Counted from the first letter of the stretch, positions 1 to 64,000 are shown. The stretch is DNA of 64,000 nucleotides from a bacterium (GCA_965261595.1 CBDHDG010000004.1:704001-768000), one strand, 5' to 3'. Notes: a model not told the origin generated them from the letters alone. Translations and numbers: made by a program.

Positions 1-1347
1 CCCGGACGGCCCGCCGCCCGGCGCCGGAATCGAGCGCCCCTCCTCTCCCTTCCCCCTCCCGCCCTTCTCTCGCCGCCCCTTCCACCCGCAGGCCTCCGCC
101 GCTTTGCGGATGCAGTCCGTGAGGCTGCAGCTCTTCATCTCCCAGCCGTGAATCGAGGTCTCGCCCTCCCGGATGGCGTTCTTCAACCGTAGGTCGAGGG
201 GGTCCATCCCCAGCGCCTCCGCCAGGTGATCGAGGCAGGCCTCGAGGGCGAAGACCATCTGGGGGTTGCCCATCCCGCGGAACGCGCCCGCGGGCAGGCG
301 GTTGGTGTAGACCATCCGCGCGTCCGTCCGGAGGGACCCGAACCGGTAGCAGTTGTCCATCCGCATGCACGTGACGCTCATGACCTTCTGCGTCCGGCCG
401 CAGTAGGCGCCGGCGTCCCCCTCGATCCGGGCCTCTTTGGCCGTGAGATCGCCTTCGGCCGACGCGCCCACGCGCAGGCGGATCCGGTAAGGGACCCGGG
501 GCCTCGATCCCCGGAATTCCTCCGTCCTGCTGTTCGACAGATGAACCGGAAGACCCGCCGCCCCGGCGAGCAGGGCGGCCAGGATGGTGTTGGGCTCGTC
601 CACCATCTTTCCGCCGAACGCCCCGCCGACGCTGGGCTGGATGATCCGCACCCGGGAGGCCGATACGCCCAAGGCCTCGGCCACGCGGTCCCGGGCGGGA
701 AAGATGTTCTGGACCGGGGCGTAGACGGTGAATTTCCCCGCCGGGTCCACTTCGGCGACTGTCCCGATGGGCTCCATGTAGGCGTGGTGCTGCATCGAGG
801 TCTCGAACGTGTTCTCGTAAACGGCCGCCGCCCTCCCGAACGCCTCCTCCGGGTCCCCCCGCAAAAAGGTCATGCGCCGGGCGACGTTGTCCGGCCTCTC
901 TTCATGGAGGACGGGCGCGCCCTCGGCCAACGCCTCGTCGATGCCCAGGACCGGCGGGAGGAGCTCGTATTCCACGCGGATCCGGTCGAGGGCTTCGAGG
1001 GCCGCGTCCTCTTCGGCCGCCGCCACGGCGGCGACCTCCTCTCCCGCGAAGCGGACGCGCCCCGCGGCCAGGGCCGTCTGATCTTTGATCTCGTGCCCCC
1101 AGCGGACTTGCGGAATGTCATCCCAGGTCAGGACGGCCCGGACCCCGGGGACCTTTTTGGCGGCGGCGGTGTCGATCCCGGCGATACGGGCGTGGGGGTG
1201 CGGACTGCGCAGGACTTTTCCCGTCAGCATGCGGGGAAGGCGGAGGTCCGCGACGTAAGCCGCCCTCCCCCGCGCCTTCGCCGGGGCCTCCAGCGTCGGG
1301 ACGGGCTTTCCGATCCAGCGAAACTCGCCGGGGTTCCGGCTCATCAT
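1..1347 (-). CDS. Xanthine dehydrogenase family molybdopterin-binding subunit (runs off window edge)
   Basis: Not in the ORF track. Manual translation from ATG 1347 gives MMSRNPGEFRWIGKPVPTLEAPAKARGRAAYVADLRLPRMLTGKVLRSPHPHARI, later GGAFGGK and VYTNRLPAGAFRGMGNPQ. Confidence 0.9.
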   Translation of the reverse strand, partial: MMSRNPGEFRWIGKPVPTLEAPAKARGRAAYVADLRLPRMLTGKVLRSPHPHARIAGIDTAAAKKVPGVRAVLTWDDIPQVRWGHEIKDQTALAAGRVRFAGEEVAAVAAAEEDAALEALDRIRVEYELLPPVLGIDEALAEGAPVLHEERPDNVARRMTFLRGDPEEAFGRAAAVYENTFETSMQHHAYMEPIGTVAEVDPAGKFTVYAPVQNIFPARDRVAEALGVSASRVRIIQPSVGGAFGGKMVDEPNTILAALLAGAAGLPVHLSNSRTEEFRGSRPRVPYRIRLRVGASAEGDLTAKEARIEGDAGAYCGRTQKVMSVTCMRMDNCYRFGSLRTDARMVYTNRLPAGAFRGMGNPQMVFALEACLDHLAEALGMDPLDLRLKNAIREGETSIHGWEMKSCSLTDCIRKAAEACGWKGRREKGGRGKGEEGRSIPAPGGGPSG

Positions 1348-1394
1348 GAACCTCGAACAGAGACCGGACCACGAGGGGGGGGGTCCGCGTCGGA

Positions 1395-2510
1395 TTACGG
1401 AATGACGATCAGCTCGTCGTTGGGGGTCTGATCGGACAGGACCTCGCACCCGGAATCGGTGACCGCGACCATGTCCTTGCTCTGAAGGCCGAAACCCTTT
1501 CCCACGCCATAGACCAAGGGCTCGATCCCGAGCACCATGCCCGCTTCCAGGCGGTGGTCGGAGTATTTTCCCAGGTAGGGATCCTCGTGCAAATGGAGAC
1601 CGATGCCGTGCCCCACGAAGGAGATGGGGGGAAGACCGAGCTCCCCGAACTTATCCAGGAACGCTTCATAGACGGCCCGGGCGCCCGCGCCGGGCTTGAT
1701 CAGACCGAGGACCCGTTCCTTGCACTCTATCAGGACCCGCCAGATGTCGATCTCCTCGGCCGAGGCCTCCCCGACGACCGCGGTCCGGCAAACGGCGGCG
1801 TGATACCCGCCGATGATCCCGAAAATCTCCACCCGGCAGAGATCCCCCCGCTTGAGGACGCGGTGCGTCGGCCCCACGTTGGGGTACTCGCTCCGCTCGC
1901 CGGTGGCGACGATCATCATCCTGAACTGTTCCGCGCCGCGCGCGTAGATCTCACGGGTCAGCGCCCCGGCCAGGTCCATCTCGGTCATCCCCTCCCGGAC
2001 GGCGCCGAGCGCCTCGCCCACGGCCTGGTCCGTGATCCGGGAGAGCCGCCGGAGGAGGTCGATCTCCTCGGGCGATTTCAACTGCCGCAGGCGGTTGAAA
2101 ATCTTCTGCGCGGCCGAAAACCGGGCCTCGGGCAGGAGGCCCCGTAGCTCCTCGAAGTCCCCGGCCGGGAGATAATCCATCTCGATCCCGACGGCGGCTT
2201 CGGCGAGTCCCAGGTCCCAGAGCAGCCGGGCGAACACCTCCATCGGCCGGTCGGTAAATTCCCCCCATACCCGGATCTCGACGCCTTCCGCCCGGCTCCG
2301 GACGGTGGTCTCCTCCATGTCGACGGTCAGGAGGGCCTCCCGTCCGTCCCCCGTGACGACGGCCATGGCGTGCCGCCAGCGCATCAAGTGCTGCGAGGGG
2401 ACGACGAATCCGGCGGTGTAGGCGAAGTTCTCCGGCGACATCGCGACCAGGGCGTCCAGACCGGCCTCGGCCATGGCATCGCGCTGCCGGCTGATGATTT
2501 CCTTTTGCAT
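1395..2510 (-). CDS. M24 (Xaa-Pro peptidase/creatinase-like) family protein
   Basis: Creatinase-N-like N-terminus, RQLKSPEEI, GHGIGLHLHEDP, EP motif. Confidence 0.85.
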   Translation of the reverse strand: MQKEIISRQRDAMAEAGLDALVAMSPENFAYTAGFVVPSQHLMRWRHAMAVVTGDGREALLTVDMEETTVRSRAEGVEIRVWGEFTDRPMEVFARLLWDLGLAEAAVGIEMDYLPAGDFEELRGLLPEARFSAAQKIFNRLRQLKSPEEIDLLRRLSRITDQAVGEALGAVREGMTEMDLAGALTREIYARGAEQFRMMIVATGERSEYPNVGPTHRVLKRGDLCRVEIFGIIGGYHAAVCRTAVVGEASAEEIDIWRVLIECKERVLGLIKPGAGARAVYEAFLDKFGELGLPPISFVGHGIGLHLHEDPYLGKYSDHRLEAGMVLGIEPLVYGVGKGFGLQSKDMVAVTDSGCEVLSDQTPNDELIVIP

Positions 2511-2541
2511 GGGGAATCCCCCCCCCCTTCCATCGGTCCCG

Positions 2542-3633
2542 CTAGGTTACGGCCGCGAGGACCGCCTCCGGCGAAAGCCCCTCCAGACCCATCCGGGCCA
2601 TGTTGAGGCCGTCGCGGCGATAGTCCTTTTCCAGGGCGATCGACGCCAGGGTGATCATGCTGTCCATGGCCGGGGTCTCGACCCCGACGAGCCGGCCGAA
2701 CCCGGACATCGGGACCAACCCGTAGCCGATGTCCTCGTGTATGTACCGGTGGTCCAGGGAGGAGGGGGATTGGATGGTCGCGTTCGGCCCGCTTTCGAGC
2801 ATGGCCCGGTGCACCGATCGCGACTGTCTCGCCGCCTCCGTCGTCAGGCCCGCCTCGCGGAAGTAGTCGATAAAGGCCGGAACCTTCAGGCCGAGCCGCC
2901 CGACAATGGCCAGACGCTCGGCGTCCACCTCCTCGATGACGCGCGCCACCGAGGGGGTGATCGACTCCTTGTAGAACAGAACGTCGCCCCCGGTGAACTC
3001 GATCCACCCCGCGTTCATCAGCATCCCCGGCGGATGGATCACGGCGTTGATGTTCATGAAACCCGTTTCCAGGACGCTGGAGGCCGGGAGGAGGTTGGGG
3101 AAGAGCGGGGTCAGAAGCCCCCGCAGCTCGGCCGTGCGCGAGGCCGGCAGGGCGGCGAACCGGAGGTTGGCCGTCTCCCGGTATACGGCGGCCGTCGCCG
3201 GCCCCTCCATCCGGCAGATGTAGGTCAGCGTCACCGACTCGCAAAGGGGGGGCTCGTCCGGCCCGTTCGCCGAGCGCAACGCGCCGGCGAAGTGGAGTCC
3301 CCCGCCCGTGTGTCCGGGGTTCAGGTAGATGACCTGCTCCCCGTCCAGGAGCGGCGCGAGGGCGCAGGCGTAGCCTTCGTGGGAAACCGAAGGGACCACC
3401 AGCATCACGAGATCGGACCCCGGGACAACCTCCGCGAGATCGGTCGAGAGGACCGCCGGCCGAACCGTTCCCCGATACGCGCCCTGAACGGTGATCCCGT
3501 CCCGCAGGGGGGCGAGGCGCTCTTCGGACCGGCTGTGCATCCGGACTTCGAAACCGCGCAGCGTCAGGACGGCGGCGGCGGCGCATCCCCCGTGGCCGGC
3601 CCCGAGAACGGCGACCGTTCGGATTTCACGCAT
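2542..3633 (-). CDS. NAD/NADP-dependent opine (octopine/nopaline) dehydrogenase family protein
   Basis: VAVLGAGHGG Rossmann motif; NINAVIHP, RYIHEDIGYGLVP typical of opine dehydrogenases. Confidence 0.88.
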   Translation of the reverse strand: MREIRTVAVLGAGHGGCAAAAVLTLRGFEVRMHSRSEERLAPLRDGITVQGAYRGTVRPAVLSTDLAEVVPGSDLVMLVVPSVSHEGYACALAPLLDGEQVIYLNPGHTGGGLHFAGALRSANGPDEPPLCESVTLTYICRMEGPATAAVYRETANLRFAALPASRTAELRGLLTPLFPNLLPASSVLETGFMNINAVIHPPGMLMNAGWIEFTGGDVLFYKESITPSVARVIEEVDAERLAIVGRLGLKVPAFIDYFREAGLTTEAARQSRSVHRAMLESGPNATIQSPSSLDHRYIHEDIGYGLVPMSGFGRLVGVETPAMDSMITLASIALEKDYRRDGLNMARMGLEGLSPEAVLAAVT

Positions 3634-4795
3634 CGGAGTCCACCCGGTATTTCGCGATCTTGTCCTCGTCTACGTCGATCCCCATTCCCGGGCCGTCCGG
3701 CACGCGGATCGCGCCGCCTTCGAAGGTGAAGGGCGCTTGGATCAGGTCGTCGGTGTAGTAAATCCCGGCGATCCGGCCGTCCTGGGCCTCGGCCGGGGTC
3801 GAGACGGGGACCACGCAGGAGAGCGTGACCGGCGCGGCGGCGGCGGCCAGGTGGATGTTGGCGAGGTTGCCCACGCCCGTCTCCACCGAGCCGTTCAGGT
3901 TGCACGGGAACCCCGCGGCCCGCGCCACCGCGGCGACCTCCATCGCCCGGTAAAGCCCCCCCGGCTTCGTCGTGTAGATCGAGATGATGTCCGCCGCCCG
4001 GCGCTCGAAAATCTCGAGAACGTCGTAGGCGTTCCACGCGGTCTCATCCGCCATGACCGGCGTATCCAGGGCGCGCGCGACTTCGGCCAGGCGCGCCATC
4101 CCCTCGACCGGCTGCTCGGCGTATTTGAGCCGGACGGGCTCCATGGCCTTGAGCGTCTGAAGGGCCTCCGCCGGACTGGCGTAGCCCTGGTTGGCGTCCA
4201 CGCAGAGGTCGATCTCCTCCCCCACGGCCTCCCGGACCCGGTGAACGAGATCGATGTCCCGCCGGGGATCCCCGCCCACCTTGATCTTGATTGTCCGGAT
4301 TCCCTCTTTCACGACCTGCCGGCATTCGGCCACGGCCTCGTCGCCGGGGAGAAGCCCGATGGAATGCGTGACCGGAATCCAATCCCGGACGCGGCCGCCC
4401 AAGAGGGCGTAGACGGGAACGCCGAGAGACCGACCCGTCAGGTCGTAGGCGGCCATCTCGACAGCGGCCTTGGCGTAGGGGTATCCCCGGACCGCGGCGT
4501 CCATCTTTTGGTGAAGCCCCGCGAAGTTCCCCGCATCCTCATTCAGAACCGCCGGCGCCAGACAGCTCTCGATGACGAACTTCACCGTGCCCGCCGACTC
4601 GCCGAAATAACGGCCGTAGTCGCCCGCCCAATCCTTGAGCGCGGGCGCCTCTCCCCAGCCGACCGTTCCGTCGTCGCCGGTCATCCGGACGAGGAGATAC
4701 CCGCCGATGGAGTCGGTCTTGAGCCCCGTCCACTTGTGAACCCGCCGCGTCGGCAGGGCCACATGGATCATCTCTATCCTCCGGATTTGAGTCAT
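3626..4795 (-). CDS. Enolase superfamily protein, muconate cycloisomerase-like
   Basis: GWGEA, KIK, VDANQ, EQP, ADE motifs. Confidence 0.88.
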   Translation of the reverse strand: MTQIRRIEMIHVALPTRRVHKWTGLKTDSIGGYLLVRMTGDDGTVGWGEAPALKDWAGDYGRYFGESAGTVKFVIESCLAPAVLNEDAGNFAGLHQKMDAAVRGYPYAKAAVEMAAYDLTGRSLGVPVYALLGGRVRDWIPVTHSIGLLPGDEAVAECRQVVKEGIRTIKIKVGGDPRRDIDLVHRVREAVGEEIDLCVDANQGYASPAEALQTLKAMEPVRLKYAEQPVEGMARLAEVARALDTPVMADETAWNAYDVLEIFERRAADIISIYTTKPGGLYRAMEVAAVARAAGFPCNLNGSVETGVGNLANIHLAAAAAPVTLSCVVPVSTPAEAQDGRIAGIYYTDDLIQAPFTFEGGAIRVPDGPGMGIDVDEDKIAKYRVDSDA

Positions 4796-5009
4796 TCAAA
4801 CGTCTCCGGATTGTCCAAAAAATCAGGGAGGAGGAGGGGCGCAACCCTGGCGGCCGCCCCGGCCCATCGAAGGCGGCGTCCCGCTGTCAAAGAGCAAACC
4901 TTAACAGGAGGCGGTTCCACGGGGCAAGGGTCGTCCGGGGCGTCGAAACCGGCCCTTCTCAGGCACGTCGCCAAATCATGGAGCGTCGATCAGGTCTCAG
5001 CCCCCCGCT

Positions 5010-6752
5010 TCAATCCTCCACCGTGAGGGCCGAACACTCCATCTCCCCGCGCTCCCCCCGCCTGACGCGCGTCACGCGCCGCCATCCGGGGTCGATCCCG
5101 GGATGATCCAGCCGGTAATGGGCGCCGCGGCTCTCTTTTCGCATGCCGGCCGCGGCGGCCAGCATGCGGGCGACCTGACACAGGTTCCGGGTTTCGACGG
5201 CCGCGCGCATCGCCTGGTTGCGGGCCGCCGGGCCCATGCCGTCCAGCTCCTCGGGCGGAGCGAGCGTCAGGCTCTCCCGCACCCGCGTCTCCAGCGCCGC
5301 CAACCGCTCCACCGCCGCGTCGAGCCTCGGGCCTTCCCGGATGATGCCGAGGTCGGCTTGGGCCAGCTCCCGGATCTCCCGCCTTACGGCCGCGGCCGGG
5401 ACGCCTTCCCGCCGGTCGCGGACCGCGTTGAGCCAACAGACGCCCTCCCCCCCCTCTCCCCCCTCCAACGCCGCCCCGGCCTCCGCCCGCGCGGCGCTCT
5501 CCCCGGCCAGGCGCGCCGCCGCTTTCCCCGCGCGGCTTCCGAAGACCATGGCGGCCGACAGGGCGCTTCCGCCTATCCGGTTCGCCCCGTGGATTCCGCC
5601 GGCGTTGTCCCCGGCGGCGAAGAGTCCCGGCACGTCCGCGGCCCCGTCTACGTCGATCTTCACGCCCCCCAGCCAAGTGTGCGAGCCCGGGGCCAGCTCC
5701 TGGGGCCGCTCGGTCAGGTCGATCCCGTGGTTCTTGTATTGGCGGTGGATGTGGGGCGCGTACTTGAGGATCCGATCGAGCGGCAGGTGGGTGCTGTCCA
5801 GATAGATCCCCCCCGCCGGGGTCCCGCGGCCTTCGCGGATCTCCATGGCCATGGTGTGGCAGATCTCGGCCCGGCCGGCCTCCTCCGCGATTCCCGGATA
5901 ATACCGTTCCATGAAGGCCTCTCCAGAGGCGTTGCGGAAAATGCTCCCCATGATGATGAAGCCGGTGGGGTGAGGGGCGAACCCCCGCATCTTCTCCGGC
6001 GCGACGCAGAGGGGCTGAAAATCGACCATCTCCAGGTTGATCAGAGAGGCCCCCGCGCGATAGGCCGCCGCGTATCCGTCTCCGGTGATGAGGGGCGGGT
6101 TGTCGTGCACAAGGTAGAGGGCCGAGCCGCCTCCGGAGGCCAGAACGACCGCCGGCGCGGAAATGGCCAGCCATTCGCCCCGGCCGTAATCCCAGGCGGC
6201 CGCCCCGGCGCAGCGCCCCGCTGAAACCGCGAGGTCCACGAGAACGGCCTGCTCCGCCCGCTCGATGCCCGGCGTTTTCTTGACCTTCGACGACAGACAC
6301 TTCATGACGGCCACACCCGTGTGGTCGCGGCCGTGAAGGGCGCGGGGATAGGTGTTCTTCGGCATTTCCTTCTGCTGAAAGTCTCCGCCCTCCCGAACGA
6401 GGTCAAGCCCCCAGGTCTCCTTCTCGCGGACCAGGGGAACAATATCCCGCGTCCAGACCTCCGTGAGACGGGGGCTGTTCAGACCTCCTCCATTCCTCAA
6501 CACGTCTTCGGCGTGGGCCGCCGGGCTGTCCCGGGGATCGCGAATGGCCAGGGCCGCGCCGAACCCTCCCCGCGCCATGCCCGAGACGCCGCTCGGGACC
6601 CGGCCCTTCGTCAGGAGGAGGACCTTCGCCCCCGCCTCCGCCGCGGAGATGGCGGCGAGACAACCCGCCGCGCCGCTTCCGACAACGAGGACGTCAACGG
6701 CCTTCTCGATAACAGGGGAGGGGGGGGGCAGGGGGGGCGGCCGGAGGCTCAA
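5010..6752 (-). CDS. FAD-dependent oxidoreductase, SdhA/FrdA/NadB family
   Basis: DVLVVGSGAAG, HTWLGG, HGANRIGGSAL, RKESRGAHYR. Probable TTG start overlaps the upstream stop; the longer ORF-track start is probably spurious. Confidence 0.85.
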   Translation of the reverse strand: MSLRPPPLPPPSPVIEKAVDVLVVGSGAAGCLAAISAAEAGAKVLLLTKGRVPSGVSGMARGGFGAALAIRDPRDSPAAHAEDVLRNGGGLNSPRLTEVWTRDIVPLVREKETWGLDLVREGGDFQQKEMPKNTYPRALHGRDHTGVAVMKCLSSKVKKTPGIERAEQAVLVDLAVSAGRCAGAAAWDYGRGEWLAISAPAVVLASGGGSALYLVHDNPPLITGDGYAAAYRAGASLINLEMVDFQPLCVAPEKMRGFAPHPTGFIIMGSIFRNASGEAFMERYYPGIAEEAGRAEICHTMAMEIREGRGTPAGGIYLDSTHLPLDRILKYAPHIHRQYKNHGIDLTERPQELAPGSHTWLGGVKIDVDGAADVPGLFAAGDNAGGIHGANRIGGSALSAAMVFGSRAGKAAARLAGESAARAEAGAALEGGEGGEGVCWLNAVRDRREGVPAAAVRREIRELAQADLGIIREGPRLDAAVERLAALETRVRESLTLAPPEELDGMGPAARNQAMRAAVETRNLCQVARMLAAAAGMRKESRGAHYRLDHPGIDPGWRRVTRVRRGERGEMECSALTVED

Positions 6753-8032
6753 GGCTCGCGGCTCCGGCGTCCCGCCGTCTCGATGAGGCCGCACGCCCTT
6801 TGGACCAGAGCTTCGGCGAATTCCGGATCGTTGATGTGGGCGTCGACCCGCCGGACCGGAACCCCTTCCAGACCGGCCTCCAGCGCCTTCAGGAAGGCGC
6901 GGTCGGCCTCCGGGTCGAACCAGCGGGCCTTCGGACTGCCTTCGTGGGGGGAGACCTCGGGGCCGCCTTCGCGGTCCAGCGACGAAAACCCGCGAAGCGG
7001 GACCAGGACCTCCACGGGTCCGGCCGCGGCGTTGAGCTTGCGGGCCATCAAGCCTCCGAGCGCGCGGCTCTCCTCCGCGTTCGCGCGCATCAGGAGAATG
7101 TCCGCGTTGTAGCGGTGCAGCGTGCGCCGTCCGAACCGCTCGGCGGGAAAATCCTTCACCCAGAAATTCACCAGGTCCAGCGCGCCGGGGACAACCACCT
7201 GGGGGACGCCCGCCTTTCCCGCGCCCTCGAGCCGGTCCGGTCCGGCCGCGAAGCTTCCGCCGAGCAGGGCGTCCGTGAGCTCGCTCGTCGTCAGATCCAC
7301 GGCCCCGGCGAACATCCCCCGGGCGGCCAGGTCCTCGAGGGCCCGGCCTCCCGGTCCGCTCGCGTGAAACAGCATCACCTCGTAGCCCTTCGCCTCCAAA
7401 CCGGATTTGGCCGCGTCCACGCAGGGCTGGGTGACGCCGAAGGAAGACATCGCGACCAGGGGGAGGGGGCTCGCCATATCCGGGTACGGACGCGCGGCCA
7501 TCCCGAGGACGGCCCCGACGGCTTCGGCCAGGATCCTCCGGGTGGTGCGGTTCAGGGACAAGTCCCCGATGGAGGAGAGCATCATGATGTCGCCCGCGCC
7601 GACGTAATGGGCGACCTCGCCGGAGGCCATCGCGGAGACCATCACCTTGGGAAAACCGATGGGGAGGGTCCGCATAACGCCCGTAGCGAGCACCGTCCCG
7701 TTCGCGCCGCCGAGGCCCATGACGCCCTGGACCTCGCTCTTCGCGGCCCACCCGCCGACCAGACGCGCGGCGCCTTCGACCAAAACCCGCGCCGCGTCCC
7801 GACGGTCCAGGCGGTGGACCGCCGCAAGGTCCATCCCGCCCAGGGCCGCCACCTCCCCCGGGAGGACGTCCGCCTCCGCCGCGCCTTCTCCCCGTAGGCT
7901 CACGTCCACCAGACGAACGTCCGCGCCCGCCTCGCCCAGAAGGGTCCGGACAAAGTCATACTCGGGCATCTTCGTGTCGAGCGTCCCGATGAGGGCGATG
8001 GTGATCTTCTCGCGGCTCAAAGCGTGATCCAT
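6749..8032 (-). CDS. Tm-1-like ATP-binding domain protein (UPF0261)
   Basis: IGTLDTK N-terminus, LPIGFPKVMVS, FGVTQPCV, FHASGPGG, DAHINDPEFA. Confidence 0.88.
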   Translation of the reverse strand: MDHALSREKITIALIGTLDTKMPEYDFVRTLLGEAGADVRLVDVSLRGEGAAEADVLPGEVAALGGMDLAAVHRLDRRDAARVLVEGAARLVGGWAAKSEVQGVMGLGGANGTVLATGVMRTLPIGFPKVMVSAMASGEVAHYVGAGDIMMLSSIGDLSLNRTTRRILAEAVGAVLGMAARPYPDMASPLPLVAMSSFGVTQPCVDAAKSGLEAKGYEVMLFHASGPGGRALEDLAARGMFAGAVDLTTSELTDALLGGSFAAGPDRLEGAGKAGVPQVVVPGALDLVNFWVKDFPAERFGRRTLHRYNADILLMRANAEESRALGGLMARKLNAAAGPVEVLVPLRGFSSLDREGGPEVSPHEGSPKARWFDPEADRAFLKALEAGLEGVPVRRVDAHINDPEFAEALVQRACGLIETAGRRSREP

Positions 8033-8445
8033 CCGTCGTGCGACCAGCCTTGGCGGCGGTCTGATGGATTTGAGAAAATCCGACGCGGGTCGGGCCGATC
8101 CTCCCGCCCCCCCTTCCCCCCCTCAGACTCCTCGGATTTCTCGGCGATAAGATAAATTCGAGGCTACTCAACCACCCGTGCGTTCGTCAAACAAAATGGG
8201 CTCGGACCATTCGGGATCGGCGCGGCCTGAGGGACCGGCGTCGACTTCCGACCGCGGAAATCCGTCTATCCGGTTCTCGGTCCAGTCCCCCCGAAATCTC
8301 TCTCATTCAAAAAAACTGTTGACCCACCGCGCCAACACGGTCACATTATCCAAGCGTGTAATTGTGCCTGCATTTGTAAGGATGTTCGTCTCGTTTGCGG
8401 AGATCGCAAACAGTTCCTGTGGAACCCAGGGAGGAAGCTGAGTCG

Positions 8446-8670
8446 ATGGCTACCAAGAAACCCGCCGCGAAAAAATCTTCGGCCAAAAAGACCACCGCGA
8501 AACGCGCCGCACCGAAGAAGGCCGCGGCCAAAAAAACCACCGCAAAACGCGCCGCGCCGAAAAAGGCCGCGGCCAAAAAAACCACGGCCAAAAGAGCGCC
8601 TGCCAAAAAGGCCGCCGCGAGAAAGACCACAGCCAAAAAGAAAACAGCGAGCAAGGCCAGAAAAAGATAG
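8446..8670 (+). CDS. Histone H1-like Lys/Ala-rich DNA-binding protein (74 aa)
   Basis: [18 protein letters not shown] followed by repeated [15 protein letters not shown] units. Confidence 0.8.
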
Positions 8671-8964
8671 GGCCGGCATTTACAGAACGGCCGCGGAACG
8701 AAAACCTCGTCTTGCGCCGGGGAGCGGAATTCCCATTCCGTCCCCGGCCGGGCGTGATCATGTATCCATACGGTTCACGCTGTGGACTGACCCAAGCGGT
8801 CCCGGGAGGCCGGCCCGTCCTCTCTCGTCACCGCTCCCACGCCACGGGGCGTGACTTCCGCACGACCCGCCCGAAATGAAATTTCGTGCGGCGCCTTGCG
8901 CCCCAGTTTCCGGTATGGACAGCGCAACGGCCTCTCTATCCCTGAGACCCGGGCGGTTCGGTCA

Positions 8965-9696
8965 TTGACGAATTCCAGGAAGATCTCACGAATCGATTCA
9001 CCGCCCGGAGAACGCCGGACGGACGCCTCCCGGCTTGAGCTCCTCCGCCGGCTTTTCAACCGGTTGAACCGGGAGTTGTTCCGCGACGCCCTCCCCGCAC
9101 CCAAGCTCCGCCTCAGCCGCCGGATGAAATCGAGCGCGGGCTCCGTCCAGTACGGCTCGGCGCACAGAATCCTGACCATCTCCATCCCCTATCACGATCA
9201 TTTCGGTTGGGACGAAGAGCTTGTCTCCACCATGAAGCATGAGATGCTTCACCTCCACTTGGAGCGCACCCGCGGGATTCGGGGCCACGGCAAGGTGTTC
9301 TCCGACATGTGCAAGGCGCTCGGGACTGAGCGCTACTGCAAGGCGCGCACGCACGCGGGACCGACGCACTTGTACCGATGCCCGATGTGCAAAACCGAGT
9401 ACACGTATCGAAAAAAGGTTCGGCTCTATTGCGGCTCGTGCCATCCGGCGGCCGGATTCAGAAGGACAAGGCTCCGCCTCGTCCGGACGACGACGCCCCG
9501 GCCGGCCGCGGCGGTCACGGCCCCGGAGCGGCCGCGGGAAATCCCGGCCCTGGCGGAGCGGACGGGAAGACAATTGCCGCTTCCGGGCTTTGAAGACGTC
9601 CAGCTTCAGCGCACGGCCGCCCGGCATCGAAAAAAAAACTCCGACGGGATCTTCCCCGAAGTGACACGAAGGATGGGCGACGGCCCGATCCCCTGA
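8965..9696 (+). CDS. SprT-like zinc metalloprotease domain protein
   Basis: FNRLNRELF, RMKSSAG, HEMLH, GHGKVF and a CPMC...CGSC zinc ribbon; start uncertain (8851-8965). Confidence 0.8.
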   Translation: MTNSRKISRIDSPPGERRTDASRLELLRRLFNRLNRELFRDALPAPKLRLSRRMKSSAGSVQYGSAHRILTISIPYHDHFGWDEELVSTMKHEMLHLHLERTRGIRGHGKVFSDMCKALGTERYCKARTHAGPTHLYRCPMCKTEYTYRKKVRLYCGSCHPAAGFRRTRLRLVRTTTPRPAAAVTAPERPREIPALAERTGRQLPLPGFEDVQLQRTAARHRKKNSDGIFPEVTRRMGDGPIP

Positions 9697-9720
9697 ACGC
9701 CCCGATTCCAGGGTGAGCCT

Positions 9721-10182
9721 TTGGACCCTCCCTTGTGGACGGCCGAGCACGTCCGATTTCTGGAGACGGCGAGGGTGGGCCATCTCGCGACGGCCGACGG
9801 CCGTGGACGTCCTTCCGTCGTTCCCGTGGTGTTCGTCCTGGACGGCGGAAAGGTGTACACGCCCATCGACGGCAAACCCAAGGGCGACGCGGGGACACTC
9901 CGCCGGATCCGGAACATCCGGGAAAACCCCGCCGTCGCCTTCCTGGTCGACCGATACGATGAGGATTGGACGCGTCTGGCCTTCGTCCACATCCGGGGAA
10001 CCGCCGCCATCCTGAGCGCCGGGGCGGCCGGATCCGGTCCGGCGGACAGCGACGAATTTTCCAGAGCCGAGACCCTTCTCAGAGAGAAGCACCCCCAATA
10101 TCGTTCCGTTCCCCTGGGCGGTCCGGGAGGATTGATGATTCGAATCAACCCCAAGAGCTGCACCGCCTGGGGGCCGTTGTGA
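9721..10182 (+). CDS. PPOX-class (putatively F420-dependent) oxidoreductase
   Basis: ARVGHLATAD, VVPVVF, IDGKPK, LRRIRNIRENP, VDRYDEDW. Confidence 0.85.
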   Translation: MDPPLWTAEHVRFLETARVGHLATADGRGRPSVVPVVFVLDGGKVYTPIDGKPKGDAGTLRRIRNIRENPAVAFLVDRYDEDWTRLAFVHIRGTAAILSAGAAGSGPADSDEFSRAETLLREKHPQYRSVPLGGPGGLMIRINPKSCTAWGPL

Positions 10183-11279
10183 AGCTGAAACTTCCCAAGC
10201 TCCCCCGGCCTGAACGGGCCGACGAGGCCCCGCCGCTCATCGGGGTCGCCGGCCAAAGCGGCCCGGTCCTGCTCTCCGCGCTCAAGGGCCTTGCGGACCT
10301 GGGCAGGATCCGCATCGCCGGCCTTTGGGCGCCGCCCGGCGTGACTTGCGAACCGGCCGCCGATTCACTCCACCTTCCTCCGGAAAACCGATTCGACGAC
10401 CTGGAGGCGCTGCTTCGCCGGGAAAGGTTGACCGCTCTCCTCGTGACGGGGGCCTTCGAGGACCGGACCGAGACCATCCGAAAGACCGTGGAACGGAAGG
10501 TCCACGTTCTGGCCGAGCCGCCCCTCGCCGGAACCGCGGCCGAGGCCGAATCGCTCATCGACGCGGCGGCCGCCGCCGGGGTCCACCTGGGCGCGATCCA
10601 CAGCGCCCGCTATGACGCCCTCTACGCAGAGCCCCTTGGGGCCGTGCGGGAGGGGCGGATTGGAGAGGTCCTGTTCGTCCGGACCGAAGGCCCCGGTCCG
10701 GACGCCCTCGACGCGGATGATGGGGCGGCCCCCTTTTCCGCGCAGCTCTACGAGGACATCTACCTGACCCGCGCCTGGGCCTCCGCCCCCGTGACCTCCG
10801 TCTACGCGCGCACGGAATGCCGCAAGCGCCGCCGGAGCGAGGCGGGTTTTACGGTGCTGCACCTCGGCCACGCCGGAGGCGGCGCCTCGGTCCTGGGGCG
10901 GATCAACACGGCCGGCGCGCCGTCGGAGGTCCGCGAGATTCACGGGACGGACGGCGCCATTCGGATTCACCGGGCCGAGCGGGCGTGGTCTCTCCGCAAG
11001 CGGACGGAGGGGGGGGAAGACGAAGCGGGCGCCTGGACGCGAAACGATCCGGGCGAGGAGACACTGCGCGACGGCGCGGCGCCCGAGGGCATCCCGGCCG
11101 GGACGGGCGCCCGCCCCAGCGCCCGGGCGCTGGATGACGCCTTCACCTCCTTCGCCCGGGGGCTTCCCCCGCCGGTGGATGGACGCGAGGCCTGGCTCAA
11201 CCTCCGCGCCCTCGACGCCGTCCGCGAATCCGCCCGCACGGGGGAGGTGGTCCGGGTGGAAATCTCCTTCCCCCGGTAG
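10179..11279 (+). CDS. Gfo/Idh/MocA family oxidoreductase (divergent)
   Basis: HVLAEPPLA (EKP-like), GRIGEV, EIHGTDG, ESARTGEVV; GTG start overlaps the upstream stop. Confidence 0.7.
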   Translation: MKLKLPKLPRPERADEAPPLIGVAGQSGPVLLSALKGLADLGRIRIAGLWAPPGVTCEPAADSLHLPPENRFDDLEALLRRERLTALLVTGAFEDRTETIRKTVERKVHVLAEPPLAGTAAEAESLIDAAAAAGVHLGAIHSARYDALYAEPLGAVREGRIGEVLFVRTEGPGPDALDADDGAAPFSAQLYEDIYLTRAWASAPVTSVYARTECRKRRRSEAGFTVLHLGHAGGGASVLGRINTAGAPSEVREIHGTDGAIRIHRAERAWSLRKRTEGGEDEAGAWTRNDPGEETLRDGAAPEGIPAGTGARPSARALDDAFTSFARGLPPPVDGREAWLNLRALDAVRESARTGEVVRVEISFPR

Positions 11280-11468
11280 CGTCCCGCAGTCTCTTCGCGC
11301 GCATTCCAGGTGAACCGCCTGCTCCGGCGCGCTGATCTCAATCCATCAAAAAATTCCTGAATCCTTTCTCCCCGCCGGGTCTCTAAACCGTGTGAATGAG
11401 GAACAGTGGAAGGTCCAAAGAGACCTGAACAAGAACGCCAAACGGAAAAAGAGAAAGGGATCACAATC

Positions 11469-11807
11469 ATGAAGACCACGAAGATTTTCAAGGCTGTTGC
11501 TTTTTCGGACCTGCTCCTCGCGGGAACCACGGGCGCCGCGCTGGCCCAGGATAGTCTGGTATCCGGCGAGCCCTATCAGGGATTCTTCCAGGGCGTTACG
11601 ATTCCGGCCAACGGGCCCATCGTGACGACCCGCGTGGCGACTGAAGCCCCCGGGAATCTCGTGGCCGTCGAAGGTCAGGCGATTTATCAGGGTGGTCTGA
11701 GCAACGCCAAGCTGGCCGGCCTGAACCCGGAAGCGGTTATCGGTCAGGGTTGGTTCGAGACCGACGAGGACGCCGAGGAGGCCATCTCCATCGCGATGGC
11801 CAAGTAA
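11469..11807 (+). CDS. Small putative secreted hypothetical protein
   Basis: Purine-rich RBS, signal-like MKTTKIFKAVAF...AALA-Q, followed by hairpins and a terminator. Confidence 0.65.
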   Translation: MKTTKIFKAVAFSDLLLAGTTGAALAQDSLVSGEPYQGFFQGVTIPANGPIVTTRVATEAPGNLVAVEGQAIYQGGLSNAKLAGLNPEAVIGQGWFETDEDAEEAISIAMAK

Positions 11808-11889
11808 CAAGATGACCGCGGACCGGAAACCGCCCGGTGATCCAGGGCGGTTTCCGGACCCGAAGGAAATGGGGAGCCTTCCCCGAATC

Positions 11890-11922
11890 GAAAAGCCACC
11901 CTGAAGGGGTGGCTTTTCTTTT
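11890..11922 (+). terminator. Rho-independent terminator
   Basis: GAAAAGCCACC-CTGAAGG-GGTGGCTTTTC followed by TTTT; a further hairpin at 11823-11857. Confidence 0.75.
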
Positions 11923-12020
11923 GAGAACAGGGCCCTCTCGTGATATAGGAGAAGTCGGAATCGGTCCAAAGAAGAGAGGGACACCTCGGCCGCCAGGCCC
12001 AACGGGAAAGCGTCATCGGC

Positions 12021-12653
12021 ATGCACCGCTTCGCGTGTTTGGAAGTCCTCGCCTCCCGCCTCCGGGACGAGCTCTGCATCGTGGGGCTGGGGGGATTGGT
12101 GGACGAGTGGACCGAGTTGTATCCCGCGCACCGGAGCCTCCCTGTGAACGCCATGGGGTGTGTCGTGCCCCTGGCCCTGGGCGTCGCGGCGGGGCTTCCC
12201 GGGCGGCGGATCGTGGCCCTGGAAGGCGAGGGAAGCCTGTTGATGAACATCGGGATTCTGGCGACCCTCGGCAATGAGAATCCCCCCAACCTTCTGACCG
12301 TCGTCTTCGACAACCACTCCTTCGAGAGCTCGGGCGGGTTCGGCACACACACGGGAGAGGCAACGGACCTGGCCGCGATTGGAAGCGGCGCGGGGATCGG
12401 GCGGGCTTACGCCGTCTCGGACGTGGACGGTTTCAGCGGGGTCCTGGACGAATCTCTGGCCTTGAGCGAGCAGACGCTCATCATCGCGCGGGTCGACAAA
12501 GGGACCCGCCTCTCCCCCCAGCGCGAGACGGACGGATTGGAGGACAAATACAACTTCGTCCGTCACGTGGAGAAACTCGAATCCACCCGAATCATCCCGG
12601 TCGTTCCCCGCAAGAGGTATGACGTCGAGCTGCCTTGGAAAGCGAGAAACTGA
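12021..12653 (+). CDS. TPP-dependent enzyme C-terminal subunit (sulfopyruvate/phosphonopyruvate decarboxylase beta-like)
   Basis: AMGCVVPLALGVA, EGEGSLLMN...VFDNHSFESSGG. Confidence 0.8.
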   Translation: MHRFACLEVLASRLRDELCIVGLGGLVDEWTELYPAHRSLPVNAMGCVVPLALGVAAGLPGRRIVALEGEGSLLMNIGILATLGNENPPNLLTVVFDNHSFESSGGFGTHTGEATDLAAIGSGAGIGRAYAVSDVDGFSGVLDESLALSEQTLIIARVDKGTRLSPQRETDGLEDKYNFVRHVEKLESTRIIPVVPRKRYDVELPWKARN

Positions 12654-12666
12654 CTCGGCGGTTTCA

Positions 12667-14022
12667 TCACCCCCCGAGGATCTCGGCCGCCTTCCGCGCG
12701 GCCTTCTCCCCCACGTCGATGCGCTCGAACTTCGCTTCCTTTCCATGAGTCACGGTCGCGTCGAGGCCCATCTTCGTCGTGAGCAGGGATCCGTCCCGCC
12801 GCTCGGCGGAGGGATCGATGGCGAAGCCGGCCGCCTTCGGGATCGTGACCAGGTCCCGGTCGGCCTGAAACCGCGAGGACACCGCCCAAGCGACCATCCG
12901 GCCGTCCTCCGGGTCCACGTCTTCGTCCACGACCACCACCTGCTTGAGCACGGAAAACAGGCCGAAGCAAAGGGCCATCACGTCCCGGGCGTGGCCGGGC
13001 CGGCTCTTTCGGATCGAGACCACGGCGTGGGTGGAGCACGTGCCCGGCACAAGATGGAGCGCCCGGACGGCGGGGTCCTGGGCGCGCAGGCGGAGTTCCA
13101 TCGGAATCGCATAGGCCACGGCGAGGAGGGATTCCTCGTCCCGGCTCCAGGGCAACAGGGCGTGGTAGAGGGGGTTCTCCCGGTGCGTGACCGCCGTCAC
13201 CTCGATGATGTGGCTCCGGTTGTGCGTATAAACGCCGGAGCTCTCTCCCATGGGGCCTTCCTTCACCCGATCGCCCGGCAGGACCCGGCCCTCGAGGACC
13301 ATCTCGGCATGGGCGGGAACCGGGAGGTCCACGCTGACGCCGTCCGCGACCTCGACGGCCCCGCCCCTCAGCCCGCCCACGGACTCCAGCTTATCCGCCC
13401 CGGGTCCGGACTGAAGAACGGAGCCGAGATACAACCCCGGCTCCGCGCCCAGAACGATCCCGACCGGAAAGTCTTCGCCGCGCGCCTCGGCATCCGCCAG
13501 ATGGCGGGTCAGGGGCGGGCTGATGATCTGCGCGCTCAACTGATTGGGCGTCTTCCGGATCTGGAGGCGGTAGATCCCCATGTTGACCCGGCGGGTCTCC
13601 GGGTCGCGATAGAAGAGGATGCCGCAGGTGATATAGGGGCCGGAGTCCCGCTCGTGGTAGGTGAAAACGGGGATCAGGGACGACAGGTCGATGCCCCTTT
13701 TCCGGACGACCTGCTGAACAGGCGTGTTTCGGGCCTTGCGAGGCTTGATTCGCCGGCCGAGGCGATCCATGACGGTCCGCCGATAATCTCCCTCCGACCC
13801 GAGCGCAAGGTTCAGCCGCCGGCGCGTGCTGAGCAGGTTGCCGACGGCGGGGACGCGGCGCCCCCTCAGGTTCTCGAACCAGACGGCCGGCCCGCCCGAA
13901 TCATCGAGGGAGCGCAGGACGGCCGAGGCCTCCAGGCGGGGGCGGACGGACCGTCCGACGCGAAGGAGGTCCCCCTGATTTTCCAGCTCCTCCAGAAACG
14001 AGCGCAGGTCCCGGTAGGCCAA
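12667..14022 (-). CDS. UbiD family (de)carboxylase
   Basis: DLRSFLEELE, NMGIYRLQ, EMVLEG, EGPMGE, VVVDEDVD, KMGLDAT. Confidence 0.92.
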   Translation of the reverse strand: MAYRDLRSFLEELENQGDLLRVGRSVRPRLEASAVLRSLDDSGGPAVWFENLRGRRVPAVGNLLSTRRRLNLALGSEGDYRRTVMDRLGRRIKPRKARNTPVQQVVRKRGIDLSSLIPVFTYHERDSGPYITCGILFYRDPETRRVNMGIYRLQIRKTPNQLSAQIISPPLTRHLADAEARGEDFPVGIVLGAEPGLYLGSVLQSGPGADKLESVGGLRGGAVEVADGVSVDLPVPAHAEMVLEGRVLPGDRVKEGPMGESSGVYTHNRSHIIEVTAVTHRENPLYHALLPWSRDEESLLAVAYAIPMELRLRAQDPAVRALHLVPGTCSTHAVVSIRKSRPGHARDVMALCFGLFSVLKQVVVVDEDVDPEDGRMVAWAVSSRFQADRDLVTIPKAAGFAIDPSAERRDGSLLTTKMGLDATVTHGKEAKFERIDVGEKAARKAAEILGG

Positions 14023-14125
14023 TGTTCTCCCTCCTCGTATGCGGGTCGAAATAAGGGCGTCTTACTCTTGAGCCGGATTTTTCCCACCAACCATTGGCAA
14101 AACGGCCGGAAAGTCCCCGCGCCCA

Positions 14126-16501
14126 TCACAGCCGGAACTCCGGCCCACCCCCCTCCCCCCCCCCGGCCTGGATGATCCCCCACAACCGGAACGGTGTCAG
14201 GGGAACCTCATGAATCCGGATGCCGTGGGGTTCGAGCGCGTTCTCGACCGCGGCGACGATCGCGGCCGGGGCCGCCATCGTTCCGCCCTCCCCCGCGCCC
14301 TTGACGCCCAACGGATTGAAGGGTGACGGGCTCTCCATGTGGGAAAGCTCGAAATCCGGCACGTCCGTGGCCAACGGCAGGAGGTAATCCAGGAAGGTGG
14401 ACGCCAGGGGGGTTCCGTTCTCGTCAAACACCACTTCCTCGATCAACGCCTCCCCGATCCCGTGAACCACCCCGCCCTGGATCTGCCCGTCGAGCAGCAT
14501 GGGGTTAAGCACCCGGCCGCAATCGTGGGCGACGTGGTGGCGCAGGACTTTCACAAACCCCGTATGCGCGTCCACCTCGACCACAACGACGTGACACGCG
14601 GCGGCGGTCGCCGCCCGGCTCGGGGTGTAGTATTCGGAGACCTCGAGCCCGGGCGTCCGGCCGCTCATCATGATCCCCGGCACGCCCGCCGCCTCCTTGG
14701 CCAGCTCGCCGAACGCGACCGATCGATCGGGCGCCCCCCGGACGAAGACCTTTCCATCCGCGAGGTCCAGGTCCTCCGCCGAGGCCTCGAGGCGGGACGC
14801 CGCGCACTCGAACATTTTCTTCTTGAGGGCCTCCCCGCCCAGAAGAACCGAGTTCGCCGCCATCACCGCCACCCGGCTGGCGAACGTCCCGATGCCGTAG
14901 GGAATCGCGCGGGTGTCCCCCGTCACGACGGTGATGTCTTCGGGCGTCACGTTGAGGACGTCCGCCAATACCTGGGCCAGGACGGTTTCCGTGCCCTGCC
15001 CTTGCGGGGCCGCGCCGGTGGCGAGGAGGATCCGCCCGGAAGGCTCCACGCGGATCACCGCCCCCTCGAAGGGGCCGAAGCCGGTCCCCTCGACGTTGCA
15101 GCCGATGCCGATGCCGACGAGCCGGCCGTTCGCCGGATCCCCCTCTTCCCCCGGGCGGCGCACCCCCTTTTTGAATTCCTCATACCCCGTGGCTTCGAGG
15201 GCCTGGTCCATCAGCTTGGGATAGTCCCCGCTGTCGTACGTCATCATGCTTCCGTCCCGCGCCCGGAGTCCCACTTCGTAGGGCATGTCCTCGGGCTGAA
15301 CAAAGTTCCGGCGGCGGACCTCGGCGGGGTCCAGGCCCAGGGCGTGGGCAATGTGGTCGATCACCCGCTCCATGATGAAGGCGGCCTGGATGCGGCCGGC
15401 CCCGCGGACGGGGGCCACGGGGACCCGGTGGGTGTAAGCCGCTTCCAACACCCCTGAGAAGTTGGGGATTTTGTATGGGCCGGGAATGCACGTGAGAGAG
15501 AGCAGCGGGACAACGATGCTCCAGGGCAGATAGGCCCCCAAGTCGCAGATGCCGCGATCCCGCAAGGCCCGGATGCGGCCCTCATCATCGAACCCGATCT
15601 CCACCTCGTGGATCTGCTCGCGCTCCTGAACAGTCGTCTGGATATGTTCCAGGCGGTCCTCGATCCACTTGACGGACCCGCCCAGACGGATGGCCGCCCA
15701 GGCAATCACGGTGTCCTCGGGATAGGCATAAGCCTTCGGGCCGAATCCGCCCCCCACGTCCGGGGCGATGACGTCGATCGCGCTTTCCGGCCGGTCCAGC
15801 ATGTAGGCCAGGTCTTTGCGCATCAGATGAGGGGTCTGCGTGGAGGCGTAGAGGGTCAGGTGGTCGAACTTGGGATCGTACGAGGCCAGATGACCCCGGG
15901 TCTCCATGGCCCCGGACCCTCCGCGCTGCATCTTCAAACGGATCGTCTCCCGGCGCGGCGCCCGGGCCAGCGCTTTCTCCGCGTCTCCGATGTTGACCTC
16001 GAGGCGGGCCGCCAGGTTGTCGCCCAGGTCGTCGTGAACCAGGGGCGCGCCTTCCTTCAAGGCGTCGGCCGGATGGACCGTCGCCTCGAGGATTTCGTAG
16101 GACGCCCGAATGCCTTCGAGGGCGTCCTCGGCCCGCGCGCGGCTTTCCGCCAGAACAACGGCGACGGGCTCGCCCATGTAGCGCGTCTTGTCCTTCGCCA
16201 GGGGGACGGTGTTATGCGGCCGGAGCGCGGGATGGGGAACGGGGACGGGGTATTCCTTCCACGCCGCCCCCAGGCCTTCGGCGGTGAACGCGGCTGCGGC
16301 CCCGGCCTTCAAGGCCCCCGAGACATCGATGGATTCAATCCGGGCATGGGCGTAGGGAGACCGGAGGAAGGCGGCGTGCAGGGCGCCGGAATCGGGCAGA
16401 TCGTCGATGTATCGGCCATTCCCGGTCAGCAGCCGCTTGTCCTCGATCCGCGGAACGCGCGCACCGAAAAACCGGGGATTCAAAAGCGGGCCTGAGCTCA
16501 T
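14126..16501 (-). CDS. Xanthine dehydrogenase/CoxL-like molybdopterin-binding subunit
   Basis: RIEDKRLLTG, DVGGGFGPK, PVRGAGR, GQGTET, KGAGEGG. Confidence 0.92.
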   Translation of the reverse strand: MSSGPLLNPRFFGARVPRIEDKRLLTGNGRYIDDLPDSGALHAAFLRSPYAHARIESIDVSGALKAGAAAAFTAEGLGAAWKEYPVPVPHPALRPHNTVPLAKDKTRYMGEPVAVVLAESRARAEDALEGIRASYEILEATVHPADALKEGAPLVHDDLGDNLAARLEVNIGDAEKALARAPRRETIRLKMQRGGSGAMETRGHLASYDPKFDHLTLYASTQTPHLMRKDLAYMLDRPESAIDVIAPDVGGGFGPKAYAYPEDTVIAWAAIRLGGSVKWIEDRLEHIQTTVQEREQIHEVEIGFDDEGRIRALRDRGICDLGAYLPWSIVVPLLSLTCIPGPYKIPNFSGVLEAAYTHRVPVAPVRGAGRIQAAFIMERVIDHIAHALGLDPAEVRRRNFVQPEDMPYEVGLRARDGSMMTYDSGDYPKLMDQALEATGYEEFKKGVRRPGEEGDPANGRLVGIGIGCNVEGTGFGPFEGAVIRVEPSGRILLATGAAPQGQGTETVLAQVLADVLNVTPEDITVVTGDTRAIPYGIGTFASRVAVMAANSVLLGGEALKKKMFECAASRLEASAEDLDLADGKVFVRGAPDRSVAFGELAKEAAGVPGIMMSGRTPGLEVSEYYTPSRAATAAACHVVVVEVDAHTGFVKVLRHHVAHDCGRVLNPMLLDGQIQGGVVHGIGEALIEEVVFDENGTPLASTFLDYLLPLATDVPDFELSHMESPSPFNPLGVKGAGEGGTMAAPAAIVAAVENALEPHGIRIHEVPLTPFRLWGIIQAGGGEGGGPEFRL

Positions 16502-16873
16502 GAGGGACCTCTCGTTTGGGTGAAGAAGGCTTCTCCACGGCGTCTACGATGTGGTGACAGCCGGCGGATCTCATCCCGCGTCCGGGTCCGCGCCTCCGAC
16601 AGCGCCGCCTTCCCCGCCCGATAAGCCCGCCCCTGAAAAACTGTGCATATCATAATCGAAATGACGGTCGGATTCACACCGCCCTTCCGCCCGAAGAACC
16701 CCGGCTTGTCGTTGGCCTATAATGAAACCGGTTCGGATCGTCATCGGGGGGACCCGGTTCGGCCGCGCCGGGATGGCCGGCCCGCACTTCGTGGCGACTC
16801 CGGCGGCCTCCCGGTCCGGATGGGTCCCCGGGGGCGGGATCGGCGGGACGTAATGTTTTCCGGAGGCTGAGGA

Positions 16874-19162
16874 TTGACCGAATACACGATCCTGGGGAAG
16901 GCCCTTCCGCGCATTGACGGCAGGCCCAAGGCGACCGGCGCGTCAAACTACGCGGCCGACATATCGATGCCCGGCTGCCTTCACGGCCACATCCTGCGCA
17001 GCCCCTATCCCCACGCCCGCATCCTGAACATCGACACCTCCAAGGCGGAGGCCGTCAAGGGGGTCAAGGTCATCCTGACGGCCCGCGACCTGCCCGATGT
17101 CCATTACGGCATGTGGATCCTGGATCAGAGACTCTTCCAACCCGACAAGGTCCGATACATCGGCGATGAGGTGGCCGCCCTGGCGGCCGGGGACGAGGAC
17201 GCCGCCCAGGAAGCCCTGGACCTGATCCGGGTGGAATACGAAGAGCTTCCCGCCGTCTTCGAATCCGAGGACGCCCTGAAGCCCGGCGCCCCGTTGGTCC
17301 ACGAGGACTTCGCCCGGCACAAGGCCTATTTCGACGCGGCCGGGCGCGAGGGAAACCAGGTCTGCAAGGTCCGCTTCGGCTACGGCGACGTCGAGACGGG
17401 GCTTTCCGAGGCGGATGAGGTCATCGAAAACCGCTTCACCACCCACGCCAACCACCCGACCTATCTGGAGCCGCACGCGGCCCTGGCGAGCTGCGACGCG
17501 GCGGGAAGCCTGACGGTTTGGACGACCACCCAGGGGGTCTTTAAGGTCCAGGAATGGATCGCAATCCTCCTGGACATCCCGATGACCCGCGTGCGTGTCA
17601 TCGGGACCGCGGTCGGCGGGGGGTTCGGCGGAAAGAAGCCCCGGGTGGACCTCTACGCCGCCGCGCTGGCGTTCAAGGCGCGCGCGCCCGTCCGGATTGT
17701 CCTTGACCGCGAGGAGGACATGGCGACGACGAACAAGCGCCATCCGGCCGCCATCGACATCCAAACGGGCGTGAAACGCGACGGCGCCCTCACCGCCTGG
17801 GACTTTCGGATCGTCCTGAACACGGGCGCGTACGCCGATCACGGCCCCTCGATTCTGTCGTTCGGCGCGTTTCACGCCCGGGGGCCCTACAAAACGCCGC
17901 ACGTGAACATCGAGGGCCGGCTGGTGTACACCAACCGGAACATCAGCGGCGCGTTCCGGGGGTACGGCAACCCCCAGGTCGCCTTCGCCGTTGAATCCCA
18001 GATGGACATCATCGCCCGGCGCCTCGGAATCGATCCGGTGGAGCTTCGCCGCAAAAACGGCATCGGACCGGGCGACGCCATGGTGAACGGACAGCGGTAT
18101 CCCGAGGTCTGGTTCCGGGACACCCTGGAGCAGGCCGTCGAGGCGTTCGGGTGGGAAAAACCCAAAGAACCGCCGGCCAACGGGCGCAGGCGGGGGATCG
18201 GAATCGCCGCCGGCTCCCACCCGTCCGGGGGGTGGAGCTCCTCCGCGACGGTCAAGTGGATGGCCGACGGGACCCTCCAGGTCGTGACCGGAACGATAGA
18301 GATCGGCGGGGGAGAATACACCGTCGCCGCCCAGATCGCGGCCGAGGCCGCCGGCGTTCCCTACGAGAAGGTCCGCGTCGTCGCGGCCGATACGGACATC
18401 ACCCCCTACGAGCAGTTCACCGGCGCAAGCCGATCGACCTTCACCATGGGTCAGGCGGTCCGTCTGGCGGCGCTGGACGCCCGCCAGGAGCTGCTCCAAC
18501 GCGCGGCCGAGCTCCTCGAAGCCCCGGTGGAAGACCTGACCACCGGCCGGGAGCGGGTCTTCATCGCCTCCGCCCCCGGCCGGGGCGTGGCCTTCGCCGA
18601 AGTGGCCCAGGCGGCCAACCTCCATCAGAACGGACCGATTCTGGGGAAGGGGGCGTGCTGCCCGCCCGCGCCGCCCGCCGTCCGGGAATGCTGGGAGGGG
18701 GCGGCCATGCACGAGTTCCCCGCCCACGGCTATGCCGCCCACATCGCCGAGGTCGAGGTGGACGAAGAGACGGGGACGGTCGAGCTCATCCGGCTCATCT
18801 GTGCGCACGACATCGGCCAGGCCGTCAACCGCGGGGGCTTGGAGGGTCAAATCGAGGGAGGGGCCGCGCAGGGGATCGGCTTCGCCCTCATCGAGGAAAT
18901 GTGTTACGAGGGAGGCGTCCTCGTCAACGGCGCCCTGGTCGACTACAAGATCCCGACCATCCTGGACGTTCCGCCCATCGAGTATCGCTTCATCGAGAAG
19001 GCCGATCCCAACGGGCCCTTCGGCGCGAAAGGGGCGGGCGAGTCCGTCCTGGTCCCCACGGCCCCGGCCATCGCCAACGCCGTGTACGACGCCGTGGGCG
19101 CGCGGATCAAAGACCTTCCCCTCACGCCCGACAAGGTGCTTCGGGCCCTCCACAACATTTGA
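16874..19162 (+). CDS. Xanthine dehydrogenase family molybdopterin-binding subunit
   Basis: GGGFGGK, AFRGYGNPQ, GQIEGG, GAKGAGE. Confidence 0.92.
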   Translation: MTEYTILGKALPRIDGRPKATGASNYAADISMPGCLHGHILRSPYPHARILNIDTSKAEAVKGVKVILTARDLPDVHYGMWILDQRLFQPDKVRYIGDEVAALAAGDEDAAQEALDLIRVEYEELPAVFESEDALKPGAPLVHEDFARHKAYFDAAGREGNQVCKVRFGYGDVETGLSEADEVIENRFTTHANHPTYLEPHAALASCDAAGSLTVWTTTQGVFKVQEWIAILLDIPMTRVRVIGTAVGGGFGGKKPRVDLYAAALAFKARAPVRIVLDREEDMATTNKRHPAAIDIQTGVKRDGALTAWDFRIVLNTGAYADHGPSILSFGAFHARGPYKTPHVNIEGRLVYTNRNISGAFRGYGNPQVAFAVESQMDIIARRLGIDPVELRRKNGIGPGDAMVNGQRYPEVWFRDTLEQAVEAFGWEKPKEPPANGRRRGIGIAAGSHPSGGWSSSATVKWMADGTLQVVTGTIEIGGGEYTVAAQIAAEAAGVPYEKVRVVAADTDITPYEQFTGASRSTFTMGQAVRLAALDARQELLQRAAELLEAPVEDLTTGRERVFIASAPGRGVAFAEVAQAANLHQNGPILGKGACCPPAPPAVRECWEGAAMHEFPAHGYAAHIAEVEVDEETGTVELIRLICAHDIGQAVNRGGLEGQIEGGAAQGIGFALIEEMCYEGGVLVNGALVDYKIPTILDVPPIEYRFIEKADPNGPFGAKGAGESVLVPTAPAIANAVYDAVGARIKDLPLTPDKVLRALHNI

Positions 19163-19237
19163 AAAGGCTGAAAGGACCGACCCTGACCGCTTCCGGGGCG
19201 GCTCGGACCGCTCAACCCCGCCATTGGGAGAAATCGC

Positions 19238-19681
19238 GTGATCATCCAGGGAAAGCACAAGTTCAAAGCCGGCCGTCAGGCCGTGTGGGACCTGCTCATG
19301 GACGCCGACGCCCTGGCGGCCGCAATCCCGGGCTGCCGGGGATTGAAGGAGACGGCGCCGGGCGCGTTCGAAGCCGAGCTCAACGTCGGCGTGGCCCCGG
19401 TGAAAGGCGAGTTCTCCGGGTCGGTGAAGTTGGAGGACCTGAACCCGCCCGACGACTACCGGATGGCCATCGACGGAAGCGGAACGCCGGGTTTCCTGAG
19501 GGGAACGGCGCACATCCGCCTGAAAGCCGACGGCGACGATACACACCTCGAGGTCGACGCGGAGGTCCAGATAGGAGGGGTCATCGCCGGCGTCGGACAG
19601 CGGATGCTCGGTGGAATCGCCAAGCTCCTGATGGGCCAGTTCTTCAAGGCCCTCGAAGGCCAACTGGCCGGGCGGAGCTGA
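19238..19681 (+). CDS. coxG: CoxG/SRPBCC family protein
   Basis: VWDLLMD...AAIPGC, VAPVKGEF, GVGQRML. Confidence 0.8.
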   Translation: MIIQGKHKFKAGRQAVWDLLMDADALAAAIPGCRGLKETAPGAFEAELNVGVAPVKGEFSGSVKLEDLNPPDDYRMAIDGSGTPGFLRGTAHIRLKADGDDTHLEVDAEVQIGGVIAGVGQRMLGGIAKLLMGQFFKALEGQLAGRS

Positions 19682-19876
19682 GCGGCGCAGAGGCGTGACG
19701 ATACCTGGTGTCGCGTCTCAGAAATACTTTCGATTAGTTTCGCGGTGCGGGATACCCTTTGGGTGTCCCGGAAAAGGCGGCAATGAGCCGGGAGCACGGC
19801 GCTGGACACCTCTCAAAGATGTAGCGCCAGACCCCCGGGCGCCCCTTGCGTCCAAACGGTTGGTGATCAATCCGGT

Positions 19877-21031
19877 CTATCCACCGACAGGCGCCGGGAC
19901 CTTCGCGCGGAAGTGGGGCATCACCTCTTTCGCGAACACCTCGACGTTCTTCAGCGTGAGGTCTTGGGGAAGACTTCCGAAATGGAGGAGGACGACCAGC
20001 AGGCCGATGCCGGCCTCATTTTGAAATTCGGTGAGCCGCTCCCGGACGGTTGCGGCGCTGCCGATGAGGATCATCCCCTTGTCGTTCATGTCTCGGAGGT
20101 CATGCTGCTTGTTCCCAACCGATTTGTCCCCCATCACCCGGAACATGGATTTTTCGGTGAGGTAGCCCGGCGGGAAAAATTGGTGAAAGGGCCGCTTCAG
20201 GAGCTTGTTGAACAGGAAATTCATGTGCGGGCCGGCCTCCTCCCAGGCTTTCTCGTCGGTCTCGGCCACATAGAGGGGGACCGCCCACCCCAACTGCTCG
20301 GGCGGGGCCTCGTAGCCGAAGCTCCGGGCCTGGTTCTTGTATTCATCCAGGATCCGCTTCACCGTCGTGAAAGGGCTGAACACCTGCATGTAGGGATACC
20401 GCCGCTCGGCCGCGAAGGCGACGGTCTCCAGGCTCCCCTGGGAGGGCAGCCAGATGGGGGGATGCGGCTGCTGATACGGCCGGGGCCAGGTGTTCACGTA
20501 CCGAAAGTTGTAATGCTTTCCCTCGAAGGAGAAGGGACCCGGCTCGGTCCAGGCGCGCACGATCAGGTCATGGGCCTCCAGGAACCGGGCCCGCGACGTT
20601 GTGGGGTCCATGCTGAAGGCTGTGTACTCGTCCCCCACCCCCCGGACAAACCCCGAAATGATCCGCCCCTTGGTGATCACGTCCAGCATGGCCACCTCTT
20701 CCGCCACCCGCAGGGGATGGTTTCGGAGGCAGATGGCGTTGCCCAGGATGGCGATCTTCGCGCGCGTGGTCCGGCGGGCCAGGGCCGCGGCCATGAGGTT
20801 GGGCGAAGGCATCAGGCCGTAACAGGTCTGGTGGTGCTCGTTCACGCAGATCCCGTCGTAGCCCAGCCGGTCGGCCAACTCGAAAACGTCCAGATAATCG
20901 TTGTACAGCTTGTGCCCCACCTCGGGGTCAAACAGGCTGTTGGGGATCGTGGCCCAGGAGGTCCCGTACCGGTCCAGGTAATCCTCCGGCATGTGCGGGT
21001 AGGGCATCAGGTGAAAGAAATAGAATTGCAT
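19877..21031 (-). CDS. LLM class flavin-dependent oxidoreductase
   Basis: VNEHHQT, PLRVAEEVAMLD, PRPYQQPHPPIW. Confidence 0.92.
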   Translation of the reverse strand: MQFYFFHLMPYPHMPEDYLDRYGTSWATIPNSLFDPEVGHKLYNDYLDVFELADRLGYDGICVNEHHQTCYGLMPSPNLMAAALARRTTRAKIAILGNAICLRNHPLRVAEEVAMLDVITKGRIISGFVRGVGDEYTAFSMDPTTSRARFLEAHDLIVRAWTEPGPFSFEGKHYNFRYVNTWPRPYQQPHPPIWLPSQGSLETVAFAAERRYPYMQVFSPFTTVKRILDEYKNQARSFGYEAPPEQLGWAVPLYVAETDEKAWEEAGPHMNFLFNKLLKRPFHQFFPPGYLTEKSMFRVMGDKSVGNKQHDLRDMNDKGMILIGSAATVRERLTEFQNEAGIGLLVVLLHFGSLPQDLTLKNVEVFAKEVMPHFRAKVPAPVGG

Positions 21032-21231
21032 GGGCTTCCTCTCGTGATCGGAACGGCCGGACCCAGGCCGGGGAGCGGACGAAAAACGTAAAACAGTTTA
21101 CCAAAATCGTGGTTGACTATGGTATGATCCAAGTCTCTTCGAGACAAAGTGGATGAGACGGGAAAGAACCTCAGGAGGGAGTATACGTCAGGCTCCCGGG
21201 GGAAACCACACCCAACAGGGGGGAGGCAACC

Positions 21232-22260
21232 ATGAAAGCGGGAAATTTCATCCGAAGGCTTTTGGCCGTTGCGGGGATCATCGGGCTCGTAGCGGGAGGG
21301 GTTTTCTTGCCAGACCGCACCTCGGCCGCTGATAAGGTCATCTTCCAGTTCGACTGGGTGCCCTACGGCAAGTACACCGGGTACATCAACGCTCGGGACA
21401 AGGGATTTTACAAGTCCGTCGGTCTCGACGTGAGCTTCCAGCGAGGCTATGGGGGCTCTTCTCCCTCCATCGCGGCGGGTAAGCAGGATTACGGCATCGA
21501 CGCCGTAGGCTCGGTCGTCATCGCCCGCTCGAAGAATCTGCCGGTGAAGATGATCGCCATGTGGCACGAGAAGCTGATGTACAACGTCCTCGTCCTCAAG
21601 AGCTCGGGGATCAAGACGCCCAAAGACCTGGAGGGGAAGAACCTGGCCACGACCTTCGGCGACGCCCTTCATCGGAACTTCCCCCTCTTCCAGCAGTCCA
21701 TTGGGCTGAAGAAATTCAAATGGACTTTCATTCGGCCCGCGGCCAAAAATCCCAGCCTCCTCTCCAAGAAGGTGGACGCCATCATCACGTACACCACGGT
21801 GGCCATCCCCGTGAGGATCCAGGCGAAGAAGATCGGCGAGGAGGCCGTGGAGTTTCTCTGGAGCGACTACGGCGTCCGGCTGCCAACAGACGGGCTCGTC
21901 ACGACTGACAAAAAGATCGCCGAAAAGCCGGGCGAGGTGAAGCGGTTCCTGGGGGCCACCCTCAAGGGCCAGGCTTGGTCCATCGAGAACCCGGAGGAGG
22001 CCGTCGCCAACTTCCTGAAGTCCTATCCCAACCAGAACCCGGGTCTCACAAAAAAGTGGTGGAACCTCAGCAGCCGGTTCCAGGTGTGGGGAAACCTGAA
22101 GAAACACGGGTTGGGTTACATGGACCCGGATGTCATGAAGTACACGCGCGACGCCATCTCCAAAGCGTATAAACTGAAAGATCCTCCGGCCATGAAGGAC
22201 TGGTATACGTCGAAGTTCCTTCCGAAGAACTTGCCGAAGCCGAAGCTTCCCAGCAGCTGA
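21232..22260 (+). CDS. ABC transporter substrate-binding protein, NMT1/THI5-like
   Basis: Signal peptide, FQFDWVP, DKGFYKSVGLDV, IKTPKDLEGK. Confidence 0.88.
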   Translation: MKAGNFIRRLLAVAGIIGLVAGGVFLPDRTSAADKVIFQFDWVPYGKYTGYINARDKGFYKSVGLDVSFQRGYGGSSPSIAAGKQDYGIDAVGSVVIARSKNLPVKMIAMWHEKLMYNVLVLKSSGIKTPKDLEGKNLATTFGDALHRNFPLFQQSIGLKKFKWTFIRPAAKNPSLLSKKVDAIITYTTVAIPVRIQAKKIGEEAVEFLWSDYGVRLPTDGLVTTDKKIAEKPGEVKRFLGATLKGQAWSIENPEEAVANFLKSYPNQNPGLTKKWWNLSSRFQVWGNLKKHGLGYMDPDVMKYTRDAISKAYKLKDPPAMKDWYTSKFLPKNLPKPKLPSS

Positions 22261-22266
22261 GCACGA

Positions 22267-22299
22267 CGGCCCCGGGAGGGATTACGCCCTCCCGGGGCC
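22267..22299 (+). terminator. GC-rich stem-loop after the binding-protein gene
   Basis: CGGCCCGGGAGGG-ATTACG-CCCTCCCGGGGCCG; lacks a U-tract. Confidence 0.5.
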
Positions 22300-22361
22300 G
22301 CCTCACAGTTTCCCGCTCACACGGGACGGCAACAAGCGCTTCGTCAGGAGAGCGTCAACGG

Positions 22362-23282
22362 ATGATCGTGGATGCCCACGCCCACATCGCCCCGCTGGAG
22401 ATGCGCCCGGCGAAATTCGCCGAAGAGATGGCGGAGCCGCAATTCCGCTGGCCCAGGCGTCCCCTGCCCCCCTCCCTCACCGCGCCCCTCAAGGTGGAGA
22501 ACTTCCTCCGGGATTACGAGGCGGCCGGCGTCGATCGCGTCCTCATCTTCGCCTCGGCCCCCAGAACGCCCAGGGCTTACGGACGGGGAGGATCGCGCGA
22601 GATTCTCCGGGTGGGCGTGACCAACGAGTTTGTCTCAGAGACGGCGGGCCGTAATCCGGACAGGCTCATCCCGGTGGCCTCCGTCAGTCCTCACCTGGGC
22701 GACGCGGCCGTGACGGAGCTGGAGCGGTGCGTGCGCGACCTCGGGATGAAGGCCCTGAAGCTCTATCCCACGTACGAACATTACGCGCCCGATGACCGGG
22801 AGTTAATGTGGCCCATCTATGCGAAGGCGTTGGAGCTCGATATCCCGGTCATCATCCATCAGAGTTGGACGACGATCGTGAACGCGCCGATGAAATTCCA
22901 AAGGCCGGCGCAGGTGGATGACGTCGCGCGGGACTTCCGGGATCTGACCATCGTGATGGCCCATTTCGGCGTCCCCTGGGTGGACGAGGCCGCCTGCATG
23001 GTCGGCAAGCACGATCGGGTTTACGTGGATCTGAGCTGGTGGTCCATGCTGGAGACGCCCGAGGAGATCATGCGCCAGCTTCACCGGGCGCCGAGGTTCG
23101 GCTGCGGCTACGACCGCATGCTCTGGGGGACCGACCACCCGATGATCCTCCCGGCCCAAAGCCTACGGACCTTCCGGGAGGAGCTTCCCCGCGCGGCCAA
23201 GCGCATCGGCATCCCCGCGCTCACCGACGAAGAGCTGGCCCTCATCCTGGGAGAGAACGCCCGCGCCGTTTTCGACCTTTGA
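22362..23282 (+). CDS. Amidohydrolase_2 family protein
   Basis: IVDAHAH, KALKLYP, VMAHFGVPW, LWGTDHP. Confidence 0.9.
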   Translation: MIVDAHAHIAPLEMRPAKFAEEMAEPQFRWPRRPLPPSLTAPLKVENFLRDYEAAGVDRVLIFASAPRTPRAYGRGGSREILRVGVTNEFVSETAGRNPDRLIPVASVSPHLGDAAVTELERCVRDLGMKALKLYPTYEHYAPDDRELMWPIYAKALELDIPVIIHQSWTTIVNAPMKFQRPAQVDDVARDFRDLTIVMAHFGVPWVDEAACMVGKHDRVYVDLSWWSMLETPEEIMRQLHRAPRFGCGYDRMLWGTDHPMILPAQSLRTFREELPRAAKRIGIPALTDEELALILGENARAVFDL

Positions 23283-23446
23283 GGAGGGCGTCAGGTCCTC
23301 CCTCGGGGCTTGATGTTGTAGGCACGTTCCCTTGTGCGACGGGCCAGTCGGCCCGTCCGCTCATGCCAGGCTCTCGCGGGCGGCCGCGACAACGCGCGGC
23401 GTCGCCCAAAAAGCGGCATTCCCTTGCCGGGCCACCCAAGCCCCTA

Positions 23447-23758
23447 ACCTGGATTTCTCACCAAGCGAAGGTTTCGTGTTTCGCTCAGCGAAGGGATGGC
23501 CATCGGCGGCTTTGTCGCGTTGAAACCAGCGGATACACACAACGGTCGGTTTTTCGGGCGGGGACGGGGACCCGCCCCTACGGGTAAACAGGGGTTTTCC
23601 GTCGTAAGGGCCGGTCCCCGTCCCGGCCCGTCACACTCCCATTGGGGAACAGAATGCTGGAACTTGGTCAGCACCCGTCCATTGGATAAATGATTGAAAG
23701 CTAACCGGTTCAATCGACCTACCCCGTTCGGGCGTTCAAGTTGGTGAGAAACCCAGGC
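23447..23758. mobile_element. MITE-like element with terminal inverted repeats and an internal REP doublet
   Basis: ACCTGGATTTCTCACCAA ... TTGGTGAGAAACCCAGGC, flanked by TA on both sides; internal inverted REP pair at about 23556-23630. Confidence 0.6.
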
Positions 23759-23808
23759 TAACCCTCCACGAAACCGGGGTAAGTCCAAAACCCTTTGCGC
23801 CGGAGCGC

Positions 23809-23837
23809 TTGACATACATACTAAACGTGTGTATATT
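23809..23837 (+). promoter_or_regulatory. Sigma70 promoter of the TA operon with overlapping palindromic operator
   Basis: TTGACA-17 bp-TATATT; ATACATAC-N5-GTGTGTAT imperfect palindrome. Confidence 0.8.
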
Positions 23838-23866
23838 TTAACCGGTCGAAAGGAGGTTTCATCGAA

Positions 23867-24112
23867 ATGCGTCAGCGCGTGAACATTACGCTCGCGGAAG
23901 AAACGATCCGGATGCTCGACGGAGTGGCCGGCAAGGGCGAACGGAGCCGCCTGATTGATGAGGCGGTGCGGCACTTCGTGAAGGCGCGGCGCCGGGAAAC
24001 CCTCAGGACGCGGCTCAAGGAGGGCGCTCGGAAACGAGCTGAGCGGGACCTGCGCCTGGCCGAGGACTGGTTTCTCCTGGAAGAAGAATCATGGCGGCCC
24101 GACGCAAAATAG
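23867..24112 (+). CDS. Ribbon-helix-helix (CopG-like) antitoxin
   Basis: RVNITL...RSRLIDEAVR; AGGAGG RBS; overlaps the toxin gene. Confidence 0.85.
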   Translation: MRQRVNITLAEETIRMLDGVAGKGERSRLIDEAVRHFVKARRRETLRTRLKEGARKRAERDLRLAEDWFLLEEESWRPDAK

Positions 24113-24468
24113 CCTTTCCGAAACGTGGCCAGGTGTATCTGGTGAGCTTTGACCCGACCGTGGGCAAAGAAATCAGAAAGACTCGCCCCGCCGTCATTCT
24201 CCAGAACGATGTGGCCAACCGCTGGAGCCCGATCACGATTGTCGCCGCCGTGACCTCGCAGTTCGAGGAGCCGTTGTATCCAACCGAGGTGCGGGTCAAG
24301 GCATCCGAAGGCGGCTTGAGCGCCGATTCCGTTGTGCTTTTGAACCAGATCCGGTCAATCGACAAACGGCGCCTCGTGAAACGCCTCGGGGTGTTGAACC
24401 AGGATACGATGGCCCAGGTTGACCGGGCGATCATAGCGAGTTTGGGGTTGGTGAATATAGCGGGATGA
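24091..24468 (+). CDS. mazF: Type II toxin, PemK/MazF family endoribonuclease
   Basis: RGQVYLVSFDPTVGKEIRKTRPAVILQND, QIRSIDKRRL. Confidence 0.92.
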   Translation: MAARRKIAFPKRGQVYLVSFDPTVGKEIRKTRPAVILQNDVANRWSPITIVAAVTSQFEEPLYPTEVRVKASEGGLSADSVVLLNQIRSIDKRRLVKRLGVLNQDTMAQVDRAIIASLGLVNIAG

Positions 24469-24494
24469 CGGATCCCGAAGTGGGCGGTTTTCTC

Positions 24495-24908
24495 TCAGAC
24501 GTCTCCCCTCGCGCCCACCCAGCCGCGCTGGGAGATGTCCACGACCACGTCGTCGGGGGCGGTGTACTTGAGCTCGTAAAAGACGGTGTCCTCGCCCCGC
24601 CCCTCGTACCGATCCGCCGCCAGCTCCGAGCCGTCCGCCTCCAACGCCCCGGCGGCTTTCTCCATGTCCTCCACGATGAACCCGAAGTGGTGGATGCCGG
24701 TGTAGTTTTCGCTGTCCCAGGACCGGTTGGAGTTGGGGATCTTAAACTTGAGAATGGCCAGGGAGACAACGCCGTCCGTCAGGTAGTAACCCTGGGCCAG
24801 GTCGTTCTCGATCCTGCCCGCAACCTCCATCTCGAAATGCTTCTTATAGAATTCGATCGTCTTCTCAGGGTCCTTCGTCGCCACGGCGATGTGTCTCAGC
24901 TTGGCCAT
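24495..24908 (-). CDS. VOC/glyoxalase family protein
   Basis: LRHIAV, LTDGVVSLA, GIHHFGFIV. Confidence 0.88.
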   Translation of the reverse strand: MAKLRHIAVATKDPEKTIEFYKKHFEMEVAGRIENDLAQGYYLTDGVVSLAILKFKIPNSNRSWDSENYTGIHHFGFIVEDMEKAAGALEADGSELAADRYEGRGEDTVFYELKYTAPDDVVVDISQRGWVGARGDV

Positions 24909-25090
24909 GCCTTATCGCTCCTTTTTTCGAAACTTCCCTTCCCCCCTGTGAATTCACCGGCGATTATACCCGAAGTCCGCACGGCCTTCCGGAAAACGGA
25001 CGCCTTCACAGCGAAATCCATTCAGGTGTAGAATTTCCTTTGCTTCTTGGACGGCTTCTCCAAGGTCTTCCCAAACCCGAGGGGGCGCGG

Positions 25091-25606
25091 ATGCCCACGC
25101 TGCTGATCGACGGTTACAACCTCATCCCCGCCATCCCCTCCCTGGGCCGGTTGATCCGCCGTGACCTGGAACAGGCCCGGGACGCGCTGTTGGATCTTCT
25201 CCACGCCTATCGCGCGAACGCCCCGTCCCGTCCGTCGATAATCGTTGTGTTCGACGGCAAGGCCCACATCGAAAACCCCCATCCGTCCCGGAAGGCGGGA
25301 ATCCAGGTCCGCTTCTCCAGCGGGGAGACGGCGGACGACCTGATCCTGAGACTCCTGGGGGGTGAGCACAGAGGGGCCATCCTGGTCACGTCGGACCGGG
25401 CCCTCCGGGACGCCGCCCGGGCCGATGCCGGGGAGCTGATCCGCACCGGAGAGTTTTCCGAAATGCTCCTCGCCCGTCAGGACCCGGAGGACGGCGGCCG
25501 CGAAGACGGTGAGACCACGCCGGTCCTCACCACCCGGAAAAAGGGAAATCCGAAACGGCGCCCGAAGAGGGATCGCCGAAGGGCGGGAAAGCTTCGCGGG
25601 TTGTGA
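25091..25606 (+). CDS. YacP-like NYN domain protein
   Basis: LLIDGYNLI, VVFDG, ETADDLI, LVTSDR. Confidence 0.88.
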   Translation: MPTLLIDGYNLIPAIPSLGRLIRRDLEQARDALLDLLHAYRANAPSRPSIIVVFDGKAHIENPHPSRKAGIQVRFSSGETADDLILRLLGGEHRGAILVTSDRALRDAARADAGELIRTGEFSEMLLARQDPEDGGREDGETTPVLTTRKKGNPKRRPKRDRRRAGKLRGL

Positions 25607-25676
25607 CTCCCCGACGGCGATCCAACCGTCCCGAAGCCGAACCGGCGACAAAAACCTTCCGGAACAGGAGACGTTC

Positions 25677-25890
25677 ATGCGATGGCCGGTCCTTGCGCGG
25701 TCTTCCTCATGCTGTCGAGCGGTCCGGTGTCCGCGGACGATGTCTCGAATCAAATGGACGAAGCCAAAAGGCTTTATGAAAACGGAAGGCTGGCCGATTC
25801 GGTCCGGGAGCTCGAAACGGCCATCAGCGGGATTCGGCGCGGGATCTCGGCCCGGCTCGGCTCGAAGATGCCCCCCCCCCCCCGGCCGGA
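25677..25890 (+). pseudogene. Frameshifted, truncated remnant of a secreted helical protein
   Basis: AGGAG RBS + MRWPVLA, then a frame change into AVFLMLSSGPVSA-DDVSNQMDEAKRLYENG...; ends at a C13 run. Confidence 0.5.
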
Positions 25891-25926
25891 ACGTTTGCCG
25901 ACGGCGAGGTGTAAGCGGGCGGCTCA

Positions 25927-26325
25927 TCAACCCATAAAACTGCAACGCTCCGGGACAACCTTGTAAGTGACCCGCACCTCTCCGGGTTTCAGAAGGGGGT
26001 ACTCGTCTTTGCCCAGGTACTTCTTGGACAGCCTGTGGATGTGATCGACGCCGCCCTCTTCGGTGACTTCCACGACGCGGCCGCGAACCTCAAGATACCG
26101 GTAGCCGTTATCGGGGTCCAGGATGGACAGGGCCACGCGGCCATCCCGGCGCATGTTCAGGTCTTTCTTTCTTCCTTTGGAAGAGTTCAGGAAGATGTGA
26201 GCGCCGTCGTAATCAAACCAGACCGGCGTGTTCTGGGGGGAGCCGTCCGCGTTCAGGGTGGCGAGATGGGCGAAGCTTTTCTTCTCGAGCAGGTCCTTGA
26301 ATTCCTCGGGCACGACTTGGGACAT
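25927..26325 (-). CDS. PPOX-class (putatively F420-dependent) oxidoreductase
   Basis: FAHLATLNADGSPQNTPVW, NMRRDGRVALSILDPDNGYRYLEVRG. Confidence 0.9.
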   Translation of the reverse strand: MSQVVPEEFKDLLEKKSFAHLATLNADGSPQNTPVWFDYDGAHIFLNSSKGRKKDLNMRRDGRVALSILDPDNGYRYLEVRGRVVEVTEEGGVDHIHRLSKKYLGKDEYPLLKPGEVRVTYKVVPERCSFMG

Positions 26326-26793
26326 GGGCGTTTTCCTTTCTGACAAACGGTAGCCGATGGATTGATTCGCGTGTGAAATGTTTCGTTCAACCGGACAAAT
26401 ATAGGCTGCCATTCGTCAGGAAGCGAAAAAATACGGCCGAACATGACGACCCTGGTGAAAACGCTGTAGAACCCGGCGGCCGGCCGGCCCCACGGGCTAC
26501 GTCCGCCCATTCGCCCCTGTATCTCCGATCCAAACCCGGTGGGATCTCCAGTAGTCCATCCCGGCGAATTGCTTGAACGCTTCACACCCGATGGGGGTCA
26601 CGATGAGGTTGTGGCACAGCGTCCTGCTTGCCGCCCTGGCCGAAAATGGGACTCCTTTCCAGTGTGCGGATTTGTTCTTGTATTCCGTTTGATCCCGGTT
26701 GCCTCCGCCTTCTCTCTTGTGCTTGAATTCAAGAGGCCCAAGTAGTGAGTTTTCAAGGCGAGGTGAGAAAACAGCCCGAATTTCCAGGCCGTC

Positions 26794-26880
26794 GCCGGGG
26801 TGGCGGAACGGTAGACGCAGCGGACTTAAAATCCGCTGGGGCCAAGCCCCGTGAGGGTTCGACTCCCTCCCTCGGCACCA
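26794..26880 (+). tRNA. tRNA-Leu (anticodon TAA)
   Basis: GCCGGGG/CCTCGGC acceptor stem, anticodon arm GCGGA-CTTAAAA-TCCGC, long variable arm, GGTTCGACT, 3' CCA. Confidence 0.97.
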
Positions 26881-27030
26881 CTGATTCGTTGGATGAGGCC
26901 CCCGGCCGATGCGGACCGGGCGGCCGCTTGCGGCCGTTTTCCGACTGCCGTATGGTTGATCCGAAATTGAAAACCTGATTCGATTCCCACCCGGTCCAAT
27001 CCCTTCCCACTGAATCCGGAGGATTCCAAA

Positions 27031-27639
27031 ATGACCCCAGATCCCTCTTTCCCCGCCTCCCGCCCCGCCCCGTCCGACGGCTTGACGAAGGTGCTCGTCG
27101 TCGCGGACTGCGAGAACAAGGAGAAGCTGCTCAGCAAGGTTCGCGCCTACCAGATGGTCGACCGAGGTGGGAAAGACGCCTCATCCGGCGGGTCTCCGCC
27201 CGGAGGGGGAGGGGTCGAGGTAAAAGACGGCCCTGACTTCACCTTGACCTTCTGTTCGGACGAACCCCCGCACCTGCTGGGCGACGGTAATTTTCCACAA
27301 CCCCTGTCCTACATCGCGGGCGGAATCGGAACGTGACTGTTGAGCAACTTGAAGCTGTGCGCTTCAAAAATGAATCTCCGCATCCAATCGGCCCGAGTCC
27401 GGGTGGAGATGGACTGCTTCCAGGGAGGGTCGGTCCTCCAGGGCACGGTGGTCAGCGGATGCAGCGAGGTCAGGTCGGACTTCGAACTCGAATCGGACGA
27501 GCCCGATGAAAAGCTCCGTCTCCTGATCCGGAACGCCAAGCGCGCCTGTTTCGCGGAAAACATGGTCCAGACGACCATTCCGCTCAGGAGCTCCGTGAAG
27601 CTCAACGGCAAGCCGATCGACGTTCCGCTGGACGACTGA
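27031..27639 (+). CDS. OsmC-related selenoprotein (in-frame TGA at 27334-27336 = Sec, codon 102; 202 aa)
   Basis: Two in-frame ORFs joined across TGA: SDEPPHLLGDGNFPQPLSYIAGGIGT-U-LLSNL; C-terminal NAKRACFAE with the second Cys; SECIS-like hairpin downstream. Confidence 0.85.
27349..27367 (+). promoter_or_regulatory. Putative bacterial SECIS element
   Basis: TTGAAGC-TGTGC-GCTTCAA perfect 7-bp stem; the loop begins 20 nt after the UGA, with GU at loop positions 2-3. Confidence 0.75.
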
Positions 27640-27673
27640 CCGGAACATCTCGCCAGCGGCTTGTACGAAGCGG

Positions 27674-29197
27674 ATGAAAAAAAGCGCCATGAGAAGCACA
27701 TCAAGCCATCCCGTTGACCCGGGGATTGCCGGCAGGCCATTCCCCGGCCCGCTCACGCTGGCGCTGACATCCGCCCTTCCATTGCTCTTCGCCTTCCCGA
27801 CGCCGCTCCATGCGCATGGAATTCAGGAGGTCCGGTATTCGCCCCCCATACCGGGCTGGCTCTTCCTGATCGGCGGGGGCCTCGTCGTCGCCCTCTCCTT
27901 CGTCTTCATCATCCTTCGCCCGGACCGGGGGGCGGGCTCACCCGGATACAGCCGCCGGGAAATCCCCGCCGGCCGGGGCGCCCGGTCCTCGGGCCGCCTG
28001 CTCTCGGGGGCCGGTCTCCTCCTGGCCGCCCTTATTCTGGCCGGCGGATTCATCGGCGACACGCGGTCCGAGGACTCGCTCCCGCCCGTTCTGGTCTGGA
28101 CCGGCTGGTGGATGGGGCTGACTTGGCTGACGCTGGTCATCGGCAACGCCTGGCCTGCGCTCGACCCGTGGAACACGGTGCGCCGCTTCTTTGGACGGCG
28201 GATGCGCCGCCCCTTGTCCCTGGGCCTCCCCTACCCCGCCTGGCTGTCGGCCTGGCCGGCCGTACTCCTGCTTCTCGGATTCGTCTGGTTCGAGCTGGCC
28301 TGGTTTCAGGCCCGGGGCGGCGGCGGCGTCGTCAACTATTTCCTGCTCTTCACGGCCTGGCTCTGGGCGGGGATGGCCGTCTTCGATCCCGAAAGCTGGT
28401 GGAAGAACGCCAACCCGTATACGCGATTCTTCCAGGTCCTGGGCAAATTCAGTCCGCTTGAAAAACGCGGGGACCGCATCGAAGTCCGCATACCGGGAAC
28501 GGCCCTGCAGGCAAGCCGGCTGGGACACGCCTCGGAGGCGGTTTTCGTCATCGTCGTCCTGTTCGCGGTGACCTTCGACGGTTTTGTCGCCACCCCGGAA
28601 TGGTGGGTCATCCTTCGGCGGATGATGCTCAAGGCCTTCGGAATCCTCCCCAGGAGCCTGGCGTTTCACGCCTCGTTCCTCTTTGCGATCCTGGCGGGGG
28701 CGGTCCTGTTCTCCGCCGCGTATTTCACGGTCTGCGGCGTCATGAGCAGGCTGTCGCGCGGCAAGCGGAGGACGGCGGAGGTCGCCGGCGAGTTCGCCAT
28801 GACCCTCATCCCGATTGCGGCGGCCTATCACATCGCCCACTTCATTCCCGCCGTTCCGGGCCGGGTGACCCGTCTCGTCCAAGCGGTCTCGGATCCCTAC
28901 GGCTTGGGTTGGAACGTGTTCGGATGGCACGCGTTCAAATGGGACGTTCAATGGACCCCGGAAATCGCCGGGGTCATCTGGGTGATCCAAACGGCCCTCA
29001 TCGTCCTGGGGCACATCGCCTCCATCTGGTCTTCCCACCGGAAGGCTTTGGCGATTTTCAAGGAGAAATCAATGGCGGCGAAGGTCGAGCTGCCCATGGC
29101 CCTTTTGATGATCTGCTACACGGTCATCAGCCTGTGGATCATCTCTCGACCCGTCCTGAATGGACCCCTGGTCCCGCTTCCGGGGATCACGCCATAA
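27674..29197 (+). CDS. Multi-pass membrane protein of unknown function
   Basis: Many hydrophobic segments, signal-like ...PLHAHG, LIPIAAAYHIAH, SDPYGLGWNVFG; start uncertain. Confidence 0.75.
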   Translation: MKKSAMRSTSSHPVDPGIAGRPFPGPLTLALTSALPLLFAFPTPLHAHGIQEVRYSPPIPGWLFLIGGGLVVALSFVFIILRPDRGAGSPGYSRREIPAGRGARSSGRLLSGAGLLLAALILAGGFIGDTRSEDSLPPVLVWTGWWMGLTWLTLVIGNAWPALDPWNTVRRFFGRRMRRPLSLGLPYPAWLSAWPAVLLLLGFVWFELAWFQARGGGGVVNYFLLFTAWLWAGMAVFDPESWWKNANPYTRFFQVLGKFSPLEKRGDRIEVRIPGTALQASRLGHASEAVFVIVVLFAVTFDGFVATPEWWVILRRMMLKAFGILPRSLAFHASFLFAILAGAVLFSAAYFTVCGVMSRLSRGKRRTAEVAGEFAMTLIPIAAAYHIAHFIPAVPGRVTRLVQAVSDPYGLGWNVFGWHAFKWDVQWTPEIAGVIWVIQTALIVLGHIASIWSSHRKALAIFKEKSMAAKVELPMALLMICYTVISLWIISRPVLNGPLVPLPGITP

Positions 29198-29213
29198 CAG
29201 GCTACTGAGGCAC

Positions 29214-29300
29214 TGGCGGGCAAGATGCCCGCCCTACCTGCGTTTAAATACATCGGCTTTCCACCGTTCGGCCGGCCGGGCATCCTGCCCGGCCGGAAAG
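29214..29300. repeat. REP-like doublet element, copy 1
   Basis: GGCGGGCAAGATGCCCGCCCTAC ... GGCCGGGCATCCTGCCCGGCC; homologous to 51945-52045. Confidence 0.7.
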
Positions 29301-29542
29301 GGTAATCCTCACGCGAATCAACGCAATGAAGCACGCGGCAACCCCGGAAGGTTTCCATCAGGCACGGAACAGATTGGGGAAAGGCGTTTCGGACGGGAGC
29401 CCCTTGGCGGACTCAGCCCAGCGGGGCGTCCTTGGACAGCAGGGCGTGGATGCCCTTGTTCCCCTCCGAGAGGCGCCGGCGAACGGGGAAGGGAATCTCC
29501 CCCCCCTCCCCCGTCCGCCGTCCTTGTTTTGATCGGGACCGG

Positions 29543-30991
29543 CTACCTGCCTACAAACGAATTGGTGTGCGGGGGCTGACCCGGGTTCACATTCCCCTTG
29601 CGATGCAGCTTCAAGGCCCTCGCCTGAATCTTCTCCAGCCCCTGTTCCACCGTTTGCCGGCCGGCGGCGGCCTCGGTGATCTGGATGGTGATCTCCTCCC
29701 GAAGCTGGATGTAATTCGAGAACCCGGGGTCGATCCAGCCGTGCTTCATGGAGATCAAGGCCGGCCCGTAGACCGGGTGCCCCTTGACAAACGGAATCTC
29801 CAGGGAGGATTTCCGCACGAGGAGTCCGTGTCCCGGCCCTTCGATCCACTTCTTCTGGATTCTCTTTGAGGCAAGCCACTGATGAAGAGATAGGACGCCG
29901 CCCGGTTCTTGCTGTACTTGCTGATCACCAGCGGCTCGGCCTCTCCGAAGCCGCCCGGGGGCATGTCCGCCTTCCGGGAGGGCAGCGGCGCAAAGCTGTA
30001 TTCCCCGTCGGCCTTGGAAAACTTGGGGTCGTCGAAAACGAAGGCGAAGGGCACGCTCCACTGAATGGCCTGGGCGATGTTTCTCTTCGTCATCAGGACG
30101 AACAGGTCGATGAAGCCGGCCTCGGTGACGCCGGGAGGCGCAAATTTTCGCAGGCCCAGCCACCAATTCGTGGCGTCGGCGATCGCCCTCGTTGTGAACG
30201 TGGGTCTACCTTCCTTGTCGAAAACCGACGCACCCCAACCCTTCAAGATGTTGAACCACTCCCACGACAGAGAGGGCTCCCGTTTGCCCACCACGCCGAC
30301 GCCGTAGAAATTGGTCTTCAGGACTTTGCCCGCCAGCTTCTCGCCCTTTTTCCGGGTGAGGAACTCGGCGATGTCCCGGTACTGCTTGAATGTTCTGGCC
30401 GGGCCCAGGTCGTAGCCGTACCTCTTCTTGAAGGCGGCCCGCTCCCCGGAGTGATTCATGAGGTCTTTGCGGAACCAGTAGACCATCTGGTAGTTGAACG
30501 TCGGAAGACAGGTCCGTTTTCCGCCGTTGAAAAGGCAGTAATCATCCCACAGGGGCTGGAGGAAATCGTCCGGATCCAGGTCCGGGTCCCGGAGCTTCGG
30601 GTCGTTCATGTACTTGTTGATCCATTCTACGTGCCCGTTGCCCACCCAGTCCTCGGCGCGGTTGTGGTGCATCATCACCAGGTCGAAGTAGCCGGTCCGC
30701 GAGTAAAGGTCGGCGTCTCCCTTCGCGTCCCACTCCGAGTGGGTGAATTTCTCCACCTTCACCTTGATCCCCGTTCGGGGCGTAAAGTCGTTCTTGATGA
30801 GCGGAAAAATGCCCCCCACAACGGGGACGAACGCTCACGCCCACCTTGAGGGTCGCCCCCCGGTAGGGTTTGGCCGCCTCTTCCAGGGTCCATCCCCAAG
30901 AAGGACCGGCCAGGACCAGCCCCAGAAAGGCCGTCAAACCCCAAACGACAAAATATCGCATGATTCGAAACGTCCTCTCTTGCCCCTTCAT
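29543..30991 (-). pseudogene. Frameshifted sugar ABC substrate-binding protein, paralog of 33943-35373
   Basis: Homology is spread over three frames: +1 insertion near 30836 and -1 deletion near 29880. Confidence 0.8.
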
Positions 30992-31091
30992 CCTCACTCC
31001 CTCCTCGATGAGCTGAGCTCCGCGGCACCTCAAACGCGGCGGGCGCTCAAGGGGGAACGCCGTTCCCGATCCTTCGACCGCTGAACAGGTC

Positions 31092-32033
31092 TTACGACGG
31101 CAGAACCGCCTTGTCCAACATGGCGTGGATGCCTTTGTTGCCGTCCACAAGCTGGGTGACCCGAAGGTCCGCCGCAAGGCTGCAAAGGGTGTAGGCGTCC
31201 TCGGGCGACAGCCCGGCGACTTCGCCCACGAGGGCGATCATCTCCCGCAGGGCCTGCTTGGCCGCGTCGTCCAGATCCTCGTTCATCCCCATCGTGATGT
31301 AGTGGGTGGGCGATTCAGCGCGCGGGAATTTCAGGGAAAGGTCTTTGCGGACGACGAGATCGAACGTCCCCGACAGGCTTGCCTCGATGGCCGTCAGGCA
31401 GACTTCCCCGTCCCCCTGAACGGCGTGGCCGTCCCCCGCCGAGAACAGGGCCCCCTCGTTCCAGACGGGCAGGTACAGGGTCGTCCCCGCCACAAGCTCC
31501 TTGTTGTCCATGTTCCCCCCGAACTCCCTGGGCGTATTCGAGGGGATCCGGCCGTAGACGGACGGCGGCGCGACGCCCATGATTCCGAAAAAGGGGCTGA
31601 GGGGAATCGAGCCTCCCCAGGGGGGACGGGCGGTCATGGCCTTGCGATCGAGGGGGATGTGGACCCGCCGGACCAGCGGGAAATCCTCGGGCAGCGTTCC
31701 CAGGAGGGGCAGGATGAGATTCCAGCCCCAGTCCTCCCGCAACGCGCAGTCGAGAATTCGGACCTCAAGGGTGTCGCCCGGCTCGGCGCCGTTAACCCAA
31801 ACGGGTCCCGTCATGAAGTGGGGGCCGATCCCGCGATCGGCCTTGGCATGAATCTCCAGGAGCTCCGGAAGGACGTCGAACCCCTCGGGCGGCAGGTCGT
31901 CGGGCTCAGCCGTGACGGCGTGAATCGTGACCCGGTCGCCCGAATCCACCTTAAGGGCCGGGGGCAACGACGCGTCAAAATATCCCCAGTGAACCGTTTC
32001 CGGCGAAGCGTGAAGCTCGTGTTGAGCGGCCAT
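31092..32033 (-). CDS. Acetamidase/formamidase family protein
   Basis: VHWGYFD, HFMTGPV, PREFGGNMDNKEL, GDGHAVQGDGEV. Confidence 0.92.
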   Translation of the reverse strand: MAAQHELHASPETVHWGYFDASLPPALKVDSGDRVTIHAVTAEPDDLPPEGFDVLPELLEIHAKADRGIGPHFMTGPVWVNGAEPGDTLEVRILDCALREDWGWNLILPLLGTLPEDFPLVRRVHIPLDRKAMTARPPWGGSIPLSPFFGIMGVAPPSVYGRIPSNTPREFGGNMDNKELVAGTTLYLPVWNEGALFSAGDGHAVQGDGEVCLTAIEASLSGTFDLVVRKDLSLKFPRAESPTHYITMGMNEDLDDAAKQALREMIALVGEVAGLSPEDAYTLCSLAADLRVTQLVDGNKGIHAMLDKAVLPS

Positions 32034-32042
32034 GGCTCCCTC

Positions 32043-32903
32043 CTATCCTTTGACGGCCCCCATCGTCAGTCCACGGACAATATGCTTTTGGACGCAGAAG
32101 ATCAGGACCAGAATCGGGAGGATGACAACGGACCCGATGGCGGCGATCACCCCCCATTCCACACCACGCTGGTTGATCAGGGAGGGGATCACGACCGGAA
32201 GGGTCTTCACGTCGCCTCCTCCCAGGATCAGGGCGTAGAGAAACTCGTTCCACGAGAAGATAAAACAGAAGATGGCGGCCGAAATGATCCCCGAGCGGGC
32301 CAGGGGCAGGGTCACCCGCGTGAAGGCCTGCCACCGGGTGTAGCCATCGATCATCGAGCTTTCTTCCAGTTCGATAGGGACGTCTTTGAAAAAACCGCGG
32401 AGGACCCAGATGTAAAAGGACAGGTTGAACGTCAGGTGAGCCAGGATGATGACGGTGTACGTGTTCAGAAGCCGCAGGTTCGAGAACATCAGGTAGAAAG
32501 GGATGGCCAGGGAGATGGCCGGGGCCATCCGGGTGGACAGGATGTACATGAAGATGTCGTCGCTGCGCCAGATCCGGAACCGGGCGAAGCTGTACGCCGC
32601 CGGGGTCCCGATGACAATGACCAGCAGGGTGGTGGAGACAGACACGATGATCGAATTGAGGAAGTTCGCGCCGAATCCCTTCTCGGTGAAGGCGTCCCAA
32701 TAATGGTCCGTGATGGGCGTGAAGACCCAGACCGTGGGCGTGGAGTACATGATGTTGTCCGGCTTCACACTGCTGACGAGCATCCAGATGTAGGGGAAGA
32801 GCGAGTTCGCGACCACCAGACAGATCAGCACGCCCAGCACCCAGTTCTGGATCCGGCTCGATCCGCCCGACAAGCCCGATGAACTTCCGACCGTCTGCGC
32901 CAA
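32043..32903 (-). CDS. Carbohydrate ABC transporter permease (MalG-like)
   Basis: EESSMIDG EAA loop, FSWNEF. Confidence 0.92.
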   Translation of the reverse strand: MAQTVGSSSGLSGGSSRIQNWVLGVLICLVVANSLFPYIWMLVSSVKPDNIMYSTPTVWVFTPITDHYWDAFTEKGFGANFLNSIIVSVSTTLLVIVIGTPAAYSFARFRIWRSDDIFMYILSTRMAPAISLAIPFYLMFSNLRLLNTYTVIILAHLTFNLSFYIWVLRGFFKDVPIELEESSMIDGYTRWQAFTRVTLPLARSGIISAAIFCFIFSWNEFLYALILGGGDVKTLPVVIPSLINQRGVEWGVIAAIGSVVILPILVLIFCVQKHIVRGLTMGAVKG

Positions 32904-32918
32904 GGAACAACCCCCTTC

Positions 32919-33848
32919 TTAGAACACCTTGTACCGCTTCTGCAAGATGGTGAACAGGATTCCGAAAACGATGAAGAAGAGCAGGAAGACGACCACCGCG
33001 AGCGCGGCGCTTTCCCCCAGCTTCCAGTATTCGAAATTAAACCGGTACGCGAAGAGCGAAATAGATTCCGTCGAGACGCCCGGCCCTCCCTTCGTGAGAA
33101 TGTAGATCGTGTCGAAGATCTTGAAGGCGTCGATGAGGCGGATGAGCAGCATCACCAGGATGAACGGGCTCAGCATCGGCAGGGTGAGGTGCCGGAAGAT
33201 CTGCCACGCCGACGCCCCGTCCACCGCCGCCGCCTCATACGGCCTTTGCGGCAGCCCCCCGAGGCCGGCCAGAAACACCAGGAACATGAAAGGCGTCCAC
33301 TCCCACACGTCGATGCCGATGATGGCCGTCAACGCCCACCCCGCCCCGCCGAAAATGGACGTCTCTGTAAAGAGACCAATCCTGTGAAAGATGTTGTAGG
33401 TCAAGAACCCCCAGGGGGTGGCTAGCAAGATCTTCCACATGACGGCGATGGCGATGGGCGCCAGGACCGTCGGGATGATCGTCACCGTAACTGCCAGCCG
33501 CTTCAAGGGAAAGTTGCGATTGAACAGGTACGCGATCCCAAAACCCAGAACGAGTTCAATCGGCACGGAGGTAAGGACAATGAATGCCGTCGTCTTGAGC
33601 GAGGTCAGGAAAACCGGCTCGGAGAACAGGTTCCTATAATTTTCGAAACCTGCGAACTCTCCTGCGGTTCCGAACTTACGGAAATCGATCTTCCGAAAAC
33701 TGAGGATGATCATGTACACAAAGGGGTACATCCCAACCAGGAGCAGCGCAAGAAGGCTCGGGGAAAGAAGGGCATACGGATAGACCCCGCGTTTGAAGCG
33801 CGTCATCCTTCCGTTTATCGGATTCAAGGGTTCAACCTCACCTGCCAT
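32919..33848 (-). CDS. Sugar ABC transporter permease (MalF-like)
   Basis: DVWEWTPF, YEAAAVDGA, TKGGPG. Confidence 0.92.
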   Translation of the reverse strand: MAGEVEPLNPINGRMTRFKRGVYPYALLSPSLLALLLVGMYPFVYMIILSFRKIDFRKFGTAGEFAGFENYRNLFSEPVFLTSLKTTAFIVLTSVPIELVLGFGIAYLFNRNFPLKRLAVTVTIIPTVLAPIAIAVMWKILLATPWGFLTYNIFHRIGLFTETSIFGGAGWALTAIIGIDVWEWTPFMFLVFLAGLGGLPQRPYEAAAVDGASAWQIFRHLTLPMLSPFILVMLLIRLIDAFKIFDTIYILTKGGPGVSTESISLFAYRFNFEYWKLGESAALAVVVFLLFFIVFGILFTILQKRYKVF

Positions 33849-33871
33849 TCAAGCCGCCTTGTCGTGGTGAA

Positions 33872-33908
33872 GCGGGAGAGAAGGAGGCGATAACTCCCTC
33901 TCTCCCGC
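33872..33908 (-). terminator. Intercistronic stem-loop after the binding-protein gene
   Basis: GCGGGAGAGAAGGAG ... CTCCCTCTCTCCCGC. Confidence 0.55.
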
Positions 33909-33942
33909 CTATGTTCAGCCTTTAACCGGAAAACACCTACGC

Positions 33943-35373
33943 CTACCGGTGAAACTGGTTGACGCTCGGCTGGCCCGGATTGATTGGCCCTTTGGGGTGT
34001 AGCTTCAAGGCCTTTTCCTGAAGCGCTTTCATCGCCTGCTCAACGGTTTTCTGCCCGGCCGCCGCCTGGGTAATCTGGATGATGATCTCTTCACGAACCT
34101 GAGCGTAATTCGAATAACCGGCGTCAAACCAGCCGTTCTTCATGGAGACGATTGTCGGCGCGAAGACCGGATGTTTCTTGACAAACGGAAGCTCCAGGCT
34201 GGACTTCCGCACCGGCAGACCGCTCCCCGGTCCCTCGATCCATTTCTTCTGGGTTTCCTTGGAAGACATCCACTGCACAAACAAATAGGCCGCCTTCGGG
34301 TTCTTGCTATACTTGCTGATCACCATCGGCTCTCCCTCGCCCCAACCGCTGGGCGGGATGCCGATCTCCCGGACGGGCATGGTGTCGTAGGTGTACGCAC
34401 CAACGGCCTTAGATATTTTTGGGATGTTGATCGCGAAAGCGAAATCAATCCAGTTCAGGGACTGGGCAATGTTGCCCTTTAGCATCAGGACAAACAAGTC
34501 GATAAACCCGGCCTCCGAGACACCGGGCGGCGCGAACGGGCGCAGGCCCAGCCACCACTTCGTAGCATCGATGACCGCTTGTTGATCGAAGTTAGGTCGC
34601 CCATTCTTTTCATAAAGCTTGATGCCCCAGCCGTTGAGAATGTTGTACCATTCCCACGAGAGGGACATCTCCCGCTTGCCCACTAGGCCAACGCCATAGT
34701 GGTTGACTTTGAGAACCTTGCCGGCAATCTTCTGTCCCTTCTTCCGGGTGAAAAACTCGGCGATATCCCGGAACTGCTTGTACGTTTTGGCCGGACCCAA
34801 ATCGTAACCGTATTTGCTCTTGAACGCAGCCTTCTCCGCCGGGTGACCAAACCAGTCTTGCCGGTACCAGTAGATCATCTGGAAGTTGTACGTCGGGAAG
34901 CAAGCCAGCTTCCCCCCCTCGAACAGGCAGTTGTCATCCCAAAGGGGTTGGAGGAAATCGTCCGGATCCAGGTTGGGGTCGCGGAGTTTCGGATCATTCA
35001 TGTACTTGTTAATCCACCGGACGTGGCCGTTGACTGCCCAGTCTTCTGCGCGGCTGTGATGCATCTGAAGCAGGTCGAAGTGTCCGGTCCGAGAGTAGAG
35101 ATCGGCGTCTCCCTTGGCGTCCCATTCCCCGTGGGTGTATTTTTCGACCTTGACTTTGATGCCTGTCCGCTTTGAGAAGTTCTTGATCAGTGGAAGGTAC
35201 CCTTCGATGACAGGGACCATGGCGATCCCCACCCGCAAGGTCGAGCCCTTGTAGGGCTTGGCCGCCTCCTCCAGGGACCAACTCCAGGCCGAACCGCTCA
35301 AGGCCAGCACCGAGAGTGCCGCGACCCCGAAACGCCCGACGCGCTTCCACCACCACGCCGTTTTCATTTTCAT
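33943..35373 (-). CDS. Sugar ABC transporter substrate-binding protein
   Basis: Signal peptide, EAAKPYKG, FKSKYGYDLGPAKT, AAYLFVQW. Confidence 0.9.
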   Translation of the reverse strand: MKMKTAWWWKRVGRFGVAALSVLALSGSAWSWSLEEAAKPYKGSTLRVGIAMVPVIEGYLPLIKNFSKRTGIKVKVEKYTHGEWDAKGDADLYSRTGHFDLLQMHHSRAEDWAVNGHVRWINKYMNDPKLRDPNLDPDDFLQPLWDDNCLFEGGKLACFPTYNFQMIYWYRQDWFGHPAEKAAFKSKYGYDLGPAKTYKQFRDIAEFFTRKKGQKIAGKVLKVNHYGVGLVGKREMSLSWEWYNILNGWGIKLYEKNGRPNFDQQAVIDATKWWLGLRPFAPPGVSEAGFIDLFVLMLKGNIAQSLNWIDFAFAINIPKISKAVGAYTYDTMPVREIGIPPSGWGEGEPMVISKYSKNPKAAYLFVQWMSSKETQKKWIEGPGSGLPVRKSSLELPFVKKHPVFAPTIVSMKNGWFDAGYSNYAQVREEIIIQITQAAAGQKTVEQAMKALQEKALKLHPKGPINPGQPSVNQFHR

Positions 35374-35421
35374 GCTAACTCCCTCCATCCAAGTATTCTT
35401 CCGAAGCCCGCTCGAAAAAGA

Positions 35422-36522
35422 TCAGGCCCCCAACGATTCCCCCGAACGGGGGTTGAAGAAATGGTAACGGTCCGGATTGGGGACCAGCCAGGCGCGGGCG
35501 CCCGATTCGGGACGGACCTCTTTGCCCGTCTTGACCTTCAACGCATCCTCGCCCGTCCCGACGGTGACCACGCCGTATTGTCCAAGCGGTTCGTGCACGA
35601 CCACCTCCGTCTCCAGGGACGGACCCGGCGGGGGACTAAAATGAATGGCGACGTCGCTCGGCCGGAGCCCGACGGAAACCCGGCCATCGCCATTCAACCT
35701 CCCGAGCGGGCCGGAGACTCCGGGGCCGACCGGCAGGGAGGCGCCTCCGATCCTCAGCCCCCAATCGCCCCCATCGTGAGAAACGTCCGCCTCGATGATG
35801 TTCATGGGCGGATCGCCCAGAGAGCGGGCGACGTACTCATTCCTCGGGCGCTCGTAAAGGTCCGCCGGCGTTCCGGCCTGTTCCAGGACGCCTTGGTTGA
35901 ACACGGCAATCCGGTCGGCGACGGACACGGCCTCCAACTGGTCGGGCGTCGTCCAGAGCGTCGTGGCCCCGCGGCCCCTTTGCAAGTGTTTCAACCCGCC
36001 CCGGAGATGGTGTCTCAGCTTGGCGTCCAGGTGCGCGATGGGCTCGTCCAGCAAATGGACCGAGGCGTCGCGCACGAGGGCGCGTCCCAGGGCGACGCGC
36101 TGCCGCTGCCCCCCGGAAAGCTGGCGGGGAAGGCGATCGAGCAGTTGGCCGATCTCCAGCAAATCGGCCATGTCCCGCACACGGCGGCCGATTTCCTCTT
36201 CGGAAACCTTTTTGGCCACCCGAAAGGAGAAGGCCATGTTGTCGAAAACCGTCCGTTGCGGGTACAGGGCGTAGCTTTCGAACGCCATCGAAACACCTCT
36301 GGCGCGCGCCGGCAAGTCGTTGACGACGGCTCCGTCGATCCGGAGCTCCCCTTCGTCGGCGATCTCGAGCCCGGCGAGAAGCCGCATCAGGGTGGTCTTG
36401 CCCGCCCCTGAATGGCCGAGCACGACCGTCAACTCGCCCGACTCACACGTCAGGCTGAGCTCCTTCAGGGCCTCGACGCGGTCGAACCGTTTCGAGACAC
36501 GATGGAAAACAATGGCGCCCAT
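35422..36522 (-). CDS. ABC transporter ATP-binding protein (MalK-like)
   Basis: GHSGAGKT, LSGGQRQR, LLDEP. Confidence 0.92.
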   Translation of the reverse strand: MGAIVFHRVSKRFDRVEALKELSLTCESGELTVVLGHSGAGKTTLMRLLAGLEIADEGELRIDGAVVNDLPARARGVSMAFESYALYPQRTVFDNMAFSFRVAKKVSEEEIGRRVRDMADLLEIGQLLDRLPRQLSGGQRQRVALGRALVRDASVHLLDEPIAHLDAKLRHHLRGGLKHLQRGRGATTLWTTPDQLEAVSVADRIAVFNQGVLEQAGTPADLYERPRNEYVARSLGDPPMNIIEADVSHDGGDWGLRIGGASLPVGPGVSGPLGRLNGDGRVSVGLRPSDVAIHFSPPPGPSLETEVVVHEPLGQYGVVTVGTGEDALKVKTGKEVRPESGARAWLVPNPDRYHFFNPRSGESLGA

Positions 36523-36530
36523 AGAAGGTT

Positions 36531-37637
36531 TCAGGCCCTTTCAGGCTTTTCTACGAAGTTGACGCCCGTCTCGGAATCGAACACGTGGAGGTGCTCTTCC
36601 GGAAACGACAATCCGACGGTTTCGCTCTCGCGGAGGCCGAGATTCCCCTCCGATTCCGACAGGAGACGCTGGTCCCCCATCCGGATGGAAGCGACGGCGG
36701 AGTCCCCGCGGGGCTCGAGCGAATAAACCTCCCCCCGCGCTCCCCCCCCCCCATCCGAAGACGACCCGCCGACGAACAGGCTCGCGGGCCGGATGCCCAC
36801 TGTCAGGCCCGCGCCCGGCCGGGCCGAGATCCTTTCCAGAATCCGTCCCGAAACGGGAATCTCGAAGCCCGGCCCCCTCAAACGGCGGCCCGCCGGATCC
36901 GCCTCGCAAGGGAGAAAATTCATCGGAGGCTCCCCGATGAAGCCCGCGACGAACAGGTTGGCGGGATGGTCGAACAGATCCTCCGGAGGACCCCATTGCT
37001 GGAGGACCCCCAGATTCATCACGGCTACACGGTCCGCGAGGGCCATGGCCTCGATTTGGTCGTGGGTCACGTACACCGTGCTGACGCCGAGGTTTCTTTG
37101 AAGCCGCTTCAGCTCCCCGCGGAGCTCGATCTTGTGTGCGCTGTCCAGATGGGAGATGGGCTCATCCATCAACAGCACCCGGGGATCCCGGACAATGGCC
37201 CGCCCGATCGAGATCCGCTGCTGGGCACCGCCGCTCAGGCGCTGAACGTTCTCATCCCGGAGACTTTGAAGCCCAAGCATGTCCAAGGCCCGCCCCACCC
37301 GCCGCTGGATTTCGGCGGACTCGACCTTTCGGATCTTCAGGGGAAAGGCGATGTTGTGGTAAACGGACATGTGGGGATAAAGGGCGTAATCCTCGAACAC
37401 CATCGCGATGTCCCGGTCTTTGGGGGAAAGGTCGTTGACCCGCTGCTCTCCGATGAACAGGTCCCCTTCGGAGATGGCTTCCAGACCGGCCAGCATTCTC
37501 AGGCTGGACGTCTTCCCGCACCCCGAGGGTCCCAACAGGGCCAAGAACTCGCCGTCCTCGCACGTGAGGTTGAGGTCCTTGACCGCTTCCACCGGGCCAT
37601 AACGCTTCCAGATGTGTTCAAAGCGGATGGTGGCCAT
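36531..37637 (-). CDS. ABC transporter ATP-binding protein (MalK-like)
   Basis: GPSGCGKT, LSGGAQQR, LMDEP, VTHDQ. Confidence 0.93.
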   Translation of the reverse strand: MATIRFEHIWKRYGPVEAVKDLNLTCEDGEFLALLGPSGCGKTSSLRMLAGLEAISEGDLFIGEQRVNDLSPKDRDIAMVFEDYALYPHMSVYHNIAFPLKIRKVESAEIQRRVGRALDMLGLQSLRDENVQRLSGGAQQRISIGRAIVRDPRVLLMDEPISHLDSAHKIELRGELKRLQRNLGVSTVYVTHDQIEAMALADRVAVMNLGVLQQWGPPEDLFDHPANLFVAGFIGEPPMNFLPCEADPAGRRLRGPGFEIPVSGRILERISARPGAGLTVGIRPASLFVGGSSSDGGGGARGEVYSLEPRGDSAVASIRMGDQRLLSESEGNLGLRESETVGLSFPEEHLHVFDSETGVNFVEKPERA

Positions 37638-37925
37638 TCCAAATCCGGACTTACACGCGTTCCGAGTTGCATCACTGTGGATATCGTCCTCAGGACACGG
37701 GCACCCAACAGGTTCAACCCCTGGTTGATTCTCTCAAAAAGATAACGCACTTTAATGGAAACGGGCTGTCCATGCAACCGGACCGGAAAAAATACAGCCT
37801 GTTCGGATCTCCGGCCTGATTCCGGCCGGCGGCCGGTTGATTTCGGCCGAGGGAAGCCTTACCGTTGCAGGCCGGAAAAGGGACCGCGCCGACTAAGCGA
37901 GCAGGGTTCACGGGAGACGATACGG

Positions 37926-38666
37926 ATGGTGGACGGCAACGGCGAAAAAAACTACGTCCTGGTGCACGGCTCCTGCCACGGCGCTTTCTGCTGGGAAGAG
38001 GTCATCGCCCACATGGAGAGGCAGGGAAAGCGGGCTTACGCCCTGGACCTGCCGGGGCACGGGGAGCGGATTCCCGAGCGTCCCAACGTCCGGTACGACG
38101 ATTATCCCAACGCCGTGGTCGAATTCATCGAGGGGCGGGATTTGAACCATGTCGTCCTGGTCGGTCACAGCATGGCGGGGATCATCATCCCCAAGACCGC
38201 TGAAAGGGTCACGCGCCGTCTGGCGCATCTGGTGTTTCTCTCAGCCTTTATTTTGGAGGACGGCGAATCGCTCGTGGACAACTGCCCCGAGGAGCAGCAG
38301 GGGCTGTTCGGTGACCTGGCCGCGGCCAGTCCGGACAACACGGTGATGTTCCCGGAGGACGTCTTCCTGGGATTTTTCGCGAACGGGATGGATATGGAAA
38401 AAGCGAAGGCGGCATACAAAAAGCTCACGCCGACGCCCTATCATCCCTATGTCCAGAAGGTGGATCTAAAGAAGTTCTACGCGCTGGAGCTGCCCATGTC
38501 CTACATCTTCTGCAAACAGGACAAGGCCCTGCCCGACGGCTGGTGGCATCCCAAAATGTCGAGCCGGCTGAAAAACCACACCTACGCCGAAATCGACACC
38601 TGCCACGAGGTCATGTTCTCCGAGCCGGAGGCGTGCGCGGAGGAGATCATCCGGATGGCGGGGTGA
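37926..38666 (+). CDS. Alpha/beta hydrolase (esterase-like)
   Basis: VLVHGSCHG, DLPGHG, GHSMAG nucleophile elbow. Confidence 0.9.
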   Translation: MVDGNGEKNYVLVHGSCHGAFCWEEVIAHMERQGKRAYALDLPGHGERIPERPNVRYDDYPNAVVEFIEGRDLNHVVLVGHSMAGIIIPKTAERVTRRLAHLVFLSAFILEDGESLVDNCPEEQQGLFGDLAAASPDNTVMFPEDVFLGFFANGMDMEKAKAAYKKLTPTPYHPYVQKVDLKKFYALELPMSYIFCKQDKALPDGWWHPKMSSRLKNHTYAEIDTCHEVMFSEPEACAEEIIRMAG

Positions 38667-38688
38667 GGGGGGCGGTGCACCGATCCCG

Positions 38689-39513
38689 TTACTTCGAAAC
38701 TCCCTTGAGAAATTCCGTCACCAGCTTGGCGCACTCCTCCGGGGCCTCGACCATTGTCGTGTGGGACAGGCCGGGCATGAGGACCAGCGTGGCGTTTTGG
38801 ATCCCCGCCGCGATGCCGCGCGTCCCTACGCCGCTGGGACCGGGGTCCACGGGCGTCATGATGTCCGCGTCCCCCGTGTAAACGAGCGTGGGGGCGGTGA
38901 TCTTCCCCAGGTCTTCGATCAGGTCCATCTCGCTCATGGCCTGGCAGGCGCGTTTGAAAATTTCCACGTCGTTGTTCTTCTCCAGGATCGACCGGATGAA
39001 CTCCACGGTTTCCGGCCCCTCGGAGCTGTCGAGGTGCTTGTACGAGCAGGCCTGAACGGCGCAAAGCGAGGCCAGGGCCAGCGAGCCCATTCCCTCCCGC
39101 TCGGCGATCGAGGCGTGGGTGCGGAAGTTGATCTTCGAGGCGTAGTCGAACTTGGCCATCGCGCAGTTGAGGACAAGGCCGAGAATGCGGTCCGGATACT
39201 TCGCCCCAAATTTGATGGCGATCATCCCTCCCATTGATGTCCCGTTGATGTGGGCCTTTTCGATCCCCAGGTGGTCCAGGAGCCCCACGGCGTCGTCCGC
39301 CCAAACTTCCATGTCGTATTTCTGGATGGGCCGCTCAGAAAGTCCGTAGCCCCGCATGTCGTACCAGATGATCTGAAAGTCCTTCTCCCAATACGGGACG
39401 ATCGGCGCAAAGTTGTCGTGGCCGAACCCGGAGCCGTGGATGGTCAACATCGGCTCCCCCTCCCCGAAAACCTCGTACCAGATTTTTGCTCCGTTGATCG
39501 TGGCTTCAGACAT
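38689..39513 (-). CDS. Alpha/beta hydrolase
   Basis: YDMRGYGLS, GTSMGG, GDADIMTP, SH. Confidence 0.9.
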   Translation of the reverse strand: MSEATINGAKIWYEVFGEGEPMLTIHGSGFGHDNFAPIVPYWEKDFQIIWYDMRGYGLSERPIQKYDMEVWADDAVGLLDHLGIEKAHINGTSMGGMIAIKFGAKYPDRILGLVLNCAMAKFDYASKINFRTHASIAEREGMGSLALASLCAVQACSYKHLDSSEGPETVEFIRSILEKNNDVEIFKRACQAMSEMDLIEDLGKITAPTLVYTGDADIMTPVDPGPSGVGTRGIAAGIQNATLVLMPGLSHTTMVEAPEECAKLVTEFLKGVSK

Positions 39514-39588
39514 GCAAACTCCTCCCGCTGAATTTGATGCCGGCGCGGTCCATCAGAAGAGGCCGGTCCCGCCGTCAGGGGCGCGCCC

Positions 39589-41883
39589 TCAAGCGTTTTT
39601 TCCTCGGAGGGCGTCGAGCACCCGCTCCGCCGTCACGGGAAGCTCCCTGATCTGGACGCCGATGGCGTCGAACACGGCGTTGGCGATGGCCGGCGCCGTC
39701 GGGACGATCCCCGGCTCGCCCACCCCTTTCGCGCCGTAAGGTCCCGTCGGCTCGCCCTCTTCCACGAGCAGCGCGGCGATCTCCGGCGTGTCCATCGAGG
39801 TGGGAATTTCGTATTGGGCGAAATCGGCGGTCAGCATCCTGCCCGTTCCGGCTTCGAAGACCAGCTCCTCCATCGTTCCATAGCCGATCCCCTGGGCGAC
39901 CCCGCCCTCGACCTGCCCCTCGACGACGAGGGGGTTCAGGGCCCGGCCCACGTCGTGGGCGGCGACGAAACGCACGAGCTCGACCTCGCCCGTCTCCGGG
40001 TCCACCTCGACCTCGGCGAACTGGGCGCCGAAGGGCGGCGCGTTGGTGGGCGGCGTATAGTCGGCGCGGCCGACGATCTCATGCGGCGCGTCGCCGTATT
40101 GGGCGTCGAAGGCCACCGCGCCCACGCTCAGCGTCTTGCCCGGCGTCGATTTCACGGTGACCTCGCCGTCCACGATGTCGAGGTCGTCCACCGAGGCCTC
40201 GAGCATCTTGGCGGCGTGCTCCAGGACCTGCTGCCGCGCGTCCGCCGCGGCCAGCTTCGCCGCCATCCCCCCCACGTAGGCCTGGCGCGTCGCGTACGCC
40301 CCGTTGTCGTAGGGAGAAAGGTCGGTGTCGATGACGCGGTTGGTCTCGACATCGTCCAGCGAAACCCCGAACGCCTCGGCCGCCACCTGGGCGGTCGTCG
40401 TCTCGATCCCCTGGCCGGTGTCGGCGACGCCCATGCTCAGTTGAAGACCCCCGTCCTCGAGAACCCGGGCCGTGGCCGAGGAAGCCTCCAGGGCGAACGG
40501 GGCCGCGCCGCTGGCGATGGTAAAGACGGCCGCGCCGACGCCGCGCAGCTTCCCGTTGCGCCCGCCATTCGCCGACCGCTTCTCTTTCCAGCCGATGGCC
40601 TCCGCCCCCGCGTCGATGCACTTGCGCAGCTCGCAGGACTCGATGGTCCACTGCGTGGCCGGATGCACGTCCCCCGATCGGATGTGGTTCTTCCGGCGCA
40701 GGTCCAGCGGGTCCATCCCGATCTCCCGGGCCAAGTGGTCCATGTGCAGCTCGGAGGCGTACGTCCCCTGCGGAACGCCGTAGCCCCGGAAGGCCCCGGC
40801 GATGGGAAGGTTCGTATAGACCGTCCGGCCGTCGAAGAGAAAGTTCGGCGAGCGGTAGAGCCCCACCCACATCGCGCCCAAGTAGGCGGTGACGATGGGT
40901 CCGTGGCTGCTGAACGCGCCCGTGTTCGCGACGGCGTGAAGGGAGCGCGCCGTGATGACGCCGTCCTTCGTCACGCCCGTTTTCGATGTCATCACGTAGG
41001 GGTGCCGGTGCCGGGTGGCGCTGAACGTCTCTTCCCGGGTGTATTCGAGCTTGACGGGGCGGTGTCCCGCCGCTTTCGACAGCAGGGCGCAAAGCGGCTC
41101 CTCCTGCATGTCCTGCTTGCACCCGAACCCGCCGCCGACGATGGGCTTGAACACCCGAATCTTCCGCACGGGGACGCCCAGGGCATCGTGCATCAGCCGG
41201 CGGAGGGTGAAGGGAATCTGCGTCGAGGACCACACGTTCAACTTGCCGGTCGCCTCGTAGTGGCAGATCGCCACGACGGGCTCCAGCATGGAGTGCGCCT
41301 GGCCGGGGACCTCGCACCGGGTCTCGATGACGAAATCGGCCTCGGCGAACCCCTTCTCGACGTCCCCATCCTCCATGCGGATGACGGCCACCGTGTTCTT
41401 GCCGTGCTCAAGATCCTCCTGGATGTCGACGGCGTCTTCCGCCACGCTGTCCACCGGGTCGAAGCACGCGGGGAGGATCTCATACTCGACCTCGATGAGG
41501 TCGATGGCCTCCCGGGCGAGGTCATTCGTATCCGCGGCGACGGCCGCGATCTTGTCGCCGACGTACCGCACCTTGTGGTCCAGGATGAACTGGTCGTCGG
41601 GCGTGGGGTCCGGGGGGGGGTGGCCCGCCGTGGTGAACTTGTTCCGCGGGACGTCGTCCGGCGTGATGACCGCGCGCACGCCGGGAAGCGCCAGCGCCTT
41701 GGACGCGTCCACCTTCAGAATCCGGGCGTGGGCGTGCGGGCTCCGCAGGATCTTCGCGTGGAGCATCCCCGGAAAGGTCATGTCCACGGTGTAAATCCCC
41801 GTGCCGGCGGCCTTGTCGGCGGCGTCCTTCAACGGCAATCCGTGACCGACGACTTTCAAAGGCTCAATGCCCATGCCTATCAA
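39589..41883 (-). CDS. Xanthine dehydrogenase family molybdopterin-binding subunit
   Basis: GGGFGCKQ, AFRGYGVPQ, GAKGVGE. Confidence 0.92.
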   Translation of the reverse strand: MIGMGIEPLKVVGHGLPLKDAADKAAGTGIYTVDMTFPGMLHAKILRSPHAHARILKVDASKALALPGVRAVITPDDVPRNKFTTAGHPPPDPTPDDQFILDHKVRYVGDKIAAVAADTNDLAREAIDLIEVEYEILPACFDPVDSVAEDAVDIQEDLEHGKNTVAVIRMEDGDVEKGFAEADFVIETRCEVPGQAHSMLEPVVAICHYEATGKLNVWSSTQIPFTLRRLMHDALGVPVRKIRVFKPIVGGGFGCKQDMQEEPLCALLSKAAGHRPVKLEYTREETFSATRHRHPYVMTSKTGVTKDGVITARSLHAVANTGAFSSHGPIVTAYLGAMWVGLYRSPNFLFDGRTVYTNLPIAGAFRGYGVPQGTYASELHMDHLAREIGMDPLDLRRKNHIRSGDVHPATQWTIESCELRKCIDAGAEAIGWKEKRSANGGRNGKLRGVGAAVFTIASGAAPFALEASSATARVLEDGGLQLSMGVADTGQGIETTTAQVAAEAFGVSLDDVETNRVIDTDLSPYDNGAYATRQAYVGGMAAKLAAADARQQVLEHAAKMLEASVDDLDIVDGEVTVKSTPGKTLSVGAVAFDAQYGDAPHEIVGRADYTPPTNAPPFGAQFAEVEVDPETGEVELVRFVAAHDVGRALNPLVVEGQVEGGVAQGIGYGTMEELVFEAGTGRMLTADFAQYEIPTSMDTPEIAALLVEEGEPTGPYGAKGVGEPGIVPTAPAIANAVFDAIGVQIRELPVTAERVLDALRGKNA

Positions 41884-41920
41884 CCTCCTGTTGTGGCTGG
41901 GACACTTACGCGCCAGCCAA

Positions 41921-42442
41921 GGGCGCTTGCGCGCCGGCCAAGCTGCGGATGGAGGGGGTCGTGCTCATGACAACCTCTCTGGCGCACGGCCTTCCGAGAG
42001 TCCAACGAGCAGGTCCGCGAGTGCGGAAAGCCGACACCGAGTTTCTGGCCCCGCCGCCGGGGCGGGCGCGGGTCGGTTGACCCTCCAGCCCGCCTTCCAA
42101 TGTCGGCCAAGATGGCCGCCCTACCCTTACGATGGCCGAATGCCGGAGCGTTCCGGAGGAAGGTGGGCATTTGAACAAAGCAAGAAACCACCGCTGGCCA
42201 CAAACGGATTCTTTAGCCAAACCAACACCCCGCCCAGAAAGGCGAAACCAAGGGTCAACCGATCCGCGGCTTAGCCGCTGAAAGTTTTTCTGGGGGTTAC
42301 CAACCCCTGGGAGGGGGAACGTGCGAGGTCAAGTTTTCGCACTTGCGTGCTTGGGCGCATCAATCCACGGATTGTGTGCGCCGACCAGGGTGCGATAAAG
42401 ACGATCACCTTCATCCGCAGCTTGGCCGGCGCGCAAGCGCCC
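41921..42442. repeat. Nested inverted-repeat element (MITE/REPIN-like)
   Basis: About 115-bp ungapped diverged terminal IRs (outer ~31 bp identical), inner IR 42067-42084/42251-42268, REP-like copy at about 42104-42126. Confidence 0.7.
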
Positions 42443-42446
42443 CGGG

Positions 42447-42920
42447 TCAATACTTTCCTTCCGCGACGGCCTCGATGGCGTCGATGATCTTCACGTATCC
42501 GGTGCACCGGCACAGGTTGCCCGAGATCCCCACCTTGATCTCCTGGCGCGTAGGCTTCGGGTATTCCTCCAAAAAAGCCTCCGCCGCGCAAAGCATCCCG
42601 GGCGTGCAAAATCCGCACTGGATCGCGCCCAACTCGATGAACGCCTCCTGAAGCGGATGAAGGGAATCCACGCTCCCCATCCCCTTCACCGTGCGCAGGG
42701 CCTTCCCGTCCGCCTGGACCGCGAGCATGCAGCACGTGTTCTCCGCCTGGCCGTCCACCACCACCACGCAAGCCCCGCAGTCCCCCTTCTCGCAACCGTT
42801 CTTCACCTCCGTCGCGCCCAGCTCGTAACGAAGCGCGTTCAGAAGAGACAGGTTCGTCGGAAAACTACGCTCCATCTCCTCGCCGTTCAACGTGAATTTC
42901 ACCGTCCGCTCTTTGTCCAT
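42447..42920 (-). CDS. (2Fe-2S) small subunit of xanthine dehydrogenase family
   Basis: GCEKGDCGAC, QCGFCTPG, GNLCRCTGY. Confidence 0.93.
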   Translation of the reverse strand: MDKERTVKFTLNGEEMERSFPTNLSLLNALRYELGATEVKNGCEKGDCGACVVVVDGQAENTCCMLAVQADGKALRTVKGMGSVDSLHPLQEAFIELGAIQCGFCTPGMLCAAEAFLEEYPKPTRQEIKVGISGNLCRCTGYVKIIDAIEAVAEGKY

Positions 42921-42964
42921 GATCCCTTTTCTTTCGGGCTGGCGCTTTGCACAAAAAATGCGGG

Positions 42965-43828
42965 TCAGGCCTCTTGGCCCGAGGCCCGGCGAATCAGACG
43001 CTTCGTCAGCACGTCGCACATCAGCGTACGGTACTCCGCCGACGCCCGAATGTCGTCGATCGGCGTCGCCGCTCCAGACGCCAAACGGCCGCACTCCTCT
43101 ATCACCGATTCCTCCGGAGGACCGGAACCGGTCAGCAATCCCTCCGCCGCAGATATCCGTATCGGAACCGGCGCCACCGCACCAAGAGATATCGCCGCGC
43201 CCTCGCAACTCCCGTTCGACATCCGGAGAACCACCGCCGCGCTCACCACGGAGATCGCCATCGCCTTGCGGCGGCCAAGCTTGTAGTACCCGTAACCCGA
43301 GCCCGAGCCCAAACCCTCGAACTCGATCTCCGTCAACAACTCGTCCGGACGACGTACCGTCTGCCGCACCCCCGTCACAAATTCGTTCACCGCCACACGG
43401 CGCTCACCCGATGCGCTCTGAAGAACCGCCACCGCGTCCAGCGCCTGAAGCGGCGGAATGCAATCCGCCGCAGGCGAGCCGTCCATCAGGTTCCCCGCAA
43501 CCGTCGCGCGGTTCCGGATCGGTGGACCCGCAAAGCTCAACGCACACTCACGAAGAAGCCCCGCCTTCTCACCGATCAAGTCCGAGCGGAGCAGGTCCTC
43601 GACGCTCGCACGTGCGCCCAGCTTGATCTTGCCCCCCTCCTCGCGAATGTAGCGAAGGGAGTCGATGTAACTCACGTCCACCACCACTTCCGGAAGCTTC
43701 TTCCGGTCCCGTATCTCCACCACCAGGTTCGTGCCGCCGGAAAGAACGTGCCAGCCCTCTCCAGCGTCCTTCATCACCTCCAACGCCTCCTCCAAGCTCC
43801 GAGGCGCCGTGTAATCAAAATTCTTCAT
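42965..43828 (-). CDS. FAD-binding subunit of xanthine dehydrogenase family
   Basis: SGGTNL, IRNRATVAGN, DDIRASAEYR. Confidence 0.93.
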   Translation of the reverse strand: MKNFDYTAPRSLEEALEVMKDAGEGWHVLSGGTNLVVEIRDRKKLPEVVVDVSYIDSLRYIREEGGKIKLGARASVEDLLRSDLIGEKAGLLRECALSFAGPPIRNRATVAGNLMDGSPAADCIPPLQALDAVAVLQSASGERRVAVNEFVTGVRQTVRRPDELLTEIEFEGLGSGSGYGYYKLGRRKAMAISVVSAAVVLRMSNGSCEGAAISLGAVAPVPIRISAAEGLLTGSGPPEESVIEECGRLASGAATPIDDIRASAEYRTLMCDVLTKRLIRRASGQEA

Positions 43829-43872
43829 CGCTCAATCCTGTCGGTGTCGGATGGCGTGTTTCCATCCAATCG

Positions 43873-43888
43873 GGTGACTTGATTCACA
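43873..43888. promoter_or_regulatory. Possible CRP/FNR-family binding site
   Basis: GGTGA-N6-TCACA (9/10 match to TGTGA-N6-TCACA) upstream of the FAD subunit gene. Confidence 0.35.
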
Positions 43889-43943
43889 ATCGGGAATCAC
43901 GCGACGGATGATACCACAACCATCGCCGCACATCGGACAACCC

Positions 43944-45293
43944 CTAGTAATCCCGCTCCAGAAACCGGCCCGTTCCCGGCTTGCCGGTGATTTCCCCGTC
44001 CCGGGCGCACACCTGGCCCCGGACCATCGTGAGCTCCGGCCAGCCCCGGACGGTCTTCCCCTCCCAAGGCGTGCAGTCGGAGATGTGGTTCAGGTCGGCG
44101 GCGCGAATGGTGACCTCCCGCTCCGGATCGACGATCACCAGGTCCGCGTCCGAGCCGGGGGCGATCAATCCCTTTCGGGGATAGAGCCCGAACGTCCGGG
44201 CGGGGGCCGCGGAGATGAGGTCCACCATCTTCTCGGCCGAAATCCGGCCGGCGTTCACGCCGTAGTGCGTCATCACCGGGAGCAGCGTCTCCAGCCCCGC
44301 CGATCCGACGATGGCGTCCCAGAAGTTGGGTTTGTGCTTAACGGCGTCCGGGGCGTGATCGGATCCAACCACGTTGATGCACCCCGCCTGAATGGCCGCC
44401 CAAAGGGCCTCGTTGTCTTCGTGGGTCCGGAGGGGCGGGTTGCACTTCCCCAGCACCCGGTCCGTGTCCTCCGCCGCGAGGGTAAGATAGTGGGGACAGG
44501 TTTCCGCGATCAGCCGGACCCCCCGCTTTCGGGCCTCGGCCAGGACGTTGGGCCCCTCTTTGATGGTGATGTGAACGATGTAGAGCGTGGCGCCGGTGAG
44601 CTGGGCGAAGAAGCAGATTCGCCACATCGCCTCCTCCTCGGTGAAATTGGGGCGCACGTCCCGCCACTGGAAGTCGTCCCGGCCCGAGGCCATGAGCTCG
44701 TCCTTGATGACGAAGATGGGCTCGATGTTCTCGCAATGCACGAGGGCGACGGCCTTCTCGCCCAGCGCGGCGATGGCCTGAAGCCCCTTCCAGATGGTCC
44801 CGTCATCGGTCGGCTCGAGGGGCGGCACGGCCTCGGAGCCCCGATAAGGCATGAAGAACTTGAACGAGGGAACGCCCATCTTCGCGACGGCGGGGATCTC
44901 CTCGACGTGGTTCAGCGAAAAGACCACCGCGTGAACGCTGGCGTCGGAAAAAGCGATGGCCTCCCACTTCTCCTTGCGCCGCCGGACGCCTTCCACGAGG
45001 CTGCCCGGCTCGATCATCATGTGCAGGTTCGTCGTCACCCCGCCGGTCACGGCGTTGGACGTGCAGCGGATCCCTTCCTCGAGCGGCCAATCGGGCCAGT
45101 CCCAATGACAATGGGAATCGACGACGCCCGGAACCAGCCACTTGCCGCCCGCGTCGATCACCTCGGCGGCGGACGGCGGATTCGCGTCCGACCCGCACGC
45201 CGCAATCTTCTCGCCGGAAATCCCGACCCACCCCTCGAACCGGCTGCGGGCGTTGATGACGACGGCGTTGTGGATGACGGTGTCGAGGTTCAT
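43944..45293 (-). CDS. Dihydropyrimidinase/allantoinase-like cyclic amidohydrolase
   Basis: DSHCH, SFKFFM, VHCEN, ETCPHYL, SDHAP. Confidence 0.9.
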   Translation of the reverse strand: MNLDTVIHNAVVINARSRFEGWVGISGEKIAACGSDANPPSAAEVIDAGGKWLVPGVVDSHCHWDWPDWPLEEGIRCTSNAVTGGVTTNLHMMIEPGSLVEGVRRRKEKWEAIAFSDASVHAVVFSLNHVEEIPAVAKMGVPSFKFFMPYRGSEAVPPLEPTDDGTIWKGLQAIAALGEKAVALVHCENIEPIFVIKDELMASGRDDFQWRDVRPNFTEEEAMWRICFFAQLTGATLYIVHITIKEGPNVLAEARKRGVRLIAETCPHYLTLAAEDTDRVLGKCNPPLRTHEDNEALWAAIQAGCINVVGSDHAPDAVKHKPNFWDAIVGSAGLETLLPVMTHYGVNAGRISAEKMVDLISAAPARTFGLYPRKGLIAPGSDADLVIVDPEREVTIRAADLNHISDCTPWEGKTVRGWPELTMVRGQVCARDGEITGKPGTGRFLERDY

Positions 45294-45323
45294 TCATTCC
45301 TCCCGAATTTCAGCCCGGCTTCT

Positions 45324-45818
45324 CTAGCCGCCGGACGATTCATTTTCCGGCGACGCCTCCACGGCCGCTGAAACGGCGTCGATGATCCCGGTATACCCCG
45401 TGCACCGGCAGAGGTTTCCCGAGATGGCTTCCCGGATCTCCTCCCGCGTCGGCCGGGGGTTGTCCTTCAGGAACTCCGTCAGGGTCATCAGGAAACCCGG
45501 CGTGCAGAATCCGCACTGGAGGCCGTGATGGGTCTTGAAGGATTCCTGGAGGCCGCTCATGGCCTCCGGCGTCCCCAGGTCCTCGACGGTCCGGATCTCC
45601 CGGCCGTCCGCCTGAACGGCGAACAGGAGGCAGGAGCGCGCCCCGCGTCCATCCACGAGGACCGTGCAGGCCCCGCAAACGCCGTGCTCGCACCCCACGT
45701 GCGTCCCCGTCAGACCCGCGTCCTCCCGGATGAAGTCGCTCAGCAGCTTCCGCGTCGGGACCGCCGCCGTGTAATCCGTCCCGTTGATCCGGACCGTGAT
45801 GGTCCTCTCCCTGCTCAT
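45324..45818 (-). CDS. CoxS-like (2Fe-2S) subunit
   Basis: GCEHGVCGAC, QCGFCTPG, NLCRCTGY. Confidence 0.93.
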   Translation of the reverse strand: MSRERTITVRINGTDYTAAVPTRKLLSDFIREDAGLTGTHVGCEHGVCGACTVLVDGRGARSCLLFAVQADGREIRTVEDLGTPEAMSGLQESFKTHHGLQCGFCTPGFLMTLTEFLKDNPRPTREEIREAISGNLCRCTGYTGIIDAVSAAVEASPENESSGG

Positions 45819-46705
45819 TCCGGGCGCCCTCCCGCGTTCTGAAAGGCCTCGGCGAGACACGCGCGGGTCAGGCGCGCGGCCAGGTCGCGGCGAAAGGCCA
45901 CCGTGGCGTGAATGTCTTCATCCGGGTCGGCCTCTTCTCCGGCGATCCGGCCGGCCTCGTCGATCCGCGCGGCCGTCGGCTCGGCCCCCTCCAGCGACTC
46001 GGACGCCCGGACGGCCCGGACCGCCGTCGGCCCGACGCCCATCAGGGCCACGCTCGCCCTTTTGCACACACCGTCTTCCACCGTCACCAGGGCCATCGAT
46101 CCGGCGATGGCGAAATCCCCGTTCCGCCGGGACAGCTCATGGACCGCGAAGCCTGAGCCGGGCGGGTGAACGGGGATCCGGAAACCCATGAGCAGGTCCG
46201 TCGGCGCCAGCGTCGTCGTCAGGTACGTGACGAAGAAATCCGCCGCCGCTTCTTCCCGGACCTCGCCCGCGGCGTTTCGGATCAGGATTCCGGCGTCGAG
46301 CGCGAGCAGGGCCGACGGGATCTCCCCCGCCGGGTCGTTGTGCGCCGCGCCGCCGCCGATGGTGCTCCGGTTGCGAATTTGGGCGTGTCCAATCCAGGAC
46401 GAAACCAGGGCCAACAGACCGCACTTCTCCCGGATCAGCGCCGATTCCTCCAGGTCCCGGTCCCGGGTCATTGCGCCGATCTCCAGACATCCCCCTCCCT
46501 CCCCCTCCCCCTCGCGGATGTAGGCCAGCTCCTCCACGCCGTTGAGGTCGATGAGCGCCGAGGGCCGGGCGAGGCGGAAATTCATCAGCGGGACGAGGCT
46601 CTGCCCCCCCGCCAGGAGCTTTCCGTCCTCGCCGTGCTCCGCCAGGAGCGCCATCGTCTCATCGACGGTCCGGGGATCGAAGTAATCGAAGGCCACGGGC
46701 TTCAT
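45815..46705 (-). CDS. CoxM-like FAD-binding subunit
   Basis: LAGGQSLVPLMNFRLARP, IRNRSTIGG. Confidence 0.92.
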   Translation of the reverse strand: MKPVAFDYFDPRTVDETMALLAEHGEDGKLLAGGQSLVPLMNFRLARPSALIDLNGVEELAYIREGEGEGGGCLEIGAMTRDRDLEESALIREKCGLLALVSSWIGHAQIRNRSTIGGGAAHNDPAGEIPSALLALDAGILIRNAAGEVREEAAADFFVTYLTTTLAPTDLLMGFRIPVHPPGSGFAVHELSRRNGDFAIAGSMALVTVEDGVCKRASVALMGVGPTAVRAVRASESLEGAEPTAARIDEAGRIAGEEADPDEDIHATVAFRRDLAARLTRACLAEAFQNAGGRPE

Positions 46706-49071
46706 GGACGCGCTCCCCCCTCCCCCTCCCCTCCCCGCTTTTCCCGGAGAAGGCTGTGCAGAATCCCGGGACCCAGGGGAACCGCGTCGATCTCGACGCC
46801 GAACTCGGACAGCGCGTCCTGAACGGCCTGGGCGATGACCGTGGGCGCGGGGATCGTCCCCCCCTCGCCGCACCCCTTGACCCCCAGGGGGTTGATGGGG
46901 GACGGCGTGACCAAGTGGTGAATCTCGACCTCCGGGACCTCCGAGGCGGTGGGGACGCAATAGTCCATCAGGCTCGCGGTGAGCAACGCGCCGCTCTGCT
47001 TGTCGTGAACCAGCTTCTCGTAGAACGCGCCGCCCAGGCCCTGGGCGAAGCCCCCCTTGATCTGGCCGTCCACAATCTTCGGGTTGATCATGTTCCCGCA
47101 GTCATGGACGATGACGTACTTCAGGATTTTAATGTCGCAGCGATCGGGATCGACCTCGACGATGGCCGCGTGCGTCCCGCTGGAGAAGGCCGCCGTTTTG
47201 GGGACGTGGAACTCGGTCGCCTCCAGGCCGGGGATGAAGTCGGCGGGGAGGTTCCCCCGGAGGGGATTCGCGAGACGCGCCACGTCCCGGAAGGTCAGCT
47301 TTCTCGCCGGGGCGCCCTCGACGTAAACATGGCCGTCATTGAAGACAAGGCTTTCAGGCGGCGCCTCCAGCTCCTCCGCGGCGACCTTGGCCATCATCTC
47401 CCAGACCTTCACGGCCGCCTTGTGGACGGCCGAGCCCGTCACGACGGCCGTCCGGGAGGCGTAATTGCCGACCCCCCAGTGGAACTTGTCCGTATCGCCC
47501 GTCGCGACGCGAATCCGGCCGGGATCGATTCCGAGCGCCTCGGCGGCGATCTGCGAAAACGTGGTTTCCGCCCCCTGCCCCGTGGCCCCGCTTCCCGTCC
47601 CCACGAAGACATCCCCCGTCGGCTCGACGTACACCCTCGCGCCTTCATACGGGCCGATGCCGGTCCCCTCGACATAGTTGGCGACGCCGATGCCGACGTA
47701 CCGGCCTTCTTTTCGGTAAGCCGCTTTTCCGCTTTTGCGGAATTCCTCATACCCGACCGCCTCGACGGCGGTGCGCTGGCAGGCGGGGTAATCGCCGCTG
47801 TCATAGATGACGTCCGAGGTGTCCTGATAGATCATCCCCATGTCCCACGGGAACTCGTCCGGCTGAATCAGGTTTTTCGCGCGAAGCGCCAGCGGGTCCA
47901 TGCCGAGGGCCTTGGCGGCCTCGTCGAACAGCCGCTCGATAACGAAGACGGCCTGGGGACGGCCGGCGCCGCGGTAGGGCGTCACCGTGATCCGGTTGGT
48001 GTAGACCGACCGGAGGCGGGACCGGTAGTTCCGCACGCGGTACGGGCCGGGCAGGGTGGTGCTCGTGACGATCCCGACGATGATCCCGTATGGGACGTAG
48101 GCCCCCGCGTCGAGGAGGAAGTCGTCCCGGACGCCGAGGAGGGTCCCGTCCTTCGCGAAGGCGATCTCGGCCTGGTGGACCTGGGCGCGCTCCTGGGTGC
48201 TCGCGAGGAAGTGCTCCCGCCGGTCCTCGATCCACTTGACGGGCGAGCCCAGAAGCATCGCGCAGTGCGGAACCAGGATCTCTTCGGGATAGAAGATGAT
48301 GGCCTTCGGTCCGAACCCGCCGCCCACGTCGGGCGCGATGAGCCGCACGTCGTGCTCCGGCAGGCCGAGGATCTGGGCCAGCCCGGCCCGCAGCGGGACC
48401 GGGGCCTGCGTCGAGACATGGACCTTGAGCTTGCGGTCCCGCGCGTCCCACTCCGCCAGGACCCCCCGGCCCTCCATCGCGATGGAGGCCCCTCGGTCGA
48501 TGACGAACCGCTTCTTGATCACGACGTCGGCCCCGGCGAAGGCCCCATCGGGGTCCCCCACGACCTGGAGGAAATCCGCCGCGACGTTGGAGCCGATCTC
48601 TTCGTGGACGAGAGCCCCCCCCTCATCCAGCGCCGCCTCCACCTCCGTCACCGGCGGGAGGGCCTCGTAATCCACCTCGATGAGCTCGAGGGCGTCTTCG
48701 GCGGTGTAGCGGTCTCCGGCGACGACGACGGCGACCGGCTCGCCTTCATAGCGGACCTTGCCGACGGCCAGCGGGGTCGGCGTCCTGGGGTCCTTGATCG
48801 CGGCGTGCGGGACAAGCTGCGGAAGCGGGGCGGCGAGATCGCCCAGGTCGGCGGCCGTCAAAACGAGCCTTACGCCGTCCAGGGCGCTTGCGGCGTCGGT
48901 CCGGATGGAGCGGATCTTCGCGTGGACGTGCGGGCTCCGCAGGACGGCGGCGTGCAGGCATCCGGGCGGATGGATGTCATCCACAAACCGGCCGCGGCCC
49001 GTGAGGAGACGCGCATCCTCGAACCGGGGCTGGCTCTTACCGAAATAACGGCCCGTCTCGACCCCCTTCAT
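46702..49071 (-). CDS. CoxL-like (form II type) molybdopterin-binding subunit
   Basis: RFEDARLLTG, DVGGGFGPK, PYRGAGRP, KGCGEGG. Confidence 0.92.
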   Translation of the reverse strand: MKGVETGRYFGKSQPRFEDARLLTGRGRFVDDIHPPGCLHAAVLRSPHVHAKIRSIRTDAASALDGVRLVLTAADLGDLAAPLPQLVPHAAIKDPRTPTPLAVGKVRYEGEPVAVVVAGDRYTAEDALELIEVDYEALPPVTEVEAALDEGGALVHEEIGSNVAADFLQVVGDPDGAFAGADVVIKKRFVIDRGASIAMEGRGVLAEWDARDRKLKVHVSTQAPVPLRAGLAQILGLPEHDVRLIAPDVGGGFGPKAIIFYPEEILVPHCAMLLGSPVKWIEDRREHFLASTQERAQVHQAEIAFAKDGTLLGVRDDFLLDAGAYVPYGIIVGIVTSTTLPGPYRVRNYRSRLRSVYTNRITVTPYRGAGRPQAVFVIERLFDEAAKALGMDPLALRAKNLIQPDEFPWDMGMIYQDTSDVIYDSGDYPACQRTAVEAVGYEEFRKSGKAAYRKEGRYVGIGVANYVEGTGIGPYEGARVYVEPTGDVFVGTGSGATGQGAETTFSQIAAEALGIDPGRIRVATGDTDKFHWGVGNYASRTAVVTGSAVHKAAVKVWEMMAKVAAEELEAPPESLVFNDGHVYVEGAPARKLTFRDVARLANPLRGNLPADFIPGLEATEFHVPKTAAFSSGTHAAIVEVDPDRCDIKILKYVIVHDCGNMINPKIVDGQIKGGFAQGLGGAFYEKLVHDKQSGALLTASLMDYCVPTASEVPEVEIHHLVTPSPINPLGVKGCGEGGTIPAPTVIAQAVQDALSEFGVEIDAVPLGPGILHSLLREKRGGEGEGGARP

Positions 49072-49348
49072 CGATTCAGCCCCCTCCCCCCCCATGATCG
49101 TGAACCCCTCAATCGGCGCCTCATGCCTCTGAATCCCGACGGCGGGAATCAAAAGTCCGAGGCGAACATCGCGCGGATCATTTCTCAGGATTTGTCCCAT
49201 GCCGGCCGAAACGGCATTATATTCATTTGCCGCGCTCCAGGAAACCCCGGCCTGGGGGGTCATGTCCACGGAGTCGGGGGAAACCTTGAGCCGTTCAGAC
49301 CGGATTCGCCATGGCGGGCGCCGGCCGGTTACACCTGAAGGATTGCCC

Positions 49349-50653
49349 ATGCGCCGCTGGACCGCAGCCGCCGCCGTTTACCGGGACAAACGGATCCTCG
49401 TGATCCTGTTCCTGGGATTCTCCAGCGGACTTCCCCTCCTGCTGACCTTCTCCACGCTGTCCATCTGGCTCAAGGAGTTGGGCGTCAGCAAGACGGCCAT
49501 CGGACTGTTCGCGCTGGTCGGGACGCCCTACACGCTTAAATTTTTGTGGGCGCCGCTGGTCGATCACCTGCGCGTGCCGTTCCTCACCGCCCGCCTTGGC
49601 CCCCGGCGAAGCTGGGCCATCCTGACCCAGCTCGCGCTGATGGCCGCCTTGGTCGGCCTGGGCTCGACCGACCCGCTCGAAGACCTCCGGCTCACCGCCA
49701 TCCTGGCCCTCGTCGTCACATTCTGCTCGGCGAGCCAGGACATCGTCATCGACGCCTACCGCGTCGAAATCCTCGAGGAGAGCCAGTACGGCGCCGGGGC
49801 GGCGACGATCGTATTCGGCTACCGCATGGGGATGCTGACGTCGGGCGCGGGGTCGCTCTACCTTGCGTCCTTCATGGACTGGTCCGCTGTCTACGCCGTC
49901 ATGGGGGCCCTCGTAACCGTCGGGATCGCGACGATCCTCCTCAGCCCCGAGCCGAAGCGCGGCGGCGTCCCCAAGCCGGGGAGCGGTCCGGCTTCCGAAC
50001 GATCGGCCTGGGCCGAGGCGGCCGCGTGGATACGGACGGCCGTGATCGACCCCTTCGCCGACTTCATGAACAGGCGCGGCTGGGTCCTCATCCTGATATT
50101 CGTCATTTTCTACAAGCTCGGCGACACCATGGCCGGGGCCATGGCGAACCCGTTTTACCTGGAGCTCAATTTCACGAAGATCGAGATCGCCAACGTGAGC
50201 AAGCTGTTCGGCCTCGCGGCGACGCTCGCGGGCGGGTTCATCGGCGGCGTCCTGGTCAACAAGGTCGGCATCCTCCGGGGCCTGCTGATCTGCGGCGTCC
50301 TCCAGATGTTGTCGAACCTGATGTTCGCGATCCAGGCGGCCGTGGGCCACAGCGTCCCGATGCTGGCCCTCACCATCGGCATCGAGAACGTGACGGGCGG
50401 CATGGGGACGGCGGCGTTCGTCGCCTATTTATCGGGTCTTTGCAGCGCCCGGTACACAGCCACGCAGTACGCCCTGCTGAGCGCCCTGATGTCGCTCCCG
50501 CGGACGATGCTCTCGGCCTCGGCCGGGTGGCTGGCCGATCACCTGGACTGGGTGACCTTCTTCCTCGTGACAACCGCGGCGGCGCTCCCCGGCCTTCTTC
50601 TGCTCTGGCGCCTGATGCGGCGGGAGCAGCTCTCGGAAGTCACGGCGGAGTGA
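49349..50653 (+). CDS. ampG: AmpG family muropeptide MFS transporter
   Basis: LGFSSGLP, KFLWAPLVD, SASQDIVIDAYRVE, TATQYALLS. Confidence 0.92.
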   Translation: MRRWTAAAAVYRDKRILVILFLGFSSGLPLLLTFSTLSIWLKELGVSKTAIGLFALVGTPYTLKFLWAPLVDHLRVPFLTARLGPRRSWAILTQLALMAALVGLGSTDPLEDLRLTAILALVVTFCSASQDIVIDAYRVEILEESQYGAGAATIVFGYRMGMLTSGAGSLYLASFMDWSAVYAVMGALVTVGIATILLSPEPKRGGVPKPGSGPASERSAWAEAAAWIRTAVIDPFADFMNRRGWVLILIFVIFYKLGDTMAGAMANPFYLELNFTKIEIANVSKLFGLAATLAGGFIGGVLVNKVGILRGLLICGVLQMLSNLMFAIQAAVGHSVPMLALTIGIENVTGGMGTAAFVAYLSGLCSARYTATQYALLSALMSLPRTMLSASAGWLADHLDWVTFFLVTTAAALPGLLLLWRLMRREQLSEVTAE

Positions 50654-50681
50654 GTCTCGGCGCACCCGCCCCGAGGAGCGG

Positions 50682-51902
50682 CTACTTCCCCGCCGGCCTC
50701 TCCAGCCCGAAAAGCTTCAGCGCGGACTCGCCCAGGATGTTCCGTTTGGCTTGTTCGGACAGGAACGGCAGGTCGTAGATCGTGCTGGGCAGATCGAAAT
50801 CCCAGTGGGGCCAATCCGAGGCGTAGAGGAGTTGGGTCTCGGCGTTGATCATCGCCAGGGTGGTTTCGAGACCCCTGCGGTCCGTTCTTTCCATGGGCTG
50901 GGAGGAGTAGTACATCTCGCGCATGTAATCGCTCGGCCGCCGCTGGAGCTCCGGCGCTTCGGACGTGCGCATCATGTACTCGCTGTCCAGCCGCTGCATC
51001 ATGAACGGGACCCAGGCCAACCCGCTTTCGATCCAGAGGACCTTCACGTCGGGGAACCGCTCGGGCATGCCGTTGAGGACCCAGTTGGTCAGGTGAAGCA
51101 TGTTCCAGAAGACGAACCCCAGGGCGTGGACGCCGATGAAGCGGCGGAGCTGGGCCATGGAGGGGTTCTCCCACGAATACCCCCCGTGAAACGCGAGGGG
51201 GAGCCGCCGTTCGTTGAGCGCGGCGTACAGCTTCATGTACTGGTTGTGGTGGACCGGCTTGTCCCGGACGCTGGTGACCATGAAGCCGACAACGCCGGGC
51301 TCGTCCGCGAACTCTTCGACCATCCGAAGGGCCTCGTCCGGCTCGCTGATCGGTAAGTAGAGCATGGATTTGATGCGGCCCTCGGCCTTCAGGATGTTCT
51401 CCACCATCCAGCGGTTGTAGGCCCGCGCCAGCAGGCACTCCATCTCGGACTGCGGGTGCATCCCCAGGTTGAGCATCTGCGTGGGGAAGACCACCATGTA
51501 ATCGATGCCGAAGCTCTCCATGGCGCGTCGCGTGAGAACCACGTCGCGGTGCACGTCTTTGTCCTCGACCTCCTCCCGCCGGTCCGAATGGTGGGAGATC
51601 CGGCCGCCGACATCCTGATACCGCATGCCCAGGTTGCCGTACATGCCGTACGGAGGCGCGCCCACGCGGGACTCGTGATACGCCTTCGCCTGATCGCGGA
51701 TCACCGGGTCTTCGATGAATTCCACCACCTCTTTCCAGGAAGAGACCTCGACGTGGTGTGAATCGATATCGACGATCACGTAATCCTGGAGGTTTCTTTC
51801 CTCCGCCTGCCGCCTCGCGTGCGCCAGGATTTCCCGCGTATCGGTGTAGACGTCGAACTGCTTGACCGGGAGTTCATGGACGGCTTTGGTTCTCGTCTCC
51901 AT
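50682..51902 (-). CDS. Amidohydrolase_2 family protein (dinuclear oxygenase-like)
   Basis: VDIDSHH, LAFHGG, WIESG, SQPME, ASDWPHWDFD. Confidence 0.85.
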   Translation of the reverse strand: METRTKAVHELPVKQFDVYTDTREILAHARRQAEERNLQDYVIVDIDSHHVEVSSWKEVVEFIEDPVIRDQAKAYHESRVGAPPYGMYGNLGMRYQDVGGRISHHSDRREEVEDKDVHRDVVLTRRAMESFGIDYMVVFPTQMLNLGMHPQSEMECLLARAYNRWMVENILKAEGRIKSMLYLPISEPDEALRMVEEFADEPGVVGFMVTSVRDKPVHHNQYMKLYAALNERRLPLAFHGGYSWENPSMAQLRRFIGVHALGFVFWNMLHLTNWVLNGMPERFPDVKVLWIESGLAWVPFMMQRLDSEYMMRTSEAPELQRRPSDYMREMYYSSQPMERTDRRGLETTLAMINAETQLLYASDWPHWDFDLPSTIYDLPFLSEQAKRNILGESALKLFGLERPAGK

Positions 51903-51944
51903 CACCCTGTCTCCTGAATCCGTCCTGAGACCGCGCGGGGTTGA

Positions 51945-52045
51945 TGGCGGGCAAGATGCCCGCCCCACCATTTTGAAAACACCGGCTTTCCATAAATTGG
52001 TGGGCCGGGCGTTTAGGTCGGTTGATCCCTTGCCCGGCCGGAAGG
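51945..52045. repeat. REP-like doublet element, copy 2
   Basis: GGCGGGCAAGATGCCCGCCCCAC ... CACCGGCTTTCCA ... TTGCCCGGCCGG. Confidence 0.7.
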
Positions 52046-52092
52046 AAACACGGGGGTCCCCAAATCTAATCCTAATTTTACGAAATATTACC

Positions 52093-52458
52093 CTAGACGA
52101 CGAGAAACACCTCGCCGCCGCGCACCGCGACTTCGCATTTCCTGATTTTGACGTTGTGATCCCCGGGGTGCTCTCCGGTCTCGATATCGTATTCAAATCC
52201 GTGCCAGGGGCAGACGATGTGGACGTGGTCCTCGGAATATTTCAGCCCCCGGCTGGTCTGGTCCGGGTTCAGGTTCTCCTCCACTTTCCGGATGATCTTC
52301 CCCTGGCAAACCGGCCCCCCCTGGTGGGGGCAATGGTTATGGAAGGCGCGGAAACCGCCGTTGATTCGAAACACGCCGACCTCATGCCCGTCCACGACGA
52401 GGATCTTCCGGTCCCCTTCCGGAAAATCCGCTTCGTTCCCCACGTAGATTTCAGGCAC
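52093..52458 (-). CDS. Rieske (2Fe-2S) ferredoxin
   Basis: CPHQGGP ... CPWHGFEY. Confidence 0.92.
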   Translation of the reverse strand: MPEIYVGNEADFPEGDRKILVVDGHEVGVFRINGGFRAFHNHCPHQGGPVCQGKIIRKVEENLNPDQTSRGLKYSEDHVHIVCPWHGFEYDIETGEHPGDHNVKIRKCEVAVRGGEVFLVV

Positions 52459-52706
52459 GCCGCGCTCCTCCCGCTCTCTCAACCACCCGCCGCCGCGATG
52501 AAGCGCCGTCAAGTTCCGGCCGCATACGCCTCTTCCGAAAACCCTTCCGCCCGTGACGGGCTCGAAAAGGGGATTTCCCTTTCGAATCACTTTGGCCAGG
52601 ATTTTAGTGCATCACCCCGCATCCGATCAACTGTCAGCCGATTAAAATTTCGGGATTATCCCTTGGGGAGAGACGGGTCGAAGGGTCTTCGCGGGGCGTT
52701 GAAGGG

Positions 52707-53723
52707 TTAAAATCGCGTCCCGATTTGAAAGCTCCCGATCACCGCGTCCCCCAGGTCCAACCGATTCCGGCCGCGATCATCATAATCCTCCCCTTCGAAG
52801 TAAAAACGGTCGAAGGCGAATCCGCCGCTGAAATCAACCCAAACGGAATTGCCCAGGGAAACCCGAACGCCCCCTTCGACCTTTTTCTCGTTATAAAAGA
52901 GCCGGTCATCGTCCCGGGTCCGATTCGCGCGCCGGTAACGCCGGCTCCACCAGAAGAAATCGGCGCGCCAGGTGAGCCGCCGGAACATCCGGACCTCGGC
53001 CCCGGCGTGAACCGTGCGAAGCAGGAGGTAAGTCAACCGGAGCTTGACGTTCCCCACCGGTTTCCACTCCGCGGACGTAATGGGGATCCCGAACAGGACT
53101 TTGGCCTTTCCGGAAGGCTCATACTGGTAGCTGACGCCCGGAAGCGGCAGGCCGTTCAGAAACTCCCGGTCATTCGAGTAGTTCAGGAAGAAGACCCAGG
53201 CGTTCCGAATCCCGTGGGGGACGCGAAGGAAGGCCGTCGCCTGTCCGGAGATCTCATCGGCGCTCGCGAAAGGCTCATCGCTCGGCGAACCCAGGGAAAC
53301 GCTTACGACCCCAAGCCACCGGTTCTCAAACATGCGCCGTTGCGTGAATCCGGCCCGCACGTCCCAAAGACTCTTGGGAAACCCGACGCCGGCATCCGGG
53401 AGAACAGCGTTCGTATTGATGTTTTGCGTATGGACACCCATCTGGAACGACAGCTCGTTTTGATGATCCTGCGAAACGGGAAATGATAACTTTCCATCCT
53501 GCTGCGTAACCAAAAATCCCGTCCCCTGCCCTTCGACCGTCCCGTCCGCATAAATCGTCGTGCGATACCGCGTATGAATCTTCGCCTTGCCGACAACGGG
53601 GTTCAACAGCATCAGGACCGCTCCCGGCTGAGGGGCCTGCCCGGACGCAATGGGCGCCCATGAAAAGATTCCAAACACCAGAACGATAAATATCGGAATC
53701 AAGTCCCGGATGGATTTCCGCAA
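52707..53723 (-). CDS. Putative outer-membrane beta-barrel protein
   Basis: Signal-like segment, amphipathic beta pattern, C-terminal Phe (GSFQIGTRF); start uncertain. Confidence 0.6.
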   Translation of the reverse strand: MRKSIRDLIPIFIVLVFGIFSWAPIASGQAPQPGAVLMLLNPVVGKAKIHTRYRTTIYADGTVEGQGTGFLVTQQDGKLSFPVSQDHQNELSFQMGVHTQNINTNAVLPDAGVGFPKSLWDVRAGFTQRRMFENRWLGVVSVSLGSPSDEPFASADEISGQATAFLRVPHGIRNAWVFFLNYSNDREFLNGLPLPGVSYQYEPSGKAKVLFGIPITSAEWKPVGNVKLRLTYLLLRTVHAGAEVRMFRRLTWRADFFWWSRRYRRANRTRDDDRLFYNEKKVEGGVRVSLGNSVWVDFSGGFAFDRFYFEGEDYDDRGRNRLDLGDAVIGSFQIGTRF

Positions 53724-53882
53724 TCTCGCCGTCTCCCATGCGATGGACGCCTTCCACGCCCGCAGAAAAATCCACAAGAGAATACAACGCAATCCAAGAA
53801 AACGGAAAGGCTTGCTCCCTTGGTGGGGCCTCTGAATGGCCAGGCCCCGTCGGCAACGGCCTTACCAGGCGATCCGCGCACG

Positions 53883-54740
53883 CTAACTCATCACCATAAA
53901 TCCCCCGCCTACGACGAAAACCGTCGAGAGCATGGTCCGGGGGGTGATGTGCTCGATTCGCTGGAGGAACCCCCGCGAAAGGAGCACGACGAGAAGGGGC
54001 CAGGTGTGGGCGAGGGGGGTGACGACGGTGATATCGCCCGTCTCCAACGCCCGGAAATAGAAATAAAGAGAGAGGGTCACGAACAATCCCCCCAACAAAA
54101 GGTAGGGCAACGCCGCCCGCTCCCACCGAAACCGCTCGCCGGTGGGGATCAGCGGGGCCAGGAGGATCAGAAACACCAACCCCGCCCAACTCTGAACCGC
54201 GGCACCGAAAACGGGCGCGGGCGCGGCCTGGAGCCCGAGCTTTCGGAAAACGGCCGTCAACGCGAGACAAACCGCCCCCAGGATGGGATACCCGAGGAAC
54301 CGCCAAGTCCGACCCCAGTGGGACTTCTCGAAGGACAGGGCCACGATTCCCAAAACGATCAAGAGGGTCCCCGCGATCACCCGTCCGGACGGGGTTTCCC
54401 CCAAATAGAGAACCCCGACGGTCGATGAAAGGAGAGGGCCCAGTCCGGCCGCCACGGCGCCGGTCCGGGATATCCCGATCCGGCGCGACCCCAAAATGAT
54501 AAAAAGCGCCGCCAGCGCCGGGGAGGCGACGCCCGCCACAACGAAATCCATCAGCGCGGCGGCGGGGAATGAATCGGGGATGGCCGCAAACGGAAGGAAC
54601 AGGCTCAACCCAATCGCGCAGATCCCGTTCGCCCACAGGTTCACGGAAAATGCGGAAGCGTACTGGACAGCGACCCTAGAGAACAGGTAGAAAAAGGCGA
54701 ATGCGAAGGCCGCCAGGACGGCCAAGCTCTCGGGATTCAC
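53883..54740 (-). CDS. EamA/DMT family transporter
   Basis: Two repeats of ~5 TM segments, LYLGE, ALETGDITVVTP. Confidence 0.88.
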   Translation of the reverse strand: MNPESLAVLAAFAFAFFYLFSRVAVQYASAFSVNLWANGICAIGLSLFLPFAAIPDSFPAAALMDFVVAGVASPALAALFIILGSRRIGISRTGAVAAGLGPLLSSTVGVLYLGETPSGRVIAGTLLIVLGIVALSFEKSHWGRTWRFLGYPILGAVCLALTAVFRKLGLQAAPAPVFGAAVQSWAGLVFLILLAPLIPTGERFRWERAALPYLLLGGLFVTLSLYFYFRALETGDITVVTPLAHTWPLLVVLLSRGFLQRIEHITPRTMLSTVFVVGGGFMVMS

Positions 54741-54958
54741 CCGCTCTCCTTCTCGATGGAAACTTTTTGCCGTCTCTAAACCCGACGGCCTACCTACCTG
54801 GGCGTCTTATCTTCAACGTGACTTCCAGATGTGGTCAAGTCGACGCGAATCTCCGAGACCGGTCCCGCGCAAATCCCAGAAGCGGCCGATCTGCAATTAA
54901 GAAGGCGAACGGACTCCTCGGCGGCCGTACGCAGGTTCCCATGAGGGAGAAGCGGCTC

Positions 54959-55774
54959 ATGAATCCAGAGGGAAAATGGCAGCTGAGCGGCGACGCCCCT
55001 GAGATCTACGATCGACAGATTGTTCCGGCTATGCTGGGACCCCTGGCAGCACCCCTCATCGAAAGGGCGGCGGTTCAGCCGGGAGAACGGGTGCTCGACA
55101 TCGCCTGCGGCACTGGCATAGTGGCCCGCACGGCCGCCCAAGCGGCGGGACCAACCGGTCGCGTGACAGGGCTCGACATTAATGAAGGAATGCTCGCGGT
55201 CGCAGTCACGCGCCCGCCCTCCGCGGAGGCACCCATGGCATGGCTCCGGGCGAGCGCGCAGGACCTCCCCTTTCTAAACGCTTCCTTCAATACGGCGCTC
55301 AGCTCACAGGGATTCCAATTCTTCCCAGACCGACCGGGCGCCCTGCGCGAGATCCGGCGCGTCCTAATGCCAGGGGGGCGCCTAGTCCTCAACGTTGTCC
55401 GCTCCCTGAAATTCAACCCGGTCCACGCCCTTCTCGTCGAAGCACTAGAGCGTCACGTGGGTCCGGAGGCGGCAGACATCCTGCGCAGCGGGTACACCTT
55501 GGGAGACGCGGACGACTTCCGCACCCTCATCGCAGGAGCGAAATTCCACGGCGTCGAAACGCATACCACTGAAGTGTGGGCCCGCTTCCCGTCCAGCGAA
55601 TCGTACCTCCGGTGGCACATCTCCGGGTCCCCCATGGCCGGGCCGGTGGCACGTGTAGACCCGGCGGCCCGTAATCGGTTTCTTGATGAAATGACCGAAT
55701 CGCTCCGGCCTTATCTGGACGATGAGGGACTAACGTTTCCACTCCAGACAAACGTCGGCGTCGGGTTCCGCTGA
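54959..55774 (+). CDS. Class I SAM-dependent methyltransferase (UbiE-like)
   Basis: VLDIACGTG, GLDINEGML, RVLMPGG. Confidence 0.9.
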   Translation: MNPEGKWQLSGDAPEIYDRQIVPAMLGPLAAPLIERAAVQPGERVLDIACGTGIVARTAAQAAGPTGRVTGLDINEGMLAVAVTRPPSAEAPMAWLRASAQDLPFLNASFNTALSSQGFQFFPDRPGALREIRRVLMPGGRLVLNVVRSLKFNPVHALLVEALERHVGPEAADILRSGYTLGDADDFRTLIAGAKFHGVETHTTEVWARFPSSESYLRWHISGSPMAGPVARVDPAARNRFLDEMTESLRPYLDDEGLTFPLQTNVGVGFR

Positions 55775-55825
55775 GACCATGAACAGCTGGGTCCGAACCA
55801 ACGGCGTGATTCTAAAAGGGACAGC

Positions 55826-56554
55826 CTACGCCTTGACAGACTCGGCGGCGGCCCCTTTCCGATCCGGCGTCCCGGCCAGGTAGGTCTTGGCCTCGGCGAG
55901 GGAAATCACGTCCGCGTACTTGGCGTTCATGTCGAACAGGTTGATGGCGTGGCTGGCTTCGCCCCGGTCGAAATTGCACTCCTCGACCAAGGCCACCTTG
56001 TACTCATAGGAGAAGGCGTCGATGACCGTGGCCCGGACGCATCCGCTCGTCGTCGTCCCCGCGACCAGGAGGGTGTCGATCTCCAGCCCCCGAAGCAGGC
56101 TCACGAGGGGCGTCCCGAAGAACATGCTCGGCTTCAGCTTGGGGACGATATAATCCCGGGACTCCGGGGCAATCTCCTCGACGATCCGGTCGCCCAGGTT
56201 ATCCCCCCGTTGGCCCGGCTCCATGGCCCGGCGATTCTTCGCCGCCCACCGGCCCATGTCGCCGCCGTCCGGCCGGAGGGTGTTGGTGGAATAGAAGATG
56301 GGCGTGTTTCGGGCCCGGGCGGCGTCGAGAAGCGCCTTCGTCGCGTGGATCCCCTCCCAGCCGCGCTCGCCGCAACTGTGATGAAACCTGACGATGGAAT
56401 CCAGGATCGGCTCGGGCTTATCGCCGACGAAGTTGTAGACCATGTCCACCACCAGAACGGCCGGCCGCTCGCCCAGATCGCCCTTCTGTGACAAACCCGC
56501 CGCTTCGAAAACTTGTACGTCCAACGGCGTCAGAAATTTATCCCAAACCGGCAT
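55826..56554 (-). CDS. Isochorismatase-family cysteine hydrolase (maleamate/N-carbamoylsarcosine amidase-like)
   Basis: LVVDM, KLKPSMFFGT, GTTTSGCVRATVIDA. Confidence 0.9.
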   Translation of the reverse strand: MPVWDKFLTPLDVQVFEAAGLSQKGDLGERPAVLVVDMVYNFVGDKPEPILDSIVRFHHSCGERGWEGIHATKALLDAARARNTPIFYSTNTLRPDGGDMGRWAAKNRRAMEPGQRGDNLGDRIVEEIAPESRDYIVPKLKPSMFFGTPLVSLLRGLEIDTLLVAGTTTSGCVRATVIDAFSYEYKVALVEECNFDRGEASHAINLFDMNAKYADVISLAEAKTYLAGTPDRKGAAAESVKA

Positions 56555-56575
56555 CGTCCGTTCTCCTTTCCTGGT

Positions 56576-57964
56576 TCATTCCGTCCCGCTGTCTCTCATC
56601 CGCGGGGCCACGAACTTTCCATCGCCCGGACGGGCGAGGATCTCCCGGTCCCGCATCGCGACCTTTCCTCTCCGGACCACCACAACGGCCCGGCCCTTGA
56701 ACCGGCGGCCCTCGAACGGGGACCAACCCACCCGGGACTCCATGTCCCCGGCCCTGACGGTCCAGTCCTTCTTCAAATCCACCAGCGTGAAATCGGCATC
56801 CGCCCCAATCCGGATGGATCCCTTCTGCGGGTGGATCCCGGCGATCTTCGCCGGGGCGGCGCTCATCAGTTCCACCAGCCGCGCGAGTCCGAGCGACCCG
56901 CTACGAACCCGCTCCAGGCCGATGGCCAGCGAGACCTCCAGCGCGGGATAACCCGTGGGCGCCTTCCAGACATCCTTCGAGCCGAGGCGCTTCTCTTCAG
57001 CCGTATGGGGCGCATGGTCGGTGGCGATGGCGTCGATCGTCCCTTCCGCCATGGCCTCCCAGTACAGGGGGATCTCACCGGCGGGAAGCGCAAAGGGCAG
57101 GCCGAGCGGTCCCACCCGATCCAGGTCCTCCAGCGTCAGGGCCACGGGCGGGCATTCCGCCGTTACCCTCGCCCCCCGCTTCTTGGCGCGGCGGACGAGG
57201 TCGAGACACTCCGGCCCCGACAAAGAGATGTGCGCCACGTGGAGACGCGCCCCGGCGGCTTCCGCCAGGTGAACGCACTTCGCCGTGCCCAGGACGGCCG
57301 CCGGAATCCGGCGCAGGGCGTTCAGGTCCCGCATCCGGTTTCGTCCCGCCCGGATCAGCCGCTCACGCTCCGCCGCCTCAATCCCAGGCGCGCCGGCATG
57401 AAGACAAACGGGCAGGCCCGCCTCCGCCGCCCCCCGAAAGACCTCATGAAGGGCGTCCTCCTCGGTGCAGAAAAGCTCGTTGAAATACGCGTTCCCCGGA
57501 ATCCGGGCGAGTTGCTGCTGATAGATTTTTATCCCGACCGCGCCCAGATCCGCGAAGGCTCGGTACGCGCCCGAATCGGTTCCGCCCGCCCACAGGCCGA
57601 AATCGCAAAGGGCCTTCGAGGCCGCCAGCGCGGCCTTCGCGCGGAAGGCCCCGGCCGTGGCGGTCGCGGGCTGGACGTTGGGCATATCGAAGACCGTTGT
57701 GAACCCCCCGGCCAGCGCCGCCCGGGCGCCCGTCGCGAAATCCTCTTTGTGGGTGAGGCCCGGGTCCCGGAAGTGGACGTGGAGGTCGATGAGACCCGGC
57801 AGGACGTGCAGGCCGCGCGCGTCGAGGGTCTCCCCCGCCACCGGGCCGAAACCGGGGGCGGTGAGGGCCGCGATCCGCTCCCCCCGGATCACCACGTCCG
57901 CGTCGGCCGGACCGGTCTCGAGAACGACCGTTCCTCCCCGGATCGCGAGATCGGGCACCTTCAC
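56576..57964 (-). CDS. Dihydroorotase/allantoinase family amidohydrolase
   Basis: DLHVHFRDPG, DMPN, AHIS, TDHAPH. Confidence 0.9.
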   Translation of the reverse strand: MKVPDLAIRGGTVVLETGPADADVVIRGERIAALTAPGFGPVAGETLDARGLHVLPGLIDLHVHFRDPGLTHKEDFATGARAALAGGFTTVFDMPNVQPATATAGAFRAKAALAASKALCDFGLWAGGTDSGAYRAFADLGAVGIKIYQQQLARIPGNAYFNELFCTEEDALHEVFRGAAEAGLPVCLHAGAPGIEAAERERLIRAGRNRMRDLNALRRIPAAVLGTAKCVHLAEAAGARLHVAHISLSGPECLDLVRRAKKRGARVTAECPPVALTLEDLDRVGPLGLPFALPAGEIPLYWEAMAEGTIDAIATDHAPHTAEEKRLGSKDVWKAPTGYPALEVSLAIGLERVRSGSLGLARLVELMSAAPAKIAGIHPQKGSIRIGADADFTLVDLKKDWTVRAGDMESRVGWSPFEGRRFKGRAVVVVRRGKVAMRDREILARPGDGKFVAPRMRDSGTE

Positions 57965-57976
57965 AGGGAGCCGCCC

Positions 57977-58819
57977 TCAGTCCTCGCGCCGATCCGCGCC
58001 GCCGTTCCCTCCGGCGTCGATCACCCGGACGGAGACGTTCTTCCGCGCGGGGCGCCGGTAGTCGAGCCGGTGCGGATGGCTGTACACGTTGAACGCCTGG
58101 TTGCGCACGTACCCGATGAGCGTGATTCCGATCCGTTTGGCCATCTCCACCGCCAGGGACGTGGGCGAGGTCCGGGAGATGATGAAAGGGGTCAACATGC
58201 GGGCCCCCTTGCGGAGCATCTCCGAGGAGATGCGGCCGGTCGAGACGAGGACCCGGTCTTTCGTCGGGATGCCGCGGGCCAGGGCCTCGCCCTGGATCTT
58301 GTCCACGGCGTTGTGCCGCCCGACGTCTTCGGCCGTGATGAGGAGGGCCTCCGGGTCCGCCGGACGGGTGTCCGCGAGGGCGGCGGCGTGAATCCCCCGC
58401 GAGCGCCGGTAAAGCTCCGCCGAGGCGTAGAGCGCCCGGATCAAGAGTTGCACCGTCTCGGGCTTCAACCGGGCGTCGGACTGAACAGGCGGATAATCGG
58501 TCATCCCGAGATGGAAGCTGACGCCTCCGGTGCAGCCGGTGGTGATGACCCGCCGGGTGGGGCGGCGGAACGGGACGTGCAGCTCGACGTCCGCCGTCGC
58601 GTCTTCCAGGTCTACGTCGATGGACTTCACCTGGTCGATGTCGGTGATGATCCGCTCGAAGTACAAGAAGCCCAGGACGAGGGTGTCGAGCTGGGTGGGC
58701 GTGGCCATCAGCGTCGCCAGCTCGACCCCGTTCACCATCAGGGCCAGGGGCGTTTCCTCGACGACGTGGATGTCCCCCGTCTCGAACCGGCCCCCTTTAT
58801 ATTTATAGACGTACGGCAT
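57977..58819 (-). CDS. fdhD: Formate dehydrogenase accessory sulfurtransferase
   Basis: EETPL, TGC, EDVGRHNAVDK, GRISSEM, PTSLAV. Confidence 0.92.
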   Translation of the reverse strand: MPYVYKYKGGRFETGDIHVVEETPLALMVNGVELATLMATPTQLDTLVLGFLYFERIITDIDQVKSIDVDLEDATADVELHVPFRRPTRRVITTGCTGGVSFHLGMTDYPPVQSDARLKPETVQLLIRALYASAELYRRSRGIHAAALADTRPADPEALLITAEDVGRHNAVDKIQGEALARGIPTKDRVLVSTGRISSEMLRKGARMLTPFIISRTSPTSLAVEMAKRIGITLIGYVRNQAFNVYSHPHRLDYRRPARKNVSVRVIDAGGNGGADRRED

Positions 58820-59107
58820 GGGCCTTCCGACTCCAATACCGGGCGGCCTGTCTCTCCGCTCCGCGATGCCTTCAGTGTATCATCGTCCAAATGAATTTGT
58901 TACCTGAGCGCTCCCGGGAGATTCCGCAAATCCGCTCGGCCTTCCCCCCTCCCCCTCCTCCCCCCCCTCCGAGAGGGTCCCCTCCGAGAAGGTCCCCGTC
59001 CGGCATGCCGTGTCATAATGGCCGGGTGTGCGGCCCGTTAAATCCCGAGGCGTGAATCGCGCCCCGCGACGGTCTCCCCGAATCCCTTTCAAACCAAGGA
59101 GTCAGCG

Positions 59108-59287
59108 ATGGCTGAAGACCTCAGGGCGGAACCCATTCTGGCAAAACTCAACGAGCTTCGGCACGACGCCGAAACCGATAAGGAAGACATGGAGTACATC
59201 GCGCTGCACCACGCTTTCTGCTTCATCTCTTATCAGATGAGTGAATTCGGGAAATACCTGAAAGAAGAGAATCAAAAAGAGGCGTGA
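59108..59287 (+). CDS. Small hypothetical protein (59 aa)
   Basis: AAGGAG RBS; MAEDLRAEPILAKLNELRHDAETDKEDMEYIALHHAFCFISYQMSEFGKYLKEENQKEA; absent from the ORF track. Confidence 0.7.
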   Translation: MAEDLRAEPILAKLNELRHDAETDKEDMEYIALHHAFCFISYQMSEFGKYLKEENQKEA

Positions 59288-59317
59288 GGGCGGGCGGGGC
59301 GATTCGAGAGCCGGCCT

Positions 59318-60088
59318 TTACGCCTTTCCGTCGATGATGTCCGTAATCAACGTGGCCGACCAAACCAGGTGAAGCCCCAGCGGGTCCTTTCCGCCGTCTT
59401 TCAGGACCGCCCCGACCGAAGAGGAGTGGACGCCCAGGAGATAAACCCGCCGCCGCGAGAAGGGATCGGCGCTCCAACGGGTCGCGGGGATGGAGGAAGG
59501 CTTCAGGATGACCGGGGAGCCGCTCGTCCCCGGATGAAGGTTGGCGTCGATGAGGGACAGGGGCTTCCCCTGAAACGGAATCGGATAGGGCGAGGCCAGC
59601 GTGGCATAGCGGATCACCGGCAGGTTGTGGACGTTGTCGTGATATCCCCGGGGATAGCCGATGACGAGAAGCTCCTGTCCCAGCTCGAAATCGAGGTCTT
59701 CGGGAACGTAATCGGCCTCGGAGAGCGCCGAGATCGCCACCGCCTTCTCCGCGGCGCGGCTGCGGATCTCCTCGACCTCCAGGCAGAGAACGTCAGAGTC
59801 GTTGCGGGGGTCCTCCAGCCAACGCGGCCGGCCCGCTTCGTCGAAGAGCGGCAGCGACATCCAGAGGTTCTCGCCGAGGTCGCTCGCCCTCTGGTGGAGA
59901 TGAATCCGGAAGTGGGTGGGCTGAACGCCCCGCCTCCCGCTTTGGGCGACATGGCGGTTGGTGACGAGATAAATCCGGCCGTCCTTGGTGAAGAAGAAAC
60001 CGGTCGCCGTGCCAAACTCCTCCTTCTCCCGGACGAGCTTGATCCGGACGATGCTCATCAAAACCGGGTCCACCCGGCGCTTGGCCAT
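59318..60088 (-). CDS. Trypsin-like serine protease
   Basis: ATGFF, TNRHV (His), DSDV (Asp), PGTSGSP (Ser). Confidence 0.88.
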   Translation of the reverse strand: MAKRRVDPVLMSIVRIKLVREKEEFGTATGFFFTKDGRIYLVTNRHVAQSGRRGVQPTHFRIHLHQRASDLGENLWMSLPLFDEAGRPRWLEDPRNDSDVLCLEVEEIRSRAAEKAVAISALSEADYVPEDLDFELGQELLVIGYPRGYHDNVHNLPVIRYATLASPYPIPFQGKPLSLIDANLHPGTSGSPVILKPSSIPATRWSADPFSRRRVYLLGVHSSSVGAVLKDGGKDPLGLHLVWSATLITDIIDGKA

Positions 60089-60148
60089 CTTTCCTCCCCC
60101 CTCCCCCCCCCCTCCCCGGACCGATTCGAGAGGGCCGGGGCGGCCCGT

Positions 60149-62365
60149 TCACCCTCCCAACCTTTGTGGGTCTCCGGAAAGCGCCGCCGCAAGCCTTTCT
60201 TTCAACATCGTCAAGCGCCCCCCCTCCGGGGCGTTCCGGATGGCGATGGAAAGGGCCCTCTTCGTCCCCACCAGAACCACAAGCCGCTTCCCGCGCGTGA
60301 TGCCCGTATAGAGAAGGTTTCTCTGGAGCATGACGTAGTGCTGGGTGTGAAGCGGGATGACCACGGCGGGGTATTCACTGCCCTGAGACTTGTGAATGGA
60401 CACCGCGTACGCCAGGACAAGCTCGTCCAGGTCGGAGAATTCATACGGAACCCTCCGCCCGTCGAACTCCACGTCCACCCGCTGGTCTTCGGTGGACAGG
60501 CGTGAAATGAACCCGATGTCTCCGTTGTAAACGTCCTTGTCATAGTTGTTGCGGACCTGCATCACCTTGTCTCCGCGGCCGAACGATCGGCCGTAACGCT
60601 GCACGGCCTCCCCGCCGGGATTCAGGGCGGACTGGAGGAGGGCGTTGAGATTCGTCGCCCCCAGATCCCCCCGGTGCATGGGCGTCAGGACCTGAACGTC
60701 CGTCTTGGGATTCAGCCCGAAACGCTTGGGAATCCGCTCGACGACGATCTCCCGGATGGTCTCGGCGGCCTCGGCCGGGTCCTCCCGCTCGACGAAAAAG
60801 ACATCCTCGGCCTCCGCGGAAAACTCCGGCGCCCGGCCTTCCTTGATCTGGTGGGCGTAATCCGTGATGAGGGAGAGGTCCCCCCGCCGGAAGATCTCCG
60901 TCAGACGGACCACCTCGCAGACGCCCGACTCGATGAGGTCCTTCAGGACCTGTCCGGGTCCAACCGAGGGAAGCTGATCCACGTCCCCCACCCAGATCAG
61001 CCGGGCCCCGGCGGGGACCGCGTCGAGGAGGTGGACCATCAGCGGCAGGTCGATCATCGACGATTCGTCCAGGATCAGGAGGTCCAGCGGCAGGGGGTTC
61101 GCCCGGTTGAACTCGAAGGCCATCCGCCGGGGCTCGAACTTCAGCAGCCGGTGAATCGTCCGCGCGGGCCTGCCCGTGGCCTCGGCGAGCCGTTTGGCGG
61201 CCCTCCCGGTGGGCGCGGCCAGGCTGATCCGGACGCCCTTCCGCTCCAGGATGTCCAGGATGGCCCGGACAATGGTGGTCTTGCCGGTTCCGGGTCCGCC
61301 CGTGATGACGAGCAGCTTCTCCGACAGGGCCTTGCGCACGGCGTCCAACTGCCGGCCGGCGAACCGGATGGCGGACCGGTCCCGCATCCAGTCCAGGGCG
61401 GCGTCGATCTGAATGGCGAGGGTTTTCTCCGGACTCTCCCGCAAGGTCTTCAACCTAAACGCGAGGGCCGTCTCGGCCTCGTAGAGATCTTTCAGGAAGA
61501 CCCGGCGCTCCCCCCCCTCCCCCTCCGTCTCGCCGAAGACTTCCCGCACGATCCGGCCTTCTCCCGCAAGCCGGGGGAGGGCCGCCTTCAGGGTCTCCGG
61601 GGGGATGTCCAGCTCCTTGGCGCAGCGCTCGATGAGGTCCGCCTCGGGGAAGAAACAATGCCCATCATCCCGGACCTCCTGCAACGAGTAAATGATCCCC
61701 GCTTCCGCGCGCACGTCGCTGTGCGGGTCGAACCCCAGCTTGAAGGCGATGTTGTCCGCCGTCCGGAACCCCATTCCGGAGATGTCCCGGGCGAGCAGGA
61801 AGGGATTGTTCTTCACGACGTCGAGGGAGGCGGGGCCGTAGGCCTTGAAAATCCGCGCGCCATAGGCCGAGGAAACCCCGTGCCCCTGAAGGAAGATCAT
61901 GACGTCCCGGATGGCCCGCTGCGCTTTCCAGGCGTCCCGGATCCATTGGGCCCGCTTCGGGCCGATTCCCTCCACGCGCTGAAGGCGGCGGTCGTCCTCC
62001 TCCAACACCTCCAGCGTCTCGGACCCGAACGCGTCCACCAGCCGGTCGGCCATCTTCGGGCCGATCCCCTTGATCATGCCCGAGCCCAGGTAGCGTCGGA
62101 TGCCCAGCTCGGTGGAGGGGACAACGGTCTCGAACCACTCCACCTCGAACTGCCGGCCGAACTTCTTATTCTGAACCCACCGGCCCCGGACCCGCAGGGT
62201 TTCTCCGATCTGGACGCCGGGCATCGTTCCCACGACGGTGACGGGGACGCCGCCGTCCGGGGCCTGAATCTGGGCGACCAGCCAGCCGGAATCCTCATTG
62301 GCGTAGGTGATCCGGTCGAGGACCCCTTCCATCGATTCCGATTCGGTCTGCTGGAAAAGGTCCAA
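60149..62365 (-). CDS. recD2: ATP-dependent RecD-like DNA helicase
   Basis: N-terminal OB/HhH (IKGIGPK), TGGPGTGKT, APTGRAAKR, DESSM, HKSQGSE. Confidence 0.95.
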   Translation of the reverse strand: MDLFQQTESESMEGVLDRITYANEDSGWLVAQIQAPDGGVPVTVVGTMPGVQIGETLRVRGRWVQNKKFGRQFEVEWFETVVPSTELGIRRYLGSGMIKGIGPKMADRLVDAFGSETLEVLEEDDRRLQRVEGIGPKRAQWIRDAWKAQRAIRDVMIFLQGHGVSSAYGARIFKAYGPASLDVVKNNPFLLARDISGMGFRTADNIAFKLGFDPHSDVRAEAGIIYSLQEVRDDGHCFFPEADLIERCAKELDIPPETLKAALPRLAGEGRIVREVFGETEGEGGERRVFLKDLYEAETALAFRLKTLRESPEKTLAIQIDAALDWMRDRSAIRFAGRQLDAVRKALSEKLLVITGGPGTGKTTIVRAILDILERKGVRISLAAPTGRAAKRLAEATGRPARTIHRLLKFEPRRMAFEFNRANPLPLDLLILDESSMIDLPLMVHLLDAVPAGARLIWVGDVDQLPSVGPGQVLKDLIESGVCEVVRLTEIFRRGDLSLITDYAHQIKEGRAPEFSAEAEDVFFVEREDPAEAAETIREIVVERIPKRFGLNPKTDVQVLTPMHRGDLGATNLNALLQSALNPGGEAVQRYGRSFGRGDKVMQVRNNYDKDVYNGDIGFISRLSTEDQRVDVEFDGRRVPYEFSDLDELVLAYAVSIHKSQGSEYPAVVIPLHTQHYVMLQRNLLYTGITRGKRLVVLVGTKRALSIAIRNAPEGGRLTMLKERLAAALSGDPQRLGG

Positions 62366-62575
62366 CCGCGTCAGCCTCCGCGCATCGGGATGATCGGGAT
62401 GTCATGCCGACTTCAGGCGCCGCTCTATTCTATCCCTGTTCCCAAAAAATCGGCATCCCGCCGGGCTTTGATTGGAGACCGGGCCGGGCGGCGACAGGAC
62501 GAATCCCCCCCTCCCCTCTCTCCCCCTCCCCTTTTCCTGGACGGACCCGGCCGGGTGCATTACCCTGTACGGGTT

Positions 62576-63817
62576 ATGCTAAGCGTCCTGGCCATCATCA
62601 TGGGCGGCGGACGGGGGTCCCGCCTCTATCCGCTCACCCAAGTCCGAAGCAAGCCCGCCGTGCCGCTAGGCGGCAGGTACCGTCTGATCGACGTCCCCAT
62701 CAGCAACTGCCTCAACTCGGGCATCCGCTCGGTCTACATCCTGACACAGTTCCAATCCGCCTCCCTCAACAGCCACGTCGCCCGGACGTACCGGTTCGAT
62801 CCCTTCGCGCCGGGATTCGTCGAGGTCCTCGCGGCCGAGCAGACCGAGGAAAGCCAGGAGTGGTATCAGGGCACGGCCGACGCCATCCGGCAGCACCTTC
62901 ACCGGTTTTTGGACTCCGACCATGACCACTACCTCATCCTCTCCGGGGACCACCTCTACCGGATGGATTACCGCGACATGATCCGTCCCCACGCGCGGAA
63001 GAAGGCGGACCTGACAGTGGCCATTCAGCCCGTGACCCGGGAGGCCGCGAAGGATTACGGCGTCATGCGCCTCGCGGCGGACGGGCGGGTGGCCGGGTTC
63101 GTGGAAAAGCCCGATGATCCGGCCGTGTTGGACACCCTCCGGGTCCGGGAAGACGACCCCATGGTCCGGGGGCTGCGGGACAAGACCCGGCTGTATCCGG
63201 GCTCGATGGGGATTTACCTCTTCACGAAGGAGGCCCTCGGGCGAGCCCTTTCCGGCACGCGGGAAGTGGATTTCGGCAAGCACGTCATCCCGGGCGTCCT
63301 GTCGTCCATGCGCGTCATGTGCCATCCATTCAAGTCGTATTGGAAAGATATCGGAACCATCCGGGCCTTTTACGAGGCGAACCTTCGCCTCGCCGAACCC
63401 GATCCGCCCTTCTGGTTCTACGAGCCGGGCTCGCCGATCTATACGCGCCCGCGCTTTCTGCCCCCGGCCCGATTGCTCGATTGCCGGGTCTCCCACTCTC
63501 TCATCACCGATGGCTGCATCGTCGAGGGCGCGGAGATTCAGCGGTCCATCCTGGGCATCCGCAGCCACGTCAGGAACGGGAGCCGGATCATCCGCTCCAT
63601 CGTCATGGGGCGCGATTCGTTTCAGGGGCCGGCGACCATCGGCCGAAACTGCCGCATCGAAGAGGCCATCCTGGACCTGAACGCCCGGATCGGCGACGGG
63701 GTGGAGATCCGCGGGGCGGAGGGCCGGCCCGATGAGGACGGCGACGGTTACGCAATCCGCGAGGGGGTTGTCGTGGTCTCCAAAAACTCCGTGATTCCCC
63801 CGGGGACGAGAATCTGA
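62576..63817 (+). CDS. glgC: Glucose-1-phosphate adenylyltransferase
   Basis: [41 protein letters not shown]. Confidence 0.95.
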
Positions 63818-64000
63818 TGGCCGCGGGCAAGCGAACGCTCCTTTGGAAGATGCTGGGGCGGGTCGATTACGAGCCGGCCCTGGCCCTCCAGGGGCGCCTG
63901 CGGGCGCGGCGCATCGCGGGGGAGACAGCGGACACCCTCCTGCTTCTGGAGCATCCCCCCGTCCTGACCCTCGGACGGGGCGCCGACGCGGCCAACGTTC
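63817..64000 (+). CDS. lipB: Lipoyl(octanoyl) transferase (runs off window edge)
   Basis: [13 protein letters not shown]...[17 protein letters not shown]. Confidence 0.88.

Follow-up and report, generated by a model that had tools for sequence, protein, structure and literature searches.

A probable OsmC-like selenoprotein gene with an in-frame UGA and a conserved SECIS-like hairpin

Two adjoining reading frames in the bacterial DNA analysed here are best explained, taken as a whole, as a single OsmC-superfamily selenoprotein gene whose in-frame UGA, codon 102, is read as selenocysteine (Sec, U) by means of a SECIS, and we put the probability of this reading at roughly 85%. The DNA is a window of 64,000 nucleotides (GCA_965261595.1 CBDHDG010000004.1:704001-768000), and all positions are counted from its first letter. 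An open reading frame that starts with ATG occupies 27031-27336 and ends with a TGA at 27334-27336; a second occupies 27340-27639 in the same frame, the junction of the two being TGA-CTG, and U is residue 102 when the whole is read through. Most likely, 27031-27639 is one gene and not two broken halves, with UGA102 translated as Sec. That a translated, Sec-encoding gene lies at 27031-27639 is very probable, and is the part of the reading that we hold with the greatest assurance. We infer selenium incorporation at UGA102 from the comparison of DNA and protein sequences and from a predicted fold.

The read-through product of 202 residues runs ...PQPLSYIAGGIGT-U-LLSNLKLCAS..., with SDEP at 76-79 and Cys173 within NAKRACFAE. 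The initial annotation had described two ORFs in one frame joined by TGA-CTG, and a fused protein carrying these same two motifs; the ORFs and their translation bear out the former, and both motifs were found where the numbering just given places them. The ATG start is supported because a related fragment, P0002, opens with the same MTPDP N-terminus. In the query used for searching and folding, C was written for U102 and one extra terminal C stood for the real stop, which has no bearing on the results. Table 1 collects the features of the gene and its surroundings.

Table 1. Positions of the proposed selenoprotein gene, its parts and its upstream neighbour, in window coordinates
Feature	Position	Strand	Basis or remark
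Whole CDS, proposed OsmC-like selenoprotein, 202 codons	27031..27639	+	in-frame UGA is codon 102; stop TGA 27637-27639
UGA codon 102, proposed selenocysteine codon, next base C (UGAC)	27334..27336	+	homologue and locus alignments
Shine-Dalgarno-like GGAGG, 8 nt 5' of ATG	27018..27022	+	read from sequence
TGT codon, Cys173 (NAKRA-C-FAE), candidate resolving cysteine	27547..27549	+	Cys in 62/64 informative homologues
GAA codon, Glu78 of conserved DEP motif	27262..27264	+	E in 63/66 rows
tRNA-Leu (anticodon UAA), 150 nt upstream, context only	26794..26880	+	ARAGORN; Rfam tRNA 59.2 bits
SECIS-like hairpin	27349..27367	+	arms 27349-27355 and 27361-27367; loop 27356-27360 (UGUGC)

We used the residue that homologues carry at position 102 as a guide to the identity of the codon. 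An exhaustive HMMER search returned 370 relatives at E <=1e-3; a near-length word search of the protein sets returned just two homologues, because Sec forms are split in those sets. The alignment for position 102 comprises 66 rows of 130-230 aa, of which 64 are informative once the query and the misaligned fragment P0002 are set aside. Among the informative rows, column 102 holds Cys in 59, Ser in four and Gly in one, and column 173 is almost always Cys (Table 1). In alignment A6, D77 is invariant and E78 nearly so.

The proteins in which the gene is incomplete are informative in another way. Besides the query, 151 proteins were classified: 101 span position 102, 44 are C-terminal parts, 41 of which start no more than 12 residues from where a start is predicted, and four are N-terminal parts, two of them ending exactly at residue 101. 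Of the remaining two, one starts at 102 and the other, P0058, lies below the match threshold. These C-terminal and N-terminal parts are the footprint of a conserved in-frame stop at which gene callers cut. The initial annotation had held that standard annotation would call such a gene a pseudogene. It was right in that the gene callers used for metagenome protein sets do split the gene (the 44 C-terminal parts and the two N-terminal parts that end at 101, among the 151), and too pessimistic in that NCBI has a curated model for the family.

Relatives at the level of DNA were obtained from one scan of species-representative genomes, made from an alignment of five sequences, which gave 37 loci in genomes labelled Nitrospinota, Binatia, Tectomicrobia, Betaproteobacteria, Burkholderiales, Acidimicrobiia or 'bacterium'. 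Opposite U102, 35 of the 37 loci have TGA and the other two TGT (L004 and L006, both labelled Binatia), figures that describe only the subfamily nearest the query, which is what the locus pattern [VI]RNAK[RQG][GA]CF samples, and not a family-wide proportion. The nearest locus, L001 from a Nitrospinota MAG, shares 77% identity with the window gene by tblastn (82% over 132 columns in the tree described below), and L002 shares 66%; both have TGA. With the window included there are 36 TGA forms, in 35 of which the base after TGA is C, UGAC being a weak termination context. At the last position of the published UxxT motif, the 36 Sec forms have T in 31, S in four and A in one; the window reads U-L-L-S, that is UxxS in place of UxxT, and shares this with its three nearest relatives. 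The genomes of relatives carry two to three Sec paralogues each. These alignments place Sec at codon 102 as the partner of Cys in Cys-containing homologues, and the test proposed in the initial annotation, whether Cys or U aligns with codon 102, came out positive in the homologue rows, in the TGA and TGT codons of the 37 loci and in all five solved chains considered below.

The second element that a bacterial selenoprotein gene needs to be compared on is the RNA just 3' of the UGA. Here TTGAAGC, TGTGC and GCTTCAA make up a perfect 7-bp hairpin. There are 19 nt between the UGA and the loop, so that the loop begins at the 20th nucleotide, with G27357 and U27358 at loop positions 2 and 3; the coordinates and sequence confirm the hairpin, spacing and early GU that had been described in the initial annotation. 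A range of UGA-to-loop distances is used by bSECISearch. The core that the window has in common with its relatives is 27351-27355 paired with 27361-27365.

Considered by itself, this hairpin is weak evidence. The fold of a 42-nt stretch has a free energy of -8.0 kcal/mol (z = -1.15), which is matched by 24 of 200 shuffles. Folding 27334-27400, the 67-nt stretch that had been suggested for a check, recovers the hairpin in the MFE fold, as it is in that of the 42-nt stretch, but with a stability no better than that of shuffles (z = 0.02). The window holds 64 perfect 7-bp hairpins with loops of 3-8 nt against a shuffle mean of 43, or about one per kb, and a loose SECIS-like rule is satisfied at 33 of 469 TGA sites with >=25 open codons on both sides. 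Rfam gave nothing credible at 27200-27500 at E values up to 10, and across the whole window no family except tRNA at gathering score. The hairpin alone is therefore no more than chance would provide, its stability is unremarkable, and the case has to rest on comparison with relatives. A terminator or promoter at the hairpin was also considered and rejected: neither scan found a consensus site at 27349-27367, and the consensus scan found no promoter-like site in 26400-28000.

To make that comparison, we aligned 63 nt from the TGA, ungapped, in the 36 TGA forms. Columns 24 (G) and 25 (T) are invariant in all 36, and the loop reads GTA in 32, GTG in two (the window among these) and GTT in two. 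For the helix 16-23/27-34, 76.4% of cells are paired as against 61.3% in shuffles, falling to 26-54% if the helix is slid by 1-3 columns; six of its eight pairs have changes on both sides, and the covariation score is 0.406 compared with 0.154 in shuffles. None of 500 shuffles reaches any of the five measures, a comparison to be read with the caveat that relatedness by itself, with no structure present, can let sequences outscore shuffles. Most of the both-sided changes occur in pairs 18-32 (GC 18, UA 13, CG 1), 19-31 (GC 17, AU 11, GU 7, UA 1) and 20-30 (CG 22, AU 12, GC 2), and RNAalifold independently gave the helix 18-22/28-32. The outer pairs 16-34 and 17-33 are formed in five and eight of the 36, respectively, and are a trait of the window's subclade. 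As the hairpin lies within coding sequence, linked changes of amino acids (KLCAS vs ARYAH) could account for part of the covariation.

The Cys forms provide a control, albeit one of two DNA sequences only. All six core pairs are present in 27 of the 36 Sec forms and five of six in the other nine, whereas the two Cys forms have one and three of the six, despite a near-identical peptide, NLKLFA(I/L). The comparison thus points to a bacterial SECIS-like stem-loop directly 3' of the TGA whose small apical loop contains a G, as had been proposed: its position is conserved, it covaries, and the loop G-U is invariant wherever the codon is TGA. Judged from sequence, the combination of domains that extend across the TGA, a TGA codon retained in nearly all of the loci and a positioned, covarying hairpin is far beyond chance. 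The E. coli fdhF SECIS has a loop G-U and a bulged U. The window hairpin is like the fdhF type in lying in the coding region 3' of the UGA, with the loop G-U about 20 nt on, but its stem has no bulge and no Rfam match, and the stem, at 6-8 bp, is not unusually stable. It differs too from most of its relatives, which have a GUA triloop closed by G-C where the window's loop is of 5 nt and its stem is longer by two outer A-U pairs.

We then compared the two halves of the gene for signs of selection, using a script of our own for the Nei-Gojobori method and taking L001-L006 in turn as the second sequence. With L001, dN/dS was 0.231 upstream and 0.213 downstream of the TGA, and with L002 it was 0.184 and 0.175; the halves were similar against L004-L006, and against L003 the values were 0.570 upstream and 0.278 downstream. 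Exactly 100 codons follow the TGA before the next stop in the window, and likewise in L001, L002, L003 and L005, which are all four of the Sec-form loci examined. The third-position GC content (GC3) of the upstream half is 0.77 and that of the downstream half 0.83, both within the 0.68-0.91 of the other supported genes of the window. From these sequence measures, we read the downstream half as translated and see the same purifying selection acting on both halves.

The read-through protein matches an existing family model. NCBIfam NF041052, 'OsmC-related (seleno)protein' (OsmC_like_Se), scores 127.1 bits, above its curated cut-off of 95, aligning residues 71-193 with model positions 22-144 of 144, and Pfam OsmC (PF02566) scores 51.1 bits against a gathering threshold of 27.5 over residues 84-186, across the TGA; the OsmC-like assignment made in the initial annotation is supported by both. 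Beyond NF041052, the sole NCBIfam family at E <=1 is the Ohr model, NF052637, and its 14.3 bits fall far below the cut-off of 240 that marks the Ohr subfamily. Searching solved chains with a profile of 65 full-length sequences gave 3cje as the best match (E 1.9e-28), followed by 2opl (E 7.7e-21), 9wo1, 2onf and 1vla. Cys stands at the Sec column in all five printed alignments of these OsmC-type chains, and four of the five have a second Cys aligned with Cys173, 2opl being without one.

The AlphaFold2 model, made with the 65-sequence alignment, has a pLDDT of 85.7 and a pTM of 0.77. In this model, residue 102 lies near the start of a long helix (91-113), Cys173 sits where helix 159-172 meets helix 174-180, and residues 53-63 form a disordered glycine/serine/proline-rich loop. 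Foldseek against the PDB returned the OsmC-like structures 2opl (E 3.5e-10) and 3cje (E 4.2e-08), then Ohr and OsmC structures, so the fold predicted for the read-through protein is of the OsmC/Ohr type. The best matches by both sequence profile and fold are thus 3cje (Jannaschia sp. Jann_2040) and 2opl (Geobacter GSU2788), which carry Cys where the window has Sec; 3cje keeps both Cys positions (GC..TQ and GCF). The Ohr/OsmC thiol peroxidases, represented by OhrB of C. violaceum (6eb4), E. coli OsmC (1qwi) and T. maritima OsmC (1vla), share the modelled fold, and in 1vla the first Cys aligns with Sec102 and the second with Cys173. They are nevertheless remote, with Foldseek E values of 1e-5 to 1e-3 and 10-21% identity, and the window protein belongs to neither subfamily.

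An OsmC-like selenoprotein was reported as a new selenoprotein family by Zhang, Fomenko and Gladyshev in 2005 (PMC1088965), in keeping with the initial annotation's remark that such proteins had been described before. That paper lists three Sec sequences, belonging to COG1765, with a predicted SECIS; it gives the UxxT motif in Table 3 and describes COG1765 only as 'predicted redox protein'. Reviews from 2022 (PMC9312934) and 2026 (PMC13188914) include the OsmC-like selenoprotein family in their lists, and a literature search for 'NF041052' found no paper. Because the family has been in print since 2005, the window gene is a further member of a known family. Measured against the family as published in 2005 and as modelled by NF041052, the likeness consists in a score above the model's cut-off, Sec in place of the first conserved Cys, the existence of Cys homologues, and a stem-loop, directly after the UGA, whose small apical loop carries a G. 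The window differs in reading UxxS where the published motif is UxxT, although UxxT as given there is descriptive, drawn from three sequences, and we do not take it as defining; the window protein also has a longer N-terminus, with the disordered Gly/Ser/Pro-rich loop.

What such a protein might do can be approached through its superfamily, since Ohr and OsmC work by a two-cysteine mechanism with a peroxidatic and a resolving Cys. We propose that, with a ribosome at UGA102, the downstream mRNA would form the short hairpin at 27349-27367 with G-U in its apical loop, and that this hairpin would act as a bacterial SECIS and recruit SelB with Sec-tRNA(Sec). SelB and its Sec-tRNA(Sec) would outcompete release factor 2, and translation would run for 100 more codons. 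The product would fold as an OsmC/Ohr-type alpha/beta protein, with Sec102 in the place of the first Cys and Cys173 in that of the second Cys of Cys-type relatives. The selenolate would attack a hydroperoxide to give a selenenic acid, which Cys173 would trap as a selenenylsulfide, and an external thiol reductant would regenerate the enzyme. We infer, rather than observe, the insertion of Sec, the binding of SelB, the presence of selA, selB, selC and selD, and a peroxidase reaction with its substrate and reductant. By analogy, we lean slightly towards hydroperoxide reduction as the reaction, and the label 'peroxide reductase' should be taken as one borrowed from the superfamily.

A real selenoprotein with some other redox task, whether disulfide or persulfide reduction or isomerisation or the handling of a specific small molecule, is the alternative that survives best, and we regard it as possible without expecting it. 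The miss by the Ohr model, with no further NCBIfam family at E <=1, speaks for it, as do the generic titles of the two nearest structures ('OsmC-like protein' for 3cje and 'Hypothetical protein' for 2opl in the sequence search; 'OsmC-like hydroperoxide resistance protein' and 'osmc-like protein', respectively, in Foldseek). The two to three Sec paralogues per relative genome also suggest diversified substrates, and 12 of 13 long-form sequences keep a third Cys, C27. Against this, OsmC and Ohr have the same fold and the same arrangement of the two residues, the glutamate of the DEP motif is nearly invariant, and no neighbouring gene points to another pathway. C27 sits in a D-C-E-N motif within a confidently modelled N-terminal beta-hairpin extension (residues 20-44). 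An unlikely elaboration is that the long form is distinct, C27 acting in a three-residue redox relay with Sec102 and Cys173 or in docking a dedicated reductant, and that the paralogues have separate substrates and are not redundant peroxidases. If this were true, it would mean separate substrates for the two to three Sec paralogues in selenoprotein-rich lineages with the Nitrospinota label and in some Tectomicrobia and Betaproteobacteria genomes.

Returning to the Sec reading itself, we looked to the surroundings of the gene for the machinery it would need. No selA, selB or selD was found among the 105 window ORFs of >=150 aa that were scanned, no tRNA-Sec was found in the 64-kb window or in the flanks of the 37 loci, and tblastn found no paralogue of the OsmC-like gene in the window. 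Two GC3-based screens of the window for a second selenoprotein missed the OsmC-like gene itself and are void. A hairpin-based screen did include it among its 33 sites, the other 32 having, by eye, no plausible coding or redox-motif context, which is a weak result. The gene order at L002 matches that of the window over about 10 kb, and both have tRNA-Leu(UAA) directly upstream of the gene and, immediately downstream, a protein of 507 residues that fits no known family. Table 2 of PMC13326102 gives 54 selenoprotein genes for the MAG of L021 (FO_M_Nitrospinota_01), and therefore some relatives, to go by that table, come from selenoprotein-rich lineages.

The lack of Sec machinery in the window, together with the failure of these crude screens to recognise a second selenoprotein gene there, is what can be said for the view that UGA102 is read through without Sec, or that the machinery has been lost and the gene either stops at codon 101 or fell out of use very recently. 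We consider this improbable: the downstream half is undamaged, with purifying selection as strong there as upstream, the hairpin is perfect and has the conserved loop G-U, and TGA is kept both by L001 and by L002, the latter with shared gene order. Moreover, one selenoprotein in 64 kb is about what is expected of a genome with around 50 such genes.

The history of the codon was examined in a tree of 58 rows (LG+G4, SH-aLRT only, midpoint root), in which the Sec/Cys site was masked. Besides the window and the 37 loci, it took in the closest 20 of the full-length Cys representatives, about 45 other full-length representatives and all fragments being left out. The window groups with L001 and L002 (97), and the Cys forms L004, L006 and P0004 lie inside a set of eight rows (five Sec and three Cys; 95), beside the Sec form L005. 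The Sec/Cys label requires at least four changes on the tree, which means that closely related sequences have switched between Sec and Cys.

An ordinary Cys-type OsmC gene would also show a TGA at this place if it had suffered a nonsense mutation or been wrongly sequenced or assembled, TGT or TGC being a single base change away from it, and pipelines without selenoprotein logic would report the resulting pseudogene or artefact as the same two fragments. We regard this as very improbable, given a TGA at the same codon in nearly all of the independent loci, from several phyla, a covarying hairpin in TGA forms only, and no decay downstream by either dN/dS or GC3. Finally, although a TTG opens the second ORF at 27340 and gene callers use an ATG (Met113) in relatives, the chance of two separate small genes, or of TGA as a sense codon throughout the genome, is close to negligible, as one domain model and one predicted fold cross the junction, the break would fall inside helix 91-113, no ribosome-binding site is seen in the sequence before the downstream starts, and TGA ends 29 of the 38 family-supported ORFs in the window, this gene included (TAG five, TAA four), which therefore indicates local recoding and not a changed genetic code.

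We conclude that the gene represents no new kind of biology, the OsmC-like selenoprotein family having been known since 2005 and having a curated NCBI model, and its differences from that family (UxxS, the 5-nt loop with two outer pairs, and the long N-terminus) are minor. Annotators should enter 27031-27639 as a single CDS that has Sec at codon 102, in place of a pseudogene or a pair of hypothetical ORFs. The comparative set, with its 36 TGA forms and two nested Cys forms that have lost the hairpin, yields a well-supported SECIS for the family and could refine selenoprotein gene finders. The presence of the gene makes its host a probable selenocysteine user, and predicts that selA, selB, selC and selD, and probably further UGA-containing genes, will be found in its genome.

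The tRNA-Leu gene that precedes the OsmC-like selenoprotein gene has a counterpart at L002, the related locus that shares its gene order with the window, where tRNA-Leu (UAA) occupies 9786-9872, likewise immediately 5' of the selenoprotein gene. Scanning the interval between the two genes in the window revealed no sigma-70-like promoter. The 507-aa ORF on the other side is also represented at L002 (10710-12140; 69% identity), in an identical position relative to the selenoprotein gene, and was not detected at the remaining 36 of the 37 related loci compared. None of the Pfam and NCBIfam families searched matched it; in the raw sequence its N-terminus appears hydrophobic. Further upstream, the short ORF that runs into the MazF/PemK-like toxin ORF is a candidate antitoxin.

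Features of the window outside the Sec codon and its hairpin
Feature	Position in window	Strand	Remarks
Molybdenum hydroxylase large subunits	1-1449, 14126-16501, 16874-19162, 39589-41883, 46702-49350
Molybdenum hydroxylase small and medium subunits	42447-43828, 45324-46960
81-aa ORF	23867-24112	+	Overlaps toxin ORF from upstream; without family
MazF/PemK-like toxin ORF	24091-24468	+	Pfam PF02452, E 2.1e-32
tRNA-Leu (anticodon UAA)	26794-26880	+	Immediately 5' of selenoprotein gene
Cys27 codon	27109-27111		Third cysteine of OsmC-like protein, D-C-E-N-type motif
507-aa ORF	27674-29197	+	Starts 35 nt past selenoprotein stop
Hydantoinase/dihydroorotase-type amidohydrolases (two)	43944-45293, 56576-57964
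Methyltransferase-domain protein	54701-55771	+	Domain at residues about 120-231
FdhD-like sulfurtransferase	57977-58819

The five large subunits listed are of the xanthine-dehydrogenase / CO-dehydrogenase type and are accompanied by FAD and Fe-S subunits. A number of the models for this class of molybdenum hydroxylase are selenium-dependent, but none of these was the top match in the window. The methyltransferase domain bears a weak likeness to the corresponding part of NCBIfam families in which a methyltransferase is fused to a selenoprotein, scoring 65-76 bits against cut-offs of 460-575, and its gene showed no sign of an in-frame Sec codon.

We compared the long form of the OsmC-like protein, which carries an N-terminal extension, between the window and the upstream regions of L001-L011 and L032. 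The third cysteine, placed by structure prediction on the first beta-strand of the extension, is kept in 12 of these 13 sequences and is replaced by Ile in L010. Among the protein relatives, many of 320-420 aa (P0005, P0034, P0037, P0040 and others) aligned with the query over two separate stretches, a pattern suggestive of tandem double OsmC-like domains; P0058, of 2099 aa, aligned with it over 12.

Several genomes hold two or three OsmC-like paralogues each, with the TGA at the same codon in every copy: L001, L007 and L010 in one MAG, and the pairs L002 and L009, L003 and L032, L016 and L029, L020 and L030, L023 and L036, and L013 and L037. The window itself contains no second copy. Two loci, both from Binatia and nested among the Sec forms, instead carry TGT, encoding Cys (L004 at 10217 and L006 at 8413); in both, the downstream hairpin has been lost while the peptide is nearly unchanged. 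Together they provide a clean natural control for how the SECIS element decays once Sec and Cys have been exchanged.
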